Origin: Zygnema circumcarinatum SAG 698-1b
Taxonomy: Eukaryota > Plantae > Zygnematophyceae
Assembly (NCBI GenBank): GCA_037447605.1
Contig: CM074810.1
Span: 1,522,880-1,586,879, forward strand
Reading direction: 5' to 3'
Length of the DNA: 64,000 bases
The position numbers and the translations under genes are program-made. The notes under the pieces are model-generated. The model had not been told where the DNA came from and did no database searches. It saw only the letters and a list, made by a program, of their open reading frames with translations. Below, piece by piece: positions 1-64,000 of this stretch (position 1 is the first letter of the stretch; every line of letters begins with the position of its first letter).

Positions 1-933
1 TGAGCAGGAGCTCTATTTATCTCCGTACAAGGGAGGATATGCAGACGTTCTCACCATCATGAACGACTCCTCTATCAATGCAGCATGCAGATTTGAATTG
101 ACGGAATTTATGCTTGAAAGGAGTGCAAGTGTTGATGTTTTTGAGTTTTGTGGAGAAGAGTCCATCATGCCCTTGGTGGATGATGTGCTGAAGAACAGTT
201 CATGCATGTATACATCCATGGATGATGTGACAGCTCGGATAAATTTTACTGCCCTTTTGGGGCCTTGTGGAAACGCGAAAAGCTGCTCTTATAGAGAGTG
301 TCAGCAAGCGATTACAGATGCTGCTTGGGAGCTTCAACCTGTTACTGGAGCAGAGATGCAGGGCTGGTGAGGTTCTATGTGGGTTCAGTTTCAGTTCAGT
401 TTCAGTTCAGTTGTCCGTTACACCGTTGAATGTTACAGTTACACTTACTGTTGATACGTGTCGAGCTTCTCGCACCGTCCTATGGTTGATATTGTGCTTG
501 TTTTTTCTCGCAACCCTAACAACTAAAGAAACCCTAACGACCCTCGGAACCCTAAAAGTTTAGGGTTTCGGGTTTAGGTTTGGGTTTTGTTTTCGGTTTG
601 TTGATTTGAATTCTTTTTTTTTTTATTTCCCCGCGCAGCATCGATGTGATTTCTGTGAGACTTCTGCAGGCCTCGTATCCGCTCGTCTATCGAACCATCT
701 TGACAGAATGTGACGAGAAACCTATGGCGGTGAGTTGCCCACTCTCAAAAAATAAAATTAAAGTAAATCAAATTAAACTCGTTAATGTTTAGTCCATCAT
801 GAAAGGCCAAGCCTTTGTGTTTGCTTTTTCAATTTTTTTTTGTTTTTCCTCTAAATATGTGAAACCTCAACCTTATCCAAAGGCTGGATCACTCCACGAT
901 GGGAGCGAAGCAGACGTTTCCATGTTGATTTAA
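1..933 (+). CDS. 3' part of an unidentified spliced protein-coding gene (starts upstream of the window)
   Basis: Open frame from base 2 (EQELYLSPYKGGYADVLTIMNDSS...AEMQG). Exons <1-366 (donor GTGAGG), 639-729 (acceptor cgcag, donor GTGAGT) and 883-933 (acceptor aag, stop TAA) have compatible phases and read ...GCIDVISVRLLQASYPLVYRTILTECDEKPMAAGSLHDGSEADVSMLI*. No family recognised. Confidence 0.55.
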
Positions 934-3337
934 ATCTATGTGGACATGTGTTGATAAAAAGTCATGTGGATTCAAAATTTTCTTTGCAGCCTGCGCCGTT
1001 ACCCTCCATTGCTCCGAGCGCCCTTGAAGCCATCGCTCCTCCTCCCTCTCTCTCTCTCTCCCTCTCTCCTCCTCCCTCACCTCTCCCTCTCCCTCCCCCT
1101 CAGCCCACTTCGGGAGCGTGCCTCCGCCCTCCTTCAGAAAAAGGACCCCTCCTCCGCTCTCTCCTGATGGCTCTTTTGGCCCTTTTGATCGCGCTTTGTT
1201 GGGAGGGTTCTGAACCCTAAATAGCTCCGCAAAGAAACTTTTTCTATGTTCTGCAAAGGGTTCTAACGCACATGTGTTCACATGTAAGGGTTCATTTTTT
1301 AGTGTTAGCTTTCTTTTGTCCTTTTTAGCCCTTTAGTTCAGCTTTTAGCGTTAGTTAGGACTATTAGAATTTTTAGGGCTTTTTTTGAGTTATTTATGGT
1401 TTGTATGGTTTAGGCTTTGAAACGTTTTCCTTTAGGCGAGGTTAAAGGATGTTAGAGAGGCATTAATAGTATTTATTTTCATTTTTGAGCTTCCTTGAAT
1501 TTCAAGCTTTATTATTATTGCTTCGAAAAGTGTACGGACGATTGGACGCCATGCATTGCTGACGTCCCGCCATTGAGAAGTTTTTAGGGTTTTTTTAGTC
1601 GAGTCAGCAATTGCACAATTGGTGGTGGGCTGTTTATGCTTGGCATGTGCAACTAAGATTTGTGAATATCAAGACCTTTCAAGATCGTGGGAACCATGTT
1701 GTTGTTGTTGTTCATGGACATTTCGGCGGCTGGTTCCAGGAGGGCGTGGTGTATAAATCACAGGACTTGAGTTTAGTATTGGCGGTGTTTGGAAAGGAAA
1801 AGCATAGTATGCTTTTGTATTGCCACTCAATGTTGGAAAATGTCATTGTTTTTGGGATGAAATGTTTTGAGATTCTTGAGTGCTGACATCTTCCGTGTTG
1901 GTTGATTACACTTGATCGTCAAATGTCTAAAAAGGGTAAATTTGTTGTAGGAGAGGAAGCTGAAGAAACTGTGAGCTAAGAATCTTCCCCAATATTGTGC
2001 TCCGTCCATCATAAGGACATACAGTACCTCCCTCCATTCACTATTCATTCAGTACATAGTTCGATATCAACCAATACAGTATTATCTCACAATAGCGTAT
2101 CGAACGGGATATTCCGATACGATATACCGAACCCTGCCTTGCGGTGCAGTAGCAACAGGTGGCGGCGGTGACAGAAAGGGATCCCCCTTCTCTCTGGCAG
2201 GTGAAGGGCCTTATGGCAATAACTTATTTAACAATAAACTTTCATTTAATCCCCGCCATGGCGAGGTGCTGCCGCTGCTGACTGGGGAAGAGGGAGGAGA
2301 CGAGGGAGCTGCTCCATGGTGGGGGCGGAGAGGAGAGGAGGAGAGGGTGAGAATGAAGGGGATGGCTTCCCGCGAGCTTTCAGATGAGCTTGTGGTGTGC
2401 TTCCCGCCGACCCCTTCGAGAGCTTTGGAAGGCCAAGTGGCTGAGCTCGCAAGCTGAGCCATGCGTTCGATGAGCAGGTAAGTTTTGAACTGCCAATTTA
2501 TTTTTTTAAGGCGTAATCTTTCATTGAGTTATTGGAGGTGAAATAGAATTTTGTTTATTTCTGGCTAGTGAAGGCAGTCTTGGCCATAACTGAGGAGCGC
2601 GTCCAAGGAGGATGGCGGTTGGGAGCAGGCGAAATTGTGAGGAGAGCGGAGATAGTGATGTTATTGTCGACAGATTAACGCATCAATGAATGTTGTTCCC
2701 TTCCAATTGGTAGGCCCTGAACCCTCGAACCCTAACATTGCTGAATTCTACCCCCCTCCAAATCCCAAACCCCTTAAACCCTGAACCTCGCGACGGCTTT
2801 GCACCCTTTCTGCAACGTCTAACTCGGCCCCTCCACAAATCCATATTGGCCTAAACCCTCCGCTCTGAGAAGTTTAATGACGGCCCATATTCAGAATCCT
2901 AAACACTGATCATGTGCTGCTTCTCCAATTCAATCTATACATGCCTATTGAAAGAAAAAAGGGAACAAACTAAGAATGATGTAAAATATCAGAAGTGTTC
3001 CCCCCCCCCCCTCTCTCTCTCCCCCCTCTCTCTCTCCCCCCTCTCACTCTCTCCGCCCTCTCTCTCTGTCTCTCTCTCTGTCTCTCCCCCCCCACTACCT
3101 CGCCTACTCTCGCTAATCCTCCACTCCTTCCACGACCTCTCTCCTTGGTCTAACTTAGCAAATTAATGGATAAGAACTTCTTACAAGTCGCCTATGACAT
3201 GGCATCCACAATATCGCATGCCCACTGCTAGTTAGAACCGCTCCAATAGACCCCAAACTCTAATCCCTATCCCTAATTCCCTCTCCTTAAACCTTTCTCT
3301 CCCTCCCTCCCTCCCTCCCTCCCTCCCTCCCTCCCGC

Positions 3338-3378
<41 letters not shown>

Positions 3379-3381
3379 AGA

Positions 3382-5267
3382 CTACGCGTGAGAGGCGTGC
3401 AGCAGCCACACAACGAGGTCGAACAGATGCGTGGAGATCCCCGTCACCGTGACGAGGAGGCCCAAAATGAGCATCAGCCAAACCTCCCACCGCTCGCCTT
3501 CGTGCACTTCAGCCGCTTTGCCCCTGCGTAGGAGAGCGAGAGAGAGAAACGGAGAGAGAGCGAGAGAGAGGGCGAGTGGGAGAGGGCGAGTGGAAGAGGG
3601 CGAGTGGGAGAGGTTGAGTGGGAGAGGGTGAGTGGGAGAGGGTGAGTGGAAGATGGTGAGTGGGAGAGTGACAGTGAGAATGAGTGTGAGAGTGTGTAAG
3701 GTAGATTGCAAGTGTTGAGAGTCTGCGTGTGGGGGAGTCCGAGGGTGCATGCATGAGTGAGGCTCGCAAGAGTGAGCTTTTAGGGTTTCCAGGCTGTTTA
3801 ATGTTATCAAGGTTTTCAGGGTTTCCAAGGATTTTACATTTTAGGGTTTCAAAGGCAGTTAGGGCTCTAAGGTTTTGTAGATCCTAGGGTTGTTCTATGG
3901 TTTCTCGAACTCTATAAATTCCTGGAGCTCGACTGGTTGTTCAGTTATCCTTCAATAAGGTTGCTCTGAGGCTGTTCTGTGTCGTTTTAGGGTTTTTAGA
4001 GGTGGTAGAGTTTCTAGGGTTTCTAGGGTTTCTAGGGTTTCTAGGATTTCTAGGGTTTTTGGGTTTTTGGGTTTTTATAGAGTTTTTAGAATTTGAAGGG
4101 TTTCTAGAATTTCTAGGATTTCTAGGGTTTTTAGGGTTTTGGGGGTTTCTAGAGTTTTTAGGGGTTTTAGGGTTTTCAGGGTTACCTTAGGGTTTTTAGG
4201 GTTTCTAGAGCTTTTAGGGGTTGTAGGGTTTTCAGGGTTACCTTAGGGTTTTTAGGGTTTCTAGGTTTTTAGGGTTTTAGGGTTTTCAGGGTTACCTTAG
4301 GGTTTTTAGGGTTTCTAGAGTTTTTAGGGGTTTTAGGGTTTTCAGGGTTACCTTAGGGTTTTTAGGGTTTCTAGAGTTTTTAGGGGTTTTAGGGTTTTCA
4401 GGGTTACCTTAGGGTTTTTAGGGTTTCTAGAGTTTTTAGGGGTTTTAGGGTTTTCAGGGTTACCTTAGGGTTTTTAGGGTTTCTAGAGCTTTTAGGGGTT
4501 GTAGGGTTTTCAGGGTTACCTTAGGGTTTTTAGGGTTTCTAGAGTTTTTAGGGGTTTTAGGGTTTTCAGGGTTACCTTAGGGTTTTTAGGGTTTCTAGAG
4601 TTTTTAGGGGTTTTAGGGTTTTCAGGGTTACCTTAGGGTTTTTAGGGTTTCTAGAGTTTTTAGGGGTTTTAGGGTTTTCAGGGTTACCTTAGGGTTTTTA
4701 GGGTTTCTAGAGCTTTTAGGGGTTGTAGGGTTTTCAGGGTTACCTTAGGGTTTTTAGGGTTTCTAGAGTTTTTAGGGGTTTTAGGGTTTTCAGGGTTACC
4801 TTAGGGTTCTTAGGGTTTCTAGAGCTTTTAGGGGTTTTAGGGTTTTCAGGGTTACCTTAGGGTTTTGAGGGTTTACCTGAGCGCCACGAGCGCCGGGAAC
4901 GTGAATCCGACGGAGACCGCGACGGCGGAGCCCATGACCGAGAAGAGGCCGTAAATGTCCGGGACGAACAGCGCCGCCCCGAACACGGCGCCCATCAGGA
5001 CACCTGTCAGCCCCTGGAAGCGCCACGTGTCCACCGCAGCGAGAGGGACGCGGGTGGAGGAGGAGGGGGAGAGGGCCTCGTGGAGGGTTTGGCGGAGGGG
5101 GAAGAAGACGATGGGGAACACGAACACGAGGTGGACCACATAGCCGAGTCGGACCATGTCTTGGAGGATCTGAGGGGGGAAGGAAAAAAAAAAAAAAATA
5201 GGAAGAAAAAGAAATAGGATGTGAGAAGAGAGGGTTTGGGAGGGGAGTCAGCAGCATCACGGAAGGA

Positions 5268-5299
<32 letters not shown>

Positions 5300-6383
5300 G
5301 GAAGGAGAAGAAGAGGGGGGGGGTATGANNNNNNNNNNAAAAAAAAAAGGGGGAAGGAGAAGAAGAGGGGGGGGGTATGAGGGTTATGGAAACACGAAGA
5401 AAGGGACGAGGTGGATCAGCTTTTAGCTTTGATCTTTAGGGTTTTAGGGTTTTTAGGGTTTTGAGGGTTTTTAGGGTTTTGAGGGTTTTTAGGGTTTTTA
5501 GTTTTAGGGTTGTCTAAAAAACCACTCCGTTTCCCATCTATCGAATCCTAACAAGCGCCGAGATATTCAACGAAAAACGAAGACGCTTGCAAACCTTAAC
5601 CCTAAACTCTGCAAATGCTTGAGACGTAGCTTGATTCCCTCTCATGATAAGAAAGGAAACGGAGACTCGTTTTGACTCACCTTGCTTAAGCCGAGCTCCG
5701 AGTCAAAGTTGGCCAGCACATCGAAGGCTGTTTTTTCTCCAAAGAGAAGGTAGCCGAACACCGCTGTGGCTAAATACACAACGGTGCAGAGGGTCTGAGA
5801 GTACTTGGAAACAATTCGCATGCGATCTTCGGTAGGGTTTGATAGCTCCTCATAAATGGGATGAACTGCACAACACAGAACAATACGATACCTTTATTGA
5901 CACAATACAAAATCTTTTTGACTCCTAATTTAACAAGCAAGGGAGGAGGAGAAACCAGTCAGAAGTTTTCGGAGTTGTGGGGTTCAGGGTTGAGGTTTGT
6001 TTTCAAACACGTTCGGGTTTCTGCTTTTAGGGTTTCTGTTGGAAGGCTCTATTGAATCAATCCATTTGGAAAGCACTTCAACCATTAGGGTAAGCGATCT
6101 TGAAGATCTCAAAAACTGAAAAAGGACAAACAAAAAAAATTAAAAAAATTACGAAAAGAGGCCTTACTGTTGTAGTGGCACACGAATGCGTTTGTCATGA
6201 CAGGAATGACAGTGAAGATTTGCAGAAAGCCCTGCAAAGTATCGATTTGGGGGAGCCATCTAATAGCTTCCAACTGCCCCACCGCCCCCTTGCTGAGAGC
6301 AGCCGCGATAACGAACAGCACGAAGAGGACGGCGAGGGCAATGGAGAGGGCGGAGGTGAACATGAGGGAATCTGCACTTCAAG

Positions 6384-6422
<39 letters not shown>

Positions 6423-8780
6423 AGAAAGAGGGAGATGGAAGGAGTGCAGCGAGGGGAGAGAGAGGGGGGGAGAAAGGGGAGATAAGCAGAGGAATTAGAG
6501 AGAGGGGGGGGGGGAAGAGGGAGAGGGGAGGAGTGCAGCGAGGGGAGATAAGAGGGAGGGGAGGCGAGCAGAGAGGGGAGATAAGCAGAGGAATTAGAGA
6601 GAGGGGGGGGGGGGAAGAGGGAGAGGGGAGGAGTGCAGCGAGGGGAGATAAGAGGGAGGGGAGGAGAGCAGAGAGGGGAGATAAGCAGAGGAATGAGAGC
6701 GAGAGGGGGGCGGGGAAGAGGGAGAGGGAAGGAGAGCAAAGAGGGGAGATAACGAGAGGTGAGAGAGAGAGCAGAGTAGAAAGCGGAGCGAGAGCGAGCT
6801 AAAGAGGCGAAACCCCTCAGCAGATAGGGAAAGCGAGAAGGAAAAGGAGAGGAGAAAGAGCAGAAATGGGAGGAAAGAGGGCTAAGCAGAGCAGAGAGGA
6901 AACTGAACGAAAGCGCACACGCTCAGACGGAGAGAGAGAGAGAGAGAGGCGAGAAAGGGGACGAGGAAGAAAGAAAAAAGTGCGGAGGGAGGGGAGAGAG
7001 GGAGAGAGGGAGAGAGAGAGAGCTCTCACCTATTTGGCGGAGAGAGATGAGAGGGTAGAAAACGAAGAGGGTGGTAGCGAGCAGCACGGGAGTACGCCCG
7101 TTCCAGAAGGTAGGCCCACCCGCGAGCTCCTCTAAAAGGCCAGAGTGGTGCGCGGACCCGCTCGCCATGGTGCCGGAAAGGACGTCGCCTGCACAGGGGG
7201 GGGGCGGCCCTTAACCCTAAAATTCTCGCGCCCAAAGGGGCTCTGAACCCTAACCGTTTTTCGTTCCAAAGAATCGCAAACAGCCAAATAATGAACAGCT
7301 TTCGGCACCGGAGAGTCCTACAACTCCACTTTTTCAAGAAGATCACGTTTCTGATGTTCACGAGAGGAAGGCTGGGATTAGGAAAGTTTATGGAGTAACA
7401 GCTCCAAAAGGAATATATTTTTGGGCATAGAGCGCACAGAGAGCCATAAGAACTTTATTATGCCCTGAACAAGCCTGAAGCTTTCAAAATGTTGCAACTA
7501 AGTATCGCAAGCTCCTTTTGTCCTGGAACACATTCATGACTTATGTATGAGGGAGGAAGAGAGGGAGGGATGGAGGTGAGAGAGAGAGAGAGGGAGGGAG
7601 AAAGAGAGAGCTCAAATTTTGCTCACCAATGATGATCATATATGCAATGAGAGATCCCAAAGTATGGATCACTGTGAACAGCTGAATGAGCCTCCGCCCC
7701 TTCTGCCCGAAGGGGCCCGCCATCAGGTCGCCATAAGAACGCGCTCCAATATGGAAGGAGAATCGCATGACTAGAGCGATAGAGAGGTCGGTTAGAAAGC
7801 CCATGAGGACTATTACTGAGGCTCCAAGAGGTAACCCTAAAATCTGCAAAAGGAGAGGCCTCCACCATCCCGAGGTGAAGCAGCGTCAGGAGATGGGTTC
7901 AGCTCTGTTTTGATTTGATGGCAACATTTGAGAGGACAAGGGAAGTGTCATCGAATGAAATTTCTAAACAATGAATTTGGGTCTGAGAATGCGGTTCGTA
8001 GGTTTGTGGAGTGAAGGAGGGAGGGATGGAGAATGGGAGTGGAGGAATGAAGCAGGGAGGGTGGGAGCGAGGGAGGAAGAGAGGGAGGAGGGGGAAGGGA
8101 GGGAGCGAGGGGGGACGGAGGTCGGAGGGAGGGAGGGAGGGGAGGGGAGCAGGGGAGGAAGGGAGCAGGGAGCGAGGAATTAAGGAAGGGAGGAATGGGG
8201 GAAAGGGGGAAGGGAGGGAAAGGTTACCCACATGGTTTGGCAACATTTTTAAGAAGAAAAATTGAAACATTCTTTTAGAATCCAACTTACTTATTTATTA
8301 ATTTAGTAATTGATTAATTATTTAGTAGCTTAACCAGATCGTTCTGGGGTTTCTAGGGTGGCTTGAAATCCTAAACACCCTAAAAAACCTTTCAAATCCC
8401 ATGAATGTCATGAACTTCCGCGCCATCTGCCGCATGCCATGCCATGCCATACCATGCCGTGCTATTCCATCCATGCCCATGCATGCACTGCGCCACCATC
8501 CCATGCATGTCATAAATCTGCCAACTGGCGTATGCCATGCCATGCCATCCCATGCCATGCCATGCCATCCCATGCCATGCCATGCCATGCTCTGCACCTT
8601 CATGGTGGCAGGCAGCGCCATGATGCCAGCGCCGATGCTGGTGGTCGACAGGTTGAACACGGCGCTGAACAGCCCCCCCCCGCGGAGGCCATGGCCGCCC
8701 GAGGAGCTCGCGGGCGCAGAAAGCTCCCCCAGCAGGGGCTCCGCGTTCGCCTTCCCGTTCGCCTCGCCTCTCGCCGCCAT
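3382..8780 (-). CDS. AVT6: Amino-acid transporter, Aa_trans/SLC38-like family (AVT6-like), 460 aa
   Basis: Seven phase-consistent GT-AG exons: 8780-8598, 7843-7627, 7188-7030, 6371-6168, 5865-5681, 5169-4877, 3523-3382 (1,383 nt). Family-typical motifs: FSAVFNLSTTSIGAGIMALP, SYGDLM, LIAYMIIIGDVLSG, IPVMTNAFVCHYNIHPIY, FGYLLFG, VGFTFPAL. Confidence 0.93.
3990..4872 (+). repeat. Telomere-derived intronic satellite: (TTTCTAGGG)-like 9-mers followed by ~13 copies of a 56-bp unit
   Basis: The GTTACC landmark occurs at 4181, 4237, 4291, 4347, 4403, 4459, 4515, 4571, 4627, 4683, 4739, 4795 and 4851 (period 56, one of 54). The unit is TTAGGGTTTTTAGGGTTTCTAGAGTTTTTAGGGGTTTTAGGGTTTTCAGGGTTACC. Lies in the last AVT6 intron. 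Confidence 0.92.
6390..6780 (+). repeat. Purine-rich ~90-100-bp tandem repeat (~3 copies) in AVT6 intron 3
   Basis: GTGCAGCGAGGGGAGA landmark at 6444, 6533 and 6633; GGGGAGATAAGCAGAGGAAT is repeated. Confidence 0.8.
8430..8592 (-). repeat. (GGCAT)n pentamer tract at the 5' end of AVT6 intron 1
   Basis: The sense strand reads GTGCAGA-GCATGGCATGGCATGGCATGGGATGGCATGG... directly after the donor at 8597. Confidence 0.9.
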
Positions 8781-8916
8781 GGCGGACCTTCAACCCTAAC
8801 CTTAAACCCTAATTTTAAACCCTACAAGAGGGCAGTTCCGCCTCTGAGAAAGAGAGCCAACTTTTTAAGAGAGCTCACTTTTGAGGTTTTCACCTGGGCT
8901 CATATTAAACCTTCTT

Positions 8917-8935
8917 CCAATGATGTTTCGCCACG
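8917..8935 (+). promoter_or_regulatory. CCAAT-N9-CCACG (ERSE-type) element with a full G-box, ~140 bp upstream of the AVT6 ATG
   Basis: CCAAT-gatgtttcg-CCACG(TGG). The AVT6/YAE1 divergent intergenic region also has further CACGTG boxes (~9101, 9171, 9222) and two TGACGTCA (~9383, 9413). Function is inferred only. Confidence 0.45.
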
Positions 8936-9934
8936 TGGACAAAGCTCCACTTGACGAGTTAGACTCTCACGAGTACAGCTGGCAACGGAGGCATTCTATG
9001 TGGCCGTTTGACGTTCGAACAGCGTACATGGAAACAAAAATGTGGAGATATGGTGCTATACGGACAAGATTCTGTACGGACCTTGCCAAATGAGAACTCA
9101 CACGTGTAAAACGATACTTAGATTGGCTGAAGGCTATATGCGTACAATTGACAAAGTTTTGTATGGTCGCCACGTGTCATACGAGGCCAGAAGTCACCAG
9201 GCATGATCGGCACATAGGTGCCACGTGGCGAACAAACAGCGCTCGAATTCAACGCTGGAGCGAGCTCTGTCCGTACAGCGCAACTTATCGGGCTACGCTC
9301 TGTAATCGTTATGACATCATATTCGCGTTTAATGACGGCATATTATAAACCGTGCGCAAAGCTCGGAAAAGATTTCGTGACTTGACGTCACAGGACGTTA
9401 CATGACGACCTATGACGTCACGAGCAACCTGGCGGGGAAAGGCAAGGCAACTACTGTAACTGGGGGAGGGAGAGGAGGATAGGGAGTGGAAGTGGGCGAG
9501 GCACAGATTGAGAGAGAGTGGGAAGAGAGAGAGTGAGAGAGCCGTGTGTCGGAGAGAGAGTGGGAGGAGCCATTCCGCGGAAGACGTTGTTTGCTGCTTA
9601 GGAGGGAAGCCGCGTCCTTGGGCGCTCAAAGGTTAAGGTGAAGCATCCCGCGAGCCTCAGAACCCTAAAAAGGGGCTGATTTCAAGCCCCTCAAGCGCAA
9701 AAACGCTCTATGTTTTTTTGAAGAATTCAAATGTCTTGAATGCTCAGTGTCTTAAAAATAGAAAAGAATCGAAACAGTGATTCTTATCTTTTTTATTATC
9801 AACTTCAATTTGCTGTTCAAGGCTCTCCTGATCTGAATGCCCATTTTTAGGCTCATTTGAAATGATTAGAGCGCTGATGTGTATCCTTCTTCTTCTCGCT
9901 CACGTTTGAAGCTCTTTCTCCTGCAGCCCTCTTC

Positions 9935-11293
9935 ATGGATGACTTAGATGTGTTCGGAGATGATGGGAGGGAGGATGGCTCACTTGCACGTGAAGGCCAG
10001 GCGAGAGAGACGCTTTTTCGCTCCGTATCCTCCTTAAATTCTTTGCATTAGTTTATGGGAGGGGACTCTCTACCCCCCCCCCCGTCTCTCTCTCTCCAGT
10101 ATCTCTCTCTCTCACCCAGTCTCTCTCTCACCCTGTCTCGCTCTCTCACCCAGTTTCCCTCTCTCCCCAGTCTCTCTCACTACAGTCTCTCCCTCTCTCC
10201 CCCCAGTCTCTTTCTCTCTCTCTCCCTCTCTCCCCTCCTCTGTCCCCCCCCTCTCTCCCCTCCTCCCTCCCTCCCTCTCTCCCCTCCTCTGTCCCCCCCT
10301 CTCCTTAGCCTGCCTTGACTCCCCCCCATGCAGCACGGCTACAGAGACGGTATAACGGCAGGAAAGAATGACTCCGCTCAGAGCGGCTTCAACGCCGGCT
10401 TTGAAGAGGCCGCCAAAGCGAGCTATAGATGGGGACAAGCACGCGGAGTCGCAAGGTGAATTTCTTGAACTTTTATACTTCGATTAGCTAGTTTTTTTCG
10501 TTTAAGTCTAGTTGCACCCAAAACTTGATTCAGTTTATGCTTAGTTTTAGTTTTCATCTGTTATTCGATGAAGGATTTGTGTAGAGTTATAAGTGAGTGA
10601 CTGAGAGAGGTTTCTTTCATTATGTGCAGCGCGTTTGCCTCCCTTCCTTCAGCTCTCTCTTCATCCCTAGTATCCTCTGATGAATTAAAAGAGCGAATCG
10701 TCCTTTTGGATGCCGAGATTAAGGCGATTTCTTCTCAAGAAGCAGCTCAGTCCTTTTATACTGCTAAGGTTCAACGAAACCCTTATATCAATGGAGCCCA
10801 TCAAAACCCTAATCCTAATCTTGGCCCTCCTGAAGTCTTACATATTGAAGATTCAATCAATTCTTTGAATGGGGCACCCTCCCTCGCAGCTGCTGCCGGC
10901 TACACCCAATCTGAGCCCCTCCTAGCTAACCCTAATTGTCAGGAAGAAAAATGCTCATGTGGAGATTCTTCTATTACAGAGAGTGTTACTGATGCTATAG
11001 GAAACCCAGAAACCCTACAATTTCTAGAATCCATAGAAACCCAAAACGGAACTGTGGGAAGTCATATGAAAGAGTGCTGTGGCGGCACTCGAAGTGCGGA
11101 TTGCCACTGTCATACAGAGAGGGAGGAATTTAGGGTTTCGGAAGGAGGGGAAGGAGTAGGAGGTCGAGGTAGAAGTAGAGGTAGAGAAGGAGAGCTTGGA
11201 GAGAGGCTGGATTCTAAGGTGGAGGTCCTTCTGACTTGCTTAGAAGGGAGCAATGTGAGTCTCTTTGAAGCGGCTGAGCTCCCACAGAGATGA
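9935..11293 (+). CDS. YAE1: Essential protein Yae1 N-terminal domain protein (YAE1-like)
   Basis: Exons 9935-10024 (weak donor GTATCC), 10334-10455 and 10630-11293. The spliced product contains the Yae1_N signature HGYRDGITAGKNDSAQSGFNAGFEEAAKASYRWGQARGVASAFASLP, followed by a low-complexity, Cys-containing tail. Confidence 0.83.
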
Positions 11294-11860
11294 GCTTGTG
11301 CATCTCCTTGAAGAGAAGAGGAATGTAAATACTTTCAGTTGGCGATCTGCTGGAAAGGACTAGGCAAGAGATTACAAATGTAAATCTTCAATCGTAACTT
11401 TTTCATTTCCGTGTTTAATTCAATCATTTGTAATATAAACAAATTCTGTACTCCACTCACTCACGCTCCCCTCTTTCCGCTCAGCCCCGGCCTTCCCTCT
11501 CTCCCCTTCCTCTCCTCTTTTTCCCGTTTTCCCCCTCTCGTCCCTAACCTCTCCTCTCTCTCTCTGCTTCCCTCCCGCCCCCCTCTCTCCTTCCCTTTCT
11601 TGCAGTCTCTCCCTCCCTCAATCCTTCCATCCCTCACTCACCATCCCTCCTCCCCTCCCTCACTTGTCCATCCTCGTTTGTCACCCCCTCTCCCACTCCC
11701 TCACATCGCTTCTCCCTTCACTGACCCCCTCTCTCCTCTCGCACATCCCCCCTCCCCTTCCCCTTCTCCTCCCTCTCCTTCCTAAGCACTATACAAAATT
11801 GCTGGCTGACTGCCATTCAAACCGCAAACTAACTTGCTTCAAAACTACGACTCAAAAACC

Positions 11861-14800
11861 CTAAAAGTCAATGAAGTTTGTAGAACCGTTCAAATATTGG
11901 TTTCTCCTTTCTTCCACCAAACTTTTCCCACTTTCCATATTTAGAAAATTGAACTGAAAACCATTCACTTGCACCTCCCTCACTGTCAGAGGGTTAATCT
12001 CCATAGGCATGCGCCAACTGGAATTACCCCAACTTAAACTCACATTTTCCATAGTTACACTGTCTATATATTCCATAAATATGCCCGAAATTTCATGCTT
12101 TATCATCCCTTGACATCCGGGCCTGTAATCATGTTCCCCCTCTTGGTACTGAGTCCACCGGCGCAGGTCCACCGTTAACCCTGAAAAAACAAGTCCCTGC
12201 AGACGGCTACTTGGAGATCCACTTAAGAAAATTCCGTTTTCAGCCACAATTGAAATATTGGTAAAAAATATATTTTTAATCGATCCAACATTTGAGGTGG
12301 GGTTTCGAGGACACGCCGTCACGTAGATGGGCTCAGCTCGGCCCCACCAGGAGGGGTCGTAGTAGCGGGTAGAAATGTGAATATTTTTGAATGTCACGTT
12401 TTCGATGTTACCTGTAAAAAAAAAAAGAGGGGAAAAAAAAAGGATACCGACTTGTGAACCCCAAANNNNNNNNNNCCCCCCCCCCCCCCCCCCCCTCCTC
12501 CCTCCAAAACCCTCCAGAGCCCAAAACTCAAAACCCCCCAAAACCCTTAAAACCTCGAAATCCCAACAACCCAAAACCCCCAAAACACTCAGAATCCCCA
12601 AAACCCTAAAACCCTAAACCTCGAAACCCTCAAAATTCTAGAACCCTAAACCCCCAAAACCTTAAAACCCTAAACCCTAAAACCCTAAACCCCCAAAACC
12701 CTAAAACCCTAGACCCCTAAAAACCTAACCCCCCTAAACCCTAAACCCCCTAAACCCTAAACCCCCTAAACCCTAAACCCCCAAAACCCTAAAACCCTAC
12801 ACCCCCAAAACCCTAAATCCCTAGACCCTTAAAACCCTAAAACCCTAAACCCTCAAAACCCGAAACCGTAAACCCTCAAAACCCGAAACCGTAAACCAAG
12901 CCCAAACCCCTAGACCCCTACAAGTAGGCCCTAGGCCCTAGACCTGACCTTGGTCCCGCAGCTGCAGGCCCAGGCCGCGGTGCGAGTCCTCAACGACCAA
13001 ATTCTCGAAGTGGAGGTCTTTGAAGTCGTGCTCGGTCCCGCTCCCGACCTTGACCGCGCAGGACTTTGTCTTCAGGCGGCAGTTGGTAACGGACAAATCC
13101 AGGACAGGTCCGGCGGTTGACTTGGGACAGATGGCGTCATCTCCCGTGTCGATGCGCGCGCCCTCAACGATGGTGTGATTTGAGCCGTCGATGTCGATGC
13201 CATCGTTGTTGGGAATGTTAAAGTCGCCGTAGATGGAGATGTTGGCCACATGCGTGTGTTGGCATCGAACAAAGTGGAGGCTGATGAAGGGAGGGAGGGA
13301 GGGAGGGAGGGAGGGAGGGAGGGAGGGGGTAAGGGAGGGGGGGAAGAGTGAGGAGAAGAGAGAGAGAGAGTGACGGGGAGAGAGAGAGGGAGAGAGAGGG
13401 AGGGAGAGGGGAGAGAGAGAGAGGGAGGACATACGAATCAGGATGAATCTCCAGGTTCAGATGGGAATGGTATGGAAAATTAAACCATTTCCATTTCGTT
13501 CTTTCTCGACTCCCTCTCCTCCTCCCATCACCCCCTCTCCGCCTTCCTTCCCTTAACTTTCCCGTTCTCCTTCTCCCCCTCTCCCACCCCCCTCGCCCTC
13601 TCCCTCTCTCTCCCTCCCCTTCCTCTGTTATCAGAGTAGACCTAGGGAAGGGGACTCCAACATGGGTTTTCCGCATGCTATTGAAAAATTTCTCACTCTA
13701 CACTCTACACTCACTCCTGCCATTTTTCTGCGACTAATACTCCTCCTCCAAAGAAAAACCCTACAGACAAACCATCCCTAGGGTGAGGGAAGGAGGAGGA
13801 ATGGAGGGAGGGAGGGAGAGAGAGATGGAGGGAGGGGTAGAGAGAGAGAAAGGGTAACTCGTACCACCAATATGCGGGCTCATGAAAGTGAACATTGAAC
13901 ACCTTGATATGGCTGCTTTCAATAAAGCCCACAAGGCGAGGGCGGCATTCATCTCCCAAACATTGTCCGGTCTCGTTCCAACTTACCATCACATTCTTTT
14001 GGACATCGTATTTTGTGACAAAGCTTTGGGCCTGCCCATGTATAGTTCCGCTCCCGGTAAGCGTGACATTTGTCACGCCGTCTCCTAATAGAGTGTACCA
14101 GTGGTTTCGGAGCCACGGAAAGTCCGAAAGGGAGGTCCCGCCGAGCAGGGTTGCGTTTTCCTCAATTTCGAGAACGAGGTGGGAGCGGAGGTAGAGAGTG
14201 GCTGTGGTAGTGGAAGAGTTGGATTTAGCGGAGGGAGAGGAGGGAGAGGGAGGGAGAGGGAGGGAGAGGGAGGGAGCGGGAGGGAGCGGGAGGGAGGGAG
14301 GGAGAGGGAGGGAATGGGAGTGAGGGGGAGGGAGAGGGAGGGAGAGGGAGGGAATGGGAGTGAGGGGGAGGGAGGAGGGGAGAGAGAGAGGGGAGGGGAA
14401 TGGAGGGAGAGAGGGGAAACGGAATGAGAGAGCGAGAGTGGGGAACGGGTAAGGAGGGCGGGACATAGAGGTTTATTGGGGCGTTATGTGGAACCAATCC
14501 AGGCTTGCCGCGTGTCATCATTGCAGACGTGGGACACACTGATTGGCCTAATATTCAACTGAGCCAGCTGGTTGAGCCAGCTCGAGTAACTTGCCACCTC
14601 TACTCTCTTCCTCACTCCCTCCCCCTCACTCCCATTCCCTCCCTCTTCCTCCCTCCATCCCCCTCCCTCCCTCTCCCTCCCTCCCTCCCCCTCCCTTCCT
14701 CTCCCTCACCCTCACTCCCATTTCCCTCCCACTCCCTCCCTCGTCCCCCTCCCTCCCTCTCCCTCCCACTCCCTCCTCTCCCTCCGCCTCCCTCCCTCTC

Positions 14801-15081
14801 CCTCCCCCTCCCCGCGAAGGCCCACCTGTAAGAAATCTCCCTCCTGAAGGAATTAAAACACGGCCTCCTCCCTGACACGTGTCGATCGCTGATTGAATAG
14901 CCTCCGTGTCGTAATGCAGGCCATCCCCCCGCGCACCGAATTGCGCCACCTGGCATGTGGGCCCAGCGGAAGCAGAGAGAGAGAATGCGATGAGGAGAGA
15001 GAGGAGAGAGAAGAGAGAGAAGAGAGAGAGGGGAAAGAGGAGGGGAGGAGCGAGAGGGAGGGCGGCCGCCATGGGCGCCAT
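11861..15081 (-). CDS. Secreted glycoside hydrolase family 28 (polygalacturonase-like, pectin-lyase fold), 491 aa
   Basis: Four phase-consistent exons: 15081-14826, 14201-13865, 13280-12949, 12411-11861. Hydrophobic signal peptide, FGARGDG, PNNDGIDI, TGDDAICPKS, SHRGLGLQLRDQG, WWGRAEPIYVT. Confidence 0.93.
12496..12920 (+). repeat. Degenerate interstitial telomere-like array (AAACCCT/AAAACCCC variants) in GH28 intron 3
   Basis: Dozens of AAACCCTA/AAAACCCTAA/AACCCCCTA units; the gene's sense strand carries the G-rich version. Confidence 0.85.
14230..14820. repeat. Inverted-repeat arms (purine/pyrimidine blocks) in GH28 intron 1
   Basis: 14303-14334 is the exact reverse complement of 14615-14646 (32 bp, including the distinctive core GAGGGAATGGGAGTGAGGGGGA). 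Extra core copies lie at 14348-14369 and, inverted, ~14711-14730. Confidence 0.8.
14494..14546. promoter_or_regulatory. Inverted double CCAAT/ACGT module in the GH28 intron-1 loop
   Basis: CCAAT-ccaggcttg-CCGCG-N15-CGTGG-gacacactg-ATTGG (right half is a perfect ERSE-type match). Confidence 0.45.
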
Positions 15082-15259
15082 ACCGGAGAGTGCGAGCGTG
15101 ACAGCTGTCTACGCCTTCTTCGCCTTCTTTTTCCGTCGTCCTAAGACGATACCAACGGTCATACCGTAAATATTGGATATCTCGAATATTATTTGTTGAT
15201 ATGGGCGAATACTTTTTTCCTAACGCTAAACAAAAAACCGCCGTGTTATCGAAGACCAG

Positions 15260-15312
15260 CCAATGAGATATTGAAACGTGTCATAAGTGTACACGTGTCG
15301 ACTTTTCATTGG
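15260..15312. promoter_or_regulatory. Inverted double CCAAT/ACGT module in the GH28/RSH1 divergent promoter
   Basis: CCAAT-gagatattg-AAACG-N15-CGTGT-cgacttttc-ATTGG, 180-230 bp upstream of the GH28 ATG. Confidence 0.45.
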
Positions 15313-16524
15313 AAAAATTCGCCACGTAGTAGCTGTAGGAATGAAGAAAGGACCAATCTAGTTCCGGCCCCGTGTGAACACGGCAAATAAGGAAAAAATC
15401 CGGTCCTTTCCCACGTGTGAATACCCAAATTCCAGCTTTTTTTGAACTCGATCGCCGTCCCATGTGCTGGCGCGCCCAAACGTGGCCGCGAGGGAGCGCT
15501 CCTATTGGCCGGCCGCCTGCGCGCTCCATGGGCTCAGTTCTGTTAAATTCACAACAGTTTCAAATGTTTCACACCGAATGGCCATTTCTTTGGTTAGTTA
15601 GAAACCAGACGTAGTTCTAGTTGCAGTTGAACATGGAACTTGACTGTCGCGTTCCCGTCGAGAGCTGCGGACGCGACACGTGTCCTGGGCGCCAATCTCT
15701 TTTCAGATATGCTGGAGCTCCTGCATAGTGGGGGGCAGATTTTAGGGTTGGAAGAGGCCCGGCTTCCTGCGCAGCATTGGAGCAGGATTTAGGGTTTGTT
15801 TCTTAGATATTCGCAACATTTTTGACTCGTATTGATCAGTCAGAGCATATCAGTCCGTCAGAAAGAGCTTAGATTCCCGAGATTTGGTGGATTGTGCGGC
15901 GGGAAGCATGCGGTTTTTTGGCAGGAACGCAGGATTTGGCTCAAATTGCGGTGCTTTAAACGAGGAGAGCTGGTTTTTGAGTTTCTAGTTCGCTTATAAA
16001 ATATTGTTCTTATCTATGGCGAGACATTTTTCGGCCATTGAAGCTGTAAACTGTGAGTTCTAACTGCTTCAATATGTGGACAGCTGGCAGCCTTTGGTTG
16101 GTTAATGGCTTCATGACCATGGATGCATGTATGGCTCGATGACGAGTGTATGGATTCATACATGGAGGCATGGAGGAACGGTGGAGTCATGGATGCATGA
16201 TAAACGGCCCACGGATGACTTGACATGGTCCTCTTCTCATTTCCTCCTCTTGGAGACTAATTCAACAGATCTGCAGCAGCATTTTTCTTCATCACTTTGA
16301 GTGCTCCTTATGCGCGTTTAGGGCTTCCTGTTTGGTTGTTCTCACCTTAAGTTTCAAACCACACGCAGAACTATGGACGATTACTGAATATAGCTGTTCA
16401 TACTTTTTCCCCAATTCCCTCTAATTTTCTGCTTTGTCTATCTATTTTCTACCCCAAATTGCGCCCTGGCAGGTTCTCGTTTCTCTCCTTCCCCTTTTAC
16501 TCCCGCTCCTTCCCCCTCCTGCAG

Positions 16525-19500
16525 CGGCTGCGGGAGCCAGTGGGACGCCTCGACGCAAGCTGCATGCGGCCCGTGGAAGACTTTAAAACCGCTGAAGGCG
16601 AGGAGGGGGGCGGAGGGGAGTCTGCTCGAAGGGCGGGTGCTGAGCGGTTACTTCGCCAGCACCACGCAGAGGGGAGCGCTGCAGGTACTGCGAGGGAACT
16701 GATGGGAGAGAGGGGGGGCGAGCTCGGGAAAGAGAGAGGGAGGGATAGGGCAAGGTGGAGGGAGAGGGGAGGGGAGTGGATGAGGGAGTGTGGGCAGTGG
16801 AGGGGGAAGAGGGGTGAGTAAGAGGGAGGGGTCTAGGAAGAGGGAGGGAGAGAGGGAGGTGGAATATGGGGGAGTATGGGGAGAGGAGGGGGAGAGGTGA
16901 AAGGAAGGGGCGGAGGTATGGGAAGAGGGAGAGGGAGAGGGAGCGGAGGGCGAGGGCGGGGGCAAGGGGAGGGGTCTAAGAAGAGTGAGGGAGAGGGGAA
17001 AGAGACGGGAATGGGGATGAGATGGGGGGAAGGGGAAGAAGTGTTTTGGGAGGGTTGGAAGCTGGGGAGGGAGAGATGGAGGGAAAATGGGAGGGGGAGG
17101 TGCAGCAGGGAAGCAGGGGGAGGGGAGAGGGGGGGGGTAAGGGAGGTGGGGGAGGAGGAGAAAGGGAGGAGGGAGGCGGGGAGAAGGGGAGGGAGGGAGA
17201 AGGGGAGAGTGGAGGGAGAACTTTGACCCTCCTCCGCTCGAGAGGATGGGGGGGAAAGACCACCCTCACTCGTCACCTTAACTGCCTATTTTTCTTTTTT
17301 TTTTCTTCTTCTTTTCTTTCTTCTTTTTCTTCTTTGTACTTCATGTTCCTATCTCCTTATTTGGTTAGCCCTCGGTGCAGGATGGAGACCAATTTTTGGA
17401 TCCCTCCACTCTTCGAAAGCATGGAAACAGGAATCAGTGGAAAAAGTTGCACCTTTGGAAACGGGAGGGGAGACTTGCCTGTCGTGCAAGTTCTCAGAAG
17501 GGCCAGAATTTCTCGATAGAAAATGTAATAAGCAGTGAGGACGGAGATGGGCTGAAAAAAGTAGTTAGTCCGGCGACTTTGTGGGAGGTAAGGGTAATGC
17601 TCCTACCTGAGAAAATATGTTTAGTTTTGAATTGAACGTATCTGCTCAGCTTTCAGAACAGCCCAGGTTATACTTTAACCTTTGTATGAACTGCTTGATT
17701 TATCCACTTTACTGTATCTTCTCTTTGCAAATTGAGCTTTGAGTGTGAACATGAAGTTCATGAACACATTTGCTCCAAATTTTGAGTAGAGAGAGTGGGG
17801 GGGAGAGAGAGAGATAGAGACGATTCCAAGTACAGGTGCTTGGTGTGGTCGATAGGGAAAGACTGGGATATAAAAACTAGTTCATCCTCTCCTCATATGT
17901 GTGGAGGAGTGCCTTAAACTTGAGCTTAAATGCGACAATTGTGTTGCATTTTTACTGTTGGAAGTTGAATTGCCCATTTTTTTTTTTTGTCCTTGCAGGA
18001 GTTGAGGCCCAACATTTCATACCTCTCCAATGCGCAGTTAGCAACTGTACGGAGTGCTTTGGAGGTATGTGCAGAATCACTCTCTCCCATTGTTCTTTCT
18101 CTGTCTTTTTCAGCATGGTTGCCTTTGCTCTGAAGATAAGAAATCTTTCCTTTTTGTGGTTTTTTGGTCTCCGCCAAATGGGAACCAACAAGTGAGTCTT
18201 TGAGTTTCTGCCATCTATTGCATTGACTGCGCTTGAGACCAACCTTCCAAAGCCTCAAAAATCAAGGCCGAGTGAGAGAGCAAGATTTTAATTTCACCTC
18301 ACACGTTTTACTTTTAAATTGAAGGTTTTTGATTTTTTTTTTTTCTTTGGGGATGTGGGAGGGGGTTGACAGCTTGCATTCAAGGCTCATGATGGGCAAA
18401 AGAGGAAAAGTGGAGAGCCTTATATCATTCACCCTGTTGAAGTCGCTCGGATTCTTGGAGAGTTAGTGAGTTTGGCTCCCTTCCAAGGAAACAAGAAACC
18501 TTTGAAAGAAATTTCTGTGAAGAATATATGATCAATCAGACTCCGGCTCGGAAGTATATTCAGTTATCAAACAGTAGACCTGATTATAGTTTCTTAATTA
18601 TAGTTCTGATTATATGTACTTTATTTGTGTATGCATTATGCATATGCAATGCTTTGTAGTGGTGAATGGAGGTAAGGAAACTTTAGATTTTCCAGTTCTG
18701 TTTTGAAGCAGGAGATGGATTGGGAGACAATATCAGCCGGCCTTCTGCATGACACTGTGGAAGACACAACATACGTGACTTTTGAGGAGATCGAATCCTT
18801 GTTCGGATCAGTTGTCCGACGCATTGTCGAGGGTGAAACAAAGGTAAAGCTTGTTATAATTCTTCGCTCTCTCTCTTTCTCCCTCTTTTCTTGCTACATG
18901 TCAGGGAATTTACATGTTTCGCCACTTTTGGCGTTCACTTGTCATCCTCCTCCTCACAAGATGTGATGCAATTGTAGATCTCATTGTAATTGGAAGTTAT
19001 GGAGTGCATATGTAGCTGACATGCTAAAACGTTTTGATTTTATATATCAGGTCGTTGGCTGTAACATAGACACCCTACCGTAAAAATCTCTCCAGCTCAT
19101 TATTGGAATCGAGAGGAAAGAAAGAATACTGCTTTTAAAATTGTCTTTTATTGTATGGCTATGAATTCTGACACTCAAGAGCTAATGAACAGTTTTTGAT
19201 AATTGTGTTGTTTTTGTTTGTTGAGTCGCCGCAGTTTCATAGTGCGGCTGAGCGGTTTTGTGAGTGGTGCAGGTCTCCAAGCTGGGGAAGATGCAGTGCC
19301 ATTCTCCGGAGAGGCCCGCAGGTGACGTGAAGGCGGACGACCTGCGGCAGATGTTTCTTGCTATGACGGAGGAGGTAGGGAAGGGAAGGGAAGGGTGGGG
19401 GGGAGGGGGTGAGACCAAGAGAGAGGGAGACCGAAAGAGAGAATGGGGAAGGAGAGGGGGGAAGGGGGTGAGACCAAGAGAGAGGGAGACCGAACGAGAG

Positions 19501-21951
19501 AAGGGGGAAGGAGGGGGGAGCTGGAAGGGGAGAGGAAGAATGTGGGAAGGTGAGATGGGGAGGTAGGCATGGGGGTGTGGGCAAAGGAGAAGAGAGAGAG
19601 AAAGAGAGAAAGAGAGGAGGGGAAGGGGAGAGGGAGAGGTGGACAGTAGGGAAAGGATAGAGAAGGGGAGTCATTGAGGGGGAATTTTTCAAGAAGAAGA
19701 ACTACTGAACTGCTGCCTGAGTTAGCATATGCCTAAGCGGTTTCTGTACTTATTTTTGCGATGATAGTGATGGTGTTACATGACGTCAGCAATTGAGGTC
19801 AATGCTTTCCTTTTCAAAAGGAAAATTTGGAAAAGAAAATCCTCTCCCTATAAAAAGCCTCTCCCCCCCTACCTCAGCCTCTCCCTCCCTATGGCAGGTT
19901 CGTGTGATCATTGTGAAGCTTGCCGACCGCCTGCACAACATGCGCACTCTCACTCACATGGCCCCTCATAAGCAAGTGAGTTCAGTTATATCGGATAATT
20001 TTTCTTTACTGGAAGCTGACTATCCCAACTTTATAGGTCATGAAAACGTTATATAAGCGTTTCATAGATTTACTTTGTATAGTGATTTAGTTTTTTCTGT
20101 TTCTCGTACTTTTGCAGAAATATATTGCTGCAGAAACCCTACAAGTTTTTGCCCCTCTGGCAAGGCTGCTTGGCATGTACCGGATCAAGGTAAGGCCTTC
20201 CTTTCTTCTTTTCAATTGTGCCAAGGATTTGAACTATTTCGATGCTTAAGCAAAGGAACGGGATCATTTTCAGGACAGGCTTTGCACCAAAACTTGGGTC
20301 CACTTCTGATCTTCATTCACCCTCCATTATCCAGATTAACAATGAATTCACTCAAAGGTTGATCCGCAATGTATCGAAAGGTGAACGAACAAACCAGTCG
20401 TTGGTACAAAACTTCAAACGAAGAGCCGTAATTTAGTTCATTGTAAAGTTTGAAATTTTTTATTGTAGCGAGTAAATAAAAAGCTGTATGGTGATACGTT
20501 GTTGGGAGTGGGCAGTCTGAACTGGAGGATCTCTCCTTCATGTATGCCCATGCGGAGGAGTACGCTAAACTGAAACGCCGAATAGATGTTCTATGCAAAG
20601 AACAGGAGGAGGTGGTGTTGGAAGTAAGGACCAAGATCTTCTCGACCTAAACCTATTTTTTCTAGGGGCCACTTTTAACAGTCCTTCTGAGATTTTGCTT
20701 CAAAACGGGGCTTTAATTTGGACATTTAGCTTCAAACACTTGTTGAGCACTCAAACCTGAAAGACATACTCTTTTGTTTGAGACGGAAAGAAGTCAGTTT
20801 TGCAAGGCTTGAAATTCTATTCTCTTCCCCCCCCCCCCCCNNNNNNNNNNTTCTCTTCCCCCCCCCCCCCCTTCTCCTCCCGACCCCCCCCTCCTCCCAC
20901 TATTTCCTTTACCTTTTTGCACCTGCCTTAGCATTTAAACCTTTTGTTCAGCAAGTTTATCAGTGAAGATATAGCTTTTGCATGTACTTTTTTTCTGTTT
21001 TAATTTGTGATTCTCTATGCTCTTTACGAGACCTGCAGGCCAAATCAGTGCTCCTTCAAGCAATGGCGCGGGACAAATTCCTCGACTTAACCACTGTAAA
21101 AGTGAAAGTCATAACCCTTTGCAAGGAGCCGTATAGGTACATGTGCCCTCTCTCTCTCTGTCTCCCTCTCCCACTCCTCTTTCCCTCGCTCTCCCCTCCA
21201 AACCATGGCAAGTATGGGTAAATTTGTCTTCAGCAACGCCCCTTGCCTCTCTCTCCTTCGCCCACTCCTCTCTCTCTCTCTCTCCCCCCTCTAAAACATG
21301 GCAAGTATGAGTAGATGTGTCGAAGCAAAGCCTCTACTCTCTCTTCATCGGTAAATGTGTCTTCAGCAATAGGTTTTAATTCACAAGAGCAACTCTAATT
21401 TAAGAGTTGTAAAAGCCCACTGCAATTTGTTGTCTCTGAAACTCATCAAGTCGAGCACTCTGAGTTCCTGAAACCTGTAACCGCCAAACCCGTCAAATCT
21501 TTAAAATTTTGTTTTTATCTTGTAACCTTGTGAGTTTTTGCAGCCATAATTCCGCTCAGCATCCGCAGATCGTTTTCGTTGAACTCCCTTCTTTTGGAAT
21601 GTCTGTGCAGCATATATAAGAAGATGATGGAGAGCGGCTGTGGAGTGGAAGAAGTCAGGGACATCTCTCAGGTATGTGTCTCTCTCTCTCCAACCTCTCC
21701 TCTCCCTCGTCTAACTTCCCCCTTTCTTTTTCTCTCTCTCTCTCTCTCTTACTCTCTCATCTTGTTGCCTGAACTTTTTTTCACTTCCATCTCGTTTGTC
21801 TTTGGCCTCTCTCTCTCATCCCCTTTCTCACTCTCTCTCGCCCCGCCGTCTCTCTCTCTACCCCCACTTTTCTCTCTTCCTTTCTCTCTTTGCCCCCACT
21901 TTTTTCTCTCTCTCTTTTTCTGCCCCCGCTTCTCTCTCTCGCTCTGCCCCC

Positions 21952-21999
<48 letters not shown>

Positions 22000-24900
22000 G
22001 CCCCCCCTTTTCTCTCTCCTTATCACGGAAGACGGCTTGTCGCGTGCAGTTGCGGATAGTTCTGAAGCTCAAAGCCGGTGACTTGTGTAGTGCCCAGCAG
22101 GTGCGCTTATGCTCCAAATCTCCCAGCTTTTTCTTTTGGTAAATAAAATGTCTACCAAGGGCGAGCTCGTTTGTAAAGACTGGTTTTGTTTGTTAAAATC
22201 TATCAGTTGCGTTAAAGACTGCAAATGTGTTTATCACCCCACAACCCATGAACCCCGTAATCCTAAGTATGTTACAAAAGCAGAAAATTTTAGACAAGAT
22301 GTTCCAAATTCTACCCACAAATTTGTGAAACCCTAATCCCCTAAAGCCCCAATTTTTTTTTTTTTCTTTTTTTTCCGCCAATCGGAATGCGTGAATGTGC
22401 CAGGTCTGCTATCACGTGCTCGGTCTCATTCATGCGCGCTGGCCACCTGTGCCCTTGACGGTCAGCCCCTTTTTTTAAATATTATTTTTCTGACATTCCT
22501 GTTATGCCTAAGCAGTCCTGCATTTCTAAATCATTTTTACATGCATTTTCCTTCAGAAGATTTGTGCGATTTCCCTTTGGCTCATCTCCAAGTCGGAGAC
22601 CCAAAAAAAGGAACGGTTGATGGTGATAGTAGGGACGAGGCTCAGTGTGTATGACAAAAAAAAAAAAAAACCCAAGAGAACAAGAGATCGGTGCTAGTGA
22701 TTTGCTGAGACCAATAAAATTATGATTCTTTTTCTTAAATGTGCAGGTAAAAGATTACATTGCTACCCCAAAACCGAACGGATATCAGAGCTTACATACA
22801 ACCGTGATGCCTTTGGGCTTTAAAACTCTCTTTCCTCTCGAGATTCAAGTAAGCCTCCCTCGTCTCGAACCGCTATAAGAGCATATGATGTGGCTAATGC
22901 GAGTCAACTTGAACGTAGTCATTTTTTTTTAGTGGTTTTTTTGCGCTTACAAACAAAACCAGTGGATGAATGAGGCTGGAGTTGAGCCTTTTTAGTGGAG
23001 AAAAAGTGGAATTGGTTTCGCTTTTTGAACTTAGCTCTTTCAGTTTCAACAAAATGCCACTTTTGGGTTTCTATTGTTGTATCCTCAACTTATCCAAGTA
23101 TTCCATTTCCGTTTCCGTTTAACAGATTCGAACAGAAGAGATGGACAAGTTGGCAGAATGGGGCATCGCGGCCCATCATAGTGGGAGAGGAGTAGAAGGA
23201 CTGGAAGATGATATAAACAGAAATAATAAATCCGTTATCGGAAACGGAAATTTATCAGCAAATAGCCCCCCTTTGAAGAGCATCTCAGTCAGCTTCAACG
23301 GAGCAGCAAATGGCTCTGTTAATAGGATCGGAGCTGTGGGAGAAAGCCCATTAAGTGGAGGAAAGAATTCTGAAGGGGTGGGAGCAGCTAACAAACGGAT
23401 ATCGGAAATATCGAGTTATGAAGCGAGTTCGTGGAAATTTGGGGTTGGAATAAATAGGCCAAATCCTTCAAAGGGATGGGGGAATTGCCTTAAGAATGAA
23501 GATATTGCAAGGAGGGTAGGGCTTCTTCAGAGTCCCTAAGGAGTTTCAAAGGAGTCCCCTTATTTTTAAAGAAGATCATTCCTCAAATTTCAAAGTTTCA
23601 AATGAGTTTGCATATTTTAAGAAGATTTTACAAAAATGCAAAAATTCTGCTCTTGCAGGTGAGTTGGCTGAATTCCATCAGAGAATGGCAGGAAGAGTTT
23701 GTGGGCAACATGACTTCTCGAGAGTTTGTTGATACCATCACCGGAGATCTTCTAGGAAGCCGAGTTTTCGTGTTCACACCTAAGGGGGAGGTGGGTCGGA
23801 TCACTCCTACCCCACTGTCCTTAACTGTCACTGTATTCTATTACTTGGTTTACTTTCGTTGTATTCATTGTTTGTATTTTTCCCTTCGGGGTTGCCCCAA
23901 AAGTTCAGCGATAGAGTCTTGCCCATCGAGTTTCTCCCTTCAAATTTATTGGTCAGTTTAGGAGTCAAAATGGGCTCTCCATGTGAAGAAGGAGCCCTCC
24001 TTTGCATGATTCATTCAGAATCTTGTTCCCCCTTTTCCATCTACAAAAATAAAGAAAGAAGTATTTGCTTGGGATCGTTGCAGGTGAAAAACCTGCCAAA
24101 GGGAGCCACTGTGGTCGACTACGCCTATCACATTCACACAGATGTGGGCAATAAGATGATCGGAGCCAAGGTACAGTATTAATTGATAATACTTCATAAT
24201 TAATTAATTAATTAATTGAAAATGGCTTCCTCAATTTCGAAACGCAAAAAAACACTTTGTCCCACGCGAGAAGAAAAGGACGGTTGTTGGGGTGGTTTCC
24301 AGTTTTCTGTTTCCAGTTTCTAGTCGGGGAAGTTTCCAAGTACGGCAAATAGTCATTCCTTGCAGAGTGTTAAAGATCTGCAAACTAAAGATAAGGGTGG
24401 TGACGATGATCCAAAAATCGCTTTTCCCCCCTTTTTTTTTTTTTTTTTTCCTACATTGGAATGCTGAATGTGCTAAATATTTTTCTTTTTGGGGAGCAGG
24501 TTAATGGCAATGTTGTTTCTCCCACGCATGCTTTGGCCAATGCTGAGGTGGTGGAGATTCTCACCTATGATGTGAGCATACTTCAGTCAATAGCTCGATT
24601 GTTTTGTTAAGTGCTACACCCCTAAAGATCCCCAGACGTGAAAATTAGGGTTCTTAGTGTTACCTCTGTGGAATTCATAATGATATGTAGGGTACGCAGA
24701 GTCTAAACCTTGTTTTCTATGTGAGATTAAGCCTTTGCGGTATTTAGAAGCGCACCTAAGATCATGAGCAATATTCCTCCCCCTTCTCCCTTTCCTCCCC
24801 TTCTCCCTTTCCTCCCCCTTCTCCCTTTCCTCCCCCACCCCTCTCTCCCTCTCCCTCTCCCTCTCCTTCTCCCTCTCCCTCTCCCTCTCCCTCTCNNNNN

Positions 24901-27900
24901 NNNNNGAGGGGGGGAAGGGGGAGGATGGGGGAGGGGGGAAGGGGGGAATTGGGAGGATGGGGGAAGGGGGAAGGGGGAGCTTGTATAGACCGTAAAAGTA
25001 AAAGTTTTCGAGTGTTTAAGGAGATTAGAGTTTCTTTGATGTCATTTTTCGGTTGAAGGCTTTTAAGATTTTGAGCGGCTTTCTTTGATTCTGAGCTGGT
25101 TTCTTTTATGTACATTCTGAAATTCTTTAATTTCCCTTTTCCTTTTTCATGTATATACAGTACCTGAAGGAGCAGGCGTGGCTAGTAACGGGAGAGCCCT
25201 CTTCTCTCCCAAATGGAGAGTCGGAGTCAGAATGGTCTTCAAGCGCAAGTGATGAATCTGAAGACATAGACTCAGCATCAGATGCAGAGCCTCAAAATTC
25301 ATCCAATAGTAACGGAGCAGCTACTGCTAGTAGAAGTAGCCCTCCCTTGGAAAAATCCACTCAATCTGTGGGAGGGCTTCCTCGTGGTTTCGATGCCGCT
25401 CGGGAGAAGGGGTTAGAACGACAAGAAGATTTGAAGGCTTCTCCCTCTACTAGTGCGGGAGAGGTGGAGGTGCAGAATATAGAGGAAGAAGCAGAACTTA
25501 GAAACCCATCAAGCTCTCCTCCTGTGGGAGAGAGAGAGTCGGAGGAGGAGATGACGAGGAGACTAATTGGAGAGCCTGGACCTCTCTCTCTCTCTCTCTC
25601 CCTCTCCCCTACCCGGAATGGTAAACATAATCAAGCAGCAGAGGCTTTATCTATGGAAGTTGCGTGGGATCCCGGTTCAAAGCAGAGGCAATTACAGCGG
25701 GAATATTTGACAGACCCGGCTGTCCGAAAAGCAGTAGAGGGATTTGTTAGCTGGCAGACAAAAATGGTGATGACGTGGCAGGAAGGGAGTGGGAAGACCG
25801 TACAGTGGCTCAGTGTGAACTGCTTGGATAGGACAGGTATGTGAAGGGAATACCCTATCATTTTGAACTCGAATTATGAGTCGGAAACCCTAAATTGGTA
25901 TGCTGTAATGGCTTTGCTGGCTTCAATTTGAATCTGTTTTGGGTTTTCAGTTTTCTGGGGTTGGCATGCTTGTGATCCATTGTTACATGTGAGATTAGGT
26001 TGGGCATAAATTGGATGTAAATCATAGTTACAAATGCACTCATATGCAGCATATGGAGTTTTGGGGCTGACAAGTTTAGGGAGGGGCTTTAAAGATTTTG
26101 CAGGTTTTAGCTTTTTTAGACTTTAGATGTAATTTTTTTCTTTTTCTGAACAAACGATGGTGTGATGTATGCAGGGTTGTTAGCAGAGGTTTCCGGAATC
26201 CTTACTGGAGCCGGCCTCCTTATCNNNNNNNNNNGGGGAGGATGGGGGAGGGGGGAAGGGGGGAATTGGGAGGATGGGGGAAGGGGGAAGGGGGAGCTTG
26301 TATAGACCGTAAAAGTAAAAGTTTTCGAGTGTTTAAGGAGATTAGAGTTTCTTTGATGTCATTTTTCGGTTGAAGGCTTTTAAGATTTTGAGCGGCTTTC
26401 TTTGATTCTGAGCTGGTTTCTTTTATGTACATTCTGAAATTCTTTAATTTCCCTTTTCCTTTTTCATGTATATACAGTACCTGAAGGAGCAGGCGTGGCT
26501 AGTAACGGGAGAGCCCTCTTCTCTCCCAAATGGAGAGTCGGAGTCAGAATGGTCTTCAAGCGCAAGTGATGAATCTGAAGACATAGACTCAGCATCAGAT
26601 GCAGAGCCTCAAAATTCATCCAATAGTAACGGAGCAGCTACTGCTAGTAGAAGTAGCCCTCCCTTGGAAAAATCCACTCAATCTGTGGGAGGGCTTCCTC
26701 GTGGTTTCGATGCCGCTCGGGAGAAGGGGTTAGAACGACAAGAAGATTTGAAGGCTTCTCCCTCTACTAGTGCGGGAGAGGTGGAGGTGCAGAATATAGA
26801 GGAAGAAGCAGAACTTAGAAACCCATCAAGCTCTCCTCCTGTGGGAGAGAGAGAGTCGGAGGAGGAGATGACGAGGAGACTAATTGGAGAGCCTGGACCT
26901 CTCTCTCTCTCTCTCTCCCTCTCCCCTACCCGGAATGGTAAACATAATCAAGCAGCAGAGGCTTTATCTATGGAAGTTGCGTGGGATCCCGGTTCAAAGC
27001 AGAGGCAATTACAGCGGGAATATTTGACAGACCCGGCTGTCCGAAAAGCAGTAGAGGGATTTGTTAGCTGGCAGACAAAAATGGTGATGACGTGGCAGGA
27101 AGGGAGTGGGAAGACCGTACAGTGGCTCAGTGTGAACTGCTTGGATAGGACAGGTATGTGAAGGGAATACCCTATCATTTTGAACTCGAATTATGAGTCG
27201 GAAACCCTAAATTGGTATGCTGTAATGGCTTTGCTGGCTTCAATTTGAATCTGTTTTGGGTTTTCAGTTTTCTGGGGTTGGCATGCTTGTGATCCATTGT
27301 TACATGTGAGATTAGGTTGGGCATAAATTGGATGTAAATCATAGTTACAAATGCACTCATATGCAGCATATGGAGTTTTGGGGCTGACAAGTTTAGGGAG
27401 GGGCTTTAAAGATTTTGCAGGTTTTAGCTTTTTTAGACTTTAGATGTAATTTTTTTCTTTTTCTGAACAAACGATGGTGTGATGTATGCAGGGTTGTTAG
27501 CAGAGGTTTCCGGAATCCTTACTGGAGCCGGCCTCCTTATCTGCACTCACGCGGTAAGATCTCTTTCTCCCTCTCTCTCTCTCTCCCTCTCTCCCCCTCT
27601 CTCTCATCAAGAGCTGTTTAGTTTCAGAGAGGGGTCTTTAGAATTTTTGTTACATGCTTTCTAGTTTACAGTTTACTAGGTTTCAGTTTTCTAGTTTGTA
27701 GATGGGAATGCAATATCATTCGCTGGTTTGGAATCAAACGATCCGCATCTAATGGTGGATGCTACTGTTTAATTCTGTTTAAATTCTGTTTGGGTTCTAT
27801 GCAGGGCCGGACTCATCGGCAAATGGGGTTGGGAGTGATGTTGTTTGAGGTGGAGGGATTCCACGTGGAGGATTTGGTGAGTTTCCAATACACATCCCTT

Positions 27901-28145
27901 GCCGAAAGACTTTATTGAACTAGAATTGTTGGATTTTAGCAAGCAGTTTTTTAGGGTGTTGAAATGAACTCATTTTCTGAGAGTGAGGGAGGGAGGGAGA
28001 GTGAGTTTTTCAAAGCACATTTTGACAGACCCTGTTTCATGGGCTGCAGAATTTCGTGTGCGAGCGGCTTTCTGTGGTGGAAGGCGTTCTCAGCTTCTCG
28101 TTGGGCTGCACGTGGCAGCCTCCTCCTCCTCCTCCCTCCTCGTAG
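16525..28145 (+). CDS. RSH1: Long RelA/SpoT homolog, plant RSH1 type (HD hydrolase, (p)ppGpp synthetase, TGS, ACT); start exon not identified
   Basis: Exons: 16525-16684, 17381-17587, 17999-18064, 18373-18465, 18712-18843, 19273-19374, 19898-19975, 20118-20189, 20516-20623, 21039-21136, 21611-21671, 22050-22100, 22404-22460, 22747-22848, 23126-23515, 23659-23790, 24084-24170, 24500-24571, [one exon probably in the gap at 24896-24905], 25161-25836 (duplicated at 26478-27153), 27492-27553, 27805-27876, 28050-28145. Motifs: AHDGQKRKSGEPYIIHP, AGLLHDTVEDT, IVKLADRLHNMRTL, KDYIATPKPNGYQSLHT, VFVFTPKGE, NLPKGATVVDYAY, ACT-like GLLAEVSGIL. Confidence 0.95.
24918..27541 (+). other. Apparently identical 1,307-bp direct duplication across a 10-N join (probable unmerged contig overlap)
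   Basis: 24918-26224 matches 26235-27541 (offset 1,317 = 1,307 + 10 N). The ORF translations of both copies are identical, and copy 1 stops mid-exon exactly at the gap. Confidence 0.85.
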
Positions 28146-28403
28146 CTTTAGGGGCTTCTACTTCCTCCCGCCCCTTCCCTCGCTTGCTTCTCCATTTTTC
28201 TTCAGTTTTGGGCAGCTGCCCAATCATATAATATTATGAATTTTAGGATTTTTAGGGTTTCAACCTTCGGGTTGAAAGGATTTGCAAAGGCAAGTAGTAT
28301 TCGGCTCTCATCGGTTCAGCGTAGGAATTCGTACGCCCTCTCTGAGAGGTCATAGGAGACCGAAATGGAGATGGAGGCGAGGGAGGTGGAGATAATGGAG
28401 GCG

Positions 28404-28448
<45 letters not shown>

Positions 28449-29563
28449 AGGGGGGAGGGAGAGGGAATACTGCCTTAGCCACTTTCAATTGCTTGCTGAA
28501 TTTTATATGAGGTCACCGCCAAACGGGCAGTTGTGCAAATGTGATCGTATGGAAGTGCTTTTTTTTGTGAGCTCCCTTTTTGTTACTGGGTGATGCGTTA
28601 ACGGGATTCTTAGCCGCAGATTTATACTAAATCAGAAAATCGGAGTCTTGGTGCTACGACTTCCGAAAATATTCCTAAATAGACGTCTTCGTGGCATCGC
28701 CATCGTGAGATCAATGCCACATCTCTCCTCTCCATGCCATTGAAATATGTGGCAATGTTTGGCTAACACGAGCCACTGGTTTTGCATTTGCTCTTGTTTC
28801 AATTGCTCCTTGGCTTGGAGATGGCTCAGTTCTCCAATGAGTGAGTGCAATGGCACGCTCGCGTGAAGCTTGAAGGTCTGCTCGTGATGAGTCCTTACTA
28901 TGTGGGCATTCAGTAAGATAAATCCGCCTTATCTAAAAACCCTAAAAATCCTATTCAGCTTTCAAAGACGATCGATCAGTGGCTGACAGCTTTTCAAAAC
29001 CTGAGGGGGCTGAACCCCCCCTGGGTCCGCCAGTGTTCGAGAGTCCTTCTGAAGAACACTTCCGCTAGAAAGTCAAAGTTTCGGTCAGACTTTGTTTATA
29101 AGGTTTCGTTGCCGCATTGTTCGCCTGCTCTCATTCTCCGATCCATGCAACAATTTGAAAGTTTTGGACAGCAGAATGGCTGGTGGCAGATTTGCTAGTA
29201 GGGTCCACCATTATCTTGCCATAATATAAAAATCACAAAATTCTTTAGTGAGAATACAGATATTTACACCACAAATTGAGCCTATGGCTTCGATCCCCTT
29301 ACGCCGAGCCCTACGCTCCCATCTACTCAACTGTTATAGTGTGTTTGCAGGATTTCGAAGGTCAGTATCTACTCCTTTGACAACGAACAAAGCATGGCAA
29401 CTGCTGCATTTCTAGAAATCTGCTTTGTACAAAACTGCATGCCAGTTCAATAAAAAATGCTCTAAGCGCTACATGGTCAAAAATGCAGAAAGAGTCTCTA
29501 AGTTGTGCACTCAAGGAGCCCCTAGAATTGGCCGCCCAGGTATCCTCCCGAAGTTCAAATAGT

Positions 29564-32500
29564 CTAGTTGCAATCGTAGGGGAGTAAGGAGCCCCAGGAA
29601 GGACCGACCTTCACATTCACTCGGAGAGGCACTGCGGAGCAAAGCCATGAAATTAGAGACAAAGTTAGGGGGGAAGGGGGATGGGGGAGGGGGAAGTGGG
29701 GAGGGGGGAGGGGGAGCTACTAATGGTTTGAGACTGTTAATTGACAACATCTAAAAAACATTGCCGTATTTGTATAGCCAGGAAACGATTGATAAAGAAA
29801 TGAAGTTAAGCGTTCCCACCTCGCAACTGAGCAGCGTTTTCCATGCATCTGCAGAGGAGCTGTGCAGCTTGAGGAAGGGCGGCAGGGTGGACCTCCAACA
29901 GCAGCTCATCGTGGATCTGCAGATCAATCAGAAGGTCCCAATTTCCACCTTCAGGTCCACCATTGGCAGCTAAACTAGAAGTGACTGACAAGCTGGCAAA
30001 TGGCACATAGGAAAACAAGAGAGAGAGGAGGGAGAAAGAACGAAAAAGGAGATAGAAGTAAGAGAACAGGGACAGGGGGATAGAGAGAGAGTGAGAGAGA
30101 GAGAGAGATCCAATCTCACCTGTAATAATAGTGCACATCTTCCTACTAGAGCTGATGTAGTTCTCTCCGCCACTTCCATGCCTCCCTCTCTCACTCCCAC
30201 ACTGGCTGAGGGGGCGTGACGTGACCCACTGATGACTGAATGCAAGTTAATCATGGCGCGCTTAATCAAATCTGCAGCGGAGCCCTGCACTCGAAAACAT
30301 TAACCCAAATTTGATGAGTACATTGACATGCCACTTCAAACATCTAGTATAGAAAACATTCCTCGCAACTTTAAGGGTTCCAAACTCCCTCTCCCACTTG
30401 CTCTTTCTCTCCATCTCTTTGTCCCTCTCCCTCTCTCTCTCTATGGCCTTCAAGAACCAGGCTAAAGAAAAAGTGCAAGAGAATACAAAGAAAAACAAAA
30501 CCCATTTTAAGTTTGATGATTGAGCATCTCCATTCTCCGTCGAGAAAAGAAGAAACCCAGCAACCGAAGACCGTACAAATCCCTCAAAACCTGAAACCGC
30601 AGTGAGGGAGTTTCTCGAAACTCCAAAAACTTGAAACTTGAAACTTTGAAACTTGGTGGGCCGCTTCCTAACCAGTTTTCATGTCCTTTACCCATTTGTA
30701 CCCCAACTCCCATACCTGACAAATGGAATTTACTGCTTGCCGAGATGCTTGAGCTTGATCTTTTCGGTTCGAATTGTTTATTTTCTCGAGATATCGCCTA
30801 CGTCCTGCCAGAGTGCAGATGTATCTGTAAACACGAAGAAAACAATTTTTAGAGTTTATAGTAATAAGTTTACGACTTTAAGAGCTTTAAAAAACGAGCA
30901 GAATTTTTTTATTTCAGAATACATAGCTTCTCACTATCCGATTCCGTAATTTTTACTCTGAAAGTTTACAATCTCAGAAGTTATAAAATTTCTAGAGATT
31001 CAATGGGAAAAATTTCCACTTCTTTTCTTCTTCACTTCTTTCACTTCACTTTCTTCTTTTCTTCTTCTTCTTCTTCTTTCTTTCTTTTTTCGTCTTCGTT
31101 TTTCTTCTTCTTTCCATTTCAAATTTGCACTTCTATGGACTTCCATACTTTCAAGGATTTTCATTCCTTGGGATTTTAGGCTGTCCAGAATTTCAAGGGT
31201 TTCCCCTAGGGAGGGGCGAGAGAGAGAACACAGGGAGGGGGAGGAGAGGCAGAGAAAAGGAAACGGGCGAGAGGAAACGGAAAGGACAGGGCGGACGGAA
31301 GAAGAGTGAGAGACAAGAGGAAGAGAAAAAGGAGTTGACGAGGAAAGAAAGCGGAGAGGGTCGGGGAAGAAAGCGAGAGAGAAGGGGGTAGAGAGGAAAG
31401 AGTGAGGAGAGGGAGGGAAGGTAGAGAGGGAGAGAGAGGGGAAAGAGTAGGAGAAGAGAGAGGGGGAGTGTTCTTGGTCTCACCCCTTCCTCTTGCAGCC
31501 CTCTACCACCTCCTCCATCCACTTCGCCACTAACGGAAATGCTTCCAAAAACTTCCGTCGATATGTGGTTGCCTCCTCCACTCCACACTCCATACTCTCT
31601 CCCAGAGCTGCCTCTCCCATTCCGTACAGTATTCCGTACACCAGCCGCTTCGTTCTCTCCCGCTGCTGTGACGTCACAGAGGCTTCCGCTAAGCCCCCCC
31701 ACTTGGCAGCTACCATTCGGAAGAGGTCTCCCTCAGGGTGGGAGAGGAGGTGAAGGAGGGAGGGATCACGGGAGAAGTGTGCCATCATTCGGATTTCAAT
31801 TTGAGAGTAGTCCGCTGAGAGCAGCAGCCATCCTTTCTGCAAGGCGAAAAAATTAGGGTTTTGAAAATTTAGGGTTTTTTGGGGTTTGGGGTTTTAGGAT
31901 TTTGTCAAAAACGAGAGAAGTTTCAAGGTTTCCGACAAAGACAAACCCCCTTCAACTTAAAAAATGTACGGCAGTTCTTTGCGGCGGAATTCGTCACCTC
32001 TGATGGCACGAAAATGTCACGGGGATGTATGGACAGCCGTTCAGTTCCGTTAAACTGTGCGCTTGGAACTCCGTTTTTGGTCTCCGCAGCATCGAGAAGG
32101 AAGCTGACCTCCTTCTCCACACACTGATTCCATGCGGCACCGCTTTCAATTTAGGATTTAGGGTTTCAGGGTTAGGTCTTAAAATGGTCTACGGTTTGGA
32201 GTTCAAGGAATTATAGGGCAGAATCAACCATACCCAGCCTCCTATACACAACAAGAGAGTGGGGGGGAGAGCGAGAGGGAGAGGGCGAGGGAGCGGGAGA
32301 GGGAGCGGGAGGCGGAGCGGGAGCGGGGGATGGAGAGAACGAAGGAGAGAGAGGGAGAAGGAGAGAGAGGGCGAGGGACGGGGAGGAAAAGGGAGAGGGA
32401 GAGGGAGAGGGAAAGGGAGGAGAAGAGGGAGAGGCCGAGGGAGAGGGCGAGGAAGAGGGAGAGGGAGAGGAGAGGGAGAGGGAGAGGGAGAGGGCGAGGG

Positions 32501-33138
32501 AGAGGAAGGGAGATAGACATAGAAAGAGAGAGAGAGAGACTGTACTTGTAAGTTGGGCTCCTCCATTGCCAATCTCCCCGTGGAAGTCGAAGTTTGCAGC
32601 CACTTTCCGTAAATGCAATGCGTAGCTCCACTTAACTTCATTTTCTCCACATCCCAATTGTCCCTTTTTATCCCATTTACACCCATCTCACTTAAATTCG
32701 GCTCAACTTCTCCGCCAGTTCTTTCCTCTTCCTCCACAAGTGCTCCGGAATCTGTGGTAATCTTCGAATGTGACGGATTTTTCCACATAGAAACGCTGCT
32801 CCCAGAGAGAGGGATAGCCTTTGACTGGATGGGAGAGAGAGTGGATGAGAGCAGGTTTGAGAGACGGCGATGTTCAGAAATTACTTCTGCAATGGGGTGC
32901 TGCTCTCTGCCATTACAACATAAAACAAAAATTAATTAGAATTGAAAAAGGTTACGTTTTCTTAGCAGTAATGACCTTGGACTCCGAAAGTCATACACGT
33001 CATATGAGTTGAGAAGAATGGAAACCCTAAGAGCCACAAAAATTGAACTCTGAGTTCTTGCAAGCGGATGGGAGAAATTCTGTCGATTCGTAGTGTTTCA
33101 TCACCTAACGTTTGGGACATTTTATGACTTGAAGTCTC

Positions 33139-33173
<35 letters not shown>

Positions 33174-36100
33174 CTCTCTCTCAAACACTGAAGCATTAGG
33201 GTGTCTGCTGGCTGAATCAAACAAATCCGATTAGCAAACTCAAGTAGCAGAAGGGAAACAAGAGGCGCAAAAGGGAGAAAAAAATAAAGGAAGGGATGCC
33301 TTTCCAAAAAGGAATTTCTACGGGAATTTGAGCTCTCTCTACTAGGGAAATTTGAGGACTTACTTCAACAATTTGAGAGCCGGCTTGCCTGTACTTGGAT
33401 GCCTCCCTTTCCCTGCTCCGGGCGGCAAAGGAAGCTTCATTTTATAGTACAATATTCGAGCCACATCCGCTGGAGAATGTAAGGAAAACTCTTCTCCCGC
33501 AAGAAGACAAGCTCGAGCTTCGAGAGCTTTCAACTTCTCTTCTAAAACTCGGCGATCATGAAATAATTTGATCATGTTGATGCCAAATCCGCACAACTCC
33601 ATACTCGCCAAGACATTCACCTTCATTAAAGTGTCACGCAATTGAAGGGTTTCAGGGAGATAAGGGCTCAGGGTTGGATTTTAGGCTCTCAGGGATTTTA
33701 GGGTTCTTGAGGCAAAGGGGCTTTCAGCTACTTGATGTTAGAGTGGAATTGACTTCTTTTTGGCCCACTTTCAGCCTTCATAAAGCATACTTTTCCTTAC
33801 GCATACTTTTCACACATTTCAGGCTTCACTTCAGGCTTACTTCGGCACCTACTTCACCTCCCTAGCACTCGTACTTCAACCCTACCTCAAAAACCCTTTT
33901 TGCCCAACATTCAACCTCCTCTTACTTCCGTCCCTCTCCGCCCTCCCCCCTCCTCCCCCCTCCTCCCCCCTCCCTTCCCTCCCACTGATTTCCCACATCT
34001 AACCCTAATTCTCAACCTACCTCTAAAAACCTTCTTTTCGCCCAACATTTAACCTCCACTTACTTCCCCCACCCTCTCCCCCTGTCCTCCCACTGATTTC
34101 CCACGTCTAACCCTAATTCTCCTAGCCCTAATCTGGCTCCTCCCTCCCTCCCTCCCTCCCTCCTCCTCCCTCCCTCCCTCCCTCCCTCCTCCCTCCCTCC
34201 TCCTCCCTCCTCCTCCCTCCCTCCCTCTCCCTCCTCCTCCTCCTCCCTCCCTCCCTCCCTCCCTCCCTCCCTCCTCCCTCCTCCTCCTCCTCCCTCCCTC
34301 CCTCCCTCCCTCCCTCCCTCCCTCCCTCCTCCCTCCCTCCCTCCCTCCTCCCTCCCTCCCTCCCTCCCTCCCCAACTCCCTCCCTCCCTCCTTACCAGCG
34401 GCATTTCCAATAAAAAAAAGGGCTCTTCCAGCCCCTCCAAGTACAGCAGCTTCCCCCCCCCCGCCCCCCACAGCTCTCTCGTCTGCGCCGCCCTCCTGCA
34501 TGCCCCGTCTGCCGCCGCCCGCCGAAGGGCCCCCCCGCGACCCGCCCACCGCCCTGCGCGCTGCGCGGCCGCCGCTGCCTCCGCCGGAAGCTTCTTCTTT
34601 ACCGCCTGGCGATGGTAGGGTTTAGGGTTTAGGGTTTAGGGTTTGGGGTTTGGGGTTTGGAGTTTGGGGTTTGGGGTTTGGGGTTTGGGGTTTGGGGTTT
34701 GGGGTTTGGGGTTTGGGGTTTGGGGTTTGGAGTTTGGGGTTTGGGGTTTGGGGTTTGGGGTTTGGGGTTTAGGGTTTGGGGTTTGGGGTTTGGGGTTTAG
34801 TGTTTGGGGTTTTGAAGTTTCGGGTTTAGGGTTTTTAGGGTTTTACGGATGAAGGGTTTTGAGTTGTAGGGTTTTGGGTTGATTTAAGTTTTAAAATTAG
34901 GGTTTTTAGGGTTCTTAGGGTTTTTAGGGTTTTTCATTTCCCTCAAAAGGCTAACCGTCACCCTTAGGAAAGGCGTGGCTTCACCTGCTCCAAAGTGAGC
35001 AGCTTTTCACTCTCCTCCTCCGGCGAGAGGATCCACGCCAAAATGCGAACATCCACAAGTGGATCCGCCAAGTGGATCGCCTCCAACCTCATTACCTCTA
35101 CCTCTCCTTCATGCCTCCCTCCTACCCCATCCCCCTCCTCCCCCTTCAATTTCTCCCCCTCCCCTGCATCAAGTCTAGACTTTTCATGCTTCCTCCTCTC
35201 GCCCATCACTACTGCCCCCTCTTCTCTCCCCTCTCCGGGAAGACAAGTTTTTTCCCCTTCCATCGCCTGCTTGCTCAAAAGCTTTCCAGAGATTTTCGGC
35301 ACTTTGCTTCTTCTTAAGCATGCATGACTCAAGGCTTTCGTCTGCTCCTTCAAATCCCATCCTGCCTTTTTCGTCCCTTCCTTAGTCAATATTTCTGCCA
35401 TTGCCTTCCACCTTTCAGCCCCTTCACTCTCTCTCCTGCTTTCTTCCCAACTCTCTCTCGAACCACCCTGTAGTCCATCCTCTCTATCAAATTGAGACGT
35501 TTCAGTACCCAACGATGCATGCGCTCCCCGTTCTCCCTCCCCTTGTCTCTCTCCTCTCTCCCTCTGACTACCTCTCTCCCTTCTTCTCCTTCCCGCCTTT
35601 AAGATAGGGAAGTAATAGACTGGAGACCCCTCCCAGCAAACTGCAACACCCTCTACTATCCACACAGCCTCCTTTCCATGTCCAGTCCGTTTTCCTAAAT
35701 GAAAATCGAACACAAATTCAGAAACATTTGACCACATAGACATAAATTTTACAAACCCACCCTCCATCTTATCCACATCTATGGGGCCTCCCTTCCGCTT
35801 GTAGAAGAGGTCTCCTTTCTCTTCAGTCTGTAAGTGAGGGGTCTGCACTTTCTTCATAACTTCTTCTCCCGCAAATTGCGAGTCTCCCCTCACTCTATTC
35901 AGAATTCCCTCTACAGCTCCAACTTCACAAATTGGCTCCTCTTTCCTCCCACTCTCACCTTCACCACTCGTCACATGATTAGGGTTTTCGGAAAAACTAG
36001 GGTTTCTAAGCTCTTTAGGTATTTCGACAGAATTAGGGTTCAGAGCAACACCAAACGAAGCCTCGTTTCCTGCCAATCTTTCATCTACAACTCCTTTCTT

Positions 36101-39100
36101 TCCCCATTCTTCTCCCCCTCCTCTATTCCCTCCCTCACTACCTCCCCCTTCTCTCGTTCTCTCCCTCCTCTCCTCACGACCAGGTGCCCTATTTTCACCC
36201 CCAATATCACCTTTCTCTCCCACAACTTCCATCCCAAACCCACTTTCCGAAATCTCTCTTGTTTCTAGAGCTTTTGTATTGTCTTCATTCGCTTGAATAT
36301 TGTCGATATATTCACATTCTCTAGCCACTTTTGAAGGGTTTATTGAGGTTTCAAGCTCGGGCGGAACTTTGACTCCGAGGGCTCTAAGGGCTGTGAAAGC
36401 GGCAACGCGAGCTTCTTCTGCCTTTTCTAAAACCAATTTTCTTGCCCCTGAACCGAAAGTTTTGAAGAAAAGTACATCATGATGTCAATAGACTATTGGG
36501 GAATAATATTGTGTACAACAATGTATGGCCTAGATATGAAAAAGCCATTATTTCTTTGGGCAACTGCAATGCGAAAATCCACACTTCAAAATCCTCCAAT
36601 CCCAGCAAAATTTGAGATGGGAAGACGTGGAAAAAACAAACGAAAGAAGGGGCAAAAAGGGAAATAAAAGGAAGGGGAGAGGAGTGCATAAATACCGTTT
36701 CTGATTTTCCCCGCAAGCATGAGGTTGATACGAGGTCGACCTCGGCTCTCAGCAGCAGCTGTCCCTCCCCCACAAGCAGACAAAATTAACGAAAAACTTC
36801 ACACATGACTCGCCCTAAATGTTGTGCCAAATCGAAGTCGCAGACTTTCTCAGATATTGTCTGCTAGAGAGATCAGTAGAAGGGGGGGGGGGTGGGAGGG
36901 CAGGGAGGGGGAAAGGGAGGGGAGGAGAGGGGGTAAAAGGGGAGGGGGAGGGGGAGGGGGACGGAGAGAGAGAGAGAGGGAGAGGGAGGGGAGGAGGGGG
37001 AAGGGGGAGGGAGGGAGGGGGGAGGGAGGGAGGGAGGGAGGGAGAGGGAAAGGGAGAGAGAGAGAGGGAGAGGGAGGGAGGAGGGGGAAGGGGAGGGAGG
37101 GAGTGGGAAAGGAAGAGAGGGAGAGGGTTTGGGAGAGGGAGGGGGGAAGGGGGAGGGGGAAGGGGAGGGAGGGAGAGGGAAAGGGAGAGAGAGAGAGGGA
37201 GAGGGAGAGGGAGAGGGAGAGGGAGAGGGAGGTAGGAGGTCCTTGCTGACCTTGTTGCCCCCAGCTGGCAGTCTCCAGCGCCTTTGCCAGCTCTGCCGGC
37301 GAGGCCTCTGCCACCGCCTGCGGTGTTCGCAGTCCCGCCTTGTAAAGGGCTCGGGCACGGGCAGCCTGCAAGTGGAACAGGGAGAGAATTCAGGACTTTG
37401 GGGGGTGGAGGTTTGGAGAGTTCTACGACTCTCTTGCATAGCCTACAATTATTAAGGTTTCAACCAACACACAGCAGAACAACATCCTCCGAATCATATA
37501 CTCCCCGTCTCTAAAACGCAGCCTCGCCTGCCCCCAAATGCCTCACTTTCCATAAATTTAAATCCAAATAACAAATACGCATACACACACATACACACAC
37601 ACGCACCCACTAAACAATACCCACTAAAAAAAAGATACATAAATAAATAAATATATATATACAAATGAAACCCACCTTGACGAGAGGTATCTCTGTGAGC
37701 TCGACGATCTCACTCCGCACGCCGAAGGAGACGCGGCTCTGAAACTTAGCGAGCAGCGCCTCCATGTCCTGCCACCCGAGGCGGTTGCAGAAGGAGGCCG
37801 CCATGGAGGCGAACCGCCCCGCGCTCTCCTGCAGACCCTGCACCGCCCCGCGGGCCACGCGGAAGGCCTCGCATACTTCGCCCAAGGGAGTCTCCTGCAG
37901 NNNNNNNNNNAGGGAGGGAGGGAGGGAGGGACAGGGCTTCAGGGTCAGATAGCTCTTAGGGTTGAGGGTTTCAGAGTCAGATGGTTTGGATTGAACGTCT
38001 TAGGGTTGAACTAATTTGACTTTGGTTGGTCAATCGACTTCGCTTCACTGCAAATTTCATTTCTTTTGAAGTGTGGACAATTGCAGGGACTCCAGTGGGA
38101 CATTTAGGGTTGTCAGTAATTTGAAGTTAAGAATCTAGGCGTGCTCTCTCACACCCCCCTCTCGTCCTCTTTCATACTTCCCGCTCTCTCTCCCTCTCCC
38201 ACTTCCCACACCTTCCCGCTCTCCCTTACCTGCACGACTCGAGCGAGGATAAGTGCAACATAGAACCGTCGGGAGACCTTAAGGCTCTCCTCAAATGAGG
38301 GTTTCGGCCTGCCCTTTGATTCCCTGCTTCCCCCAACAACAGCGTTTCCATGTGCTCCCGTTTTACGGGAACGGAACTGCAGGGCAGCGCCTCCATGCGC
38401 CATTTTCATCAGAAAAGGTTCAGTCACGCCGACTCTCTCCCCCACAGTCTGCCAACACAAGAGTCGGGAAGGAGTTAGAGTGGGAGAGGAAAAGGGAAAG
38501 GGAAGGGGGAGCGGGAGGGAGGGAGACGGGGAGAGCGAAGAGAAGGGGGAAGTAGGGGAAAACGTGGAAAGAGGAGAGGAAGAAAGGAAAGCGCGAGAGA
38601 AGCGAGGGGAGGGAGTGGAAGGAAGCGGAGTGAAAGAGGAGGGGAGAAACAGTTAGGGAGAGAGTGAGTGTGAAAGGAGGGAAGAAAGAGATAGAGAAAG
38701 GGCGGGAGAGAGAGTGGCGGAACGAGAAGGAGGAGAGAGGGGGGGAGACAAAGTGGAAGGAAGAGGAGGGTAGGGGAGAGAGAGTAGGAGATAGTGAGGG
38801 ATTGAAGGCCAAAGCATATACCTGTTCCAGTGGAGAAAGCTCCACAAAAATTCGATAGTAAACGCTCCAATCAGGTTGCAGGTCAATGTAAACCGGCGTT
38901 ACCTGCAGCCCTCCTCCACTTCCAAAGCTGTTTCAGGGTTCAAATTTTAGGGTTCTAAATAATGGTTCAGAGTTCTCCAGGATTTGCGGCCGCTAAGAGT
39001 TACAAGCAAATTCAGAATTCATCGTTAGGGTTTCGGATTTCTGTAGTTTCAGAATCTTTGGTACTTGTTGTATCAAGGTTTTGGAGATTTTCAATGCTTC

Positions 39101-42100
39101 AGGCTTTCAGGGTAACTCATTTTTATTGTTACCAACGTTGATTCGCACACATATAAAAAGTGCAAGAAATGACAACTCTCACTGACATCCACCAATTAAT
39201 AGAGTAAGACTCCACACATGTTACACTTTTGCAAACACTCAACAAAACATAACATAAGAATTCCCTCCCCTCCTCATTCCCAGAAGTGTGTAAAAGTCTC
39301 CCCACCTGATAAGGTCCTTATAAGTGCTACAAAGTGTCAAAGACTTTTAGAAGAGTATTGAAAGAGTGTTGGTTCAGAAGGGTTTAGAGTTTTTTCGTTA
39401 TTGGGTATTCTCCCATTTTTCGTTATTGGGTATTCTCCCATTTTTCGTTATTGGGTATTCTCATTTTTTCGTTATTGGGTATTCTCCCATTTTTCGTTAT
39501 TGGGTATTCTCCCATTTTTCGTTATTGAGTATTCTCCCACCTGGTAGAGCAGGTGCAGGTCAGAGGCGAGCACAAAGCCCTCCCTTGCAGCGGCTAAGTC
39601 CTCAAAAACTGTGAGAGCTTCCTCGGGACTGAGAGAGCTTCCAAAAGCTGCTCTCCCTAAGGGAGTGCTCCCATACATCTGAGTGGTTTCATCCCACTCC
39701 AAAAAACGCTGCATGCAGAGCCACCTCAAGGCTTCTATGGCGGACTTCACCACCTGGACATTGTTAAGAAAAAAAAAAACAAAAATTTTAGGGTTTGTAA
39801 TATGGAGAGCTTGATGGAAATGGGAAGCAGGTTAGGACTTTCAAGAAGTAGAGTCCGCAAGTGCTCCTCGATCTCTCAGCTCAGCAGCAAATGCAACTCT
39901 GAGTCTCAAAAGTAGATGTTTACAAACGAACTGCCACAACAAACGATAAAAACAAAGTAAAGAAACGGACTACAAAAAGACAAATGCTCAATGCTGCATA
40001 CTCTACCACCACTCAATACAAGGCTTTAAAGGGATGCATCAAATTTGTTACACAACATTATCGCCGCAACACCTGCGAACACACACCACACAAACTTGCC
40101 CACATAGATACACACACATCACACACGTTGCACATACATCACATACACATGCCACACAAGTACTATATTAAGTTACACTCTCAACATCTTCAAGTGTTAA
40201 ACCCGTTGGGGTTCATCAAGTAGGCGCACCTCCTTGAAGGGGTTAGTGGCACACAGCAGCGTGCAGCGCACGTAGCGCTGAATATCCGCGGGCGTCTGCG
40301 CGGCCCCCCCCGCCACCGCCTCGAGGAGGGCGCGCCGGCAACCGTTGGCGCCCTCCGCGAGACACGACCGGAGGGGCTGCGACCCCGCCGCCATCACGCC
40401 CTGCACTGCCTTCACATCGCCCGGCTTGCACAACATGATCTGCAGGGGAGGGAGGGAGGGGAGGGTAAGGAGGGAGGGGGAGGGTGAGGGAGGGAGGGAG
40501 GGAGGGGGAGGGAGGGAGGGAGAGGGAGGGAGGGAGGGAGGGGGAGGGAGGGAGAGGAGGGAGGGAGGGAGGAGGGAGGGAGGAGGGAGGGAGGGGAGGG
40601 AGGGAGGGAGGGAGGAGGGAGGAGGGAGGAGGAGGGAGGGAGGGAGGGAGGGAGGGAGGAGAGGGAGAGGGAGGGAGGGAGGGAGGAGGAGGGAGGGAGG
40701 GAGGGAGGGAGGAGGGAGGGAGGGAGGAGGAGGGAGGAGGAGAGGGAGGGAGGGAGGAGGGAGGGAGGGAGGGAGGAGGAGGGAGGAGGGAGGGAGGGAG
40801 GGAGGGAGGGAGGGGAGGGAGGGAGGGAGGGAGGGAGGGAGGAGGGAGGGAGGAGGGAGGGAGGGAGAGAGGAGGAGGGAGGGAGGGGAGGGAGGGGAGG
40901 GAGGGAGGGGAGGGAGGGAGGGGAGGGAGGGGAGGGAGGGAGGAGGGAGGGAGGGAGGGAGGGAGGGAGGGGAGGGAGGGGAGGGAGGGAGGGAGGGGGA
41001 AGGAGGGAGAGGAGGGAGGAGGAGGGAGGGAGGGAGGGAAGGAGGGAGGGAGGGAGGGAGGGAGGGAGGGGTGAAAGGAGGGAGTGAGGGAGGGAGGAGG
41101 GTGAGGGAGGGAGTGAGGGAGGGGGAGGGAGGGTGAGGGAGGGAGGGAGGGAGGGGGGAGGGAGGGTGAGGAGGGAGGGAGGGAGGGGAGGGAGGGAGGG
41201 AGGGGAGACAGGGAGGGAGGAGGAAGGAGAGAGGAGGGAGGGAGGGAGGAGGGAGGGAGGGAGGGGTGAGGGAGGGAGTGAGGGAGGGGGAGGGAGGGTG
41301 AGGAAGGCAGGAGGGAGGGGGAGGCAGGGAGGGAGGGAGGGGAGGGAGGGAGGAGGGAGGGAGGGAGGGAGGGAGGGGGGAGGGAGGGAGGGAGGGAGGG
41401 AGGGAGGGAGGAGGAGAGGAGGGAGGGAGGAGGGAGGGAGGGAGGGAGGGAGGGAGGGAGGGAGGGAGGGAGGGAGGGAGGGAGGGAGGGAGGGAGGGAG
41501 GGAGGGAGGGAGGGGGGGGGAGGGGGGAGGGAGGGAGGGAGGGGAGGGAGGGAGGGAGGGAGGAGGGAGGGAGGGAGGGAGGGAGGGAGGGAGGAGGGAG
41601 GGAGGGAGGAGGAGGGAGGGAGGGAGGGAGGAGGGAGGGAGGGAGGGAGGGAGGGAGGGAGGGAGGGAGGAGGAGGAGGGAGGGAGGGAGGAAGGGGAGG
41701 GAGGGGGAGGGAGGGAGGGAGGGAGGGAGGGAGGGAAGGGAGGGAGAGAGGGAGGAGGAGGGAGGAGGGAGGGAGGGAGAGGAGGGAGGAGGGAGGAGGG
41801 AGGGAGGGGAGGGAGGGAGGGAGGGAGGGAGGGAAGGAGGGGTGAGGGAGGGAGTGAGGGAGGGGGAGGGAGGGTGAGGGAGGGAGTGAGGGAGGGGGAG
41901 GGAGGAGGAGGAGGAGGAGGAGGGAGGGAGGGGTGAGGGAGGAGTGAAGGGAGGGGAGGAGGTGAGGAGGGAGGGAGGAGGGGAGAGGGAGGGGAGGGAG
42001 GAGGGAGGGAGGGGAGGGAGGAGAGGAGGGAGGGAGGGAGGGAGGGAGGGAGGGAGGGAGGGAGGGAGGGAGGAGGGAGGGAGGGGTGAGGAGGGAGTGA

Positions 42101-45100
42101 GGGAGGGGGAGGGAGGGTGAGGGAGGGAGTGAGGGAGGGGGAGGGAGGGTGAGGGAGGGAGGGAGGGAGGGGGAGGGAGGGTGGAGGGAGGGAGGGGAGG
42201 GAGGGAGGGAGGGAGAGGGAGGGGAGACAGGGAGGGAGGGAGGAGGGAGGGAGGGAGGGAGGAGGGAGGGGTGGAGGGAGGGAGTGAGGGAGGGAGTGAG
42301 GAGGGGGAAGGAGGGTGAGGAGGGCAGGGAGGGAGGGGGAGGGAGGGTGAGGGAGGGAGGGGAGAGAGGGAGGGAGGGAGGGAGGGAGGGAGGGAGGAGG
42401 GAGGGAGGGAGGGAGGGAGGGAGGGAGGGAGGAGGGAGGGAGGAGGGAGGGAGGGAGGGAGGGAGGGAGGGAGGAGGAGGAGGGAGGAGGAGGAGGAGGA
42501 GGAGGAGGGAGGGAGGGAGGAGGAGGGAGGGAGGAGGAGGAGGAGGAGGGAGGGAGGGAGGGAGGAGGAGGAGGGAGGGAGGGGAGGGAGGGAGGGAGGA
42601 GGGAGGGAGGGAGGGAGGGAGGAGGAGGGAGGAGGGAGGGAGGAGGAGGGAGGAGGGAGGGAGGGGGGAGGGGGGGAGGAGGGAGGGAGGGAGGGAGGGA
42701 GGGAGGGAGGGAGGGAGGGAGGGAGGGAGGGAGGGAGGGAGGGAGGGAGGGAGGGAGGAGGGAGGGAGGGGAGGGAGGGAGGGAGGGAGGGAGGGAGGGA
42801 GGGAGGGAGGGAGGGAGGGAGGGAGGGGAGGGAGGGAGGGAGGGGAGGGAGGGAGGGAGGGAGGGAGGGAGGGAGGGGAGGGAGGGAGGGAGGGAGGGAG
42901 GAGGGAGGGAGAGGGAGGGAGGAGGGAGGGAGGGAGGGAGGGGAGGGAGGGAGGGAGGGAGGGAGTTGGGAGGAGGGAGGGAGGGAGGGAGGGAGGGAGG
43001 AGAGGGAGGGAGGGAGGGAGGGAGGGAGGGAGGAGGGAGGGAGGAGGGAGGGAGGGAGGGAGGAGGGAGGTGGGAGGGAGGGTGGGAGGGAGGGAGGGAG
43101 GGAGGGAGAGAGGGAGGGAGGGAGGAGGGAGGGAGGAGGAGGGAGGGAGGGAGGGAGGGAGGGAGGGAGGGAGGGAGGGACGGAGGGAAGGACGGAGGAG
43201 GGAGGAGGAGGGACGGAGGATGAAGGGAGGGAGGAGGAGGGAGGGAGGGAGGGAGGGAGGGAGGAGGGAGGGAGGAGGGAGGGAGGAAGGAGGGAGGGAG
43301 GGAGGGAGGGAGGGAGGAGGGAGGGAGGGAGGGAGGGAGGGAGGGAGGGAGGGAGGGAGGGAGGAGGGAGGGAGGAGGGAGGGAGGGAGGGAGGAGGGAG
43401 GGAGGGAGGGAGGGAGGGAGGGAGGGAGGAGGAGGGAGGGAGGAGGAGGGAGGGAGGGAGGAGGGAGGGAGGGAGGAGGAGGAGGAGGGAGGGAGGGAGG
43501 GAGGGAGGGAGGAGGGAGAGGAGGGAAGGAGGGAGGGAGGGAGGGAGGGAGGGAGGAGGGAGGGAGGAGGAAGGAGGAGGAGGGAGGGAGGGAGGAGGGA
43601 GGGAGGAGGGAGGGAGGGAGGGAGGGAGGGAGGGAGGGAGGAGGAGGGAGGGAGGGAGGGAGGAGGAGGAGGGAGGGAGGGAGGGAGGAGGAGGGAGGGA
43701 GGGAGGGAGGGAGGGAGGGAGGGAGGGAGGGAGGGAGGGAGGGAGGAGGGAGGAGGAGGGAGGAGGGAGGGAGGGAGGGAGGGAGGAGGGAGGGAGGGAG
43801 GGAGGGAGGGAGGGAGGGAGGGAGGGAGGAAGGGAGGAGGGAGGGAGGGAGGGAGGGAGGGAGGAGGGAGGGAGGGAGGGAGGGAGGGAGGAGGGAGGGA
43901 GGGAGGAGGGAGGAGGAGGGAAGGGAGGGAGGAGGAGGAGGAGAGAGGGAGGGAGGGAGGGAGGGAGGGAGGGAGGGAGGGAGGAGGAGGGAGGGAGGGA
44001 GGAGGGAGGGAGGAGGAGGGAGGGAGGAGGGAGGGAGGGAGGGAGGGAGGGAGGGAGGGAGGGAGGAGGGAGGAGGAGGGAGGGAGGGAGGAGGGAGGGA
44101 GGAGGGAGGGAGGAGGGAGGGAGGGAGGAGGGAGGGAGGAGGGAGGAGGGAGTTGGAGGGAGGGAGGGAGGGAGGAGGGAGGGAGGGAGGGAGGGAGGGA
44201 GGGAGGGAGGGAGGGAGGGAGGGAGGAGGAGGAGGAGGAGGGAGGGAGGGGAGGAGGGAAGGAGGAAGGAAAGGAGGGAGGGAGGGAGGAAGGGAGGGAG
44301 GGTTTTTTTAGCTGCTTTTCAGAGACTTGGGACTATAGGGCTTGCAGATTCAACTAGTTCAGGATTCTGGGAGTCTTAGGGTTGAGGAGGAGACTCACAC
44401 TCTCTCCCTTAGCATCGATTCCCGCTCTCCCTGCCCTCCCTGCCATTTGTCGGTATCGGGTTGCATCGATAAAGTCTCTCCCTACTCGAGGACCCCTGAA
44501 AATGACTCTCCTTGCTGGAAGGTTCACTCCCGCAGCGAGAGTGGAGGTAGCAGTCAGCACTCTCACCACTCCTCCTCGGAAGCATGTCTCTACCACCTCC
44601 CTCTCCTCTACCTGCATGGAGGAAAGCGAGGGGAATAGAAGCGAGAGCGAGAGGAGAGAAGAGGAGAGAAAGGGAGAGGGGAAGGGAGAGCGAGAGAGAG
44701 GGGAAAAGTGGGGGAAGAGTTAAGGGGAGAGAGAGAAAGCGGGGGGTCGATTTAACTGCCTGTTCCTTAGACCATTTGGAGGTAAGCATTATCTAGAGAT
44801 AGACGTTTGATCCTGAGAAAGGCAATAGGACGGAAAAATCTAATCAGATATCATAACCTCCTCGCTCGCAAGCTTCCATGCATTGTTACAAAGTTCACAA
44901 AGGAAAAAAAAATATACATATATATAGAAAAAATCGCACCGTCAGCCCTGCATGATGGTAGGCCACTCCCGCAGGCAGAGTGAGAGCGAGAGTAGCGTCC
45001 AATTCTCCCGGCAGCTTCTTCAGCTCCTCTACCGCTCCCTCTACATCCTTGAAACCTTCTCCATTCGATGTATCTCCTCTCTCCACTCTCGTGAAGGGAG

Positions 45101-48100
45101 GTAGGAATCGCGATACATGCTTTGCTACAGTCTCACACGCTGCTCGAGAAGGGCAGAAAACTAGCACAGAGTGGCCTTCACTTACCACCTGCATACATAC
45201 AAAATTTCCGCAAATGTTCGCGTTGTTGTGTAGATATTTGGGAACTCATACTGAAAAGTACTTGTGAATTAGACTCAGAGATTTTATGAATAAGGTCAAT
45301 CGAGGAAGGGATGGACGCTGGTAAGGTCTCAGCCTCGCTCATACATGAACTAAAGAATGTGAATATTGTGCATAACTTTCTCAAGCAAGGGACTGTTTAC
45401 CAAAGGAAGGATTGCATGAACATGCAAACTACGCTTCCGTACTCACCCTCTCCTTCACCATCCCTTCCCACTCATTCGCCTTCTCATTCCCTCCCATTGG
45501 GCTCCCACAGCTAAACCTAAACCTTCCATCTCCACATCCTTTACCAGCTTCTCCACAGAGCATGATACTTTTACAAAAACATAAACAGCCGATCTCTATT
45601 GTTGTGTGAGCCCCACATATACAGGACCCACTACCAAAACCCTAAAAACCTCAAAACGCCCAAAAGCCTCGAACTCTGAACCCCACGTTCTTACTCTGCA
45701 TTTCCTGTCTTTTTTGTCTTTTTGTTTCTTGTCTGTTGTGTGACTCACCTCCCTGCAGAGCTCCACTATATGGTCAGGGTCCCTTCCTTCCAAGTCAGTG
45801 TTTGGCCTCATAGTGCGAACAATCTGAAGGTCGGAATCGTATATATTGGGCCCCACTTTGATGAACTCCTCTAAGGGCACAGGGCGGTAGGTGGTAGTGT
45901 AGAGAGCGGCCTGCAGGTGGAGTTAACCCTAAATTTTCCGTTATGGGCACACCAAAACACAGCCCTAGAGACTCTCATTCAAAACCAGCCTACAACTCTA
46001 GAAACCGGAAAATTAGAATGGGAGCAACCATCCGTCGCGAACCCTAAAACCTGAAAAAGTCATAGAAACCCTACAAAACTGAAGAGCTAAAAAACTTACA
46101 TGTAGCCAGTGAGCCACTGCGGCGGCATTTGGCATTGTAGCACTCATTCCCACAATTTGCAGTCCTTCTCCTGCCTCACTTTTTCCGCTGCTTTGACCCG
46201 CAGTCCCGCCAGATGTCGCCGCGGAATTGGTCAGTTCTCTGCTTCTGGAAGGTGATTGGTTCGTTTTCAAGAGGATGTCATCTCCGGCTCCGGTTGCATA
46301 CCGCAGCTTTGTGAGGAGGAGTTCCAACAGATAGCCTCGGTCCTTATCTCCAACCTGACATCCGCAACATCACTCATAACATCACTCACAACATCACTCA
46401 TAACATCACTCACAACATAACTCACAACACTCATGACATCACTCACAACATCACTCATAACATCACTCACAACATCACTCATAACATCACTCACAACATC
46501 ACTCACAACATCACTCATAACATCACTCACAACATCACTCACAGCAACATTTCAGCGACTTACCTTCCTCCAGTTTCATTTGTTTGCTTGTTCCAATAGT
46601 TCCGTTCAAGTATTCAGATCTCCGGACTTTTGTCAGAAAGAGTAACCAGAGGAAGGAGAAGGAAACCACTCACCATATGCAGCTCATCGATGACTATGAT
46701 GCCTATCTCCCCCAGCTTCCCCTCTTCAAGAAGTCGATTTACTAGGGCATTTGCCTTCTCTATTGTGCAAACTGCTAAAGCCGAGTCTGCAGGAAGAGGG
46801 CCCCCCCCTTGAACTCCAAAATAATTCCGAACTCTCTTTCCAAGCGGCTCCAAAAGCCGTTCCATGTGCTCCGCCTGCAGTTGCAGACAACGGAACTTTT
46901 AAGAAATTACCATCTCTCGAGACCTTCACAAATTTTCAAATTGAAAACAACCTCCGTTCTCCTTTCTTCTTTTTTTTAAAGCTGAAGTGAGGGCTTTGAT
47001 TTCAGGCTTTTGGGTGATGATGACTTTACGGTTGTGAAAGGGTTTTTTTTACTTCAGGGTAAATTCATACCTTCTCTGCGCAAAGGGCTACATAGGGCAT
47101 CACTAAAAGAGCCTTTTTCCCCGTTCTCATAAGTCGTCGCAAAAGCAAAATTTCCGCAACCAAACTTTTTCCAGCACTGACCTCATCTCCCTCCCACACC
47201 CCAAAATGCAAAGTATTGACTTGAATTCATGCTTTTTAAGGTACTTTAGAGCTTCTAGAATTCAACAGTTCCAATTTTTTTACCTCTCTCTCACACTACG
47301 TGCACAGAACTGTGCTACTTAAGTTGTATGAGACATCTTGAGTGAACCAATCTTCTGAAATATGCCCTCAACTTCAATCATTACTACATAAAGTCACATA
47401 CCGAGAGTCCCTAGTCCTTAGGGTTTTTTTTTTTGAATCAATTTTTTACCTAGTGGATGCACAGTACACCAAATTTCGTCCTTCCAGCGCTCCCTCTGTC
47501 TGCAAGCATTCCACCTGCACAATAGCATATACACCAAAAAAAATATGAAATTCTCCACCCTAAACAAAAACACAAAAACATTGAACTTTAAACTATGACG
47601 AGCGTGGAAACTCCAGAAAGCCAAAGTTTTCATCAGTCATGAAGCAGCCGGAGGTAGATTTCCGATAAGAAAGCCAATATTAGAAATAGCCCTTCCAATA
47701 CGGTTACGGTTACATCTCTCAATTTTGGGGGAAAAAAAAGGGGGAGAAGGAGACAAGGAAGCGTTCAGACTACCCACTTACTTGCCAAGGGTACATTTTC
47801 CTCACTCCCTTCTTGTAATAAACCGAGCAGAGTGCTGGTGGTAGCCACTCTCCCAAACTCCCCTCTCCCTCTCTACTACTCTTCTTATAAGGAGGCAGCG
47901 CTGAACCTTGTCCTGAAGAAAGCTTTTGTGTTTCTTTTCTATCCGCAAAAACGTCGCTCTCAGTTCTGATATCTTTAATCGATCTACCTGAATTCATCCC
48001 CGTCAATAGATCTCCTATGCTTTCTCTATTCCTAACCGGAGTAACGGAAACGTCTCCTTTTTCGATTCCTCCTTCCCCTTTACTTTGACGTCTCTCATCT

Positions 48101-51100
48101 CCCACTCCCTCTGCTGGCGATAGTACGGATTTAAACCCCCCGTTGAACGCATGCTCCTTATTAAAAGGCATAACATTTTTACAATATTCCACATCCTCCC
48201 GAAATGCATAATCCAAAGGTGCTCTAACTACTCTCTTGCTCCCACTCAAATTCTGAGGAGGAGTACACTCGCCCTTTAATGAATTCCCATCCGCAGACAA
48301 ACACCTTTTCTTGGTAGTGAGAGAATCAGAAACCCTAAGAAAATCATTCTCTGCCGAATTGGGGAGGCTAAACTTTCTGCTATTTCCAGCATCCTCTCGT
48401 TCTTTGGGCTGCTCCGTCATTGAGATCTGAACGCGTTCTTCGTGTGAAAAGTTGTCTGCAGGCGAGAAATCAAATCGTCGTACGGGAAAGGGAGAGGCTT
48501 TATTCAATGACATGTCTCTAAAATCCTGGCAGCCATGTAATAGCTCACTCCCTCTAATTCGGATGGGAGGATTTTCTGTCATATGTGGACTATTCTTCTC
48601 TGTATTTGTAGGTAGGTGGACAGTTCCATGTGAGGTGATATTATCAATAGAAACATCTTTTTCTAATGCTTTCTCCTTTAAAGGGTCCTTTCTCTCCGCA
48701 TTCAGAGCTGCAGCTTCTGCATTTGAGCCTCCATCTTTTCTAGCTAAGACATCTTGGCAGGCTTCAAAAGCTTCTTCCCAAAATCCATCTCCCGGAGAAG
48801 ACACGGAGCAACGATAGGCCCATTCTCTGCTTTTGTTGCCGCTACTCTTGCCAGAACTGTAGCTATTGATGCTTGAATTCTTCATAGGGTCTAACTGTCC
48901 TAACTGATTGGCTGAATCTTCTTTCACTGCTGGCCTACCATCGACAGAGTTGTCAGAGTTTTTGGAGTTTCTAGACTCGAAGGGTGAGTGCTTTGAGAAA
49001 GTTTCCGGTTTAGGATGTTTAAGATCTGGGGGAAATTCTCTAACTTTCCGACTGCAGGGAACTAGTGGCATATTTACAGGCAATTGGAAAGAGTGATCCC
49101 TAGCAGATCGTTTCTTGACAAAGGGGTCTCCCACTCTCCCTGGGGATTGAACTTCACGCTTATCTATTTCAAAATGCTCTACTTTCACCTCATCAGTGCT
49201 AGCATCGCCGTCGACATTTCCCTGTAAATAATGGGTTTCGCATCTCTCCTGCATTATCACCTCTCGCACTCGACCCATGCTATCATTCTCCTTCGTTGAG
49301 CGTAACTTGGCGTTGAAAGACACATTGTCGAGTCCATCTTCAATCAACGTAGTCAAGTTTGGAACAATGAGGCTCTTTGAATTGCTCAGTACATTCATGT
49401 CTCCGCCTTTCCAAATTCCTCCCTCCCCAGCATCCTCCCGGCAATTCACCATCTGGTTTGTGTTGAAAGCTTTGACAGCTTCGGTTCTATGTGGGCCTTC
49501 TATAGATCTGATTTGCGCCCCAGAGAACATTGCAAGATTTAGACCTCTAAGTTTCATACATGAAAGAATATGTTGAAATATGAAATAGTCTGCAACTCTG
49601 CAAATAGAAATGACAATGCAACTTTGTTTGAGGAAATGCAGAATGGGTTGTTCTTTTTGTCCTACTTCATTCGCCTCCATCCATGAGGCATTCATGGATA
49701 GATGGATGAGTTCCATAATGGACATCATATGTAAAACTTCGAAATAAAGATGTGCTGAACTCACCTGCAGAAGAAGTCCAGCATGTTGTTGACCTTTTGG
49801 GTCAAAGGAGGACTGGAAGATGCTCTCTCATAGAGCAGATTTTCTTCCTCTTCTTCCCTCTCTCCGCCTCTGCTTGTCAAACAAGTTTCTTCTTTACCCA
49901 AACACTTGAATCCCGACAAGGGTCTCACAGGCTTGCTGCAAGTCGACTCGCTTGATCCCGGTTGCTCTTCTGAGAGAGATTCAGTTCTGCCGGTCTTGAA
50001 AGGCAGAGGCAGGTTTTCAGTAATACAATGGTTAGTCACATTTTGAATGGGTCTATAACTCGGGTTAACTGCATCATACTCCTTTTCTTGAGGCTGAGCT
50101 CCTCCATTAGAACCTAAACTAGCTTCAGAACTTGCTAATAAACGACTTTCATTGACAAAGTTGAAGCCTTTGTTGGGCCAATAGTTACCCCCTTGACCGG
50201 GTCTTTTGGCTTCCTCAATATGGTTTTGATGCTGAAAAGACGGAACATGAGCTAAGGGGTCGCAATAGTGAATATTTCTGCTGGGAGGAGGTCCCTCGGA
50301 TTTGGCTCCAAAGAGGGCCGCAGGAGGAGAGTGTCTGATTTTCTTGGCGGAAAAAATCTGCAATAAGACAAGGAAATATGCATAAAGAAATGAATGAATT
50401 GTTCAAAGTCTTTCCTTTGTTTGACCATGCTAAGGGATTAATGCAAGAGAAAGTCAATAAAACAAGCGAGCTTTCATGTATATAACTGCTTTTGAAACTT
50501 TCGTTATTGGGAGAAAGAGAGAGAGAGAGAGGGAGAGAGATTAGAGAGAGATAGAGAAAAGGCTACTGCAATAAGTCGCCATTTCAGTCGACGATATTGG
50601 GGGAAACGACATATATAAATGATAATTAAGAATTAACGAGAATATGATAGCAGCAGAAGGATGAAGATGCCGCTTCCACCATTGCGAATGGTCCAACCAC
50701 GTCTGAATGCTGCGAAGGCTTTTAAAAATTTGATCCCCCTCTAGCAACATGTGACGCGACAACTGGCGAGAACTAAGTTTTTGGTTTTCAGTTTTCTCGG
50801 CAGTTAGGCTTGTTTGTTTGCTCGTTGAATTAATCTGAATCGCTTCGCGCATACCTTTCTCGTCTTCAATGACCCCCCTTCAAAAATACACTATGCGAAT
50901 GCCCTAAAAGGTGTGGCTTTAAATCGATAAAACATGTGGATGACAACAATGCTGCGCATCTACGAGGAGATTTTTTTTAACCTGAGGGCCTTAAAATGAA
51001 ATTTCTGTACTCCTAACCCCCTTTATTCATTCATCCTCTCCGTTCCAATCCTGAGACACACTACAACACTCTGAATCCTCAGCTTACAATCCCCCCATGT

Positions 51101-51353
51101 AAAAAGACCCTAAAAACTACAAAATCCCTAAATACCCAGACATCTGATCATTTCAGCATGCGCCCTTGCTCATGTGCCCTTGCTCATGCCATGCCATGCC
51201 ATGCCATGCCATGCCATGCCCTGCCATGCCATTCCATGCCCATGCCGTGCAGTGCAGTCTCACCTCCGTGAGGCCGACCTGCTTCCTCTTGGACGGCTTG
51301 GCAAAGCCCTGACTGCCGGACGGCAGCGCGCCCTGGCCCTGCGCGGCAGCCAT
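29564..51353 (-). CDS. POLQ: DNA polymerase theta (Hel308-like SF2 helicase plus family-A polymerase), plant TEBICHI; ~2,660 aa
   Basis: 27 phase-consistent exons: 51353-51264, 50357-49765, ~49507-47782 (acceptor uncertain), 47514-47450, 47176-47071, 46874-46674, 46354-46100, 45910-45749, 45188-44940, 44611-44399, 40439-40230, 39753-39541, 38902-38822, 38448-38230, 37894-37676, 37365-37251, 36758-36696, 36447-34985, 34605-34396, 33620-33364, 32906-32546, 32123-31998, 31836-31484, 30824-30716, 30284-30120, 29916-29820, 29631-29564. Helicase motifs: [37 protein letters not shown]. Polymerase motifs: [45 protein letters not shown]. Confidence 0.96.
34617..34930 (+). repeat. Interstitial telomere-variant array: (TTTAGGG)3 then ~22 x TTTGGGG, decaying into degenerate units
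   Basis: TTTAGGG x3 at 34621-34641 and TTTGGGG units to ~34795, with TTTGGAG variants at 34656 and 34726. Lies in the POLQ intron 34606-34984. Confidence 0.9.
39391..39540 (+). repeat. 25-bp minisatellite x6 starting at a POLQ 5' splice site
   Basis: CGTTA landmark at 39396, 39421, 39446, 39470, 39495 and 39520; unit TTTTCGTTATTGGGTATTCTCCCAT. Confidence 0.92.
40444..44302 (+). repeat. 3,859-bp near-pure homopurine tract (GGGA/GGA repeats) filling a POLQ intron
   Basis: Continuous G/A with only scattered T/C and no N gap. It occupies almost the entire intron 40440-44398. Confidence 0.93.
46366..46542 (-). repeat. 12-bp minisatellite (GTGAGTGATGTT / ATGAGTGATGTT) x~15 just upstream of a POLQ acceptor
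   Basis: The + strand reads AACATCACTCA(C/T) in tandem; the array ends 11 nt from the exon start at 46354. Confidence 0.92.
51185..51245 (-). repeat. (GGCAT)n tract near the 5' end of POLQ intron 1
   Basis: The + strand reads ...CATGCCATGCCATGCCATGCC..., starting ~20 nt inside the intron after the donor at 51263. Confidence 0.85.
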
Positions 51354-51453
51354 GGCTGGCGAGCCCTCTGAGGGTGGATTCTGCAAGCGAGCGCGCTTTC
51401 TCATAAGAGGAAAGCGCTGCTGCACTGGCACCTTTTCTTCACAGGGGTCTCGT

Positions 51454-51507
51454 CCAATGGCGAACTGCCACGTGCGCACAATTCTCCACGTGGCGCGTTG
51501 TTATTGG
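51454..51507. promoter_or_regulatory. Inverted double CCAAT-N9-CCACG module (both halves perfect) in the POLQ proximal promoter
   Basis: CCAAT-ggcgaactg-CCACG-N16-CGTGG-cgcgttgtt-ATTGG, 100-155 bp upstream of the ATG at 51353; both halves contain CACGTG. Confidence 0.55.
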
Positions 51508-51567
51508 ATAATGCTAGGACGTAAGTGCGTAAATGGAAGGGCCTCGCCGTACGGTACTCTTCGTACG

Positions 51568-52240
51568 GGAAAATTCTATTCTCACACCTTTTTGCGTTGC
51601 CGTAGGCAAAAGCTTTGCGGTCGTTTTGATCCGTACGACGGGTTCGATTTATTAAAGATTAATGTAATGAAAATGGGGTATAGTTGCCTCGAGTCTGACG
51701 TTGCCACGTCGCACGTCCTGATTGGTTGCGTTTTGTTGGATCGAATGCGCAGAAAATGGGGTATATTGCGTACTTATTGTGTCATTTCCTCGTGTCGTTT
51801 TGTACGTACCGCGGCGTTCGATTTTGATGTTTTATGTGGTGTACGGATTCGGTTAGGTTGTGAATGATGAATTTAATGAAAATGGGGTATAGTTGCCGCG
51901 AGTCTGACGTTGCCACGTCGCGCGTCCTGATTGGTTGTGCGTTTCGTTGGATCGAATGCGCAGAAAATGGGGTATATTGCGTTCCCATTCTGTCATTGCC
52001 ACGTGTCGATACTTCGTGCGACGGCGTTCGATTTTGATGTTTTATGTGGTGTACGGATTCGGTTAGGTTGTGAATGATGAATTTAATGAAAATGGGGTAT
52101 AGTTTCCGCGAGTCTGACGTTGCCACGTCGCGCGTCATGATTGGTTGTGTGTTTCGTCGGATTTAATGCGTAGAAAATGTGGTATATCTCGTACCGATTC
52201 TGTGATTGCCACGTGTCGTTTTCTATGTACGACAGTTTGT
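51568..52240 (+). repeat. ~210-bp tandem repeat (~3 copies) with a lead-in; a dispersed copy lies at ~56655-56960
   Basis: AATGAAAATGGGGTATAG landmark at 51666, 51875 and 52085. The lead-in TTTTTGCGTTGCCGTAGGCAAAAGC plus one unit recurs at ~56670-56950. Confidence 0.88.
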
Positions 52241-52611
52241 GGTTATGATGTTTTACGGGACGTATTGTTGGAAATAGGGTATTTGCGTAGCGTGTTTAAA
52301 GTGGCCACGTGGTGCATTCCTATTGGTTAGCACGAACGGAATTAGTTATACTTCTTATCCAGTCAGAAATTGCCACGTTGGTTCTGTAGTGTGTTTTTGG
52401 ATGTTTGTTATCCAATCAGGTGTGGCCACGTAGCCCTAAAATGGGAAAAAAACCAAAAAAAAACCACACACAAACTGCTACGACAGAATGTGGCCACATT
52501 CTGTTTTCGCAGTTTGTGTGTGGTTTTAAAAAAAAAACAATCTAAATATTACAACATTTGGCCTTATGTTGTAATATTGAGAGAGTTTTTTTTTTTTTTT
52601 GTTTGTAAAAG

Positions 52612-52647
<36 letters not shown>

Positions 52648-52775
52648 TTTTTGTTGTGTTTTTGTTGTTTTTTTTTGTTGTTTGTGGTTGTTGTGTGCGT
52701 TGTTTTTTTTTTTTTGTGAAAGTCACACACGAAAATACACAATCACAAACACTCACACACACACACACACACACT

Positions 52776-53806
52776 TGTTGTTGCAGCGCCCTCCCTTGGT
52801 GGGGCTGCCACTTCTCCTCTACCTTGGGTAGAACTCGACATCTTCAATGAATTGCTCAATCACACAAAGCACACTAAATGCAAGAGAACAACTCAGCGGA
52901 AATATGAAAATGTAAGGAGAAAGCCACCAGCCTAAAACTCCTTAAGATAAAGATGAAATACAACTTGACAACACTAGAGCCAAGCTTCAAGCACCTCTTC
53001 TCAAGCTACGTGAATAAACCACCCACTACAAGCTGAACTCTTCCCACTATCTTCTTGGCCCTAAGCAAGATAGCCTCACTCCCCAATGTGAGTCACGAGA
53101 AGGTTAACTTCTACCAAACAATCTAACCCTTAAATACAATATGGCGCCAATAGTGACATTGTCACGTCACGGCCGCACATGCAACGCCTTGCAAGACCCT
53201 TATCCCGATCCTAATCTCGCGCCGTCGGATCCTCCTCAGCTTGCACGGATCCAGCACATCAATGCCGTCAGATCCGCCTCAGCCTTATCTCCATCCGAGT
53301 CCTCCACCGTAGGATCTGACTCCTCATTACTTGGCGTCATGTGGGACCCCGTAAGCCTACGAGCGCCACCGACCTAGGCCGTACAGGCCTTCCCTTTCAC
53401 CCGACACGTGGCGCCTTCCGATTCGCCACTGTCCTCCAAATGAATCATTGCTGACTCCGTACCTTGTCAGTTCTGCTCCGCGCGCTGATTCGCGCCGCGT
53501 CACTTCTCGATTTGTCGCGTCGCGCCACGTCACATCTGACTCCGCCACGCCGCGCCGCGCCACCGACCAATGTCCGTACATTCGAGGTCCTGGCCTTACA
53601 AATCGTACCACTGATTTGCTGCACCGACATTCTGATGCCTTGCCTTGCCAAATCAGACTCTGCGCGCTATACGCACACCCCTTAAAGACTTGTACGGTCA
53701 CTTAGACGGTTCGCCGTACAATGTAGACATAATGAGCACACCCCTCCTTAGAACTTAGTACCAACAACTTAGTGTACAACTAGTTCCTAACTACTTTACA
53801 CTAACA
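52776..53806 (-). mobile_element. Solo LTR (1,031 bp) inserted in a (CA)n microsatellite
   Basis: TGTTG...TAACA termini with a 5-bp target-site duplication ACACT (52771-52775 and 53807-53811). Shares blocks with the Copia LTR at 62163-63086 (TGTTAGTGT start on the - strand, CCGTACAATGT, TAAATAC...GTGACAT...TGTCACGTCACG). Confidence 0.8.
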
Positions 53807-53810
53807 ACAC

Positions 53811-53847
53811 TCTCACACACACACACACCCACACACACACACACACT

Positions 53848-53904
<57 letters not shown>

Positions 53905-53907
53905 CAC
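53811..53907 (+). repeat. (CA)n microsatellite, right part; the left part lies at ~52752-52774
   Basis: Long AC dinucleotide run flanking the solo LTR on both sides. Confidence 0.95.
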
Positions 53908-54190
53908 AAGTACAAACCTTTTTTCATCACGATCTTATGTTTCCGAAATTTTTTCGATTTTTTCGCACATCGTCATCTCCAGGACCGGGTCCTTCCGAAA
54001 TCTGTCCATGGTTATTTGCTATACAATACATGAGTGTGAGCGTAAGTACGAACCTTTTTTCATCACGATCTTATGTTTCCGAAATTTTTTCGATTTTTTT
54101 GAACATCGCCATCTCTAGGACCGGGTCCTTCCGAAATCTGTCCATGGTTATTTGCTATACAACACATAAGTGAAGCGTAAGTACGAACGT
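53908..54190 (+). repeat. 136-bp tandem duplication (2 copies)
   Basis: CATCACGATCTTATGTTTCCGAAATTTTTTCG at 53925 and 54061; GGACCGGGTCCTTCCGAAATCTGTCCATGG is present in both copies. Confidence 0.88.
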
Positions 54191-54315
54191 TATGTACATC
54201 ATGATGTCATTTTTATCATGTTTATTTTTATTTTTTTTTTGGTTATTTCGAAAACTTCCAAATGTCCAAATTTTCACATGTCCAGGATTTCAAAATGTCC
54301 AGCGATTTCTCTTTT

Positions 54316-54470
54316 AAGTCCAAAGGACTGTATCTTTAAAGTCCAGAGGACTGTGTCTTTTAAGTCCAGAGGACTGTATCTTTTAAGTCCAGAGGACTGT
54401 ATCTTTTAAGTCCAGAGGACTGTATCTTTTAAGTCGGAGAATTTGTATTCTTTAAGTCGGAGAATTTGTG
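54316..54470 (+). repeat. 23-bp tandem repeat (AAGTCCAGAGGACTGTATCTTTT) x~5 plus 2 diverged copies
   Basis: Direct reading; each unit contains the internal inverted repeat AGTCC-aga-GGACT. Confidence 0.88.
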
Positions 54471-56966
54471 ACTATGGGCCGGACAACCTAACTGACTGAC
54501 TGACTGGCCGACTGACTGACTGACTATGGACGGACAACCTAACTGACTGGTGACTGGCGGTAGTGTGGAACTGCTTATTGACTTGGTGTGGTGTGAGGCC
54601 AGTTCGCGGGTGGCTGAAATGGTAAATAGGCCAGTGACTTGTTAGTTAGTAGCCTCCCTCAACACCCTCGTTCCTCCTCCTCCTTCCTCAACACCCTCTC
54701 GTTTCTCTTCCTTCGCTCTTCCACCATTGTCCCTTTCACCACACTCCATGTTCCTTCTCCCTCCTTCCTCCTTCCTCCTCCTCCTCCACCAATCATTATT
54801 TTTCGGTTTTTCGCATTTCTCTGGTAGGAAGAAATGCAGCAAGAGCTGCAGCAGCAGAAAGGCAGAGAATTCGCAGCGACATAAGTGTTGGTTATACTGC
54901 CTTCCCTCACTCACACATGCCAACCCCCTCCCTCCTTCAACACCAAATTCAACGCAAAAACCTCCCCTTCGCCCTCAACCTCACCTCTCAGGGGCGTGGG
55001 CCGCAAAAGAAAACCTCGGCACGCGTCACTCGTCCTCTTCACTCCCTCCTCCCCCCCTCCCCTCCTCCTGGAGTTGCGGCTCCTACTCGGATTTCCATGG
55101 CTGCCCCCCTCCCCCTTCAAAGGCCTCCTCCCTTCCGGTGGGGCATCCAAAGGGCCCTCCTCATCCTTTCACCACACTCCATGTTCCTCAGCGACATAAG
55201 TGTTGGTTCTGATGGAATTCCGAACAAAACGGCGGCAAGCACCACCGGCAACTCTTCGGCTAGGCAGAGTGTAAAATGGAAATTCGGGGAGGGCGTGAAG
55301 AATAGGGAAGATGATAATGCGGTTGTTCCGTAGCGTTTAAGTCATCGAAGCGTCGTCGGCGGCACCGTCTGGTGTAGCTTGGCTGTTGGCTCTATTTCGG
55401 CTCTCCTTTTTGCGTTTTTGTAATCAGCGGATTGTGGGTTGTGATGCAGCGACGCAGCGTGGTAGCCCAGCGGCTCCGCGCGGCGTCACATTCTGTGATT
55501 AATGCAGCGGCGAGGATGCGTGCGTCATGTTAATCAATAGAGGCGGTCGGTGGTGCAAAATTCGCGGCCAGCAGCGTCGCGACACGGCGGCGTCGTTTAT
55601 CGACCATAGCAGCATCACGGTAACCTTGAATCGGCAGCGGCCGACCAGCGGCAGCGCCACCAAAAGCGAGCAATACTTGAGTAGGCGAAACAGCGATGGC
55701 GAGCGCCCGCGTGGCTCTTGTAGCGATGGCGGTTATGCGCCGTGGCGGGATCCGTCGCAGTATCGCGTAGGAGTATCCCCAGCGGAGTTCACCAGCCGTT
55801 CCGGCCGGGTGGAATTCGCCGATAATGGCGCCAGTATGGCCTTGTAGCGTCTTACATTTCCACCCAGCGGCGTCGTTAAATCACGACTTGTAGCATCGGC
55901 CTTATGGCCGAATCGTGTGGCCAAACCCGGACCCAACTGTTGACTTCCGTATTAACTTTCCTTTTTCGAGTCGATTTTTGTTGGCCCTTGTGAGCGAAGC
56001 GGCGAGAAAAGAAGCGTCGGTCGCCTCCGAATGCCGACTCTGAGAATCAAGTGGTTACGTAATGGACCACTCGTAAGTGATCGCGAATCTGAGCGAGCGA
56101 ACATCTGAACAGCGGTAGGAAAATGGCGAAAAGACACGGCGGTCAAAGGATCTAGCGGGAGAGCTGTCCGGTAGGTCAACCCGTCAGCCCGTCACCGTCT
56201 TGTACTTGAAACAGCTGTATTTGGACAATCGTTGTGGGCCGGATGTGGGTCCATTTTTATGCGATTTTGTAATCGCGGGATTGTGATTGTCGGTTGTGAT
56301 ACTTGAAACAGGATGTTTGTACGGTATGTGTTGGTAAACCGTAGCGGCTTGTGTTGTCAAACTATGGACCGCATAAGATTTGGAATGGTTCGATTAATGA
56401 CGCCGAAGCTTGATCATCGTGTTGGTTAAATTAAAACCGCTCGCGTCTTAGTGTCGTGTTTGTGAGATCTTTATTATGACTCTATTTGTAGTTTGACAAA
56501 CGGTAGCCGTTGCCGAATCCATTGTTACGACAGCCTTATTTGATGTGACTTAACAAATAGTTTTGTTCGTTGATCATTTGCGTTCAGTTCGGCTTGGACG
56601 TCGTTGGTTTCTGCTGTGCCAAGCTACGTGGAATTTCTGTCACTTCATCACGGTACAAATCTAACCTCCCTTTTTTGCGTTGCCGTAGGCAAAAGCTTAG
56701 TCATCGTTTTGATCCGTACGACGGGTTCGATTATGTTGTCAAAGATTAATTTAATGGAAATGGGGTATAGTTGCCGCGAGTCTGACGTTGCCACGTCGCG
56801 CGTGCTGATTGGTTGTGCGTTTCGTTGGATCGAATGCGCAGAAAATGGGGTATATCGCGTTCCGATTCTGTCATTGCCACGGGTCGTTTTCTACGTACGA
56901 CAGCGTTCGATTTTGATGTTTTATGTGGCGTACGGATTCGATTAGGTTGTCAAAGATGGATTTAAT

Positions 56967-58396
56967 GAAGGGTAGTGATATTTCCACCCCTTTTTTGGAT
57001 CCAAACACCCCTTCCCGGCCGGGCAGATTTCAAAAAGGATTAAAAACGGAAAATGCTTTTTTCACACCTTTTTGGAATCGATACCCACCCTCCATCAGCA
57101 GATTTTATTTTTGCGAAACAAGGAAATAACCCGTCACCCCATTTTGAATATCTCGCCTACCTGATTTTTTTTTCACGCGTGCGGTCAATCACAGCCGTCG
57201 ATTCCCTCGCAGATCGCAACACGGCAGATCACTATTTGCCCTGCAGCCGGGCTCGGTCACAGCGAATGGCACGTGCCCACGTATCCCGCCAAACTCGTCT
57301 CAACATTTTGTCCGTACAAATGTCGTACGGTCGCAACTTTGAGGAACCCAATATTTCGTACATTGAGAGCTTATACCAATCAAAGTTTTCCACGTCAAAA
57401 TATTAACACGTGGCAGATGTTGATTGGCTGAGAGATGACAATGGCACGAGATCTCGGGCCGAGGGCACGCGCGCACTCGCACGTGCGATCCGGCTTTGGC
57501 GGGACTCGTGGGCNNNNNNNNNNGGCAGGGGAGGGGAGGGGAGCGGCCGGGAGGGGCGGGAAAGAAATATTCAAAAAAGGGGGGCGATCTCCTCCCGAAA
57601 AATCCAAAATGGGGGAGGGGGGCAGAATAGCCGAAATGGGAGGGTCGGATTTCAAAAAAACAGTGGAGGGATAACCAAAAAAGGGGGGCGGTATATAGTT
57701 CTCCATATATTCGATTGGTTTGGAATTTGTGTACGTGCCCACGTGTCCCGCCAATGCCGACTGGCCCGTGCTAGAGCGCGCGTCCCTCGGCCCGAGATCT
57801 CCGCAAAATTATGAGCTGGACCGGCCAGCCTGCAGCGGCTCGCCATACTAGCAGCCAATCACCATATGCCACGTGTTATTATCAAGGACGTGGCTTCTTT
57901 TAATTGGCGCAGGGTCTAATAGAAATTACGGTATTTCGCCTTTCCGAAGCTGATAACCGTATGAAAGTTTCCCTGTTTGATAACCGTAGAGCTTTTGTTA
58001 CAGAACCACTTTGAGCCGGATTTGTTGGGACACGTGGGCACGTGCCATTCGCTGGACCGAGCCCGACTGCAGATCGAACGGCGATCTGCCGTGGTGCAAT
58101 CTGGGAGTTAGTCGACGGCGGAGATTCACCACATGTGTGAAGGACGCACACCCGCGAACGATCTCGTGGCGGACGGATCTTCCGCTCCGAGCGGATTCGG
58201 GCAAGCCGGTTCTTTTTCTCACCAAAAAAGAAATTAGAGGTAAAATCTGACCGACGGAAAAAGGTTTGTATCGATTACAGAAAGGTGTGAAAAAAGCATT
58301 TTTCGTTTTTAATCCTTTTTTTTCTAAAATAGAACCTGCCCGACGAAACAAGGTCTGTGTGTAGACAAAAAAGGTGTGAAAATAGAATTTTCCTTC
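56967..58396. mobile_element. Foldback/Mutator-like non-autonomous element with long imperfect inverted arms
   Basis: ~57015-57295 is the reverse complement of ~58015-58345 (e.g. AAAAGGATTAAAAACGGAAAATGCTTTTTTCACACCTTT; GGGCTCGGTCACAGCGAATGGCACGTGCCCACG). ~57376-57513 mirrors ~57735-57907. No transposase and no clean TSD. Confidence 0.68.
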
Positions 58397-58925
58397 GTAA
58401 CCGTACGAAACTCAATATTACCGTACGGTCTGTGGAAGGTCGGTTCTTCAGGATATCTTCCAATGAATGTTCGCCACGTATGCATAGGTTATATGTGGCA
58501 ATTTATTATGGGTAACTCTTATAGCTCCGTATTATACACTTTGAGGTTCGATACAATGTATAATACGGAAAGATGTTTGTATAATACAGTATTAATACTG
58601 TATTATACACTGTATAATACCTTAACGCAACTGTTAACAGCCGTCCAATCGGAACATAGATATGTACGAAAATTATGTACGGGAGGGGTGTACCAACATG
58701 TACGAACCAAGTCACACGTGTTGAATGTTTGGCAAGTGACGTGACTTGGCAAGTGCTGGAATTTCAATATTATAATCAATCTTTGTTCAACTAAGCACGA
58801 AAATAAAAATAACAGGCTGCGGATCAAGATCCTCGTGCGTTGCCCTTTTATAGAAATGTCTTCGAACCTTAATTATGTGAAGTGAACTGAAACGGAAACT
58901 GATCGAACACATAAGCTGAATGGGT

Positions 58926-59026
58926 NNNNNNNNNNNNNNNNNNNNNNNNNNNNNNNNNNNNNNNNNNNNNNNNNNNNNNNNNNNNNNNNNNNNNNNNNNN
59001 NNNNNNNNNNNNNNNNNNNNNNNNNA
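58926..59026. other. Assembly gap (~100 N)
   Basis: N run. Further 10-N joins at 5329, 12465, 20841, 24896, 26225, 37901, 57514, 60464, 63101 and 63955. Confidence 0.99.
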
Positions 59027-59569
59027 CATTTTTTGTGTCATGACCATCGCTTACGAAATTCAAAGGTTCGCTATACGGAAAGGTATTGATTTCGCTTCCA
59101 GGTTTCGGGTCGGAAACCGCGGCTCCCCCGAACCTGTCATGTCCCGTCCGTACTACGAAATAGGTTACAAAAATATCCCCAAATTTCCGAAATCCGCCGA
59201 AATCCGCTCGCCGAAACGCAGGAGGCCCTGCGTTTCGGTTTTGTTGAAAAGGCAGCAAATCCGCCGATGAGGAATCGTGCCCCGCCTTGTCGCCATGCGC
59301 GTCACGCACGTGCGAGCGCCTCTCGCACGTGTGAAGCAGGCGTGGCGACTAGGGATGGATTAATTACGACTATATAATATATATTATATTATACAACTGT
59401 GACGACTAGATAACGGCTGATATATATTACTTTACAACGCCTTTACAACATGTACGGTCGGACGGTCGTATGGTCGTACGACTGTACGGTACTATGCGGT
59501 ACGAATGTACGGTCGAGCAGAGACGGACGCATTTCGCAACGCCAACGCCAAAACGACCTAATTTTGGTA

Positions 59570-60094
59570 CAGTAGGGGGTCCTCATATTTTCCACCCTGG
59601 TTCCGGGCAAAATGAGGCGAAAATATTAAATTTGCATATATAAGGTTCGTGTTACGAATAGACGGGCGGTATTATGTTAGAGTTCATGTTGAACCGTACG
59701 TATCGTACCGTACCATATCGTACCGTATCGTACTGTATAATTTAGCATCGTATCGTATCGTGACATTTCGTGACATATCGTGACGCATATACTGTCGTAC
59801 ATACTGTCGTCATCCAACCATCGGGGAGTTTCGTATCGTATTGACCGTATCGTATCGTATCGAAGTCAAGAAGACGGGGAGAAGAGCGAGCGCCTCTTAC
59901 GGCGGCACTAGCGGGGAGATTAGGTGCGTTTTGCGTAAGCCCGTAACGGCTAGTACAGATAGCACGTACAGTACGGACAGTACGAACAGTACGGCTAACA
60001 CAAGTTACCGTACAAAAAAGTGGTTTCGGCAAAATTGGGGCGAAAATATTGAGGACGCACTCCTTGGGGTGGTAAATACGAGGACCCCCCACTG
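59570..60094. mobile_element. MITE, Tc1/mariner(pogo)-type: 525 bp, 29-bp TIRs, TA target
   Basis: TA|CAGTAGGGGGTCCTCATATTTTCCACCCT ... GGGGTGGTAAATACGAGGACCCCCCACTG|TA (TIRs match 25/29). Confidence 0.78.
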
Positions 60095-60096
60095 TA

Positions 60097-60463
60097 CAGT
60101 AGGACCCCATCATATTTTCCACCTGGGTTTCGCGAAAATCCGGCGAAAATATTGTTTTTGGCAAATATCAGGTCTGTGTTACCAATAGACGGGCGGTATT
60201 ACGTTAGAGTTTATGTAAGTCCGTACGTATCGTATCGTATCGCTTGCTGATATATTGTATCGCACCGTACCGTATCGTATCGTGGCAACTGACACTATGG
60301 TGGCCTCTTGCGGCGGCAAGGGCAGGAAAAATTCGGAGAGTTAAAATTCGAGCCCGTAACGGCTACTACAGCTCGTACGGCTAGTACGGATAGTACCGTA
60401 TCGGGGAGTTTCGTATTGTATCGTACCGTATCGTATTGTATCGAAGCCAAGAAGAAGGGGAGA
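60097..60463. mobile_element. Second related MITE copy, sharing the TA with the first and truncated by an N gap
   Basis: Begins TA|CAGTAGGACCCCATCATATTTTCCACC. Internal blocks (AATAGACGGGCGGTATTA, TCGGGGAGTTTCGTAT, GAAGCCAAGAAGA) match the first copy. Confidence 0.68.
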
Positions 60464-60473
60464 NNNNNNNNNN

Positions 60474-62162
60474 AGATCCACGACAAGATCGACTCTACCA
60501 GCAGTTCCTGAAGACACAGAATCAGCAGTTGTATGATCCCTACGCTACATCTTCTCGGAACAAGCCTTCTTTCTCCGGCATCACTGCTCAGGACGTCCGG
60601 GCAGCCCTTGTGGTTCAGCCTCTGGCCATAGCCAGCGCGACCAAGCCCCTTCCCCTTTCCCCATACCCTCATGATCCGGCGCATCCCATTGAGCCGGCGG
60701 TGAATCCTCACATCCCAAACGTTTCTCGTCTAGGATATCGGGGTCCTTATTCCGATCGCACACCCGAAGAGAGAGAAGCTGCCAGGGCCGATTTGCGCCG
60801 TCGGATGACAGAGGCAGGGGTTCCAGAGGGCGTTTACCTGCCTCGCGCCTCGACCACAACCGCCGCCGCTAGGACCATGGACCCCGCACCTTCGTCGCAT
60901 CACGGACATGATGCCCGTATGCACGCGGAGACCTCAAGGAGAAGGCCCGAAAGGAAAGAGGCAACGCAGGAGCTCACCCGCAGAGATCACCTCATGGACA
61001 CATGCTCCCCGCCACACCAATTAAGAACTCCGCCCTTCGCCAGCCCACCTCCTTCACCCGCTTATACCATCCTGCAACGTCCGCCTATCCATCTGCACCC
61101 CATGGAGTCCCCTTCCCTGACAAACGCATTGGGTGCTGAGTCTGATCCTGCTCCCCGCTCACGCACCGCCCAGATAGCCGCAGCATTGCAACCGGCTTGG
61201 TCCGAATCCCCCATCACTTCTGAAGAGGGTGCTCAAGCCCGGATCGCCGAGATTGCAACTGCCTTGCGCAGACTCCCTGTCAACCAAAGTGATCCGCATT
61301 CACATCCCCTGCCATTCCTCCCTGCCAATGTCAACGGCGCCAGCTCCTCCGGCACGGCTCCATCGGTCGCCACCCCTGTCCGGAGAACTTCAGTCCTCCC
61401 TCCTTCCACGGGTCATCCCTTGGGATCCATGCCCGAGGAGGCAACCGACGATCTCTACCGAGGAGGGAGCCGACAGCCGGGCGCCAGCCTGCAGCCGCAT
61501 GTACACCGCCACAGAAGAAATGCATACCAACCTCCTCGCCCCATCGCCTCGAAAGCGTTCTCGTTTCTTGCCCCAAGCAACCGATCGCCGACCACCCTCG
61601 AAGCCGCATCGCCTATCCCCATTGAACGCGGCCGGTTCATCACCATGGGAGACAAGGCTAAGATCGGCATTACCTTGTCACAGTTGATGCAGCTGGTTCC
61701 AGGTGCTGCAGCCGTAGTTCGTAAGCTGGCCGACAGTGCAGAGGCCACCCTGCGGCCTCCCACGGTTCCCATGGCACCTCCTCCGGACATCCCCTCGCCG
61801 GCAGATATCCACCACATGGCCACGGCGCCTCTTCCAGACCCAGTTCGCTCTCCCCGCCATCCTCCTCGCCAGATTCACGTTCTCCCTCTGATCCCAACAC
61901 CCAACGTGCGAATCATTGTCAATGTATGGCTAAACGGTCATCCCAGCAAGGCCATGATCGACACAAGAGCTATGCGCACAGTTCTGTCCAAGCCAGTGAT
62001 GAAGGCCGCAGGGGTTAAGCTGGGACAAGACGCTGAGCCCACCCCCGATATGTGGCCGAGGGGAGCCATATGAAGGATTGCGCGGCCTGTTGGGATGGAT
62101 CTGCTTCCGCTGCTCCCCGCGCCACCGCTGCACGCCTCCATTGGAACTCCGGTTCCCACCGA
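60474..62162 (+). pseudogene. Retroelement gag-protease relic (Ty3/Gypsy-like)
   Basis: Long Pro-rich ORF ending in KIGITLSQLMQLVP...IIVNVWLNGHPSKAMIDTRAMRTVLS, a retropepsin with D-T-G mutated to D-T-R. A premature TGA lies at 62071-62073, and VGMDLL continues in frame before the Copia LTR interrupts it. Confidence 0.65.
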
Positions 62163-63169
62163 TGAAGACATCTTCACTCTCTCTCACTCTATCTCACTTC
62201 ACTCATAGCCCATAACTCACAGAATGAACCCAGAGACAAGCACAGTGGAAATAACACACGAGAGAGTATAGGAGAAATCTCACGGCTCTAAAACTCCTTT
62301 ATAATAAGTATAACAATAATAAGAATGTCACTCACAGGAAGTTCTCCCCCTCTCACCAGCTACTTCTCCCCTTACTACCCTTGCGACACAAGCAGACCAG
62401 CCCAGCAACACGAGCAGGCACAGAATAAGTCACGAAACTACAGTAGACTAGTGTGGTTATCCTACATAACAAAGATAAACCCTAAATACCGCCATGGCCT
62501 TGTAAAGTGACATCTTCCTTGTTGACCGATGTCACGTCACGCCGCCCTCGCGTTCGCCAGCCTCGGTACGCTGCTCAACATCCAAATTTTGCGTCTTCGT
62601 AAACTCCACGCCAAAGACCACCTAGTCGCCGTGTCAGCCCTCGCATAGCCTCGCCGCCCATTCAACTGTCGCCGCCCGCTCGAAGCGCGTAACTTCCGCT
62701 CGTCCAGACACCGCCGCCGCCTCGCTGCCAAGATGTTCGCTTCGCTGCCAAGACTGCATAATATCTGATACCGGGCCCGCTGACGCAAATTCGGCCGCCG
62801 TGATTTCCGGGCTGTTAATTGCCCATACCGCCGACTCCTGCCTCCTCCGTAGCTGACCTCGCCGAGTCCGGGCGACCAAGCACTAAGGGTCCGGACGCCG
62901 GGTTCCTACTGACATCACCGACATCCTCCCGCCTCGAAAAGCGTGCACGGGCCACCTAGACATTTGGCCCGACCGTATTCCTAGGAACACTACTAGAAGC
63001 GTATCTCATGTTTCCTGCAACTCAGGACCATAACAATGTTAGTGTGAACCCGTACAATGTCTAACTATAGCACACTAACACTAACAATCCCCCTCTTGGG
63101 NNNNNNNNNNCCACAACAATGTTAGTGTGAACCCGTACAATGTCTAACTATAGCACACTAACACTAACA
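62163..63169 (-). mobile_element. 3' LTR of a Ty1/Copia element (~924 bp; end duplicated across the 10-N join)
   Basis: On the - strand the PPT AAGAGGGGGAT is followed by TGTTAGTGTTAG at 63169, repeated at 63086 across the gap. Probable right end ...TCTTCA at 62163. Confidence 0.72.
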
Positions 63170-63185
63170 ATCCCCCTCTTGGGCC

Positions 63186-63954
63186 TCAGTTCCTCATGGG
63201 CCCTAGCCCAATGAGTCTGCTATTCACTAGTAGCGTCTCACCACTAACTCCTTTAGTCAACATATCCGCAGCCTGCTCCTTCGTCCCCACGAACTTCACA
63301 ACAATCATCCCCTCCTCTACCAATTCTCGCACATAATGGTATTGCACTCTGATGTGCTTTGTCCTCTTATGAAACACAGGGTTTTCAACAAGAGCTATGG
63401 ACGACTGATTATCCGTGAACAAAGTCAAGGGACGTTGTGGCCTCTTACACTCATCAAAGAAATGTTGGAACCAAACTCCCTCCTTCGCTGCGTGACATGC
63501 TCCCATGTACTCGCCTTCGGTGCTAGACAACGCAACCGAATCCTGTAGCTTCGAGCTCCATGAGATCGCTCCACCTGCGTTCAGGTACACAAATCCGGAG
63601 GTCGATCGCGAAGTGTCCACGTCACCTCCCCAGTCAGAGTCGGTGTATCCGATCACTCTGTTCGGTGTTGCTCCCGAGTCAGCTCCTGCGCTCTCCGGCG
63701 TGCTGATCTCCTCCAAAACCGGGACCTGAGGCGCTTCAACGCCTTCTCCGCTGGTTTCCACGTCCTCATACACAATCTCCAATCCTGCCTTTTGGGGTTG
63801 GGTCTCACCTAGTCGTGTCACCACCCCTTTCTCATCCACCGTGATGTCCCTCGAGCTCTGCACTTCCTTCGCTCGCGGGTTCCAAATCCTGTAGGTGCGA
63901 CTGTCCATGTTGTAGCCGAGAACATATCCTTCAACGGCTCGCGGGTCGAACTTC
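63186..63954 (-). mobile_element. Ty1/Copia pol fragment: integrase C-terminal SH3-like region fused in frame to RNase H; RT absent
   Basis: KFDPRAVEGYVLGYNMDSRTYRIWNP...SRDITVDE, then ~45 aa, then VIGYTDSDWGGD...ISWSSKLQ...SSTEGEY...TDNQSSI...KRTKHI...QAADMLTK, with the stop just before the PPT. Confidence 0.9.
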
Positions 63955-64000
63955 NNNNNNNNNNATGGTGCAGGGCCTTCCCGTCCGCCGCGTGCGGACA

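What the first reader, a model, noticed from the sequence alone, without database searches (positions are those of the whole stretch)
51454..51507. Recurrent ~53-bp inverted double module CCAAT-N9-CCACG-N14-16-CGTGG-N9-ATTGG shared by promoters, an intron and a foldback element
Seen: the same architecture occurs at 51454-51507 (POLQ promoter, both halves perfect), 57376-57427 and 57855-57907 (foldback arms, all halves perfect), 14494-14546 (GH28 intron loop), 15260-15312 (GH28/RSH1 promoter) and 58460-58512 (right half degenerate). The N9 spacers differ between copies while spacing is fixed, which points to constraint on geometry. I found 11 perfect CCAAT-N9-CCACG half-sites by eye: 8917, 14528, 51454, 51489, 52308, 52412, 57376, 57409, 57855, 57889, 58460. 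About 0.1 would be expected in 64 kb on both strands at equal base frequency. Established: CCAAT-N9-CCACG is the ERSE-I consensus bound by NF-Y plus a bZIP (ATF6/XBP1 in animals; a bZIP28/NF-Y complex on ERSE-like sites in Arabidopsis). Inference: this may be an undescribed two-fold symmetric NF-Y/bZIP (or bHLH) platform in this lineage, spread by a transposon and co-opted at promoters. Alternatively it is a transposase-binding motif left behind by old MITEs.
Basis: partly seen in the sequence, partly recalled or inferred. Interest (0 to 1): 0.78.

Follow-up and report, generated by a model that had tools for sequence, protein, structure and literature searches.

The report
Mirror-image CCAAT/ACGT promoter module
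A 52-54 bp mirror-image pair of a known two-part DNA switch (a CCAAT box exactly nine bases from CCACGT) sits just upstream of ordinary genes and inside repeats in this plant-lineage alga, so here it looks like a general promoter building block, not a stress-only switch.

Summary
The window has 11 exact CCAAT-N9-CCACG sites against 0.08 expected, all at spacing 9. It has six convergent dyads at the stated coordinates (inner spacing 14-16) against 0.02 expected.

The real unit is CCAAT[C/G]A-N6-G-CCACGT, with a fixed CCAAT orientation. The flanks fit published NF-Y preferences and an ACGT-core (bZIP-type) site.

In unique DNA, three of four loci lie 101-179 bp upstream of start codons:
- POLQ
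- an AVT6-like transporter
- the divergent GH28/RSH pair

The fourth is in GH28 intron 1. The other sites lie in a 210-bp repeat family and a 1.4-kb foldback. In the foldback, all 22 core positions survived while the neighbouring bases diverged.

My best reading is a general, TATA-less proximal promoter module (NF-Y plus an ACGT-binding partner), also carried by repeats. It is not an ER-stress regulon, and a transposase site is unlikely.

Transposon spread is unsupported for AVT6 and GH28. It stays open for POLQ, whose dyad borders a 7-kb repeat block that has a mirrored dyad at its far end.

Binding and function are inferred, not shown. The scan already holds 36 notes on this motif elsewhere in the same genome. 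I found no paper describing it in algae.

The parts
51454..51507 (.). Perfect dyad CCAAT-N9-CCACG-N16-CGTGG-N9-ATTGG in the POLQ proximal promoter. Its near edge is 101 bp upstream of the POLQ start codon and 82 bp upstream of the furthest RNA-like contig end.
   Evidence: gene start
51264..51353 (-). POLQ exon 1. The start codon is at 51353-51351 and the splice donor GT at 51263-51262. The gene runs down to about 29.8 kb.
   Evidence: Sequence. Contigs of two runs end exactly at 51264, and one of them continues with unlike sequence. Pfam hits on downstream exons: DNA_pol_A, POLQ_helical, Helicase_C.
8917..8935 (+). Single exact unit followed by the palindromic G-box CCACGTGG, 137 bp upstream of the start codon (8780, minus strand) of an AVT6-like amino-acid transporter gene.
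15260..15312 (.). Degenerate dyad (halves CCAAT-N9-AAACG and CCAAT-N9-ACACG, both with an intact ACGT core) between the divergent GH28 (minus strand, start codon 15081 or 15072) and RSH (plus strand, HD_4 exons at 18.7-20 kb) genes. It is 179 bp upstream of the GH28 start codon.
14494..14546 (.). Dyad (left half CCGCG, right half exact) in the putative GH28 intron 1. It lies between a GGGAG-rich tract (14350-14466) and a CTCCC-rich tract (14590-14815).
51589..52264 (+). About 3.2 tandem units of a 210-bp repeat. Each unit carries CCAAT-N9-CGACGT (51707, 51916, 52126 on the minus strand) and a second near-site. The family's left boundary at 51588/51589 is marked by loose contig ends in all four runs.
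52269..52478 (+). Diverged fourth unit holding the exact site 52308-52326 (minus strand) and the near-site 52359. The exact site 52412-52430 (plus strand) lies in the poorly aligned end of the same stretch.
56672..56969 (+). Second block of the 210-bp repeat (88-91% identical to 51589-52090), with its site at 56794-56812.
56967..58396 (.). 1.4-kb foldback with arms about 74-80% alike and a 10-N assembly gap at 57514-57523. Each arm carries one perfect dyad (57376-57427 and 57855-57907).
58460..58512 (.). Dyad with an exact left half and a degenerate right half (two mismatches), 64 bp outside the foldback's right end (58396).
51547..51597 (+). CCGTACGG, then TTCGTACGG, then a 30-nt segment (TACG..GGAAAATTCTATTCTCACACCTTTTT). 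The same series recurs inverted at 58366-58428.
58366..58428 (-). Inverted copy of the CCGTACGG / TTCGTACGG / 30-nt segment. It lies between the foldback's right arm and the 58460 dyad.

Best explanation
The unit is a composite cis-regulatory element, CCAAT[C/G]A-N6-G-CCACGT. I infer that the CCAAT-binding trimer NF-Y sits on the CCAAT box and an ACGT-core factor sits exactly nine bases away, so the two touch and bind cooperatively as at ERSE-I. The partner is most likely a bZIP dimer of G-box type. Two such units facing each other, with CCAAT on the outside and 14-16 bp between the CCACG cores, form a 52-54 bp module.

In this alga the module works as a general proximal element of TATA-less promoters, about 100-180 bp upstream of the start codons of unrelated housekeeping-type genes. 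It reads the same in both directions, which suits divergent promoters.

Repeat families (a 210-bp tandem repeat and a foldback) carry the same unit and keep its core intact. They probably use it as their own regulatory site. Such repeats can place modules next to genes, and that may have happened at POLQ.

Shown here: sequence, geometry, excess over chance, position relative to gene starts, and core conservation. Inferred: the identity of the factors, cooperative binding and promoter activity.
For: Excess and geometry:
- 11 exact sites against 0.08 expected, all at N9.
- CCAAT-N11-ACGT occurs 17 times at N11 and at most once at each spacing from 0 to 18. ATTGG in the opposite orientation shows no peak.
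- Six convergent dyads against 0.02 expected.
- The exact full dyad occurs 3 times in this 64-kb window, once in 596 Gb of prokaryote genomes and not at all in the JGI metagenome contigs.

Fit to known factors:
- The flanks match published NF-Y preferences: +1 C or G, +2 purine in 12 of 13 (PMC6843132).
- The ACGT core is invariant, while the next base is G, C or A. This fits bZIP G/C/A-box hybrids better than a strict E-box.

Position:
- In unique DNA, 3 of 4 loci lie within 250 bp upstream of start codons. My binomial estimate for this is about 1e-5, from the coordinates.
- Contigs from two studies end exactly at the POLQ exon 1 donor and reach up to 51372, 82 bp from the dyad.
- I saw no TATA box between the dyad and the POLQ start when reading the sequence.

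Constraint:
- In the foldback arms, 22 of 22 core positions are identical against 63 of 151 spacer and flank positions (p = 3e-8).
- The diverged repeat unit keeps GCCACGT and ATTGG.
- Within a dyad the two N9 spacers are not complementary: arm complementarity is only 73-77%. The symmetry is therefore one of binding sites, not of a hairpin.

Independence:
- The promoter dyads share nothing but the motif with each other or with the repeats.

Precedent:
- Fixed-spacing NF-Y composites are established: ERSE with N9 (PMC5499772), and the human CCAAT/E-box module at 10-12 bp, also found in LTR12 repeats (PMC4889920).
Against: - No binding, chromatin or reporter data exist. The factor identities rest on motif resemblance alone.
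- More than half of the sites in this window lie in repeats.
- The POLQ dyad may itself be repeat-derived. It is in phase with the 210-bp array, and its right-half N9 shares 6 of 9 bases with the repeat unit (my count from the sequences); the local alignment is borderline.
- It also has a mirrored partner dyad beyond an inverted 30-nt segment at the other end of the 7-kb repeat block.
- One dyad is intronic.
- The runs laid on the window are contigs of uncertain type, so the transcription start is bounded, not mapped.
- Only four host gene starts could be examined.
- Close relatives could not be fetched, so conservation is untested.
Confidence: 0.6

Rival explanations
1. The motif belongs to mobile or satellite repeats, either as a transposase or other element-protein binding site or as the element's own promoter. 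On this view the gene-proximal copies are old, decayed insertions with no selected role for the host.
For: - Most sites in the window lie in the 210-bp repeat and the foldback.
- The repeat family is multi-copy in the sequencing runs, with a sharp boundary at 51588.
- The POLQ dyad abuts that array in phase.
- The 7-kb repeat block is bounded by an inverted 30-nt segment, with GTAC motifs and a dyad just outside it at each end.
Against: - The AVT6, GH28 promoter and GH28 intron sites have no similarity to any repeat beyond the motif, and no flanking inverted repeats of their own apart from low-complexity tracts around the intronic dyad.
- In the foldback the sites are internal, about 410 bp or more from either outer end, not subterminal.
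- 3 of 4 unique-DNA loci are within 250 bp of start codons.
- The flanks match NF-Y and G-box preferences.
- The dyad-plus-spacer parts of the POLQ and 58460 copies show no similarity above motif-only controls.
Confidence: 0.17
2. It is a genuine ER-stress response element (ERSE-I) marking an unfolded-protein-response regulon driven by bZIP28/ATF6-type factors with NF-Y.
For: The sequence is identical to the ERSE-I consensus with its fixed N9 spacing. That element is known from mammals and Arabidopsis (PMC5499772).
Against: - The genes served here are a DNA polymerase theta, an amino-acid transporter, a GH28 pectinase-type enzyme and an RSH (p)ppGpp enzyme. None is an ER chaperone or folding gene.
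- The density is about 140 times chance.
- The motif's presence in repeats does not fit a small stress regulon.
Confidence: 0.07
3. The architecture is the same but the partner differs. NF-Y pairs with a bHLH (USF/MYC/PIF-like) dimer on CACGTG, as in the human CCAAT/E-box module, and not with a bZIP.
For: - The distance from CCAAT to CACGTG is 10 bp, inside the 10-12 bp human NF-Y/USF window. That module also occurs in LTR repeats (PMC4889920).
- 9 of 13 independent sites read CACGTG.
Against: - 4 of 13 sites read CACGTC or CACGTA.
- The repeat family reads CGACGTGG, and two promoter halves read AAACGT and ACACGT.
- The invariant part is therefore ACGT, not CANNTG. This is the bZIP pattern.
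Confidence: 0.13
4. It is a structural or mutational by-product with no protein-binding role, for example a cruciform-forming palindrome or a biased repair product.
For: This genome is reported elsewhere in the scan to be rich in palindromic duplications (unchecked notes).
Against: - The two halves of a dyad are complementary only at the cores and at spacer positions that follow the unit consensus (73-77% overall).
- The AVT6 site is a single unit.
- Strict orientation and spacing between two non-palindromic words is not what hairpin selection gives.
Confidence: 0.03

Closest known systems
ERSE-I (CCAAT-N9-CCACG), bound by NF-Y plus ATF6 in mammals and by NF-Y plus bZIP28 in Arabidopsis
   Same: Identical consensus, identical fixed 9-bp spacer, promoter-proximal position and a fixed relative orientation (PMC5499772).
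   Different: - It serves non-chaperone genes here.
- It is about 140 times more frequent than chance.
- It mostly comes as convergent pairs.
- It is also carried by repeats.
- Stress induction and bZIP28-type binding were not tested.
Human NF-Y/USF-MAX module: CCAAT box with a CACGTG E-box 10-12 bp away, in promoters and LTR12/ERV9 repeats (PMC4889920)
   Same: A CCAAT box with CACGTG at a fixed 10-bp distance. It occurs in promoters as well as in repeat families, and NF-Y acts as the platform factor.
   Different: Here the invariant is the ACGT core, and 4 of 13 sites are not E-boxes. The lineage is the plant lineage, where G-box bZIPs are the usual ACGT readers. The inverted doubling is not described for the human module.
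Double CCAAT-box promoters of animal genes (preferred distances 19, 24-28, 35-37 and 43 bp; PMC4889920) and CCAAT arrays in bidirectional promoters (PMC1802594)
   Same: Two NF-Y sites in one proximal promoter with other factor sites between them. Such arrays are also used at head-to-head gene pairs.
   Different: Measured between the middle bases of the two boxes, the distance here is 47-49 bp. The boxes are inverted and each carries its own ACGT partner. None of the published distance classes fits.
Plant ACGT elements (G-box, C-box, A-box and hybrids) with NF-Y/bZIP partnerships such as LEC1-bZIP67 (mentioned in PMC6843132)
   Same: An ACGT core with a GCCACGTG-type flank, in a lineage where NF-Y histone-fold subunits are known to partner with bZIPs.
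   Different: In land plants these partnerships are described without a pervasive fixed-distance CCAAT partner at general promoters.

Membership tests
ERSE-I | Sequence CCAAT-N9-CCACG with invariant 9-bp spacing | tested here: met
   11 exact sites, all at N9 and none at spacings 0-17.
ERSE-I | Lies in promoters of ER chaperone or folding genes and confers ER-stress induction | tested here: not met
   The genes served are POLQ, an AVT6-like transporter, GH28 and RSH. Induction itself cannot be tested with these tools.
ERSE-I | Bound cooperatively by NF-Y and an ATF6/bZIP28-type bZIP | not testable with these tools
   No binding data are available. Only the flank preferences are compatible with NF-Y (PMC6843132).
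NF-Y/E-box (USF-type) module | CCAAT and CACGTG 10-12 bp apart | tested here: met
   CCAAT-N10-CACGT occurs 12 times at N10 and at most once at each other spacing from 0 to 25.
NF-Y/E-box (USF-type) module | An intact E-box CANNTG as the partner site | tested here: not met
   4 of 13 independent sites read CACGTC or CACGTA. Other variants are CGACGT, AAACGT and ACACGT.
MITE or foldback transposon copy (for the promoter dyads) | Similarity to other copies beyond the motif, plus terminal inverted repeats and a target-site duplication | tested here: not met
   The AVT6, GH28 promoter and GH28 intron sites have no hits elsewhere in the window. Pairwise dyad scores are at motif-only level. The only flanking inverted repeats are low-complexity tracts around the intronic dyad.
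MITE or foldback transposon copy (POLQ dyad) | Homology of the dyad to the adjacent repeat family or to the mirrored 58460 copy | tested here: inconclusive
   - The dyad is in phase with the 210-bp array and shares 6 of 9 N9 bases with the repeat unit. The local score is 28-31 against 23-28 for controls.
- The mirrored 30-nt segment is significant (48 against a shuffle maximum of 29), but the dyad-plus-spacer part is not (16 against 13 +/- 2).
Foldback element (56967-58396) | Long inverted arms | tested here: met
   The arms align over about 700 bp at 74-80% identity. A target-site duplication and the copy number were not determined.

The most novel reading that the evidence does not exclude
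In this streptophyte-type alga the ERSE-type NF-Y/ACGT composite is the default proximal promoter grammar, not a stress element. It is usually built as a symmetric 52-54 bp double module that could load two NF-Y trimers and two bZIP dimers and fire in both directions. Repeat families that carry the module seed new promoters, and POLQ is a possible case. If so, the stress-specific ERSE of land plants and animals would be a narrowed remnant or a parallel use of an older, general NF-Y/ACGT architecture.
Probability: 0.35. Interest if true: 0.7.

Novelty: new variant of a known kind. Interest (0 to 1): 0.5.

Why it matters
If confirmed, this gives a concrete, testable promoter grammar for a close algal relative of land plants. 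It specifies a fixed-distance NF-Y/ACGT unit, its preferred doubling, and its position about 100-180 bp ahead of start codons.

That would help gene-start annotation and promoter design in these algae. It would show that the ERSE architecture is not tied to ER stress. It would also offer a natural system for asking how repeats that carry ready-made promoter modules rewire nearby genes.

The practical limit is that everything beyond sequence statistics still has to be shown at the bench.

Tried and rejected
RNA evidence. They bound the POLQ 5' end and support exon 1, but they cannot map the start site or show whether the repeats are transcribed.

Conservation in relatives.
- An exhaustive representative search and a word search with the POLQ polymerase exon found nothing above 60% identity. 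They did not even find this species.
- Two of four full-length POLQ representatives were not on record.
- The three land-plant POLQ loci that could be fetched (two are near-identical) hold no CCAAT-N9-CCACG. This is a weak outgroup control only.

Wider scans. The full dyad pattern gave 0 hits in metagenome contigs and 1 in prokaryote genomes. These are useful as a chance baseline only.

Spliced models.

Other checks.
- Rfam and tRNA scans of the window found nothing.
- Common descent of the two GH28 dyads is rejected as unproven. Their inner spacers match at 11 of 15, but their N9 spacers match at only 4 of 18.
- A hairpin or cruciform role is rejected, because the N9 spacers within a dyad are not complementary.

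Literature. Searches found no description of this module in streptophyte algae. The library is open-access only.

Organism. The organism is coded in the run table. 'Streptophyte alga' comes from earlier scan notes. It is only indirectly consistent with what I saw: plant-type POLQ hits, an RSH gene and telobox-like repeats.

Full report
**Observation**

Dinucleotide-preserving shuffles predict 0.08. Varying the spacer from 0 to 30 gives 11 hits at N9 and none at 0-17.

With one mismatch allowed there are 25 hits. The extra hits are the weaker halves of the claimed dyads, a family reading CCAATCAGGACGCGCGACG, and three that look like chance.

A search for convergent pairs, allowing up to three mismatches in total and inner spacing from 0 to 40, returns the six claimed dyads. 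Inner spacing is 14 (one dyad), 15 (four) and 16 (one). It also returns one overlapping weak hit at spacing 23. Simulated sequence gives 0.02. Divergent and tandem arrangements show no preferred spacing.

**What the unit really is**

I aligned 13 half-sites chosen to avoid counting repeat copies twice.
- The base after CCACG is T in 13 of 13, so the core is ACGT.
- The first spacer base is C or G in 11 of 13 and never T.
- The second spacer base is A in 10 of 13, and a purine in 12 of 13.
- The last spacer base is G in 10 of 13.
- The unit is therefore CCAAT[C/G]A-N6-G-CCACGT, most often followed by G.

CCAAT-N11-ACGT occurs 17 times at N11 and at most once at each spacing from 0 to 18. With the CCAAT box flipped (ATTGG-Nx-ACGT) there is no peak. 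Orientation and distance are both fixed.

The middle of the spacer is free. Mean pairwise identity in N9 is 37%, and much of that comes from the three biased positions.

Within a dyad the two arms are only 73-77% complementary. The symmetry is one of sites, not of a hairpin.

**Gene map**

I ran Pfam scans of single reading frames and did not join exons.
- An Aa_trans (AVT6-like) gene lies on the minus strand with its start codon at 8780.
- A GH28 gene lies on the minus strand with its start codon at 15081 or 15072. Its first exon ends near 14.83 kb.
- An RSH gene with HD_4 exons lies on the plus strand at 18.7-20 kb.
- DNA polymerase theta lies on the minus strand from about 29.8 kb (DNA_pol_A) through 37.6-39.7 kb (POLQ_helical) and 44.4-44.6 kb (Helicase_C). 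Its 30-codon first exon is at 51353-51264, followed by GTGAGA.
- A gag/protease reading frame of a retroelement starts at 60.4 kb.

**Reads**

I laid contigs of four runs on 50500-56400. In two runs from different studies a contig covers 51264-51367 or 51264-51372, ending exactly at the predicted exon 1 donor. One of them continues for 99 letters that do not match the adjacent intron.

This fits spliced RNA and puts the 5' end at or beyond 51372. The library types are not on record and contigs cannot show a true start, so this is a bound and not a mapped start site.

In all four runs, contigs with unlike sequence to the left begin to match at 51588, at much higher depth. This marks the left edge of a multi-copy repeat.

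**Where the sites lie**

In the unique part of the window (1-51588) there are four loci:
- 8917-8935, 137 bp upstream of the AVT6-like start codon
- 15260-15312, 179 bp upstream of the GH28 start codon, in the divergent GH28/RSH intergenic region
- 51454-51507, 101 bp upstream of the POLQ start codon and 82 bp from the furthest contig end
- 14494-14546, in GH28 intron 1

Three of four loci fall inside the three 250-bp windows upstream of start codons, which together make up 1.5% of this DNA. By a simple binomial the probability is about 1e-5. That figure is my own calculation from the coordinates above.

Every host gene start that I could place in the window has a site. Reading the sequence, I saw no TATA box between the POLQ dyad and the start. 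No exact site lies in the roughly 22-kb POLQ gene body or in the mapped RSH exon region.

**The repeat copies**

A 210-bp unit is repeated about 3.2 times at 51589-52264, with a diverged fourth unit to 52478. It occurs again at 56672-56969 at 86-91% identity.
- Each unit holds CCAAT-N9-CGACGT, a second near-site, and two AATGGGGTATA boxes.
- The diverged unit keeps just these islands.

A 1.4-kb foldback at 56967-58396 has arms that align at 74-80% with many indels.
- Each arm has one perfect dyad.
- Across the two arms, all 22 core positions are identical.
- Only 18 of 31 non-core dyad positions and 45 of 120 flanking positions agree (Fisher p = 3e-8).

So the core has been kept while its surroundings decayed. 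Whether that benefits the host or the element cannot be told.

**Are the promoter copies repeat-derived?**

The AVT6, GH28 promoter and GH28 intron sites, each with 100 bp of flank, have no match elsewhere in the window. All-against-all dyad comparisons give motif-level scores, except for the two foldback arms.

POLQ is less clear, for two reasons.

First, a 30-nt segment at 51564-51597 recurs inverted at 58366-58402. Its local score is 48, against a shuffle maximum of 29. Outward of both copies lie TTCGTACGG and CCGTACGG, and then a dyad (51454-51507 and 58460-58512). CCGTACGG occurs only at these two places in the window. The 7-kb repeat block is thus bounded by a mirror arrangement. However, the dyad-plus-spacer parts themselves are no more alike than unrelated dyads.

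Second, the POLQ dyad's right half lies one 210-bp period to the left of the first unit's site. By my count from the sequences, it shares 6 of 9 N9 bases with that site. The local alignment scores 28-31, against 23-28 for other dyads and 19 +/- 3 for shuffles.

I read this as suggestive, not shown. The POLQ module may be the outermost, best-kept unit of the repeat, or the repeat may have grown out of it.

**Comparison with what is known**

- CCAAT-N9-CCACG is the ER-stress element ERSE-I. In mammals it is read by NF-Y and ATF6. It is conserved in Arabidopsis promoters with the same fixed spacing (PMC5499772).
- In human cells NF-Y sites have a preferred distance of 10-12 bp to CACGTG E-boxes bound by USF and MAX. 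This holds in promoters and in LTR12 repeats. Double CCAAT boxes fall into distance classes of 19, 24-28, 35-37 and 43 bp (PMC4889920).
- The plant NF-Y matrix prefers C at +1 and a purine at +2 (PMC6843132). The sites here show the same preference.
- In the alga the CCAAT-to-CACGT distance is 10 bp.
- 4 of 13 sites are not E-boxes while ACGT is invariant. This favours a bZIP partner over a bHLH partner.
- The two CCAAT boxes are inverted and 47-49 bp apart, which matches no published class.
- The genes served are not ER-folding genes.

So the unit is sequence-identical to ERSE-I and plausibly works like it through NF-Y plus an adjacent bZIP. It fails the functional part of the family definition, as far as gene content can show.

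**Outside controls**

- The exact full dyad occurs 3 times in these 64 kb, once in 596 Gb of prokaryote genomes and not at all in the JGI metagenome contigs.
- Land-plant POLQ loci hold no ERSE-type site.
- Close relatives of the alga could not be reached, so conservation is untested.
- Literature searches found no account of this module in streptophyte algae.

**Earlier notes of the scan**

36 notes on the same motif exist for other pieces of this genome. Follow-ups there reached the same reading: a general promoter module, partly transposon-borne, and a recurring 53-54 bp dyad. I used them as leads only. What this window adds:
- The fixed CCAAT orientation.
- The extended consensus.
- The contig-supported position at POLQ.
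- The core-versus-flank test in the foldback.
- The mirror arrangement around the 7-kb repeat block.

**Verdict**

This is a real, strongly non-random composite element of a known kind in an unusual, general-promoter and often doubled form. Factor binding and activity are inferred. A transposon origin is unsupported for two promoters and open for POLQ.

Noticed in passing
window 51185-51258 and about 8400-8590: A (GGCATG/CATGC)n microsatellite starts just after the exon 1 splice donor in two unrelated minus-strand genes: POLQ intron 1, and the presumed first intron of the AVT6-like gene (its donor was not mapped).
   Followed up: no
window 8791-8825: Three telobox-like AAACCCTA repeats lie between the AVT6-like start codon (8780) and the CCAAT/ACGT site at 8917.
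   Followed up: no
window 51547-51554 and 58421-58428: The palindrome CCGTACGG occurs only twice in 64 kb. Each copy lies 32-40 bp from a dyad and next to a TTCGTACGG. Earlier scan notes call CCGTACGG and GTAC clusters a mark of gene starts in this genome.
   Followed up: partly
window 51640-52478 and 56727-56936: Each 210-bp repeat unit carries a further conserved box, AATGGGGTATA, twice. The box also survives in the diverged fourth unit, so it may be another factor site.
   Followed up: no
window 14350-14815: The GH28 intron 1 dyad sits between a GGGAG-rich tract on its left and a CTCCC-rich tract on its right. The sequence is therefore pyrimidine-rich reading outward on both sides, like a small divergent promoter. 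This may be an internal promoter or only a low-complexity inverted repeat.
   Followed up: partly
window 52825-55208: This stretch is covered by many short contigs at 50-400 times depth with many variant letters, in all four runs. It is a high-copy dispersed repeat with no Pfam hit in the one reading frame tested (54727-55212). The stretch 55228-56400 has no contig at all.
   Followed up: no
window 40444-44302, also 34137-34392 and 36875-37239: A 3.9-kb GGGA-type purine tract lies in a POLQ intron, with shorter related tracts in other introns of the same gene.
   Followed up: no
window 25149-25844 and 26466-27161: Two reading frames of equal length (231 codons) lie 1317 bp apart. The identical one-mismatch motif hits at 25774 and 27091 show the same offset. 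This looks like a tandem duplication inside or after the RSH gene. The first frame (25149-25844), the only one scanned, has no Pfam hit.
   Followed up: no
window 14876-14900, minus strand: Read by eye on the minus strand, a two-mismatch version of the unit (TCAAT-N9-ACACGT) lies inside the GH28 exon 1 coding sequence, in the part encoding AIQSAIDTC. It is probably chance.
   Followed up: no
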